Positions 1-58,524 of a stretch of 58,524 bases of DNA are shown piece after piece. The position numbers and the translations under genes were made by a program. The DNA lies in assembly GCF_000002865.3 (NCBI RefSeq), contig NW_001865071.1, forward strand, positions 124,001 to 182,524. Reading direction: 5' to 3'. Each line of letters opens with the position of its first letter. Positions within the stretch are counted from its first letter, which is position 1. The stretch comes from Monosiga brevicollis MX1 (Eukaryota). Under the pieces are notes generated by a model. The model saw only the letters and a list, made by a program, of their open reading frames with translations, was not told the DNA's origin and searched no databases.

Positions 1-10991: not shown

Positions 10992-13847
10992 TTACCGCTT
11001 CCGGGACACAAGGGCCTTTGTCAAGTTGGCAGCAGGTTGTTCAACGAAGACGTAGAGACCCACGGCCAAAAAGTAGGAGGACGTTAAGAAGGCAACGTAA
11101 AAGATGTTGGGCTCAACGTGATCATAGTAGAAAAGCTGAACGCGTTGGTAGTACACGACGCGGATGAGGGTGGGATGAATCAAATAAGCGCCAAACGTCA
11201 GTTTGGCAAAGACTTCCCAGAACGGAAAGGTCAAGAGCCAGTTCATCAGCGAGCCGTGCCCGGTGGAGCACATCAGAACTAGACCGGCCACGGCCAGAGT
11301 AAATATGGGGCGGGAGACGCTGAGGTACGCAAATTGTTCGTTGGGGGTCCAGTTTGGGTTGGTCTTGTCGTAATTGAAGTTGGCCGGGAGGAACACGACC
11401 ACGCATATGAGCGCGACGCACACATACGTGATGACGTGGCCAACCCAGTTGCTCATGGCCTTCAGCTGCTCCATCTGGCGCGAGATGTAAAAAGCAGACA
11501 GCAGACCAATGCCGTACGCGGTCGCACGGGTGTACGGCTTGTCGTAAATGTAGTTTTGGCTCATGTTCTGACGATTGTTCATCTCAATGTTGTAGCGGAA
11601 GCTGATGACGGCAATGGAAACAATACCGCAGACAACCATCAACCCCGAGACCAGGTACGCAGCGACGCGAGACTTGGAGTAGAGCCAAATGATGAGCATG
11701 CCCAGGATGAAGTACTGAAAATCATCAGCCAGGTACCAAGCCCATGGCAGGCACTGTTTGTGAAAGTCGGTAGGCACAAAGTTGTTAATGTACACCAGGT
11801 GAGTCCACCAGTTATCCTTGCAGTTGTCCAGCTCTTCCAAAAAACTGCAAAGGAGTGATAGTGTCGGTACCACAACCAGAGTCAGGGCCCAAGTTGCCGA
11901 TATAGTAGACGGGGCACAGATGCACGTGGCAGGAAAGAGCGAATCAGCAGAGCACAGGAAGCGCTTACCGGTACCACAGAGGCCCCTTGCCCATGTATTT
12001 GTAAAGAGTGGCGTAGCAGCCAACGACAAAGGCCAGGAGTGGGGTGAGACGGAGGTAGCGCAGGACGACGCTGAGAAAGAATGGTGGGGCACGCGCGCCC
12101 TTGTCAATCTTCTTGACGAGCACGTAGGCGGTAAGCATGCCGCTGAGGAAGAAGAAAGTGTCCACTGCAAAAGCTGCGGCGGCCACAAATTGCATGGGCC
12201 AATAGGTGAGTTCATGGGTCAGAATCTCGGCGTTGGCAAACCCAACAAAGCCTGGGAGCTGAAAGTTGTAGGTGTGGCCCAAAATGATCATAAACATGGA
12301 GATGGCACGCAAGCCGTCCAAGCAACGCAGGGTGCGTTTGGGGCTCGTAGTTAGCAGCTCGGAAATGTTGCTACGGAAACTCCAGCACTTGAGGACAAAG
12401 GCCAAGGGGCCTTGTCGGCGCGCACCTGGAAGGAGAGTGCAATCAGAGAGAAGGGGTTCGGGAATGGTGAGACTTTCGTGTATGCCCATGGTAAAGAAAA
12501 ATACCTCCCCACCCTTGACGCCCCCCTTCGCCTCTGTCTCGAGCAGAGAGAAACAAAGGAAGCAGAAGGGAGGATGGTGAGAAAAGACGCACGGGAAGCA
12601 GGAAAAGACGCACGGGCGACTTGAATGGCCTTGGATCCATCCGAATTGATGGCCAAGGGCTGCTCGATGTTCTCGTAGACGCCATCCTTGGAGAAGAAGG
12701 CACGTTCTTCCTCACTGAGGTTGCTGAGCGTGCGGTGCTCAAGATAGCACTGGGAGCTGGCGAGGACCACGATCAAGAAGATGATGACCATCATTACGGC
12801 GGCGCCTGCGTCCACAACGGTGCGGGCATGGCTGCCGCAGTACACGAGGCCGAGGGGATGCTCAGACTCGGCGGCCAGTCGCTGGCGCACGGTGGAGGCA
12901 GGGCCACTGGCAAGAAGGGCGGGCGGACCCGATGCGTTCATGTCAAGAATGGCCTGGAGAGTCTCCTGCGTGCAGACCTCGGGCACGCACCAGCCCATGG
13001 TGATGTCATGGCCGAAGCCATCCCAAACGCAGTAGCGCATGGGCTGAAACTGCATGAGATAGGGGCTGATGGGTTCGCCATGCACGATCACTGAATGATT
13101 GCGCGTGCAAGCATCGTAGTCGCCCATCGAATTGAAGATGAGGCCCGAGCCAGCCAGGATGCTGTACCAATTCTAGTTTTCGGTGCGCACGCAGACATGA
13201 GGCGAGACAATCCATCAGGAAGGCAGGTGCGCCATGACACGAGGAGGTCAAGGGTCTTGCCATGCCTTACATCAGGCTTCTCGAGGGCATGCAAACAAGC
13301 TGAGACGTTGACCGAGTCTTCTGTGAGGCCAGTGGCCGGGGCATTGGCTAGATTCTGGACAAGCGAAGATGCGAACAACCATGAGCAAAAAGCGTTTAGC
13401 AAGGGGTGCAATCGAAGAAGGCATGGAGATTGGCATGACTTGTAGTCAGGGCACGAATCCAGCGGAGCAGGCCCTTCCCCTCACCGATCCATCAAAGTGT
13501 GTTTCGAGGAATCTGTAGGATCCGGAACGACGCGACGCAAGGACGGAAAAGAAGAGGCGGGGGGAGGAAGGGGACAACGGTCAGTCACAACAGCCATCGC
13601 ACGTCAACCGCCGTCATGAACACCTTTTCCTTTGCCATACAAACGTATGCAACACGCCCGCACGGGGAAGGAGAAACGAACATTCGCCCGCCTGTTCCCC
13701 CTCACCAATCACCCCCACCCACACGTACCGAGCCTCATCAGCCGCGGCTGCCGTTTGACCCAACACGGCCAACACCCCAAGCGCAAGCCCCAGCAGCCCG
13801 ATCGCACGATGACGGCTGCTCCAGATTTTCGTACGTGTGCCCTCCAT
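10992..13847 (-). CDS. NRF-6/OACYL-like membrane O-acyltransferase (Acyl_transf_3) with a Cys-containing extracellular N-terminal domain; multi-exon, start tentative
   Basis: Motifs LDGLRAISMFMIILGH, AVDTFFFLSG, RYLRLTP, YINNF, CLPWAWYLADDFQ and YDKPYTRATAY, with many transmembrane segments. A signal-peptide exon MEGTR...GLLGLALGVLAVLGQTAAA lies at about 13727-13847. Confidence 0.88.
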
Positions 13848-14086
13848 GATGACTGACGCCTGTGAAACTGTGACGCTGGTCACACTATACACCATTTGCA
13901 CCGGCGGCATGCTTGGGTTTGTGTAGAAGATATAGTAGTTTTTGCAGTTTTGTTACGGGATGGAACACTAGTTTGTGATTGATCATAAGCTGTTAGTGAA
14001 GATAATACAAGACAAACACACACACATACACACGAAGGAATGTTAAAGTGTAATTTTTGTCTTACTTATGTATACTCTAAAAGAAG

Positions 14087-14114
14087 ACACACACACACAC
14101 ACACACACACACAC
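14087..14114. repeat. (AC)n microsatellite
   Basis: Directly visible. Confidence 0.92.
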
Positions 14115-14396
14115 AACAAAACGTACATGTATACAACAGAGGAAATAATGTCAGATAATTTTAGCGGCTGGGGCGGACGGGCGGAACTGACGACGGACGT
14201 GATGCCCGCCAGCGGGAGGAGCAGCCCCTCGGTGTTGTGATTGATAGGGAGGAGCTCTGATGGTTTGAGGCGGGTGGAGGAGGCGGTGTGGGGGAGTGCC
14301 CACTGATGGTTGGGTTGGCGCTGTGCTTGGGGGGATTGAGTGGGGCAGGGGTTGTGGTCTTGAGGGGCTGGACCGGACAGACGGTAACGGGTGAGG

Positions 14397-16473
14397 ATGC
14401 GGCGCGGGGTGTGGGCGTTGAGCTTGGCCCTGGTGGGGCTCGTGCTGGTGTCCCTGGTGGTGCAGCAGCAGCGGCAGCAAGCCAATTGGTCGGTGGCCAC
14501 TGATCCGTGGTACAGGCGTGCCTTTGCTTGGTCGTCTTCCCTGGTCCAGCAAGCCGAGCAGACTCAGCAAGCCCAGCAGGCAGTACAGGTGGAGCTGGCT
14601 CAACCGGCCCACAGCAGCGCCCAACGAAAGAATGTGGCCACGCCAATAACCAGCGCGGCTGCAACCACGCATACCACGACGGCCAAGCCTGCACCAACAA
14701 CAACAGCATCTGCGGCAGCAACCGTGGTCCCGCCAACTACCGTGCGGACACAACGCCATACACCGCCGTCAGCCCGGCCCCAGGCGCGATTGCCCGAGCC
14801 CACAAAACACATGGCACCGCCCACTGCATCCGCGCCGCTGCCGCTGCCGCGCCGCCGCACACTGCCAGGCATGTCCAGGGGTGATCCCATGGTACCCTCT
14901 ACGTGGCGGCACCAGGTTGAGCTGCAGAGCAGCTACCGAAAGTTTGCGCTCGAGGACGTCGACCTACCCATGACCATCAATTTTGCAGCCACCCATCGGC
15001 TCTTCAACCCCACCTTTGTGGTCACGCCCTCGGCCCCAGACGGCATGCTCGAGCTTCGCCTCTTTGCTCGCTTTCTGGGCAACAATGGCAGCAACACCTT
15101 TCAACGCTGTCCGCTCTACGATCTTCATTCCTCCACCCCATGCCCACGCCAGGATTTAAACGGCATGTCCTTCATCACCACCTGTCGCCTCGATGCCGAG
15201 CTCCGCTGCATGTACGGACCGGATGAACCTCAAATCCCCGCCGCTAGCCCTGCTGCCCGTGCCTTGGCCCACCTCACATGCTCGGTGTTGTCCTTAGTGA
15301 ATCACTCTCCGTTCTTCCCTATAATCTCTCCTGGAGCTTTGCCCACTACCCAAAATGGAAAATCTACGGACCCGAAGATCAGCGCAGCTTTGTCGTCGGA
15401 GACCGCGCTTTTCTCACTTACAATGCCCCGCCCCGGAATCCCAAACCACCGCCCTTGGATGTCCGACGGTTGGTCCGAGTCACAGAACTATCCGTCTGCT
15501 CGACACTAGCACTCGGTCACCCATTATGCAGAGAACGCTCTTCCTCCCTGGGCCGGCTTTGCGCCTACTTCCCACTCGCAAACTTGTTCGGTCTTGACTG
15601 TCTTCTGGCTCACTACCAAACATTCTTGCCTCGTGTCTTTGTCACTTCTTAGGATCATGAAGGTCCAGCAGGTGTACCCAAGATTACTCGAGCCGGTAGA
15701 CCTTGTGTACAGCGGAACCACCAAAACGGAGAAGAACTGGTCGCCCCTGCGCTTCGACACCAAGGCCAATGAAATGCTCTTCAGCCGCTTCATCGAGCCG
15801 CACCAGGTACCCAAGCAACCCAATCAGATGCACCTCGCCCGCTCACTGCCCGCCTGATGCTGAGACCAGCTCATCCTCTTGTCATTGGCTGCACTTTTGC
15901 ATGCAGGTCATGGGCTGCCAGCTTCAAACTGGAGTATGCCACGAGGTGGCTACCTTCGAGAGTCAGCACATCCTTGCAGACGTCAAGCGTGCTGTCAAAA
16001 TTGAGGTTGGTAGACCCAAGCTGTTCACCGCCATCCGTCCACAGGCTCGTGCGGCTCCCACATTCATGCCACATGCGCGCTGGAAACCCGGTTTGTTTGT
16101 TTTTTCTCTTTTTATTTTGTTTTTCTTTTTCACGCTTTTTCCTCCTTGGCAGAGCTTTCACCTGGCCACCAACACGGTGCCTCTCTCGCCTACTGAACAC
16201 GTTGGCATCTTGCACGGCCGCACTTCTTCCTTTGGCTACTATGTCCCCCTCCCCTATATTGTGGAAGTCGTGCCGCCGTTTCGTGTCTTGGGGATGGCCC
16301 GGCAAAAACTTCGGCTACCCCAGGAGAGCGACTCATCCCGTGTTTACATGCACTCTCTGTTCCAACTCAACGCCACACACTTGATTTTGGGCTACAATGT
16401 GGGTGATCAAGAGGTCATCATGACCGTTCTTCCCACCTCGACTCTAACAAAGCACATCACTCGATTTGCGTAA
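14397..16473 (+). CDS. Type II membrane protein with a Thr/Pro stem and a 5-bladed-propeller glyco-enzyme domain (beta-1,2-mannosyltransferase GT91/GH130-like); multi-exon
   Basis: N-terminal anchor WALSLALVGLVLVSLVV, a mucin-like stem, then motifs LFNPT, GPEDQR and EKNWSPL resembling GPEDPR and EKNWxPF of BMT-like proteins. Confidence 0.6.
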
Positions 16474-16700
16474 TCCTATACAGGGCTCATTCCAATGTGC
16501 CAAATATGCTGTAAAGCAAGCTAAAGTAAATTGAAGTCAAAGCGATTCCGGTCCACTTCTGCTAAGAAGCACATGGTACTGCCGGCCACTTTCACTGCAT
16601 TGCCTTTGTTCATTCTGGTCGCCAAGGGAGAGCCCGCAGCGTGCCAGGTGGGGGGCAAGCAAGCAAAAACACTAGCAAGTGGAGAAGGGAGCATGTTGGC

Positions 16701-19700
16701 TCACGCGGCCAAGTCATCGTCGTCATTCAATGAAACCACCGGGTAGAAATTCTTGTCTTTGAGAACGTAAACGCTTCCGGCATATGTCACTAATGAGGGC
16801 GTCATGCCTGTGAGGCCCGGCTTTCAAGGTATGCAGCCAGCGGACCTCAAGCCCAACCGCCAACTGTGCACAACGCTGCTTACGTGATTGAGGTGACGTA
16901 TAGGCAGCACCAATAACGGTGGTGGTGTTCGTTCGAATCAGCGCGCCATGACCGACATAAAACGGCGTGGGATAAATGGCTAACTCAGCAACATGACCGG
17001 GGCAACATGCAGCATGAACAAGGCGAATCCAGCAAAAGCACTGACGGCAAGCATATATGGGTTATGGACACATGACATACGCGCAACCGTGCTTGCTGCA
17101 GGTGGGTTCCAGGTAGAGGAGAGGAAGAATGTGCCACCCTCATAGCTAGAACGGTAAAAGTACACGCGTCCAATGTTGCCATTCTCGCCTACATCGGCAC
17201 CGTGAATGTGTAAGCTAGGCTATCACCCACGTTGCCAACAGTCATGCTATCGAAAAAAGAAAAGAGAGACAGAAGACAGAGACAGAGGGAGAGCGAACCA
17301 TGGGCTGAAACGACCAGCCAGGTCTCGCTCATAGCCACATTGCTCCCAAACAAGCCCGAGCTGGTCACGGTGGGCGACGTTATCTGTGATCGTACAACGA
17401 GCAGTCACCAAGTGAAAAATGAGCTCCGTAGCTGCCGTAGAGGCTTCTACATGCCTGTGCTTGCCAGTGAACGAGCCTCAGCAAATCCACACCTCGGTAT
17501 ATGTGGTCGTGCTCATTGTTGCCGTCTCCGGGTTGATGTGATACACGTAGACGATGCCTGAATAGGTCACCGACTCCTGCGACAAAGTGGCCGTAGCAGG
17601 GTGACAGTTGGATAAAGTGTGCAGGCATGAAAGCCACCATGGGCCTGTGCCCCGTTTGACCTGACTGAACGTACCGCATACGCTTGCGGTGCGCTGATGA
17701 CGAGGACACGGGCGTTTGGAGAGAGCGCGACTGCATAGCCAAAAAAGCAGCTTCTGGAAACGGGTAGCAGAGGCAACAGCAATTGGGTAAGGCTTCCGCC
17801 AGTGGTGGCAAAAGGCATGCAACCGGTTCAGTGAAGGCGATATCCCCTCCCAAACCCCGACCCATGGATGATACGCAATTGCTTGCAGTCCCAGTAACTC
17901 ACGAGTAGGAAGTAGTGCAGGGTGAGGGGATTGTGTACAAGAAGTTGACTACATTGTTTCGCACTGCCCAAAGATAAGCAATGCCATTGTTGGTCTGTGA
18001 CACACGATGGCCACGAATTCAAAGATGAGCGTGCATTGCCAAGTTTGGTGTCACAGACATTCATTGAGCCGACAACAAAACAGGCACCGCCTAATGGCCA
18101 ACCTGATATGTATCGGCGTACGATGTTCCCGCCGCGATAAAGTTTTTGGCCGCACTGAACCCGCGGTTGATAATGAGCGACCCGCCCGCAGTTCCGAGAT
18201 ATTCAGATGACTGCTCAAGGGCAAACACAGCAAGTTGTCGGTGTGGAGCATGAGCATAGGCATCATCAAGCGTAAGCCGCCGTTCCTCAACACTTCCTGA
18301 GTCACCACACCAACAAATATTATACACGCAATGGGTGCATGGACAGTCTTACATCGATGGTCCCGGGTTCAGAGCGCCCAATTGCAGTAAAAGTCAGTGA
18401 TTGGCCAGTGAGGGCGTACGAGTAGACGTTGATGGTGCTGCACAAACATCAAGAATCAGTGTCAGGTCGATGGCTGGCTGTTGCGCAACAAGCACGCAGC
18501 AACTCTGACTCGCGGTACGCTCACTGACCCGCCATATGAAGTGATTCTGTCGTTGGAGCAAAGTATGGTCAGAAGATGGTTGGCCAGGAATTTGACACCG
18601 TGACCACAACGCGCGTTGGCAATGGGGGAAACTCCACCCACCACGCTGACGGGCGTCGTCCTTTCAAAGTTTCAGAGGAAAGGTGAGACATCAAGCAAGC
18701 TGATTCAACTTGGCAGTTTATCTTCCTGCACAGGCATGAGGAGAGACATACTGAATCTCGCCAGTTTTCTTCGAGTAAGCAAAAATGTAAACGCGGCCCA
18801 CATAAGCCTCCCTCAATGACACGCCGTAATCACCGGGAGCGCCCACGGCGATGTATTTATCATTCATGTCCACGGCCGTGCCAAAGTATGCGTTTGTGTG
18901 TGGAGTGGTGTGGACACTGCCCCCACTTGCCAAGCGCAGATCTTGTATCCACGTCACCTTGGCGGTTTTCTCATTGATGTGAAACATCTGGTGGCAATGT
19001 TAAGCCAAAGGCAACAGCTTGAATGAGGTTCTAAAGCGGGGCCGCGGGGTATGCTGGGTTCATCGCGAAAGACTTATGGGTCTCGGACGCACCGAGACTT
19101 GGCCGCGATAAGTGCCCGTTTGAGCGTAGGTCCCACATGCCATAAAGCTGCCGTGAGTTGCGCACTGCGCAGCTAATAAGACACGCCCGGTATTATGTGT
19201 GACCATTGAGGCTTGTTATTACAAGTGCCCTATGCCATGCGACGCACCCCCCATCGGCTTTGCCAAGACGTACCAAAGTATCCGCTGGCAACGGGCGTGT
19301 GGCTGGCGGCCCATCCCAGGCGTTGGGTCACAGGGATAAGCTTGGGGAAAGTCTCTTTGAAGTCATTGATGCTATCCTCTTGGGTGCTAATGTGTGTCTG
19401 CAAATGCGGTCCAGAGGTGGGGTCTGTATTCAGCGAGCTGAAGCAGAGAACACAGTGTCCTTGCAAAGCCTGCCCTTACCGAAAGCGTCTTGAGCTGAGC
19501 GCCCGAGAAAATGTCCATTTCGGCCACGCGCGACTCTTGCTACGGGGCGAGACAGGTGCAACTTAATTTGTAAGGGTACAAAGACCAAGGCGCAGTCCAC
19601 CAGCTGTGACTGGTTGCGCTACTTTTGCGCGTTCATATCGGAGGCCATGCACAACAAACCTGAGAGACGGAGCGCAGGAGGCTCTGCGCTTGACCCAGAA

Positions 19701-21514
19701 TGGCAGACGGATGAGTATCAATGTTGGACAAACGCAGGTCAGCCAGAGAATCTTCTGCCAGCTCCAATTGCTGATCCAAAAGTGCCTCGATCGAGTCCAG
19801 TTGAGCTTCCATTACACCATCAAAGCCGCCTTGAGCCGCAAGCTGTGACTCCAAACGGCTGATGCTTGGGTTTTGGCCCACCAAGATGGCACTGAGGCTG
19901 GATTCCAAGGAAGCGGCCAAGGCCTCAGCGCTAGTGGAGAGGCTTGATGCTGCCTATGAAGCAGAACAGAGGCCGCCGCGGTTGGTGAGGGCAAGGCGCT
20001 ACACAATCCCTCAAGCCCCGTCAACAGGCAAGGCCGGGTTGGTACCTCGACGAGCTGCTCAAGTGGAGCATCACTGTTCGTCTCCAGCTGGCTGAGCTTG
20101 GTTGCCAGCGCTTCGGCCTCGGTGTTGACCTCGAGACTCAGAGCTGTGCGCTCTGCTTCCAAAACTTGGAGGGCTGCATCGGCAGCACTGACGTCTGCAC
20201 CCAGGGTGAGGACCAGAGCATCCACCTCGGTCGTGGCTTTAGCCTCAAGAGATTCGATCTGGCTGGCGACGAGCTGCAACTGGACGTCGACTTGTGAAGC
20301 CTCCTGTGAAGCTTGCTGAGAGATCTGGACGATATCCGTGTTCAGCAGGCTTGTTTCCTGAGATTGCTTGCCAGTTAACGTTTCAAAGCTGCTGCTTACG
20401 CTCTCAAATTCAGCTTTGAGGCTAGCAATGTGCACTAATAGATTTGCCACCATCTACATTTGTTGCGGATATTCAACAAACCTTAAGAGTGAGCAGGGGT
20501 CGGGTAATGTGTGCGGTTATATTCAACCGTGATTGTGATGATGGGATGTGGCCAAGTGCATACAATCACCCGATAACAAAAGAGGTGGGCGCGAACATGG
20601 CACTCACGTCAGCAGCAATATCAACGTTCATGACGGCTTCACCGGCACGGAGGGTGATGCCAGAGTTGGATTGCAATGTGACCGCTTGACTGGACACTCG
20701 AATCCGCTTGTTGGCGTTATCACCAACCATTTCCACGACGTTGCCCGTCAGGGTCGTGTTGGCAGTTGCGGGACTGCCGATGGCCACGAGGTTGCCAGCT
20801 GCCACCACGTTGCCACGAACATCACCAATAAAACTGCCACCCGTGCCTGTGGCGGTCGACCCCAGGGAAAAGCTTTGGGCAGTGAGAGCTATGCGAGCGG
20901 CCTCGACATTGGCCAGATCTGAGACAGTCAGCGTCAGGTTGCCATCGGTTCGTAGAGATAGGTCCTTGGGAGTGTTTAAAATGATGCTGGTGTTGCCTGC
21001 CAAAGAGATGCCATCGGGGTGGCTGCTGCTCAGCGAGATGGCGGTCTCCGCTTCTAGATGAGCAGAGCCTCCAGAAAGGTGAATGCCCGTGGCAGTGCTG
21101 CCGATCTGGACAGAATCGCGAGCTTCAGCAGCAAGTCTGCCCCTCAAATCAAATGTCGTGGCTTCCCCAGCTACAGATTCCGTGGTCAGTTGCAAGAGTG
21201 TGCCGGCAGTTTGCCACTATGACCGAGAAGCATGATTTGGCACAAGCCAGCAAGTTTTGAACGAGAGGGTGAACGAAAGCTAGCATCAGCTGAGAAGGTA
21301 AGCCGTTGAGGACTTGGCTCTTATGGACGTCAGCTTTTCGGATGCGACTGACCTGCATGGCTGAGGCGACCCAGTGCAGGTCATCGCCTTGAGTATAGAC
21401 GAGGGGGCGTTGGGCAGCCGATGCATTGAGCTGGGCATCAGTCAGGGCGCTAGCAAGCGCTGCGCCCACGAGCACGACAACCAGCCCATGAAGCAACATC
21501 TTGATGCTGTACAT
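16701..21514 (-). CDS. Large secreted protein with a beta-strand repeat region, a coiled coil and a C-terminal FG-GAP (integrin-alpha-type) beta-propeller; multi-exon, could be two genes
   Basis: Signal peptide MLLHGLVVVLVGAALASA and heptad-rich exons at 19660-20450. FG-GAP blades include YFGTAVDMNDKYIAVGAP...GRVYIF, FGYAVALSPNARVLVISAP...GIVYVY, LFGSNVAMS...GRVYFY and AGSVYVL. The stop follows DDDDLAA. Confidence 0.6.
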
Positions 21515-21840
21515 GTACTTGCACTCCCTGCACGTGCCGGCGACAATGGAGGGAGGCACGATGGCCAGATTGTCAGTGCCCGCCTCAAAAGCCTGCGGCA
21601 AGGCGCTGTCAAGAATTGATGGGGTCACTGGCACTGACCTTGATCATGTGAGTCAGTGGGGGCGCGGAAGCAACGGGACAGGGAAGAGGAAGTGAGGGTG
21701 CTGGGTTAGGGACTGCAACAAGGAGACCAAGAGATGTGTGTACGGTCGTCGGAGGGATGGCCCTCTCTCAGACCAAAATAAAATCTCGATCCACGTACGC
21801 CCTCTTCCTCCGGTTGTGCGCTACCACACGCACTTTCCTC

Positions 21841-21842
<2 letters not shown>

Positions 21843-21914
<72 letters not shown>
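21843..21914. repeat. (TG)n microsatellite, about 36 units
   Basis: Directly visible. Confidence 0.97.
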
Positions 21915-21915
<1 letters not shown>

Positions 21916-22312
21916 TTGTGGTGCGGGATGTCACCAAGGTGTGGTGCGGGCTGCCATTTCAAACTGCGGACATGTGCCAGAGGGCGCATGGGATACTTTC
22001 AGGTGTGGTAATGTCAAGCCTGCTAAGCTGTGGGACTGACATGCAAGTGTGACCGAGCGCTGACCGAAATCACAACTCGCCGGGCACAACTTGCCGCAAT
22101 ATTGTCAGCATGAATTGTCAGCGTCCGTATCTGACATCCAATGTCAGCACGGGTTGGCCGGGCGTAGCAGCGGGATCAAGCCTGCCGCAGGCGATGGTGT
22201 CAAGACGGGTGTATTGGACATTCGATGTATAATTTTGGACCACCCCAAGGCAAAACACAGCAGGAGCACAGGGTAAACCTGCTTAAACACAAGACCAAAT
22301 CAGACCAGCTGC

Positions 22313-22838
22313 CTAGTCCCGAACACCCAGCCGTTGGCGCACATAGGCGTTGTTGTGGGCCGCCAGCTTGTCTCGTAGAGCCGCCACCTTTTCAAAGGCT
22401 TGTTCAGGTGTCAAGCCTTCCGCCTGAATGCTGCGCACTTGGTCTACGAATGTTGAGAGCAACTGCTCCCCCTCTCGCTGCTCCAGCTTGGCCTTTTTGT
22501 CTGGCGTTGACCCAAGTTCGCCCGTGTTTTCAAAGTCTTCCAGCTCAGCTGCCTTGCGTTTGGCGTCCTGCACGTCCGTGGGTCGTGAGCCAATGAATGA
22601 AAAAACCTCGGATTTCCAACGCCGCCGTGTGCAGAGGAGCCATGGACTCGGGGCGGGCCATGTATGCCCTTTCATACCTCAATCACAGCGGCTGGAAAGT
22701 GCACCATTTCAGCCACATGAATGCCAAAAGATTGATCACAGACACCTAGAAGCCACACACACACACACACACGTGCCAGTGAATCGCGTGAAAAATGTAC
22801 TTCTCTTGCTCGGCTCGCACACAGGCCCAATCTCAAAC

Positions 22839-22872
<34 letters not shown>

Positions 22873-25800
22873 GACACGCACCTGGTTTGACTTTGTAAAG
22901 CAGCGTGAGCTCGTTGTTGGAAGTCAAAGCATCCACATGTAGATTGACAACGCTTGGCAATTCGTCTGCGAGTGCCGTCAGCTCGTGGAAGTGCGTCGCA
23001 AAAAGGCAAAACGCCCCAATGGTCTTGGCAATGTGCCTACAACCCCCGCATGTCGTCACGCACTCGTCAACTCAGCACCATCCGATGGTCAAACCAGTAT
23101 GCTGTAAAAGGAGCGCCAGGACGTACTCTGAAATAGCCCAGGCTAGCCCAAAGCCATCGTAAGTGGATGTGCCACGGCCCAGCTCGTCCACGATAATGAG
23201 TGAGTTACGGCTCGCGGCTGACAAAATGCTTGCAGTTTCCAGCATCTCTGCCATAAATGTTGAGATGCCCTAAACAGACATCCAAGTCCCCAAATTGACA
23301 TTAGATTTCGAGCGCAGACGCGATTGAGCCTTGCCGCAGCCTGCGCTGTCACTCATTGCGTGAAGCTAGGCAGACAGGCCATGCCTGCTCCTTGGCCAAG
23401 TTGCCAACTTGCCTTGAGCTGACTGTCGCCAGCACCCACGCGGGCCAGAACGGCATCCACCACCGCAATCTCGGCCGTGTTTGCTGGAACAAAGCAGCCA
23501 ATCTGTGCCATCAAGACTGCCATGCCAATCTACGAGCGCGCAAGAAAAAGTGCAAAGCCGAAATGATCATCTGCCGTTCGGCTCGACGAGCTATTTGCCA
23601 AACAAAACTGAGCAACGTGGCCAAACCTGTCGAATGTAGGTCGATTTACCGCCCATGTTGGGCCCGGTGATGATTTGAAACTCGCCGTCCTCTCGACGCA
23701 AGTCCACGTCATTGGGGATGAATGCCAATTCGTCTTGCACCTCCAGGCAGGGATGGCGGCAGGCCTTCAAGGTGATGTTGCCTTCCCCTGCACGTCAAAT
23801 CAAATGAGTCCCATTTGAGGTTAGAAAAGAGAGAAACAGAGACCGCGAAAAGGGAAATTAAGAGCACCCGCCTTCGCCGCAAGTGTGGCTCGGGTGCACG
23901 CACACCCTGCCGACGCACTTACCCATGGCATGCATGACGGGGCGCACATAAGGTACGGGAGCCCGCAGCGAGGCGGTGGCCAAAGACAAGAAGACGTCCT
24001 GAAGCATGAACCGCAGCGGTGGACGTGATGTTAATGGCTGCCTGTCCTCAGGACACTGCATCAGGCACAAAATGAGAGTTTAGCTGACACGCACCAAAAC
24101 TGCGATGACGGCATTCAGCTCTTCCATGGGTTCCTCGTAGCCGGATGCAATGCCTGCAAGCCCGCACGGACATCACCAAGTCAGCGGGAGCCGCGTTGCA
24201 GCGAAAAAGAAACGGTTGACGAGGTTTGGGTGCAGGCTTCCCAATGAGAAGGCGCGTACCAATCACTTTAGCGGCCACCTCGGCCTGAATTTCTGCGTAG
24301 CGGTCATGTTGTGCTTGCCGGGCTGATGTCCCAAGAAAAGAAACAAAAACCCCTCGGTCAGCGAAAAATGTTCTGGCAGCTCATCCTGCTTGGGGTGACG
24401 GCCCTCACCTTCGTTGAGACGCGACAGGCGCTTGTTTGTAAACTTAATCCCGTTCTTTTGCGTTTCAATGGTGGTGTAGGCCTTGTTGTTACGCAGCAGC
24501 TGTCATGTTCACCCAGGGATGAGCTGCGGCCCTCGACCAGGAACATGGCAGATGACTGATGCGAGGCAGCTCGACAAGGTGACGAGACTCACCTTATCAT
24601 ATGCCCGTGTGACGCGAAAGAGATACTGCTTGCTCTTCGCGTCTTGCTCACACTTGAGGCTCTTGCCATACTCGAGGTTTAGGTCCTCTGCTGCCTCTTC
24701 GCAGGCCGAGGTGATTTCCTCTTCAATCGTATCGATGGCCTCGCGGGTCTTCTGCATGTCTTCATTGAACGTTGGTTTGATAAAGTAATTTTGATGGTCG
24801 GCTTGCTCCAGATCAATCGTGCGCTCAACCAACTCGAGGTATTTTTCAAAGTCCTAACACCGCGACGTGGAGATACGCCCGTGAGTGGGGCCCACGCGCA
24901 GACCAAGTGACGTTCTACCTCCGACCCTTGTCTTGAAATTCTCGTTGCGACTGAGACTCACCTCGAACAGAGTAGTAAAATCCTCCAAAAATTGTTTGTG
25001 CAAGAGGGTGGCATGGGTGCCTTCAAAATCCTGGAGGTGCTCAATCAAATCAGGCCTGCATCGAGAAGGACAGCGGGCAGGGGGGGTGGTGAGATTGCAG
25101 ATCACGCGTAGATGCATGCCAGGTGCGCTCAACGCAACATCGACGCACAAGCGCTTGACGGCCATGTAGACAGACACCACGTCTTGCAGGCGAGCCCGTT
25201 GGCGAGCAAACTTCTTGGACAGTCGGCTGAGATCTGGCATCTTCTTCAAAGCAGTTTCCTATGTGTGAAAGCCCGACGGGGGAGCACGTGCCATGAGACT
25301 CGGCCAGCGATCAGTGCCGGCGTCGCAAAATGGCAGGAACAAAACAGGTCGTTGTCCTTTGCCCTGCAGGTTGGCTTTGAACTGCCTCGACCGTAGTCTG
25401 CGCAGCGGATCATGGGAACTTGCCAAGTTTTGCTTGAGATCATCGGCTTCAATAAAGCACTCAACCAAGTCGTGGCGCTCACGGATGCGATTGACGTCAA
25501 GGAGGGGTTGCTTCAACCACTGGTATAGCAGACGCTGTCCCTGGAGCGTCTTGCAGTGATTGAGAAGTCCAAAGAGTGAGTGTGACTTTGTGCTGTGGGG
25601 ACCGGCCGGAAAGACATTCAAAGCACGCATGGCTGCGCTGTCCAATCGCATGTACTGCACCAAAGCCCACATCGCATGTTGTTGTTGTTGTTGTTTTTTG
25701 TTTTTTGACCCGGTGATCGACGAGATGCAAGTCCAATAGAAATCACAGCGGAGTGAAATTACGTGACGCTTGAATGAACCGGAGTAGCAAGAGTGCATGA

Positions 25801-26076
25801 CCGGCCATGACGAAAGTGGGGAGCATACCTGGGTAAAGTTGAAGGTACTGAGACGAAACTTGTTTGTGTTGGCGTCATCGGCGAGAAGATCCAGATAGTG
25901 GATGACGCAGCACAAGGCAGCCATGGCAGCCTTTTCGTCCACCTGCGGCAGGGCAGCCGCTTTTTGGTCCTGCGCGAGTTTCAACAAGCGCTCCAAGTCT
26001 TGCACCACATCTCTACGGGGGCGATGCACAGAGGCCGTGCAGACAATGAGCACTCGAGATGTGAAACAAAACAAGA

Positions 26077-26111
<35 letters not shown>

Positions 26112-27375
26112 AAACGCTGATGTTAGGCAGTCGCAGTAAGGGGCATACTTGGCCTGGTAATCAGCCTTGCGTCGTGGTGTCACCATGGCGCCATAGCGCT
26201 CGGAGATCTGGGACAACTATTCATTGAATGAATTCACATGGCGTATAGTCAGGCTAGGTGCGTGGCATGCGTTTGGTAACGACATGGACCAGCAAGGAGA
26301 TCAAAAGGGGTGAACATACCTTGGTAATCAGAGGGTTGTTTTGCTCTGACGGCAACAAGACTTCCTTTGGCCCAACCTGCACCAAAAGAGCCTCAAAGTT
26401 GTTGAACTGGGCAGTGTCAGGAAATTGGCACACTCCAAAGCTGGCCTGGGCAGTGTCACAAAATGCAACGCCAACCAGCTATGGAACCCAGGTGATTGCA
26501 ATACAGAATCAGCAGGCATGCAGTTCCCGCCTCCTGCGAACAACTTGTGGAATGGACCGTGCGATTGCAAATCAGATGCGCGCAAACCTGATCATTGCCG
26601 CTTCCTTGCAGGGTGACAGCCAGAACGATGGATGACTGAACCAGATCGCTGTTGTACAGAATGTCCTGAAAGGCCTGGGTGTTGCCCGGAGAGGCCTGGA
26701 GCAGAGGCGGTAAGGGTCACCCGAAGCACTAGCACGAGGCCGAAGGAGGAAGATCGAAGAAGGGTTTGCCCACCTTCTTGGTCACGGCCCATTGGTGGGA
26801 TTTGCCCGAGCTACTGAAGACCTCGACGCGGTAGCGGCGCTGCAACAGCAGATCACGGATGGTCGTCTCAAAGAGCATCTGGTTCATGCTGCAGGACGGC
26901 AATTTTTTGGCTAGCAAGATCAAACAAGGTCGAGGTGAGCCCTCGTCAGGCAGGCGTCGAGGAGGGAGTGCGGCTGGGCTGCTGCTCAAGCGTACCGCCG
27001 TAGTATTTGAGCACGCCCTGGGATTTGAAGATGTTCTTGGCCGCGTACAGAGCATCGTCGCCGTGCAAAGTGTAGTAGTCCTACGGTGAGTCGGCATCGA
27101 GCACCACGACCGAACCGGCTGAGCAACCCCGACTCGAATCCCGCAGGGCCGGAGACGGTGCCCGAATGGAGCATAAATCCCACAGCCAAAACTCACGCCG
27201 CGATCAAAGAAGCGGATGCATGTGGCTGGCTTGGCAGGCAACCGCTCGTAGGCCGCACAAAAACCGCTCTCTTCTGCATTGACACCCAGCACACGCCGAC
27301 ACAGCCAATAGAGGTTGAGAAGGCGCCATGGAGCCAGGATAGCGATACCAACCACCATCATTCCACCTTACCCAT
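22313..27375 (-). CDS. MSH2: DNA mismatch repair protein MSH2; multi-exon, start tentative
   Basis: Motifs [82 protein letters not shown] and [10 protein letters not shown]. Confidence 0.96.
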
Positions 27376-27475
27376 GTTGTCGGTGCACCAAGGCGTCGTT
27401 GCTGGATACACCAATACCCGCGCCCACGCGTTCCACCCAATGAAGTCTCTCCACCCTCGAGCCAATTCGATGCCC

Positions 27476-27525
27476 GATGCGATGCGATGCGATGCGATGC
27501 CACCACAAAATGCAAAACCGCGCCT

Positions 27526-27576
<51 letters not shown>
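27476..27576. repeat. (GATGC)5 followed by (GT)n
   Basis: Pentamer run at 27476-27500 and GT tract at 27528-27576 between MSH2 and the TALPID3-like gene. Confidence 0.92.
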
Positions 27577-27583
<7 letters not shown>

Positions 27584-27750
27584 TTTCTTTTGTTGAATGC
27601 CCAATTTGTAACGGTCACATCGCTTTCAAGCAAAAGTTGACAGTTACACTTTGTGTGTGTGTCTGTCTGTCTGTCTGTCTCCGCTCGCTCTCTCTCTCTC
27701 ATTCTTTTTCGCACACTCTCTCTCTCACTCTCTCTTTGTGATCGGCGACC

Positions 27751-30700
27751 ATGGCGACAGGTGAGTGATGGGTGAGCGTGTCGGGCTGAGCATGTGCTGG
27801 GTCGAGCAGATGAGCAGACATGAACTTGCCGGGATGAGATGTTGCTCGCGATTCCTTTGGTTGTCTGGATCAGGCTCATCATGCGGCTGTTGATTAGACG
27901 TGGTCGTGGCACGCCCGAATCAGGCCACCGCAGCCCCGACTTCAACATTGATGGGACCTCGGCAACAGCTCCTCACGCGCCGTGGCCGGTTGCAGCGTGC
28001 AGTCCATGGCGAACCCACCGCTGCGCAGGCAGCACCTGCTCACTACACGGCCAACGAAGTTTCAAACCAGGTCACCCAGGTCATGGGCACGTACCTGCGC
28101 GACTGGTCTGAGCGACAGCAAGAGCAACAAACTCGCCTCCTGGATCAACAGCGCATGCTCCTTCAGGAGACGCAGAGCCAGCTCGATCGATCGCTCAAAG
28201 CGAGCGAGGGTCGGCTCGCCCAAGGAATCGTCGTCCACACTCATGCCCAGCAGCCGGGCGCCTCGACACTTCCCCAATACGCCTCAAAGTCGTCCCCACA
28301 TGCACCCCACCCACACCACCACACACCCTCCCTGCGCTGCTCAGCAACAGGAACCCGCTGCCGCGGCCGCGGAGGGAGCTGTCGCCACTCCAGCCACCGT
28401 GAGAATCGGGCTCACCTGACCGCAGCCCCCTCTGCGCCTGCCTTCGCCTCTTCTTCCTCGTCTTTAGACCGCCTTGTCCAGGTCTGTCCATGTTCCGCAA
28501 TGAATGGGACCCGAAACACCTATTGATTTGCGCGTCCCTCTCATGCCACTGTTTTGCTTTACTTATTTTTTATTTTTTATTTTTTATTTTTTCTTGCTAA
28601 ATTCTCTACCCATCCTTGTTTTTGTTGAATGCTGCTGTGGCATCACTGTCGTAGACGGCTGCAAGTCTGCGGGATGAACTTGCTCAATTGCGTGGCCATA
28701 CTGATCACCAGTTTGGGGCTCTGCGTCGCACACCCGCCCCTCTCGACCGCTACCTCGCTCCGCAATCCAAGTCGCCCCCCGTGTCCAACACATACACAAC
28801 GCCGCGACGAGCCCCAGGCCAGGATGGCATGGTGTCTGAGGCTGAGGCCCAGCTGGCTGCCGCACGCCGGCAGCAAGAGGAGCTCTCGACCCGCCTGGCC
28901 CTCTTTGATTCGCAGATGGATATGGAAGATGCTCTCTTGGATGTCTTTGGACCAGCTCACGATGAGGAGACAGACCAAGCCGCCATTCGCCGCTCTGTCA
29001 TGGATGCAATGCGCCGTGCTCGTGCACAAGTGCATTGGGAACAAGCTGGTCTCCCCTTACCCACTTCCTCTGAGAGTGAGACGGGCAGCAGCATTGCTCA
29101 TGCCCAACGCAAGTTTTCGCCCCGCCCAGGAACAAAGCTTTACCACCCTGACAAACACTCTACGGAGCCACCTGGCCCACCTTCTGACCCACCAAAAGCT
29201 TCACCATCTCGGAATCCCAATCCAAGGAAGCGACGCGCCTTGCCGCACGAAATAGGCATCCATGGCCCCACTGCAGCCCCTTTCCGCGCGACCCGTGCCT
29301 CGCAACTTCGTGCCGAAGCAAATCGCCAACGTGCCACTCAGGAATCAAGTCGCGCACAAAAGCCACGCCGCCAACCAAGCACAAGGGTAGAGCCCAAATC
29401 TCGCGCTCCCGTTCCCTCCGCCCCCATCGATCCACCCCGAGCAACGCCGCCCCCTGTTGAAGCCAGTCCACCTACAGCACCCGCCGCACCCGCCGCACCG
29501 TGGGCTCCAGAGGTACACGACCAACTCTTGCACGACATCCTTCAACAACTCCGGCCTCCGCCCCCCGAAGAACCCGCAGTTGCGAGTCCTCCTGCGGATG
29601 TGCCTGAGAGAGCAGACATGCCTGAAGCGGCCCTGTCCTCGGACACTGTCCATCCAACTCTGACCTATCAAGCGCCACCCACCACCAGCTGGCAGCCTGC
29701 TGCCATTGGACGGCGTGCTTTGGGCGACGCCGCCCGCTGGACAGCCGCTGCTCCCCCAGATCTCGGCACGGATTGGCATCAAGAGCTGGCCCGAATGACG
29801 GAAGACCACGTGATGGCAGCCGCTCTCTCCGCGGCACACATTTCACGCCTGCCGCCCCCACCGCCCCGTTCTAGCCCAGCTCCAGAGGCTCCCCAAAACT
29901 CGCTTTTGCTTGCTCACTTGCAACCCAAGCAAATCGAGCAGCTAGTGTTGGACGACTTGGTTGCGCTCGCTGGTGCCGAAGCAGCTGCTCTCCGCGCCGA
30001 ACGCGCGCCTCCGTTGCCCGTGGAGTCGCCTGCACCCCCAACACCCCTGCGCAGCACCCCGGACGCGGATGGACTAATCACCGCGCCGACATCGCGGATC
30101 GTCACCCCTACCCCCTCCGAGTCTGATGATGCCTCGGTTGCCCCAGCCACCCCTGTCCCAGAGCCTCAGCCAGAGCCTGTACCCCGTGGGCCCGCGACAG
30201 CTGACATCCAGGTGCAGACCGAGTCGCCAAGGCAGTTGGTGGTGCGAGCTTCGTCACCGGTGGGCTTTGGGCCAGCAAGCCCACAACTGATTGGCACAGC
30301 CATCAGCGAAGCCTCCGAGCCAATTAGCCGCTTGGCTGATGCCACGTTGTCGACGCCGCCCAACTCGCCGCCGTTTAAATCTCACGGCGCGGCCCACCAA
30401 GAAACTCAGACCACGGATCCTATCCAATCTCCCTCCCGGTCCTCGTCAATCGCTGACGTGCTGACCTCGCCGCCAGCCCCAGTGGCATCGACGCCACCGC
30501 CGGACGTGGGCCCCATCACAAACGAGGACGTCACCAGCATAGCTTCGCATCCCTCTAGCGTGAGCATGCACTCCGTTGGTCTCTCCGCGGCCTGGCCCGT
30601 CTCTGGAGGCCACGCGGCAATGAGTCTCCTTTCGGTCGGAGAGGTCTCACTACCCAGCGAGCTCGACTCCTCGCAGGCCAGTCGTGAGCCTGGTCAGTTA

Positions 30701-31174
30701 TCAGCCTCATCAAGTAGCGCCCTTTCTGAACTTTCGCAGGGCGACGAAAGTGCGTGGAGTGAGGGTCAGGTGGGTCAAGAGCCCTGGGCCGCAGCTCATC
30801 AAAATGCCTGGGCTGAGTCTCGCACGAGCGAGGAGCATTCTGATGCTGACTCGAGCTCTCTTGCCCTAAGCGAGGGCCTCCTTTCCTTGGGCGAACTACC
30901 CGTTGCAGCTCCGGTGACGGCCACTTGGTGGCCGGCTGCCCCACAACCACGCCCAGCGCCTCGAACGCCGATGCCGCATCCTGCCAGTGCGCTCGGCTCC
31001 CCGCTCCACTCACCAACAGGACATGTCAGTCCCGCAAACGTGCGCGATTGGTCCGTTCAAGAGACAGAGCATGCGGCGTGGCACGTGCAAGCGCCTTTTG
31101 CCACGGGCCAACGATCATCACCCGTGGCCCATCTGGCCGACCACCTCAGCGAAGATGATGGATCGAGTTTCTAA
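27751..31174 (+). CDS. Probable TALPID3/KIAA0586-like centriolar protein (coiled coil plus long Pro/Ser-rich region); multi-exon with a last exon of about 2.5 kb
   Basis: ATGGCGACAG|gtgagt first exon and an open 828-aa final frame. The segment AEAQLAAARRQQEELSTRL...DQAAIRRSVMDAM recalls the TALPID3 conserved coiled coil (...EKIRIRKTVDEWI). TP-rich tracts and C-terminal LSVGEV, WSEGQV and LSEG motifs follow. Coding status is likely; the identity is tentative. Confidence 0.55.
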
Positions 31175-31364
31175 TAGGCGGCGCAACGGCGCACGAGTCG
31201 CAGCTGTTGTCCAAGGTCGCTATCTGAATTTAATTTCAACGAATGTTACTATGACCAGGATCGAAATCTTCCTTTGATGGCACGAAGCAAGGGGGCAACA
31301 GGGGCGCACGGAGAGGTCGTGGACAGCAAAAGAAGCGAAACACCGGCAAGGGACAACGCTCGAC

Positions 31365-34300
31365 CTATTGGAAGGCTGCCGTCAGGAACTTCTGGTCGGC
31401 CTCGGTTAGGCGTGCCGTGAGCTGGGAAAATTGAGCCGGAGATCCGTCGCGCAAGGCAACAAAGCCTTGCTCCAGGTATTCCTGCCCGCGTCCAGAGCCA
31501 AGGAGGCAGGGAGAGAAGGGTTGTATCAGCACAGAACAAGGCAGCAGATGGGGAGAAAGGATGGTTCGTGCGCTGCCTGACCTTGAGATTGACCTGACTG
31601 AGGGGGTCTGCCTTGACATCTGGATCATCATCCATATCCAAGTCATCCTCAAACTGGCCAAAGCCGAGGTCCACGATATCTACCAGACGCTCCCAAGGCA
31701 AAGTGAGGTCCGGTGGGCAATGAGACGGGACGAGACTCGCGCATCAAACGTACCCGACGTGGAGAAGATTTCATCGGCTGGTACAAAAGTGCCATCAGCC
31801 AACTGTCCTTGTTCATCAACATCTTCCCACTCATCTTCAACCTCAGCGTCATCATCATCGTCGTCACCCTCGGCCTGCTTGAGCGTCTCATCATGGTGTT
31901 GGCGCACCAGGAGCTGGAAGACGCGCTCCAGAAGAGGCACCTGTGCAAACTGGGGCCCACCATCTATGGCCACAGCAAAAGGGGAGATATGTAAGGACCG
32001 CGCTTCTCTCCTCAGTGGTCAGCCAGGAGGCTTGGACGGAGGACTGGCACTTACTCTTGCGCGCTCGCGAGCGCAACTGAATGCCTACACCCACGCACGC
32101 GGGCAAAGGCAAGTGCGTGAGGCGAGAATACAGAGGGAGGCAAGCAACTTTGCAAAGAAAAGGTTGCTTCTCCCATCGACGTTTACACGCTCAAGCTCAC
32201 CTGGTTTGTGGATTTCTTCGCCTTGCACGGTGCAGGAGAGAAGGTCGGCGTCATCGCGCATAAGAAGTTTGCTGAGCGCCACCGTACTCACAATTGTATC
32301 GTAGTTGCCATAAAAGTCCGTGTGGTTTTGAACCCACATCCGCAAGACAAACTCAAGCGCTCTGCACCACAAAATACTGTGAGCAAGCGACACGCCCTTC
32401 AAAAGCAAAGATCGTGTCAGTCAGATGGTAACGCACTGGTGAGCTCGCAGGAATTGCAAGACTGTGTCCAGGTTCTCATTGGCTAGCCGAGCAAAAATGA
32501 GAAGAAGACTCTGCGTGTACCACAAGGTGGCAGGCGTGGCGTTAAATATGGAGCTAAAAGGGCATGCCGACACAACGCGAGGCACGCATCACATGCAACA
32601 CACAACAGACCTGCTGCACAGTCAGCGTGCGCGAGCTTTGCAGCTTGTGCAGAGTGGCCAGCAGAATCTAAACCGCGCAAAAATTGTGAGTGAGACATGG
32701 TAGGCACATAAACCCACCGCTGATCGACTGACCTGCTCTGTGATTGGGCCGAGAGCGTCGCCGGCGCGCAGAATCAAACTTGTCACCATCATGCCGGCAA
32801 AGGCGCACGCAGACTCTGGCACTTCGGGCGACAAAATATGGGCGATGACCTGCACGACCATGTCCAGGCCTGAACGGCCATTGTGTGAAAACGCCAACAG
32901 AGCTTGAAAGTGCTGCATAGGCACCATCCGCATAACTCGTGAGACGCTCGCCCGCAGAATGTCAGAACGAGTATTGCTGACAAGTCAAGCAAGGGAACCT
33001 ACCCGGCTAATGAACATGCGAACGGCCTCAACACCATTCTACATTCGGCAAACCCACAGCCAATGTCAATGTGAGTGTGAAGGCACTGCTTTTGTGGCGT
33101 GCCGATCGAACAACGCACCTGCACCAGGCTAATATCTGAAGAGGTGCAGATGCTGTCCACAACAACTGGCAGCACCTGCTGCAAGAATTGGGCGCCATGT
33201 TCCTCATCTGCTGACTTGGCAATAGCAGCCACGATATCCATGGCGACATGAATGAGGCCCACCAGCCCGGCCTCGTCATGACGCGCTAGCAAGCTTGCCT
33301 ACGTGTATGCCAGTGTTAGGTGTGCGTCTGTGGCGTTGATGATCCTACAGTCGAGCGGAATGCGCAGGACTCACCAGCGTGGGGACGGCTTTGGCCAAGA
33401 GAGTAGGGACTACAGCCGGCAGCTCGGCCAGAGCAGAAAAGTACTCGCCGACAACATCGGCCATCAGTGCGTCGGCCGACGCCTTGAGGAAAACGGCTAG
33501 ACCAAGCGAGCACAGCTTTGAAGCATATGCACCCGTCACCTCTGGATTGACCGGAGCAACCTGCGTCAGCGTCTCCACCATTGTTCGCATCAACTCCTGC
33601 GCGTTTGCCGACCGCATCCGAGCAGAACAGGTTGAACCTGTGAGAGAACACCGCTGACGAGGAGCTCGGGGGACGGCCCAAGCGCGGCTAATAAAATTGA
33701 TTCGAAGGGGTTGTACTCACCATGGTAGACACCGACAAAAGAGCCAAAACGCCTTCATAGATCGCGGCCACGGCTGGGCGGATCGAATCGGGGTTATGAG
33801 TCAGAAGCTTGGTCGCATAAAAGTTGATAGCTTGCAAGCTGCTGGCTTTGAAGGGGATGGGCGCCTCTGGCTGCAAGCCGGACAGGGCGAGTTGCAAGAA
33901 TGACTGCAGAAGCTCAGCCGGCACTGCTTCCGCCAACCGGCCTAGCATAACCGCCACATGCAGTACGTCAGTTGAACCATCAATCGGTGCTAGTGGATGG
34001 GCTGGCCGCATCACAAACAGCCAAGCCTATGCAGCCCCATGGGTCCCGCTGCGGCATACTTACCCGTGGCCAACAACGCACGACCTGCCAGGAACGGGAA
34101 CTGCACCTCCTGGGCCAATGCTGCAATGTCGCGGCCCAAGTAGCTCGGCAAATCAAACTCCACCTAAACACCAAAGCGCACCTACACTTGAGCGCGTGAT
34201 GCTTGCATATTCCTGAGCATGTCGGAGGCTCACCTTGCCCGCGCCAAGCACGTCAATCAGCAACTGGCTCACGGCGGTACGGCAGAGCGTGGCACAGGCG

Positions 34301-37036
34301 CTTTCGCAGGCCGTCCACCTAATGTAAAAATGGACAATTGTTGTGAGCCGATCTGTGCATGTGAGCAGGCGAGAAGAATTGACTTGCTCCACCCGCGGGC
34401 GCTGTACTCCTGGCGAATGAGACGGCGGGCCCACCAGAATTCACTCGTCGTTCGAGCAGCTTGTCCCTTCTCGATGGTTGATGTGATGGCTGATAACAAG
34501 GCCCGTGTGGCCGTGACTTTTCCGTAGCTCTCCAGCAATGTGTCGATCGCAGCAAATGCATGGGCTCGCTACAAAACTCAAAAGAGATTGCTGCATGAGC
34601 CAAAGCTTTCACCCGAGCCGAGAGCGAGTGGTACAAGGCCATCCAAGGCCATCCTAGAGAACATGAAGCAAGAGGATTGCTAAAACTCACGATGCTTGTC
34701 GACATGCTCAAGTCTTCCGCATCGACCAAAAATTGATCAGCATCTTCTAACCAAGTATCGCCCTGTGCTTGCAAGGTCGATCAGCTCAAGGTGAGACGGC
34801 GCCTCATTGGCTGGGTAGGCCAGCGCAGCTAGCGCGAGTCAAAATTTTAGCGCACACCTGCTCCTCGGTCATGGCACCATATTGCATCATAAGAGCAAGA
34901 ATGGTAGGAAGCGAGTCTTTAAGCACAGTGCGGGCTTTGGCATTGTCCGTCAATTCCTTGGGGGTGCAGGCGTTTTCAAAAGAAAGGTCAGAAGAGCTAC
35001 GACGGTGCGCTACAAGCCGGGGGAAAGCCCCCTCTCGCTGTGGAGATGGGAGACCAGGAAGCTGGTGGCCACGTACCGCAATAAAGTCGAAGCAAGCACG
35101 CAAGACTGGCTCCATGGACGTGCTGAGGCCTGGTTGGAGCAAAGGCAATCGGGGTGAACGGGATGCCAAAAAGAAGTAGCCAACTGCAACTGACAAGCAA
35201 GTTTTCTGGCCAGAATGCCCGGCCAGAGCAAGCAAACCTTCTTCATCTTCCTGCTCATCGAGGCCTTCAGAGCTGAAAATCACCGCAGCCTCATAAGTGG
35301 ATGACAACGACACCAGCAGCTTGAGCACCAAGTCTGTCGTCATGGGCAGAAGACTGGCCAGCGGCTAGGCCGATGTAAAAGCATAAAGCGATGATCATGA
35401 GCACATGGTGAGGCTTTGCCTGAGCCCTTGGTCACAAGCAACCGACCCAGGTGACTTTTGCTGCAAGAGAACAGGCTGTAACAAACCTTGGAAAAGGCAG
35501 CCAGCATGGTCGTGATGGAGGTAATGGCTTCGGCCTTGAGACACCAAGGGGTGGCTTCGCTAAAGGCCAGCTCGCCCAACAACGATGTCCACTAAGGCAA
35601 GAGGCAACCCAACGGGGTTGAGTGTGATGGCAGAGCCAGGTACGAGCGGGCCAGGCAGCCGGACGCTAAGATGTACCGGCTGCAGGCGGGGCTTGACGTG
35701 GGCACTGTAGAGAGCGCGATCACCCTCTTGCTTGGTGTAGTCGCTGAGCCCAGTCATAAAGTTGGTCACGGAAGATACGGCCGTTGAGCGAGTGCGAGGG
35801 CCATACTACAAGACACGCTTTGCAATGAGCCGACTGCAGTGCAGCAGACAAAAACAAAGGATGGACGGGGATGTTGGTGGGAAGTCGTTTGGACCGGTGT
35901 TGAGGGCTCGCGACTGCACTTTTGACATGGGCGCGACTCTAACCGCTGTGCTTGTGGCGATATGGTGTAGCGGGGGCAGCAGCAGTGGGGCTAGCGTGGG
36001 CAGGTGGCGCACGTCCACCAGGGCGGAAAGCTCTACATTGAAATCAACGCGGCGTGGCAAAGCGGCGTGTGGTCACCAAGGCGGCGTGTGGTTACCAAGG
36101 CGGCGTTGTGCAAAATGCGTCCTCTCGCTCAAATTGGCTGCACACACCCACACACACACAGGCTGTGTTGGAACATGTTTCATGAAGACACAAAGGAAAG
36201 ACCCACCGGCAAGGACGTGAAGTGCACCGTGAACCAGCGCAGGGGACTCCGATTGCAACGCAGGCACAAGCTAAGGGTAGCAACAATAGTGAGAGCAAAA
36301 TGGAAGGGGACCAAAGGCAGCTAAAACGTGGGTGAGCCAGTTCGGCCAACCTAACCTGATCAAACAGATCCGGCCATTCTTCTGGCCAATCAAGATTGGC
36401 AATGGTTGTGATGCAGTAAATCTATAAGTGGTCAGTGCCCGGGATGATGCGCCGTGAAATAACCGATCACAGCCATGAGGGAACAGCATGGGGGCGTGGT
36501 GACTGGCAAAGGCACGTACAGCCGCGCGCCGGACAAGTCGTTCTTCATGGCCAATGAGGTTGAGCAACCCCTGTTTCAGCTGAGGCCGAGCCTGTTCAAT
36601 TCAAAAGCCATGAGCAGGCAAGCACCATTTGCATCTTGCCGCCTGCAGCTGTCTGGATCAGGGAGCAGGGAATCCGAGGAGACGATTGATCGCCACACAA
36701 ACCTCGTGTGGCACCGCGGGCTCTTCAAAGCTGTCCAAGGTCCGATCCCAATGCGTCTTGATGTGACGCTGCAAGACCAGGAGAGCCGCCTGGCGGATGG
36801 CAACATCCTGGCCCTCAAGAGTGGCCAACGAGGCCACCATGAGAGCAAAACCTACACCAAGACGCATCCGAAACCACCAGGTCAGACTCCACTCGGCCCG
36901 CCCGCTCCGCCTGCTTCACCCGTTACTTGCCTGCCTCGGTCGTCTGAGCTGACTCGATGTGCTTCTCCGCAGCCAACCGCTGCTCCTCTGAGTCCGGCTG
37001 CACAACGGCGCGAAGCGCCTCACTCAAAACATCCAT
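31365..37036 (-). CDS. IPO9: Importin-9 (importin-beta family); multi-exon
   Basis: IBN_N segment QRLAAEKHI...AIRQAALLVLQRHIKTHW and HEAT-like helices. Also SPEVPESACAFAG, ALEFVLRMWVQNHTDFYGNY, an acidic loop and C-terminal DDDPDVKADPLSQVNLKEYL typical of IPO9. Confidence 0.87.
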
Positions 37037-37401
37037 CCCACTGTTGCCGCTGTCAAAAACAAGAGCCGAAACGCGAACAGGTATGAGAACAGGCACAAGA
37101 AGGAGCTTCAACCCCGACCACGACCTTCTCCAGCGAGAACGCGCGCGGGCGGCGACGACGCGATAACGGTCCAATGCCTGACACGTGAATCGCACAAAGT
37201 AAAATACTTTGTACTCGTAGAAGTAAGCACACATTTCTGGTTGCCTGCACTGCCCAAAATACTTTCAAACAGGCGCTTCCCCCAGTACTCCCAGGTAAAA
37301 TACTTTTAACTTTCTTCCTCCATCACATCTTCGCCCTTAAAATCTGAGCCTGAAATACTTTTTTTTATGTACGACTAGGAATGGTATTTATCAGCATTCA
37401 A

Positions 37402-37426
37402 AGAGAGAGAGAGAGAGAGAGAGAGA
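37402..37426. repeat. (AG)n microsatellite
   Basis: Directly visible. Confidence 0.9.
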
Positions 37427-37683
37427 AAGAGCGTGACGGACCATCTCTGCCGTGTTGTCGACCCACTGGCCCGTTTGCTTCGCCTTGTCCTTCGCCTTCT
37501 CCTACTCTTCCAATTCGGCCTGCTGGACTGGGCTGGGGCTGGGCTGGGGCTGGGGTGCTGCATGTGGGTGCTTGGCGGTTGAGGGACGCTAAATAGGCTA
37601 GATCAAACACAGAAAAAGGCTGGTGTTCGCGGCTCAGGGCTCGACGAGGACCGTGGCTGGAGCGATTGGCTACACCACTCGGA

Positions 37684-40600
37684 ATGGCGCGGGTCAAGTG
37701 GCGCCAGCTGATCATTGGCTTTTTGATACTATGGATGGGCGCGCTCTTCCTTCTCGTGACCCGCACGAGCCCCGCCGCGCACTCGGTAGGAGACGTGGCT
37801 CTTGATTCGGTGGTTGTTGGACATGCTGACCCCCCTCAAACCCTGGATCCTGCTCTCGATTTGCTCAGGTTGAACACGGACTGCAAGATGCCACTTTTTC
37901 AGATGATGGCGTGTTCGACATGGAATTTGAATCCGCAGGCGTCCCGCACAGGCGTCAACATCCACCCCCAACCGCCGCCAGTTCAACCGAGGTGGGTGTT
38001 GGAACTTGAACCCCTTACCGGTGCACATGTTCACGCCCCAGGGGACAGTCCTGTGGTTCAACAGGGGCGCTGACCCCATCAACCATCCACGCGCTTATTG
38101 CTATATGTATACATGTTCAGCGACCGGTGGCCAAGCGCCAGGAAGAACCCTGGTCCGTTCCTGAGCCTGCCGAGCAGATGGCGCGCTTGAAGAAGTTGGC
38201 CCAACAGGCTCCCGAACACGGATTCTTCAAGTCCCCCAAGACTAAACCCGTGGCCAAGGCTGACCCAGCCGAGCCGGATACCAAGCCTCAACCCCAGGCA
38301 GGCCCTGCGCCAGCCCATCAACCATGGCCCTGCCGGCTATCGGTACCGTCTTGCTCACGTGAATCTGAACGCGCTGCTTTCACCAGGCTGTCGACGGCTT
38401 TCTGGACGATGAGCTGCATCATGTTGCCGACCCCAAGGCCGAATGGATCTCCCTACCTCGACCTGCCGAGCCCTCGTAGGTGTTGAAAGCCGGCCCTGTG
38501 GGCGGCCTTGCTTGCCCGCCCTTGTTGTTGTACTCCCTCTCGTTTTGCGCTTGGACCAAAAACTCCCACCCTCAAGCAACTTGTGACCCCGCGACCTATT
38601 AGGGCACCACGCCTGGACAAAGTTCAAGAGATTGAGTCCCGCCGGTACTATTCAGCCTCCACCTCTCTTCAGCTTGCGAATCGAATGGCTTATTCCCACA
38701 TGCCGGGCAAATTCCATCTCGGACCCCATCGCCTCGTTCTTTTGTCAGCATCAGAAAGAGCTCATTGTCCTTGCTCGCCTTGGACCTCCAACAATCTGCG
38801 GCAGGCACCCAGACCCCATGCACATGAACGGCTTTAACGTCGAGGTCAGCGACAACTTGCCAACCAACCGGCTCATCCCTGAAGCCCGTCCATTCAAGTA
38901 TGACAACCTAAGCAATGCTCTTACTCCTGCTACCATAATAGTCCTCCTCCCCCTTTCAAAACCCTGGAACACAAATCCTGTAAACAGTGTCGCGCATTTC
39001 ACCCTGTCATATCTCCCCACCCGCAGATGCCAAAAGCGCCGTTATCCAGACGACTATGACTCGCTGCCGAGTACCACCATCATTTTCACTTTCCACAATG
39101 AAGCTCGCTCCGTATTGTATCGCTCCGTGCGCTCGTAAGTTCCGCCAGACGAAATGACTTCGACTTGAACAGCTTTGCAAGAACTCAGGCCGTTTTGACC
39201 TTGTTTTCACTGTGGCCACCTTGCCTCAGGGTCCTGGATCGGTCTCCGCCCGAGCTGATTGACGAAATCATCCTTGTCGACGACTTTTCCGATGATCGTA
39301 AGCCAAGCCAACGTCACCTTCCTTGGCACGTTGTTGGTGCTGTTTCTGATCGCTGGGGTTCTGTCCCATGTTTGCTTGCGTTGTGCTCTTGACTTGTGGC
39401 TATCTTAGCTGAACAGGGTAAAATTGTGTTGGGCATGGAGAAAGTGCGCATTTTGCGCAACACGCGCCGCGAGGGCTTGATCCGAAGCCGCATTCGCGCT
39501 GCCAACGCCGCTCAGAGCCCCGTTCTGACGTTTCTCGACAGCCACATTGAAGCCAACGTAGGCTGGCTCCCACCCTTGCTCGCGCACGTTGCCAAGGTCG
39601 GTAGCGCAGAGCGCGCGGTCCCATCTCTGTTGGTACACACACATGCTCATGTCCAAACCCATAGGACTACAAAACTGTTGCGAGTCCGATCATCGATGTG
39701 ATCAACATGGAAAACTTTGAGTACCTTTTTTCCACCCCAACGCTGCGCGGTGGTACGAAAGCAAGGTTTCCATGTATATCCCCTGCAACTCTTTCACCCC
39801 ATTGTCCCCCGACTTTCATTATCTTTTCTATGCTGGTTTGTCTTTGTCAGTGTTTTCGTGGAGCATGCAATTCCAATGGGGTCTCACTCCATATCACGTT
39901 GATCCCGATGAACCAATCAAGTACGTGCTGTGCTCGCAAAAGGACGCACCCAATAGCCGGTCCTGTCCCCTGCTGCACTGCTGCATGGCGTTTTCAAACC
40001 ATGCCAGCTAACTGCATGCATTGTTCATTGCCAACAGAACGCCCATGATTGCTGGGGGGCTCTTCAGCATCAGCAAGCGCTGGTTCGATGAGTCGGGACA
40101 GTATGATACTGGCATGGACGTCTGGGGTGGGGAAAATTTTGGTATGCATCCAACCCGCGACGCCATTCGCTCATTCGGGTCGTTGTCATCCCCAAGTTAG
40201 CCCGCCCCCNNNNNNNNNNNNNNNNNNNNNNNNNNNNNNNNNNNNNNNNNNNNNNNNNNNGGGCCCCCCCCCCCCCCCCCCCCCCCACACCCCCCTTAAC
40301 CCTGGGCCTATTTCTTGCGGCGGGTAGAAATCTCCTTTCGTACCTGGCAATGTGGCGGGGCTATGTATATTGATCCCTGCTCCCATGTGGGCCACATTTT
40401 TCGCAAAAGCCACCCATGTACGGCACCGACCCGGTCCCGCGTTTGTCATAGAGTGTGGCTCAGACCCGTATTCATTAAGCTTCTTGGTGCCTAAACCTGT
40501 AGACACCTTTCCCAAGGGCAATGGCAACACCTATGACACGTACGACAGAAGCTCGAACCGATTAATGACGATTGAGTTTCATTTGTGCTCACGTTGGACA

Positions 40601-41757
40601 ACATGTCATGATCGCTTGGCCTACAATTAGCAACACGGCTCGCACCGCTGAGGTGTGGATGGACGATTACAAGCAACACTTCTACCATGCCCGCCCATCG
40701 GCTCAAAAAGCGTACGGGTTTTTGTTTTTTCATCCGTGTCGCATGTGACGCGTGTATGAAGCGCGTCGCCGTGCATCTTGCCCCTGAATGGGGACTCGTC
40801 GAGTTTAAACTATTTGTTCCATCCCCTGCTCTCTTTCACTTTTATGACTTTGTTTTACAGCGTGGTGGGCGACGTGTCCGAGAGATTGGCTCTGCGAGAG
40901 AAGCTGGGTTGCAAGCCGTTCAAGTGGTATCTAGACAATGTCTTTCCTGAGCTCAGGTACTGAATTTGACGTACTTGGCTCAAGCTCTTGGCAGGCCCAT
41001 AAATCACTTGCACTCAATTTTGGGTCCCGGCTGGTCTGTGCGTTTTGTGTGGTTGCGCCAAAGCGTTCCCGGGCGCGACATGTTAGGCTTTGGCCAATTA
41101 CAGGCGCTGCATCTTCGCAATCGGTGCTTGGCCGTCAACATTCACGAAGTTTGTTCACTTGTGGTTGCGCCAACCTGTCTTCTCAAGGGGTGCCATTGAG
41201 ATACCGCCACGCCTCTTTTGTTCAGCTGACCGCGCTATATCATGTGGTATCGGATGTTCTCCGGCCTTGCCCACAGCATGACAAGATTCCAACCATTGCT
41301 TTTTGCATCAACGCTGATTCAGATACTCAGGTCGGGTCAAAGCAAAGCCTCTTTGTTAACGGAAATGGGGCGGGGCGGCCTGAGGTCACTTGTGGTGGTG
41401 TGCGTCTAGGAGTGGGTCTTTAGAGCCAAAGACCACAACCTCTTGTTTGCTGATGGACATGGCAGTGATCTGTGCCTTTCCCAAAAGGACAACACTGTCA
41501 ACTTAGCCTCCTGCAAACAGGCATCTAAGTATGGACATCGGTTTTATAGCCCCCTACGACCATCGAGCCTCTCTGAAGAAAAGCGTTTATGCCTCACATC
41601 GTGTTGCTGCACCCCCTTGCATCCCTACAGATGGGATCTTGTGGATCAGAAGCTACAAATTCAGGGCCAAGGACTGTGTCTCAGCACGACCCCGCATCGC
41701 CGCTTGCTCCTCGAAGCATGCGATCAAACAAAAGCCATTTGGAAATTTACCAAGTGA
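37684..41757 (+). CDS. GALNT: Polypeptide N-acetylgalactosaminyltransferase (GT27) with a C-terminal ricin-like lectin; multi-exon
   Basis: Type II anchor followed by [59 protein letters not shown] and [15 protein letters not shown], then Cys-paired lectin exons. Confidence 0.95.
40210..40260. other. Assembly gap (51 N) inside a GALNT intron, flanked by C-runs
   Basis: A run of N with poly-C on both sides. Confidence 0.98.
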
Positions 41758-42052
41758 CATCGTGACTGCCTGACAATATACCACCGTGCAAGTCCCACTA
41801 GCTGGCTTGCTGGTCATCGCGTCTTAGACAATGGACCATCGCTTGCTTGCTTGCCCTCGTCTTGTTTCTTGGGGGCAGCGGTGTAGTTATCAAATATTGT
41901 TCCAAAACACAGCCCGAAATTTCGAAATGGACATCTTTTTTTGTTTTTTCTTTTCCACAAGCTAATCCAACAGTATTTAAATGCGTGGAACGTATATCCT
42001 AGGCTCGCACTCAAGAGCTTGCGTTGAATACCGTTGACAGTGCCCACACAAG

Positions 42053-44631
42053 TCACCCTGTCTTGGTGCAGTTGACGAGCGGGGCCGGGGCCGAGCCGGA
42101 CACGGGCGTCCATCCCGCCACTGGTGGCTCAGATTCGTTGGTCGCATCCGCTGCAACATAGGTGTGTGAGCGTGAAGCAAGAGGCAATCAGGGGCGAGCA
42201 AGCCATGCGCAACCAACCGGCATAGAAAATGGTGTGCCCGGAGACGGCAATGTGATACTGGTTCTCATATTGATAAATGGACACGCCGTTGGGCCCGTCG
42301 AAGGCGCTACCATTTTTGGTATACACGCCATTCACAGTGCTTGAGCCGGCTTTGGAGAGAGTATACTCGGTGCAGCCCGGTGGGGCTGGCTGAGGCGTTG
42401 GGGGCAACGGTGCTTCACAGGACGAGCGGAAGGGATAGTGATAAGGCACACCATGATCCAAAAGGATGTCCTGGATCGCTGAGACGTTCACGTCGTGTAG
42501 AGCCTGGTTGTTGTTGTTAAGAGCAATGTGAATCGCCGCACCCGAGGCCTCACCCATCCGCCACAGCGTGGGCTCGACGCGAATAGAAGCAAACGTCACG
42601 TGGCTGGTGCTGGGGGTGTTGGGGCTTAGAGCGTTGGTGATTTCTGCACGCTTGGGCAGCAGCAAATAGTAAGGCAGCTCAAACCAAAACGCGCCGCCCA
42701 TGCTGGGCGAGGTCAATCCTTCGTTGTAGGCTTTCTTGCGTGATGTATTGGTGTCATCCACAACGGCAGTCCGCTGCATCTCGTGGATGTCGATCCCCCA
42801 GACAGCGAGGCCGATGCTGTCATTGCGGCAATTCTCTGCCGAAGCCTCGACGCGATCATTCTGCACATACACCTGGTCACCTACGAGCCGGCGAGCCTCC
42901 CGTACATACCTGACCATTGCAAGACAAGTTGGTATGGTCCATCGAAGGCGCAAAAAGAGGGTAGTGCAGCGATGAGCGCGGCTTTGCGATGCAGAGAACG
43001 AGGGGCGTGTGTGCGCAGTAGATCGGCGCTGAAAGCCGGGGACACGCACAGTTGTGGGGGAAAATGGCCGTTCTCGGGCCACTCGTCCTTGCACAAGCCC
43101 ATGTTGTCAAACTGTTCCTTTCGCACGTCAGCAGGCACATTGGCATCCGGATCGGCAAACCAGAAATACATGATTCCTTGCACGTAGTACTTGATCAAGT
43201 CATAAATGGCCCGACGCTGGGCGCGGGTGCCGTTAACGTAGCCGTACTCGAGACCCGGCGCATCAATTCCGACGGGCCCCGAGCCGCAGCTGCATGTCAG
43301 ATGAGGGGGTACACAGATGTGAAGAAGACAGTTGGGTCAGGAGAAGAGGCAGCGCTTTGCGGGCGCCGACACGGGGCTAGAGTGAGGGTCAAAAAAATGC
43401 TTGCACGTACCAGGCATCGCGCTTGTTGTTTGGAGGGTAGGCCGAGTAAGGCAGGTTGCCCCAGGGCAAGCGCAAAGACTTCTTGGCGGCCAATTCGCCG
43501 GCTAGGAAGCGACGGGCAATTTCAAAGTCAGATGTGTTGTAGCCGTCGGGGCGTGGAACAGGCACCTATGGGACGAGTGGGACATCGGCATCATGCACGA
43601 GGATGAACTGTTGAATGAGTTGAGACAGAGGAAATGATACGCTGGGGGGGGCGACCGTGCTCTAGTCAGAGGCGGTTCCGTGCTGGGTATGTGTAGCAGC
43701 GGAAGCAGCTGTGACCATCTTGGCTGACGAACCTGGTTATCGGGATCGAGACTGAGGCAGGCACGAAATGAATAGGCCATGACGTGATGATCTGCTTGGC
43801 CCAGATGAGTGCGAGGATCGGGGCCATTGCGCAAAAAGGAGAGCAGCGAGCCGTCATTCCACTCGGGATCAACGTAAACGTCAAACTAAGCCAAAGCGCG
43901 GTGTGGTGGTGTGGCCGGAGCAGATAAGCAGGCCCGGGGTGAGATGGGGTGGGACCCAGTGTCTGCTACCAGGCTTCAAGGTGTTTCATGCGGGATCATA
44001 CCTGGGCCTGCGAGCTGTCTGTTACACCGGCATACGATTCATTGTAAGTGTCGCGGGATTCACGGCCAAAAGTCATGGAGGCGCCGGCATAGGCCATCAA
44101 ATCACCCTCGTAGGAGGCATCCACGAAATATTGGGCGCGCCAAGTGACGGCAGATCCACCCGTGTTGGTATCATCGGTTGAAATGGCAGTGATGCGGGCA
44201 CCGTCCATGGCGACACCGCCATCTTCGAGGATGGAGGTGTTCATGTAGAGATGAATGTTCTTCCACTGGCGAATCATGGTGAGAAAGTTGCTGTGTCCCA
44301 CGTGATTGTCTGGTTGCCAGACAGGCTCGGAGGAGTTATAATAGCGGGCGTTGAGCATGCCCCAGACGAGTTCGTTGTCGCTCATTTCCTCGGCATAACG
44401 GTGGTCGCGCAGGCCGATGCCTCCGGGCGAGGCCATGCCGCCGACGTAGCCAGAGGGCTCAAGCACGGCGATCGAGACGGTGGAGGAGAGATTCGCCAGC
44501 ATAAAGGCCGCGCCCAGGCCTGCGGGTGTGGCCGAGTAAATCACGACGTCGTACACATTGTCGCTCTGGCCCAGACTGGCCAGTGACAGCATCAACGCCC
44601 CCCAGAAAAGGTGCCCGCTCACGGCCCGCAT
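42053..44631 (-). CDS. Secreted bacterial-type FAD-dependent oxidoreductase (FAD_oxidored/PF12831-like) with a small C-terminal domain; multi-exon
   Basis: Signal peptide followed by YDVVIYSATPAG, GGMASPGG, FVDASYEGDLMA...TFGRES, GLCKDEW, PPQL|YVREARRLVG and FASIRVEPT. The last exon ends PPVAGWTPVSGSAPAPLVNCTKTG*. Confidence 0.85.
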
Positions 44632-44862
44632 CTTTCACCTTGTGCAAGAACCAACAGGACGCCGACGACCCTGATCCTAAAAAGCAGCGACACCCACCCG
44701 AGAGAAGAATCCTCAGTCCATAACAAGCCAACTCGCACACTGCTGTCTCTCCCCTCCGACCCCCTCCCGCGCTGTGTGTCCTCTGCCCCCCTTCTCCCCG
44801 CTCGACGCACATCTCTGACCAGCGTCCTTGCGATCGCCATCCCTGCGCCACTGACCGTCTGC

Positions 44863-44906
44863 GAGAGAGCGAGAGAGATAGAGAGAGAGAAAAAATAAAA
44901 CACAAA

Positions 44907-44939
<33 letters not shown>
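44863..44939. repeat. Imperfect (GA)n plus (AAC)n microsatellites
   Basis: Directly visible between the FAD oxidoreductase and UBX genes. Confidence 0.9.
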
Positions 44940-45156
44940 GATAAAAATCTGACAATAACATTATACCACCCACGTTACCCCTCGGAAATAAAAGGACCGG
45001 CTGCTCCAGTGAAAATTTTGGTCTCGAGTAGGGTGGTCGTCAGGGCGGAAAGGAGCATTGTGTGGCATTGAAGCGGTGGGAGGGAGGAGGGGAACAAGAT
45101 GCTGCGGCGGTTGTGGCACGGTGGCGCGCAAAGGGGCTAGGGGGCAAGCTGTGGTG

Positions 45157-46123
45157 ATGGCTTTTCGGCCCGCCCCGCCACCGGGGCCTCGTGCCACTGC
45201 GAGTCAACCGCGACCTGGCCGGCGACCCAGCTCGGAGGCACGACGGCGGCAAGTGGCCCGCGGCGAGCCTCGGCCAACCTCGAGATCAGCCGGACAGCCA
45301 ATGAGGCCCCCTAGCACTTTGTCTGGCCATAGCGTGAAGCTTGGTGCCATCACCTCTCCAGGACTCGAGGCCCTTGTGCGCATGCCAACGGTATGCTACG
45401 CATCTGTCCAGCGGGGGCAACTTGGCCGCAATACACCCGGCATGTCTCGATTGAGTGCGCTGTTAGCTCGAAGCTTTTGGTAGGCCTGCACATTCAAAGA
45501 GAATTTGTTTGTGCATGCTTTTTCTAGACCGCTCGATTTGCTGCGCTCCCGAATATCGGAGCGGCCAAGGAGCCGAGTGTGGTCGATCCCGGCCCCACCC
45601 TGCGCATCCGCGTCCGATACCCTGATGGTGCACGCCATGAGGTGTGGGCGCACCGAACGGCATCTTGGCCATGGTCATTGCGATCGGGGTTCTTTTCGGA
45701 AGGGATATTGACGCGGCTGAACCGGTATCCCTCTAGGTCAATGTGGGCGCCAACATGCCAGCAATGCAGCTGTTGCAAAAGGCCTTTGAGCAATGGCCCG
45801 AACGCGGAAGCACCGTAAGCCAATTTTGGAATAAGATTGAGAGTCCTCTTTGGACGATGCATTTGGGGACTATCGGCCCACTTTGTCTCCTTGCCTGTCC
45901 TGGCGGTGTAGGTGGCGCATTTGCAGCTCTTTGATCCCGTGGCTCGACGACTCTTAGCCCTCGATGAGGTGCGTTGGTCACATCCTGACTGAGCAAGCTC
46001 AGATGTGTGGTTATGATGTGATCGTGCTGCTCATCCTTGCATGATGGATTCCAGGTTTTACACCACCAGGGCATGCGCGATCGCTCCGTGGTGCTACTGC
46101 AGACGACCGACGCTGATCCCTGA
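45157..46123 (+). CDS. UBX/ubiquitin-like domain protein (UBXN10-like); 5 exons
   Basis: Four phase-0 GT-AG introns join MAFRPAP...RMPT|TARFAALPNI...LRIRVRYPDGARHE|VNVGANMPAMQLL...|VAHLQLFDPVARRLLALDE|VLHHQGMRDRSVVLLQ. The C-terminal part has a UBX-like pattern. Confidence 0.65.
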
Positions 46124-46657
46124 CCCAGAACAAACAAGATGTTGTTTGGACAAAGATTCTGAGGTCTAGACATGAAAAAGTCAGGTTTTGATATGCGAAT
46201 TGACATTAGGCATGACGTTATGGACACAACACGGTGTTCGTCTCAATCCCCCAAGACAAGCACGAGAGGAAGAAGGTTTCCAGGTACAAGGCATGGGTCA
46301 TGCAGCGAGACGATGATGACACCAAAACCCAAGCATGACGGCAGAAAATCCTTTGCGTATGTACAGATTGTGCAGATGAAAGGGGGGGGGGCGGAAAACT
46401 CAAAATGCCCGGAGAGAAACGGAAGGACTGGGAGGAAAATGCAAGGGCCACTGGGGCCAGCCATCAAGCCACAAAAAGGTTGGACAGGGCAGACAAGAGC
46501 GGTCGTATGCACAGCATCGTCATAGCAAAGGTAAGGCAGGTCTCACTAGTCACTCAGAAACCAAGCAGGGGATGGGGTTATTTGAAGGGCGGGCACACTC
46601 TTTTTACATGATCCTTTACTTGGCATATTCATTCATCCACATCCACACCACTGCCAT

Positions 46658-47062
46658 TTAGTGTGCGTCGGCGTGACAGACAATCATGTAGGAGCGCGCG
46701 TCGTCATCGTCTTCAACGCTGTAGCATTCGCCAACGACCTGATGGGTAATGCGTCGACGGGGGTGGCCGGAGCAGTCGTGGCTAGTGTAGGCTTCCATGC
46801 CAACGACGATGCCGGCGCGGCAGGCAGTGGCGTTGGAAAACTGGAAGAAGGAATGGTTTGGGTCACGGTCGTAGCCGACGATTTGCATGTTGGGCTCGCA
46901 CTGATTGAAGGCGTCGCTCAGGATTTGGATTTGGTAGCCATTGGGGCGGTGGCACCAGTTGTCATCAAACTCGATGTAGTGCAGACCAGCGGCAGTCGGC
47001 AAGGTACAAGCCACCAGCAGCACCAGCACCAGAAGGACCTTGAACGTGGGAGTGGCAGCCAT
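46658..47062 (-). CDS. Small intronless secreted Cys-rich protein, 134 aa, unknown function
   Basis: Clear signal peptide (KVLLVLVLLVACTLPTAAG), 6 Cys in the mature part and strongly C/G-ending codons. Confidence 0.75.
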   Translation of the reverse strand: MAATPTFKVLLVLVLLVACTLPTAAGLHYIEFDDNWCHRPNGYQIQILSDAFNQCEPNMQIVGYDRDPNHSFFQFSNATACRAGIVVGMEAYTSHDCSGHPRRRITHQVVGECYSVEDDDDARSYMIVCHADAH

Positions 47063-47679
47063 GATGGTTGACTGAAGCACCACGATGGAGATGGACGAAA
47101 AGGGGGTGGACAGACAGAGCGTCGAACCAACAGTGACTGGAAAAGGAACGGCAGCGTCAATCGCCGGAGGAAGGGGCGCGCGGATGTACAAGGAAGGTTG
47201 AGCGTTGAAAGTGCAAGTGGGTAACGAGATGACGCCTCAGACCACCCAAGCTGAGGGGAAAAAGGTCATCGTTCCTCGGACTCGAGTTGTCGCGTCTTGC
47301 CAAAGCATCGATACGCCGCTCTCCACTTGACCACGCTCACCTTACAACGTGACACTTGACCCCTTCAAGTCGTCACCTGTTGCCCCGAACCCCACACGCA
47401 CACTTCTAGGCCCAACGCCCACGAGAAGCATGGTACAAGTACAACAGCTGCAGCGCGAGCTTGGGCATGGGCGTCGTCTGCACCCACTTGTGTTATCACA
47501 TTTTTGCTTAAGGGTTTGAGTCCTTCAAGTCATCAGTGTATGAGAGTCATGTCATAGTTTGAACGTTGCACCCTACCAAGCGATACAGCACAGCTTCTCG
47601 GGAATTCCACCTTCTTGTTCGAGCACAACAAGCCAACTTTTCATCGTCATGTTGACATCCTTGTTACCACACTTGGCTC

Positions 47680-47770
47680 GCCGTTTACACACTTGCTGAT
47701 GGTGTTGACGCCACTGAACCCTCTGGCACTCACCATTCTTATGCTCGGCGGTGGTGGCGTGCACACACCC
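47680..47770 (-). pseudogene. Degenerate MYND zinc-finger fragment
   Basis: NGECQRVQWRQHHQQVCK matches the second half of MYND (CQxxxWxxHxxxC). The upstream CARHHRRA* is in a different frame and ends in a stop. Confidence 0.45.
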
Positions 47771-48297
47771 CATGTTCAGTGCGGACGTTAATTTGTCAAA
47801 AACCTTGGAGACGAAGAAGCGTGTCAAGCCAAAAAGTATGTTCGAGCCCAGCCAAAACCCACATAGGGGGCCAAGTATGACAAATTAAAATGCCACTCTG
47901 GTCACACTTGAGATTCAGCATTGAGCATGATCTTGTTTTCTGATCCAGACCACGCACCCCACCACATGGTCTGGTCTGGCGCGGCGTGAGCAACAACTTG
48001 TTTTTGTATGGGGGGCAGAGCACGCCTGTGAAGCTAAATGTATTTTACTTCTATTTTCTTGTCTGACATCTGACGGTTAGCAACGCTTGATGATGTTTGC
48101 CCGGCACCCCTGTGTCTGTGTTTGTGCGTGAGTTGTGACTTGTATCATGGGTCTTTGTGTCTTGTGTGTGGTCCCGTGAGCCAAGGGCAGTGCTCATGCC
48201 CTGGGTTGCACCGGCATGCTGCTCTTATTCTTCTCATCACATCCAGCTTGAGCGGTGTACTTGATGAGAGGTGCCGAAACGCTGACAATTGCACGAT

Positions 48298-48303
<6 letters not shown>

Positions 48304-48372
<69 letters not shown>
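48304..48372. repeat. (CA)n microsatellite
   Basis: Directly visible. Confidence 0.97.
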
Positions 48373-48374
<2 letters not shown>

Positions 48375-48434
48375 GATGTCAGTGGGAAGAGTTGTGCACA
48401 AAATAGAGAGTGATAGCATTTACGTGAGAGAGTG

Positions 48435-48498
48435 CCGTCTTGTCGTCTTGACGTCTCGTCGTCTTGTCGTCTTGCCGGGTTGTCGTCTTGACGTCTTG
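48435..48498 (+). repeat. Tandem 8-mer repeat (NCGTCTTG) x8, imperfect
   Basis: ccgtcttg tcgtcttg acgtctcg tcgtcttg tcgtcttg ccgggttg tcgtcttg acgtcttg. Confidence 0.88.
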
Positions 48499-48588
48499 TC
48501 ATCGGGTGAGGATCTGGTCAGTGATTGAGTTGGGAGTACGGGAGGCGCGTCAAGTTATCGGTGCAGTCGTATTGCATGGGCCGGCGGT

Positions 48589-51500
48589 ATGGGTTCGTCG
48601 GTTTCCAAAGAACGGAAGCGGGCTCGCAAAACGCGAAAGACTCGGCAACATGACACAGCACCGATCCCAGCACCGATTGAGACGCCGGGTCACACAACAT
48701 CACCACCGGCAGCAGCACCCCAGGGCGTTGCCCCAGCATCCGCCCAAGTAGCGCCCATAAAGGCCCCCGCACCATCCATCCAACAGGCCCGGGCCTCCGC
48801 GACCCCCAACGCCGTACCAAACGGCCAGGCGACGGCCCACTTGCGGGCCGTTCTGGAAGCGCAAGATCAGGGCTTTCGAGCAGATGCCTATGCCAACAAC
48901 ATTGCTGACATCTCGCCGCTCCGTCCTGCCCTCTCACCCTGGCGGCCTGTTCAAGAGGAGGATTCGACCTCTTTTGACGTGCAACAAGCCCTAGCCAACC
49001 AGCAATACAGGTGCGCTTCCCACCGCCCGCGTGTCGTCAGCGCCATCCCCTGACATCAAAGTCCCTCCCCCGCCAGTTCTGACATCGCGCCTGCCCCCCG
49101 CCCTGGCATCACCGAGCAACAGGCGACTGGTGGACGAAACACTGGTCAAATTTCACGCCAAGTTGGAGGAGAGCCGATCCTCTCCCGTAGTTTACGTGTC
49201 CCACGCCTGGCCCTCTCGCCCAGAGGAAGACAGCCTTCTCACTCGCGTCATTGGCCTCATGGACGACCTACGCCTGGCTGGCCTCACCGTGCAAGCCCCC
49301 CTCCTTGACTGGCCCCGTGACCAAGAATTCTCTGCCTTTCTGTCCCAAGCCATCCCTAAGAGCCACGCCTTGATTGCTGTTGGCAGCCCTTCCTATCACG
49401 CCGAGTTTGACCAACCCGAGACCGCCGTTGCCCAGGAGTATGCTAGCGCTCAGGCCCACGACCTCTTGGTCTTGCCTATCGTATTGGCGGGCGGCTTTGC
49501 CCAGGCCATCCCTGCGGCCCTCAGCTCCATCTTGGGCTCCTCCGTTGCCGACAGCGCCAGCTACTGCGAGTTTCTGCCAGCCTTTGTGGCCTCCCTCCTT
49601 CACATGAACCCCACTGAGAGCGCCCCGCTCCTGGAAGCCCATGCCGAGAGCTTCCGTGCCCTCAAACACTCCCTCCAACAAGATAACCTTGCCAATGTTG
49701 ACGCTGCACAATTCAAGCGCGTCTATGACGAACAACGAGAATGCGATCGCCTCCGCGAAACCGTTCTCAAGAGCAACTTGGATCGCAAGCAACGCCTCTT
49801 CCTTGACCGCGGCCTCCAGGTTCAGAGCAACCGCGTGACCGAGGTTGCCATCCGCAAGCTGGCCCCACCTTTGGATGCCCCGTCTCCCTCACAAGATCTG
49901 CAGCTGCACTCTGGCACCCCGTTGAGTGCAGCACTTCCGCCCTTCTTGCAAGGCAGCCAGCTCTGCTGGCTGCTTCATGGCTCCACCGCTCTCGTGGCCC
50001 AAGCCACTGCCATTCTCCATAACTGTCTCTGGAAAGGATTTGCCGCCCACCGCGACATCTTGCCTTTAGTGGTGGACCTTGCCGCGCTGGAAAACGCCGG
50101 TGAGCACCTCGTGGAGCAATGCCTTTGGCAGCATGGCTACACGCAAGCCGAGCTCGAGACCTTCCAGGCCGAGCACGTTGAAATCGTTCTACTCTTTGTC
50201 AATTGGCAAGCCGATCAACACTGCACCAATCTCTGGTTTCGAAACGCTCTGCACGCTTGGCAAACCCCTGCCGGCCGTCCCCTACGCGCAATCTTTTGCG
50301 TCGATTCGGCCCAGCTCGTGGACCCCTTGCCTGAAGACCTGGCGAACGATGACCTCGCGCTCTACTTCACTCCGGCCGATGACAGCGGCGAACCCCTTCC
50401 AAAGCAATTGTCCATTTCTCGCCTCGACCACTCCCTGCCCGCGCCACCTCAGGACCTTCCTGCGCCTGGCAATGCTCAAAGCAAACTAGCCACTAAAAAC
50501 GCCCCCAAAGCCACAAGCTCCAAAACAACGGCAAAGGCCGCCAACGCGACAAATCAAGCCTCAAATATCGATGCCCTGCGTGCTCGCTGTGGTACAGCCC
50601 TCCATCAGGTTTGATGCTTGGTCAGGTCCTCATGGAGTACATCGACGTATCGCACTCACCCCGCGCTTGCACCTGCTCGCAGACTTACTTATCAGCGAGA
50701 GAAGCCCTCGTGCGTCAACAATTACATGCCCACCTCTCTCGCCTACAAACCACTGTCAACAACCTGGCTCGCCTCGAAGGCACGCGACGCAAGGTTCGCT
50801 TTGTGTATGCAAAATCGGATGTACTTGCTCATCAAGCTACCCCGCTCAGTCTCCTCTCTCCCTCTCCCTCTCTCCCTCTCCCTTTCTCTCGCCTCACAAC
50901 GCAATTGCATACAGGGCTTTATCAGCTATTCATGGCCGCGAGCCAAAAAAGAGCAACAATTTCTACAAGCCCGCTTACAGCGCCTGCGTGAAGACATGCG
51001 GCCCGTCGGGCTTGACGTCAAGCTTGATATCATGGATCTCAAGGTCTCGTATCACGGCTTTGCGCCACCTGTGCCGGCCGACTAGCCTTTTTTGGTGGTT
51101 CTGTTTTGGTTGTAGTTTTTGTTTTTTGTTTTTTCTTCCGAGGGAGTGTTACAGTTGTTGTTCATGTTGCAATGGTCGATGGCAGTTGTTACGCTTTGCT
51201 TTGTCGCAAGCGTACCTCCCATGTCGACCCCGCTGAAACTTTAACAGTTCCCACAGTATGTTAATGATGGCACCTTTTTTGTCATCTGTCCCTCATTGTA
51301 GGTGGGCATGGACATTGATGAATTCATGCGACAAGGCATTGAAGCCTCAGCCGTGGCCTTTGTCATTGGTTCTTCCGACTATTGTCGTCGCGTGCCCGGT
51401 ATGTAGTGACTTCTTTCAGCACACCCTTGCTTCCAAAGGTCCATCAGGCGCTGCCGACTTCACATTGCCTAGAAGCTTATCAACCACATTAAACGCGTGG

Positions 51501-54500
51501 CCCAATGTAGAACCGAGCAACAAGGTCTCATCAGCTGCGCTATCTAAGGAAGTAACGAACGTTGGCAAAGAATACTGCCACATTCGCGAAGCCGCAGAAA
51601 GCCACCGGCTACAGGTGTTCCCATTGTGGTTTGAACACGGCGAGCATGTCGTGCCACTCCGAGCATTTCCCAAAGGCTTCCTGGACGAGCCTTTCCAACC
51701 GGTTCAAGATTGCGAACAATACATCGATGCGTTGGCTGTGCTACCACGCCTCTACGGACATCTTCACCACCTTATCCCCACCGCCCATGGTCCTGCTGTT
51801 GACCCTGAGGTGGCCGCGGCCTTTCAGCAAGCAAGCGAAGTCTACGGCAACCAGTTGCGCGCCATCGACAAGAGCACCACTGTGCGTCACGCTGAGAAGC
51901 TACAGCCAGCTTGTTTCGCGCTCATCCTGCGGCTGGCCCTCACATTTTGACGCCACTGTCTTTGATCGCATAGGCACAAGCTGTGTGGCAGTGGCATTTT
52001 GCTGACTTGCACCGCCGCGCCGAAGCTGAGCGCAAGTCGGTGCCATGTATTGTTGTGGTTGCTTCATGAGCCCGCCTTGTTGGGTTCCAACTGTCGCCCC
52101 ACTCATGCTCCGACCCCCTGCACGCGTGCCCTCATGAATTCCATGTGTAGGTATCAAGAGCACCTTGAAAAGTTCTTGTCGCAGCAATCGCCCGAAGTGC
52201 TTGCTGAGCTCACGGGCTCGGCGGATTCCACGGAAACGCTAATCAGTACCAACGTGATGCAGCTGCGCAACAGCTCGCAGGCCATGCAACCCCACTCGGC
52301 GATCCACAACGATTTAAAGCAATACGTGCCTGGCACCGCTGCCCGAGAAGCAGACCCCAAAAAACCTGAAGATTGCTTCGAGGTATGCGCGCGCACCCAT
52401 GGGTCGCTCCCTGTTTCAGAGCGTGGCGGCCTCTGAACCTTTATTCACATCCCCTCCCGGGCCCTCTTACCTTTAGGCGTTTGCACACTTGATGAAGACG
52501 CTGGATGAGGCACTTTCGTCCGAAGGCAAAGCAGGCTATACCCTTGTCCAAGGTGGTACGGGCTCGGGCAAGTCAGCCCTGCTACGCTACCTTGAGTTCA
52601 CCTTGTGGCAGCGCTACGACCGAGACCCCACCCAACCCGTGCCCTTGTTTGTGTCACTGGCGCTACTCGATGACCCTACCCACGATGCCATTGCTGAAAC
52701 CATGCGTCGCGCCGGCGTTATGGAAACCGCCATCGAGCTTTTGCGTCGCGAGCGCCGTTTCATCTTTCTGCTCGACGGTTTTGACGAGCTCGGACAAGCC
52801 GTCAACTTGCACTCAAGTAATCAGCTCGAACAATGGCAGGCCTACACCATTGTCGGAGCACGTAGTCAGTACCTTCAGTCCCTTTCTGAATACGGCTCCC
52901 TCTTCATCACCGCTGCCAACCCCGAGCTGGACGAGATTTATTTGCAGCCCTTTGACCAGGCCCAGATCAATCTGTACCTTCAGCGCTTCGCCCTCTCCCC
53001 TCAATCGCAATTGGAGGACTGGGAAGCCTATCGTCAGATCATCGACCAAACACCCGGCCTTCGCACATTGGTTGCCACACCATTTTTATTGCGAATCGCC
53101 TGCGTGGCCATTGGTCACCACGAGCTGCGCATCACCAAACCTGATGGTCTGGATCGTAATCTGCGCCGTGGCGATCTCTACGACGCTTTTGTGCGTGTTC
53201 TCCAACGCCGTGAGCTATGGCGCTGCGTGACTCGACGGCTCGTGCCCCTCAGTGTGGAGCTCACGGCCGAGCTTGGTGCTCTGGACGAAGCCCTGGCCTT
53301 GCATCTCTTCAGCACTCGCCGCGTCACGACCTCACTGCGAGCCACGGCCATGGATAAACTCAAGGTTGGTGTACATGGGCAAACACGCACCTCCACGCAT
53401 CTCTTACTCTGGCGCATTAGTGTTTATCATGTCTGCCTCGTGTTCCATTTGCCTCGCCAACGGTAGATCCTGATCGATGGATCCCCTCTTCGAGTCACGG
53501 GAGGAGGGCCAGCCCATTTTGAGGCCACGTTTGTTCACAAGGTAGAACCCAAAGCTGGAAGATGTGGAATTGGAGTGAACAGCGTTGTGGTTTCGACGTC
53601 TAGGCGGTGGAAAACTCGTCGCCAGGTGCGACTTCAGCACCTCCTGACACTTCTTGGTTGCCGCTTCTGTCTGTCTGTCTACCTATTGCAGTCTGTTCTG
53701 GAATACGAAGTGGCCCAGTGTATCCTGTTGGTGCTGAAGCACGCCGATTCAGACCTGCTTCGTGCCCTTTTGAGCGTGCGCTCGCTGCTAGAGGAACCCA
53801 ACGTTGTGATGTTTGCAGCCGAGCATCTGCAGGACGACTCGAATGCCCGCGACGCGCTCATGAACCTCATCCTGGCGTCACGTGATGACGCAAGCTTGGG
53901 TCCTGCCGCGGCCAACGCCTTTACGCTCCTCAATGCGGCACGCATGAGTTTTAGCGCCTTGGACCTGACCCGTGTCAGGCTGCCAGGTGCCGACCTGCGC
54001 GCGGCTCTGCTGCATCGCACCGACCTCGAGGTACGTTGCTCATCAAAGTTTTGATCATTTTAATTCTTTGAATCCTTAGCGTTTGTGTGCAGCGTGCTGT
54101 GACTGGACGACGGGTCCCCAATGTGAATTGCTGCACTCTGGCTTAGGGTGCCGACCTGACTGGCGCTTATTTGTCGGATGCCATTCTGCCCGGTGCGTCG
54201 CTGGTGCGAACACAACTGGCTGGTATAACATTTGGACAGAAGCCCGATGTCAACGGCCCCACCTCCGATGTTCATGCGATCGAGGCTCGCTCCGATGGCC
54301 AGGTCTTCACGTATGGCCACGGCGTCGAGCGCTTGACTTGGTCGGTTGCCACCGACGATGCTGGGCACGCGACATTAAAGCTCAATGAACGGCAGGCTCT
54401 GCCCGAACGCGGCGCCATCCAGGACGGCGAGGAGGTGCGTCAGCTCCCCTATGTATGGGGAGCCGACGGACGCACCGTCTTGCGAGCTCTTGATCTGGAG

Positions 54501-56897
54501 CGACTCCAGCTGACGGATCTGGAGGGAGAAGCGCTTTGGACCATCACGGAGGACTCGGCCATCAATTTTGGCTCGAGTTGGCCCTTCTTCAACTCGCTCG
54601 CCGTAGCCAGCGATATGAGCGTGGTCGCATTTATCCGAAAGGATGGTCACCTGCGCGCTTGGCGGCCAGGTGCATCCACCAGTACCCCTTTTATAGACGT
54701 CCACGCCCGGCGCGACCTGTCTGACCTACATGTGAACCTACATGAGAAGGGTACGTTGCTGTTAACCGATACGCGGACCCTTTTTTTTAAAAAAAAGAAA
54801 CCTTTGTGTCATCTCGGCGCACATTTCTCACGACTTGAGTGACTCTCGATTGCTGTGCCCTGTGCAGGCGAGATTGACTTTGTGAGCTTGGCCGTGGCTC
54901 CCAACAACTCGTATTTGGCTTGCTTTCTCAAACCTCTTAGCACACAGGGCTATCCCGACCGTGGCCAACCCGGCCATGTGTATCTTTTTGATCTTCGGGA
55001 GGCATCCCCGGTACGGGTGTTTTGCTTGTGCCGTGCAGTGTCGTCATATATGAGCTCGGCTCGCCGGAAAGAGGCTCACGTGTGTCTCGCGTTCACCGTT
55101 ATTGTTCTGTCCCAGACGCCACGCAACCTACCTGCCCATGCCAAATGGATTGGCAACGTGGCTTGGCTCAAGGAGGGTGCAGAGCTGCTGACCATGTCCC
55201 TTGATAACAGCATCAAGTGTTGGGACGTTGAGTCCGGTGTGTCATTCACTTTGTGTGAGGGTATTGTCAAAGCACACTTTGCCCTCTCACTTGTAACCTA
55301 GCGAACGTGCACGGTCCTAACTGGCCCACTGTGTCTTCTTTCCACTTTCTTTTATTCCTTTTTCGCGCCTCCGTGGCCCAGGTCGCGAGCTGTGGAGCAT
55401 GTCTCCGATCCAAGTTGGGGAGCATCGGCCAGTCTCGATGACTGTGGGGCCGCGTGAGCAACGTATGGTGAGCTGCGATGGGGCTCATGGCTGGAGCTGG
55501 AATCCCAACAACCAGCTGGCCCTGTGGGACATGACGCAGCACCAGCGGTTGACTAAGCTACATGGTCACGAGATTGGAACGATTCATGCCATCCAATTCA
55601 GTGCCGACGGCAGTCTTTTGGCTACTGCCAGCTCAGCCAAGACCGTGTGTGTGTACAACGCCAGCGATGGTCAACTCTTGCACGTCTTGCGTGGTCATGA
55701 AAGTAACGTGCGCCAGGTTGCGTTTGTGGCACCTGGTACGCTGCTATCGGGTGCGGGTGCCTCGCTCAAACTGTGGTCATTGGATGCGGCCTCCAGCACG
55801 CCCCCCATCACCTTCAACCCAAACAACACCCCCTTCTCAGCAACCTCGAACCCATGGAGCCTTCAGTTTACCAACAAGTATTTGGTGGCGACACACAACG
55901 TGCACCGAGGCTGCCTGGCCGCGTGGGATCGAGAGACGGGAGAGCTTGCGCCGGCTCTTCGGGGCGATTGGATCGGCAATGACGTGAGCCGTGGACTGGC
56001 CGTGACGCAAGATGGAGAAGGCGTCTACGTCGGGTTGAACAGCTCGCTTATGCATGTACCCGAACTGCGCCTTCGGGGTGCGGGAGAGATTGTTCGCCTT
56101 ATCAACGTTGAGCGCGGTGGTTGGGGAACCCATCTGCACCACAACCAAATGGCAATCACGTCCGACTATCGCTACTTGGCGGGCACCACGCTCTGGAGCA
56201 CGACTACGCTCATTGACCTGCAGTCGGGTCAGCAGGTCGCCACGCTTCGCGGGCACAAACACGATCATGTGTGGGAGCTGATGTTCAGCCTGGACGGTCG
56301 CTACCTCACGACTACGTCCAGCAACGGGGACTTTATCGTGTATGACGTGGCCAGCCACGCATCGGTGGGATCAGGACCCTTCAAGGGGCAAATTGCCTTC
56401 AATGGCCAGAATGAGGTCGTGCAGGTTGGAGGCAAGGACGAAGGCCTAGCTTTGCGGTACTACTCGTGCAAGGGTGACTTGCTGCGCACTGACAAGCAGT
56501 TTGAAGACGCGACGGCGCTAAGCTTCTTCTACGTCGGAGCACGTGTACGTGCACTGCTTGGCGTGTACCAGGAGGATAAGGACTTGCGCTTGTTGGATTT
56601 GGATACGTTTGAGGTACGTGCGTGGCGGCATGAGCTGGGTTGGCACGATTCGGGTGGCTGTCGTTTTGATTTGTGGTTGTGTTTGTTATGTTTTGGTTTG
56701 TCGTCTGAGTGTTGTATCTGCATGGTGTGTTTTTGTGGTGTTTCTCAACGCATGTGTGTGGTCTTAGGTTGTGGCGGTGATTCGGGGCTTTCACAGCAAT
56801 ATGGAAGGTGTCGTCAGTCCAGACTTGTGCCACTTGGCCGCAACCAAGAAAGGTATGTGCAGGATGGCCGTGCAAACTGCATCTTGGCATCTTGGCA

Positions 56898-56952
<55 letters not shown>

Positions 56953-57205
56953 TACATCCCATGTCACCGCCATTGTGGAAGAACTTGAAGGCAAAACTCG
57001 CATCAAGCTTATGCCACGGGGGATCATTTCCGTAGGGCTGCCCGGTCTGGACGTGTATGCGCTTGACAAGGAGGGAAGCCGGCTGCTCTGGGTGACGCGA
57101 CCAACTTTACAAGTCAACGCAGACACGAACTTCCAGGATTGTCAGGGCTTGCCCACGGATGCGCGCGTACTGATGGAACAAAAGGGCGCCATGCTTAGCC
57201 CTTGA
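48589..57205 (+). CDS. NLR-like STAND protein: TIR, degenerate NACHT, TIR, NACHT, pentapeptide repeats, WD40; multi-exon
   Basis: TIR-like segments VYVSHAW...LIAVGSPSY...VAQEY and GFISYSW...FVIGSSDY...VGKEY. Walker A GGTGSGKS and Walker B FLLDGFDE. Pentapeptide region AANAFTLL...LPGADL...GADLTGAYL. WD repeats GHEIGTIHAIQFSADG, GHESNVRQVAF and GHKHDHVWELMFS. Confidence 0.88.
56899..56949. repeat. (CA)n microsatellite in an intron of the NLR-like gene
   Basis: Directly visible. Confidence 0.95.
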
Positions 57206-57558
57206 GCAAAGGCGTGGCAACGCATCGCGATTGATCGTGTAAAGATGTATAGCATGTCTGGCATGCGTCAGGGTTGATCATCCAAATTCAAAGGTACGAC
57301 GCGAGCAATGTCATGAAAGGCTGCTTATAGCCAGGAAGTGGGAACGAGAGAATCTGGATATCAAATAGCGTGCGCACCACAGCCCTCGGGACTGGTCCAA
57401 CCACACGCAAGACAAGACAAAGGATACACAGGGCAAAAAAATGTGTGACGACAAGGCAGGCCGCGTGCCCGCCCCTAAGGCTCGAGGCTGAGGGCCTGTG
57501 AAGAAGCGTACTCAAAATGATGGGAGCCGCAATTGTTGGGGGGGGGGGGGGGAGCAGT

Positions 57559-58207
57559 TTACGCCAATTGTTGGCGAAGAAGCTGGAAGACCTTCTGCTT
57601 GATCCACTCCTTATCATGGGGCACATAAGTGCGGCTGCCCCCATTGAACACCAAGCAGCTCAAATCGCCTACACAAGAGCGGGTCATCCCCCAGATGAAT
57701 GTGCACAGTGGGCGGGCAGAGTAGGAAGGTAACAAGCACCGTTGGGAGAAAGCGCATCCTCTCGTGTCCTGCTTGCCGCTCTTACCGAGAGCATCGATGA
57801 AAGCATACAGGTCAGACACATCGTAGCTAATCTGCGGCTGGGTTGGGAACATCTCCTTGAGGTGTGTCTCAAACATCTTGCAGACACCTGAGGTGTTGAG
57901 GTGAGCGGCAAAACAACAAGTGTGAGTTGGCTGATCCAGTGACCATGTGCCATAGGCAGCCACCTATGCTTGGCACGAAGAAGAAGCAGAAGGAAGTTTG
58001 AAAAAAAGGAAAAAAAAGGCAGGAGCAGATCCAATAGAACCCACCCTCCATGGCCTGGTTCTGTGACTCGTAGTCACTGTAGGTGCGGCTCGCGGCGGAG
58101 CGGGTGGGCTGAACAAGCAGGATCGTATGCTGCATCAACGAGGGAAAAGAAGGCGATATGAGGCAAGTGCAGCCAACAATAAACTGCATTTGTGAGCACA
58201 CCACCAT
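57559..58207 (-). CDS. ERH: Enhancer of rudimentary homolog; 4 exons, start tentative
   Basis: HTILLVQP...RTYSDYES...MEG|VCKMFETHLK...ISYDVSDLYAFID|DLSCLV...TYVPHDKEWIKQKVFQLLRQQ. Confidence 0.95.
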
Positions 58208-58524
58208 GTCGCCATTGCATGTCAGCCCTTCCATGACCTGCATTGCCGCGGTAGAGCAGCGCAGAGCAGGGCTTGCTGCCATTTCCCAACGGATCGGGGC
58301 TCACTACTCACGCTCATCTTGGCAGGACGAGAAGAGGCGGTCAAGAAACTGATGCGCCATATGTCTTGACCCCCCCGACTGCAAATGTCAGTAAAATCTC
58401 CTCAATGCAGAACGTCAACGATGACAATGTCAATATACCTCTCCTTCATAAAGCATCATACCTCCCAATACAGTGGGGTACCCCCTAACTTTGAACGGAG
58501 GTTTTGGTAATAACACTTGTTCCA

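Follow-up and report, generated by a model that had tools for sequence, protein, structure and literature searches.

A NACHT-PPR-WD40 family has already been published from Mortierella fungi and Mycoavidus (10.1101/2021.12.02.471044), and NLRs in which a SEFIR-like domain precedes a NACHT domain and Ank, HEAT or WD40 repeats have been described in fungi, with homologues in Mycoavidus (10.1101/2022.03.16.484565). In bacteria, SEFIR proteins are reported to defend against phage and to deplete NAD+ (10.1101/2022.05.11.491447; 10.1101/2024.02.11.579819). For choanoflagellates, a published survey gives NACHT proteins only with ANK, TPR, WD40 or LRR repeats (PMC3879445), and NACHT is absent from the TIR-domain partners listed in another (PMC6040629). 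Our literature search, which covered the main texts of the surveys and few subscription journals, found no paper on a TIR/SEFIR–NACHT protein in choanoflagellates.

We analysed a 58,524-nucleotide stretch of the Monosiga brevicollis MX1 genome (contig NW_001865071.1, positions 124,001 to 182,524; hereafter, the window), in which one gene encodes a single-chain, NLR-like STAND protein with two SEFIR-like domains of the TIR clan (hereafter, STIR-1 and STIR-2). As first noted, the layout is effector–STAND–repeat, a logic in common with plant TIR-NLRs and bacterial Avs/bNACHT proteins. The SEFIR-like–NACHT–WD40 architecture class is already known from fungi and Mycoavidus (10.1101/2022.03.16.484565), and the double STIR–NACHT choanoflagellate form is a variant of it.

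The locus is one transcribed, spliced gene, as the first-pass annotation had proposed. Spliced contigs from two sequencing runs (X3 and X4), placed on the locus, join 17 exons into a single open frame of 2188 codons, from the ATG at 48589 to the stop at 57203-57205 (coding region 48589..57205; the gene and all its features lie on the + strand). An in-frame stop precedes the ATG on its 5' side, and the frame is uninterrupted across all 17 exons. Each run gave one spliced contig (7436 nt in X3, 7461 nt in X4) with 19 joints, and GT..AG borders were found at 15/15 among the joints listed. The X3 and X4 contigs are called RNA-derived only because they are without the GT..AG introns; none of the runs listed for the locus is on record as RNA, and the X1 and X7 runs had zero joints here. 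The 16 coding introns, all GT..AG, are at 49011-49122, 50609-50682, 50794-50914, 51044-51301, 51399-51510, 51882-51973, 52036-52150, 52383-52476, 53365-53466, 53542-53691, 54031-54146, 54751-54867, 55011-55115, 55237-55381, 56614-56767 and 56853-57035, the last of which was derived from the table of contig pieces. The 5' UTR covers at least 48381..48588 (contig starts at 48381 in X3 and 48432 in X4) and the 3' UTR covers 57206..57667, with the contigs continuing past the stop to 57667 and further; they do not define transcript starts or ends and leave room for shorter isoforms. Both contigs begin just past a (CA)n repeat, at which contigs are interrupted. A convergent ERH gene (Enhancer-of-rudimentary, PF01133; minus strand, 57559-58300) overlaps the 3' UTR with its own 3' end. 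MSH2 exons also lie within the window; their identity to M. brevicollis MX1 is 98-100%, which supports the choanoflagellate host proposed at first pass.

The encoded protein runs from an MG/polybasic start through STIR-1, a truncated dead NACHT, STIR-2, an intact NACHT, a helical region and pentapeptide repeats to WD40 propellers. All five elements recognized at first pass (two TIR-like domains, NACHT, pentapeptide repeats and WD40 repeats in one spliced gene) are thus present between 48589 and 57205. The reported double-TIR layout was right in that there are two TIR-clan domains, and it is better described as two copies of a STIR–NACHT module, the first of them with a dead NACHT; this duplication had gone unnoticed. 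Exon 1 (aa 1-140, 48589..49010) opens with MGSSVSK and KERKRARKTRKTRQ, followed by a low-complexity region rich in A/P/Q, as judged from sequence and composition; its start fits what we take to be the consensus for an N-myristoylation motif plus a polybasic membrane anchor. The exon 1 region was matched by 0/164 of the relatives compared.

STIR-1 (about aa 161-301, exon 2, 49181..49603) passes Pfam TIR_2 (PF13676) by only 0.2 bits (28.2 versus a cut-off of 28), a borderline score, and structure prediction assigns it a TIR fold. Its AF2 model (pLDDT 74.3, pTM 0.72) had its top VIA Z values with SARM1 TIR (10.5), Hydra TRR-2 (9.8), MyD88 (9.0), SpbK (9.0) and ThsB (8.9), and reached 8.4 and 8.3 with the SEFIR structures 3vbc and 5y8f. 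The TIR/SEFIR fold expected for the TIR-like regions was thereby recovered for STIR-1, the domain checked (Z 8-10.5). Foldseek placed TIR-APAZ, SARM1, RUN1 and TLR1 on top (E down to 1.7e-4), and the modelled fold also resembles those of RPP1 and ROQ1.

The second domain, STIR-2 (aa 674 to about 860, 50915..51881), escaped Pfam because it is split over exons 4-6 (50915-51043, 51302-51398, 51511-51881); exon 4 alone and exon 6 alone each matched 0 Pfam families. It aligned to STIR-1 in default BLASTP (E=2e-12, 26% identity, 188 columns). Exon 4 alone matched the PADLOC bSEFIR model (E=7e-4), exon 5 alone had zero PADLOC matches, and exon 6 alone had only a weak one, to NsnC (E=0.048). Judged by these alignments, STIR-1 and STIR-2 are paralogous, SEFIR-like members of the TIR clan, and STIR-2 qualifies for the clan only via its homology to STIR-1 and the exon 4 bSEFIR match. 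Among the 164 relatives compared, the closest to STIR-2 were P0094 (33% identity, E=1.5e-21) and P0021, both of which match bSEFIR (2e-8 and 1.6e-10), as do P0026 and P0015. A profile of the SEFIR-like domain family, searched against the PDB, hit only the bacterial SEFIR structures 5y8f (E=7e-9) and 5y8e (8e-9), in a search with 3 sequences at E<=10. Pfam SEFIR (PF08357) gave no match at E<=0.1, and STIR-1 gave no match to PADLOC bSEFIR. The label "two TIR domains" holds for the clan and for the paralogy of the pair, and the 5y8f and bSEFIR matches make SEFIR-like (STIR) the better name. One alignment column is filled by Glu in 6/6 covering rows (AVAQE, NVGKE, PATVE, PATFE, YIYLE) and aligns with a Glu of 5y8f; it is presumably the place where TIR-clan NADases bear their catalytic Glu.

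Between the two STIR domains lies a degenerate, truncated NACHT (about aa 405-575, 49913..50425), identified by family HMM, BLASTP, alignment and AF2. It has GSTALVAQ in place of Walker A and LLFVNWQAD in place of Walker B and has lost the sensor-1 Arg, while the N..N..W motif of the family is retained. The family HMM matched aa 435-524 (E=1.5e-9), and BLASTP matched the region to the NACHT of 49/164 relatives. Its AF2 model (pLDDT 77.5, >85 over the core) retrieved the NTPase folds of ORC/Cdc6, Avs4 and NOD2 in Foldseek. With both Walker motifs gone, this copy is predicted to be a dead ATPase. A colinear alignment of module 1 with module 2 extended over 443 columns and scored 58 bits, versus 26.6 for the best of 200 shuffles, and all 14 HSPs in a search for paralogues within the window fell in the gene itself (0 outside). 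The alignment indicates a tandem duplication of the whole STIR–NACHT module as the origin of the N-terminal half. Proteins of this family commonly have two NACHT modules (19/163).

The intact NACHT NTPase (exon 9, aa 971-1266, 52477..53364) scored 42.8 bits against Pfam NACHT (PF05729; gathering cut-off 26.7), and a HMMER search of 1.84 billion representatives gave it 1541 relatives at E<=1e-3. Its Walker A (GGTGSGKS) and Walker B (FLLDGFDE) are readable in the translation, as is the AANAxTxL motif, here AANAFTLL, which together with the Pfam matches confirms the NACHT, pentapeptide and WD40 assignments of the first-pass annotation. The stretch with AANAFTLL and the pentapeptide repeats (aa about 1370-1440, 53926..54254) spans the exon 11/12 junction, and the two exons sharing the repeat scored 14.2 and 20.5 bits (Pfam cut-off 20.2); this stretch matched 95/164 relatives, at up to 48% identity. 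The beta-propeller/WD40 region follows (aa about 1441-2188, exons 12-17, 54255..57202), with Pfam WD40 at 66.1 bits (cut-off 27) in 3 stretches and Beta-prop_THOC3 at E=8.8e-27. The first ~210 residues of the propeller region are too divergent for Pfam; aa 1691-2188 were matched by 79/164 relatives and aa 1441-1690 by only 2.

The resemblance to NACHT–pentapeptide–WD40 proteins of Mortierella fungi and Mycoavidus, initially proposed, was corroborated: the only species named among the best 10 NACHT matches looked up were Modicella reniformis, Linnemannia elongata and Mycoavidus cysteinexigens (KAF9984884.1, KAG0075292.1 and WP_045363261.1, respectively; 31-34% identity, E 1e-39 to 1e-51). Sequence similarity thus assigns the NACHT–pentapeptide–WD40 core to the Mortierellomycota/Mycoavidus family, whose members likewise have a helical region, an AANA/pentapeptide stretch and WD40 repeats after the NACHT. 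They differ in host, fungi or an endosymbiont versus a choanoflagellate, and at the N-terminus, where they start with an ARM_5 alpha-solenoid (9/16 top matches scanned) instead of SEFIR-like domains; Pfam found no ARM_5 in any exon ORF of the gene. In the NACHT tree, the gene falls in a 16-row clade (support 98), with the named fungal and Mycoavidus proteins outside it, and 4 sequences of this clade bear the same SEFIR-like N-terminus. The gene may be of bacterial ancestry, as first proposed; bacterial, fungal and database sequences are intermixed in the tree, which is unrooted, and the bacterial spread of relatives rests on metagenome proteins, one Schekmanbacteria MAG, Mycoavidus and an Atlas lead. 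A placement of the dead NACHT beside the first NACHT of P0015 was set aside as unreliable, both being on long branches.

P0015, a 3500-aa protein of NCBI source from a 13-kb contig, has the same order as the M. brevicollis protein: SEFIR-like, short NACHT, SEFIR-like, NACHT and WD40. The kinship is position-wise, STIR-1 being related to the first SEFIR-like copy (E=1.7e-8) and STIR-2 to the second (E=4.9e-11). It differs in having an extra long C-terminal ankyrin array and in a first NACHT that keeps the Walker A GK and Walker B DGFD, unlike the dead one here. The M. brevicollis product itself seems to be absent from the public sets searched, since no self match was found though the MSH2 protein of M. 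brevicollis MX1 is present there. The best identity was 58% on a 176-aa fragment and 47% on a 467-aa protein (HMMER, 1.84 billion representatives), a word search of longer proteins with the NACHT exon gave 3 matches, none of them self, and exon 2 gave none at E<=0.01 among near-length proteins.

Other described systems share parts of this design. The fungal SEFIR-like–NACHT NLRs, compared by description only, place a TIR-clan N-terminal domain before NACHT and repeats as here, and their description gives them a single effector and a single NACHT instead of a tandem pair (10.1101/2022.03.16.484565). The bacterial SEFIR anti-phage protein (bSEFIR; 5y8f) is of the same sequence type in its N-terminal domain, but it is a single-gene system without NACHT, pentapeptide or WD40 region, and only positions 37-110/412 of its profile were matched, its C-terminal part being unmatched here. 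Plant TNLs use NB-ARC and LRR, and animal NLRs combine NACHT-LRR with CARD, PYD or Death domains, whereas this gene has WD40 and SEFIR-like domains; Pfam found no LRR, CARD, PYD or Death families in 11 ORF pieces. The NACHT exon matched no Avs/bNACHT model in PADLOC (library of 2023), where it had only weak matches, to PDC-S60 (the best, E=1e-5), mad8 and PtuA, and the predicted fold of the dead module resembles those of Avs4 and NOD2.

Taken as a whole, these features are explained with moderate confidence by an NLR-like STAND sensor whose activation would lead to defence or cell death. Until a ligand binds, the WD40 and pentapeptide region would keep the protein inactive, and ATP-dependent oligomerisation of the intact NACHT would then cluster the STIR domains. 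Once clustered, these may cleave NAD+ by analogy with bacterial SEFIR/TIR effectors, or may nucleate SEFIR–SEFIR signalling. The dead first module, unable to hydrolyse ATP, probably serves the second STIR as a partner or regulator built into the chain, and the MG/polybasic start may put the protein on a membrane.

Animal SEFIR domains are, to our knowledge, scaffolds and not enzymes, and the STIR domains could likewise, in the manner of IL-17R and Act1, recruit other SEFIR/TIR proteins and feed a kinase or transcription pathway with no NAD+ cleavage. We consider this unlikely given the Glu present in all covering rows at the presumed catalytic place and the NAD+ depletion reported for bacterial SEFIR defence proteins, even though the nearest relative by sequence among solved structures, a SEFIR domain, was reportedly first proposed as a protein-interaction module. 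The interface mutant D40A, affecting SEFIR–SEFIR contacts, is likewise reported to abolish bacterial SEFIR defence (10.1101/2022.05.11.491447; 10.1101/2024.02.11.579819), and many choanoflagellate TIR proteins are described as fused to kinase, SH2, Ank or Arm domains (PMC6040629), both in keeping with a scaffold. It appears very unlikely that the protein is, in place of a pathogen sensor, a cell-death switch for self/non-self recognition or development of the kind seen in the fungal HET-E/NWD NACHT–WD40 proteins. NACHT–WD40 proteins with non-immune roles also exist, and P0094, the closest STIR-2 relative, weakly matches the NWD2 C-terminal propeller; against such a switch, this single sequence has no sign of hypervariable WD40 repeats, and allorecognition is not known to us from the solitary choanoflagellate host. 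Fungal incompatibility does use the NACHT–WD40 design, and an immune role is attributed to only some of the fungal NLRs (10.1101/2022.03.16.484565).

It is harder still to credit that STIR-1 plus the dead NACHT and STIR-2–NACHT–WD40 are two adjacent, separately transcribed genes joined by an assembly artefact. Contigs can fuse neighbouring transcripts, those of X3 and X4 do enter the convergent ERH gene, and a low-complexity linker separates the modules; but 2188 codons pass over 16 spliced junctions without a stop, splicing at introns 2 and 3 puts both modules in one frame in X3 as in X4, and P0015 holds the same two-module order within one ORF. A different reading of the single chain draws on plants, where the inactive RRS1 TIR restrains the RPS4 TIR. 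The gene could be a sensor/helper NLR pair fused in one chain, with STIR-1 and the nucleotide-blind NACHT as cis inhibitor or obligate hetero-partner of STIR-2. On activation, asymmetric STIR-1/STIR-2 pairs would form the NADase or signalling unit, held on the membrane via N-myristoylation. Because P0015 shares the two-module order and the position-wise kinship, the design would then be ancient and conserved in a lineage next to animals, and perhaps acquired from bacteria; as a whole this reading strikes us as speculative and unlikely.

The gene is an expressed fusion of TIR-clan effector and NACHT in choanoflagellates, with a core whose other known occurrences are in bacteria and early-diverging fungi. 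It opens to testing whether bacterial-type, NAD+-depleting immunity may operate in a model organism from the lineage next to animals, and what role a catalytically dead STAND module may have inside a live one.

The stretch at 48589-57205, annotated in the first pass as one spliced gene, is a single protein-coding gene on the plus strand. Four public sequencing runs were aligned to window positions 47000-58524. Two of them (X3 and X4), judged RNA-derived from contigs without GT..AG introns, each gave one contig (7436 and 7461 nt) covering the gene region with its introns gone. Each contig had 19 joints, and the 15 listed joints were all GT..AG and the same in both runs; the other two runs (X1 and X7) covered the same DNA unspliced. 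Coding intron 16 was placed at 56853-57035 from the contig piece table and splice dinucleotides. The joined exons form 2188 codons without a stop, from the ATG at 48589, which has an in-frame stop 5' of it, to the stop codon at 57203-57205, exactly the extent first claimed. The gene is real and correctly delimited. Contigs of all runs were interrupted at simple repeats, a (CA)n tract before the 5' UTR (48292-48380), a CT-rich tract in intron 3 (50850-50894), and (CA)n in intron 16 (56892-56957).

A convergent Enhancer-of-rudimentary gene (ERH, PF01133; 57559-58300, minus strand) faces the 3' end of the sensor gene. The X3 and X4 contigs extend across the boundary between the two genes, through either overlapping 3' ends or a merge made by the assembler, so they prove splicing and frame continuity rather than transcript ends. 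At 57536, within the 3' UTR/ERH overlap, all four runs have G and the window has T, which reflects either strain variation or a mistake in the window assembly.

Pfam scans covered stop-to-stop ORF pieces as well as exact exons. The NACHT domain in exon 9 (52477-53364) scored 42.8 bits (cut-off 26.7), and with GGTGSGKS and FLLDGFDE in the translation, which also contains AANAFTLL, it is intact as proposed. The predicted repeats were likewise recovered: WD40 at 66.1 bits (cut-off 27), in three stretches with one further repeat in exon 14, and pentapeptide repeats at 14.2 and 20.5 bits (cut-off 20.2) on the two exons that share them. TIR_2 matched exon 2 at 28.2 bits (cut-off 28).

Profile, PADLOC, paralogy and fold matches place both proposed TIR domains in the TIR clan, with SEFIR as their nearest kin in sequence; we call them STIR-1 (about residues 161-301) and STIR-2 (spread over exons 4-6). 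The two align over 188 columns with 26% identity (default BLASTP, E=2e-12). A profile combining STIR-1 with the two larger STIR-2 exons and the N-terminal parts of four relatives retrieved from the PDB, apart from one chance-level row, nothing but the bacterial SEFIR domain 5y8f/5y8e (E=7e-9). The PADLOC bSEFIR model matched exon 4 on its own (E=7e-4) and did not match STIR-1; among database relatives it matched P0021, P0094, P0026 and the second P0015 copy (E 1.6e-10 to 1.3e-5). Neither STIR-1 nor STIR-2 (scanned by exon) matched Pfam SEFIR. The AF2 model of STIR-1 (pLDDT 74.3, pTM 0.72) has alternating strands and helices and was closest to the SARM1 TIR (Z 10.5, rmsd 3.4, 120 aligned; VIA-align, 48,161 chains), with further matches to Hydra TRR-2, IL-1RAcP, MyD88, SpbK and ThsB, and Z of 8.3-8.4 to SEFIR domains 3vbc and 5y8f. 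The top Foldseek matches were SPARTA TIR-APAZ, SARM1, RUN1 and TLR1 (E from 1.7e-4). One Glu column is conserved in all six covering rows of the profile alignment and aligns to a Glu of 5y8f, a putative catalytic position.

The unusual double-TIR layout does hold two TIR-clan domains, and it arises from a tandem STIR–NACHT duplication in which the first NTPase is dead. Residues 141-636 are colinear with residues 637-1266 (443 columns, 58 bits; shuffle maximum 26.6, n=200), and the stretch between STIR-1 and STIR-2 is a NACHT remnant without Walker motifs. This stretch matches the NACHT of 49 of the 164 stored relatives, and the family HMM at residues 435-524 (E=1.5e-9). It retains the family-specific columns N..N..W, and in the NACHT alignment it has GSTALVAQ for GTGSGKSA, LLFVNWQAD for FLLDGFDEL and Asp for the sensor-1 Arg, stopping early in a low-complexity linker. 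Its AF2 model (pLDDT 77.5 overall, core confident) matches the NTPase folds of ORC/Cdc6, Avs4 and NOD2. Of the 163 family proteins with HMM matches, 19 contain two NACHT modules. P0015 (3500 aa) shares the domain order with position-wise kinship, but the Walker motifs of its first NACHT are largely intact.

The NACHT exon was searched with HMMER in a full scan of 1.84 billion representatives, giving 1541 matches at E≤1e-3, of which 36 reached E≤1e-30; the closest shared 47% identity over 247 residues. The gene's own product was not found among these representatives, nor any protein above 58% identity to the exon; MX1 proteins are present in a sister collection. The gene may be absent from, or mis-modelled in, public annotation. 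Thirty matches were looked up, and those with an organism name came from Modicella reniformis, Linnemannia elongata, Mycoavidus cysteinexigens or a Candidatus Schekmanbacteria MAG; the others were metagenome, Logan or NCBI sequences. This bears out the proposed likeness to Mortierella fungi and Mycoavidus. Of the 16 top matches scanned, nine had an N-terminal ARM_5 and one had TIR_2. In an unrooted FastTree tree of 168 NACHT domains (after removal of 11 near-duplicates within clusters and a single short fragment, with the dead NACHT retained by exception), the sensor NACHT grouped with four mostly short proteins (support 97), nested in a 16-row clade (support 98) that includes all four proteins sharing the SEFIR-like N-terminus. 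Rows from Mortierellaceae and Mycoavidus fell outside this clade. As the tree is unrooted and most rows have no taxon label, neither a donor nor a direction of transfer can be read from it. By features, the Atlas listed bacterial NACHT clusters nearest to the protein, a lead only.

Upstream on the minus strand, 46658-47236 has a weak, below-cut-off match to CfaA/B/C (counting-factor-associated; PF11912, E=2.8e-5) and an RNA contig depth several times that of the sensor gene contig. A FAD-dependent oxidoreductase (PF12831, two ORF pieces; 42129-44634) and an Acyl_transf_3 acyltransferase (10992-12218), both on the minus strand, are ordinary neighbours with no sign of a defence island. The mismatch-repair gene MSH2 (22316-27274, minus strand, at least 14 coding pieces) has exons that match MSH2 of M. 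brevicollis MX1 at 98-100% identity, with S. rosetta next (about 40%), so the window comes from M. brevicollis or a near-identical strain. An Ala/Pro/Ser-rich open frame of 839 codons (28655-31174, plus strand), located where the window's G+C content is highest (0.60), matched no Pfam family.

The anatomy, expression and kinships of the gene are established, whereas its activation mechanism is what we infer. Judging from STAND proteins in general, the WD40/pentapeptide end most probably holds the protein in a closed state before ligand binding; ATP-dependent oligomerisation of the live NACHT (exon 9) would follow, and the STIR domains thereby clustered would then act. The dead module could have a structural or regulatory role alone. 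Phage defence by bacterial SEFIR proteins has been described (10.1101/2022.05.11.491447), and NAD+ depletion is attributed to them (10.1101/2024.02.11.579819). NAD+ cleavage is favoured for the STIR domains because of their SEFIR kinship and the conserved Glu, the main rival being SEFIR–SEFIR scaffolding.

The literature reports Mortierellomycota NLRs with NACHT-PPR-WD40, also present in Mycoavidus (10.1101/2021.12.02.471044), and fungal NACHT-Ank/HEAT/WD40 and Mycoavidus NACHT-WD40 proteins that carry a SEFIR-like domain at the N-terminus (10.1101/2022.03.16.484565). In the portions available, choanoflagellate NACHT is reported only with ANK, TPR, WD40 or LRR (PMC3879445), NACHT is not listed among choanoflagellate TIR partners (PMC6040629), and the 2026 TIR atlas uses SEFIR as its outgroup and brings up choanoflagellates solely in connection with SARM1-like TIRs (PMC13142454). 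Within the passages covered by the literature search, no choanoflagellate protein with this architecture was described. The NLR-like family itself is already in print; this gene varies it by a tandem module, a choanoflagellate host and SEFIR-type effectors.
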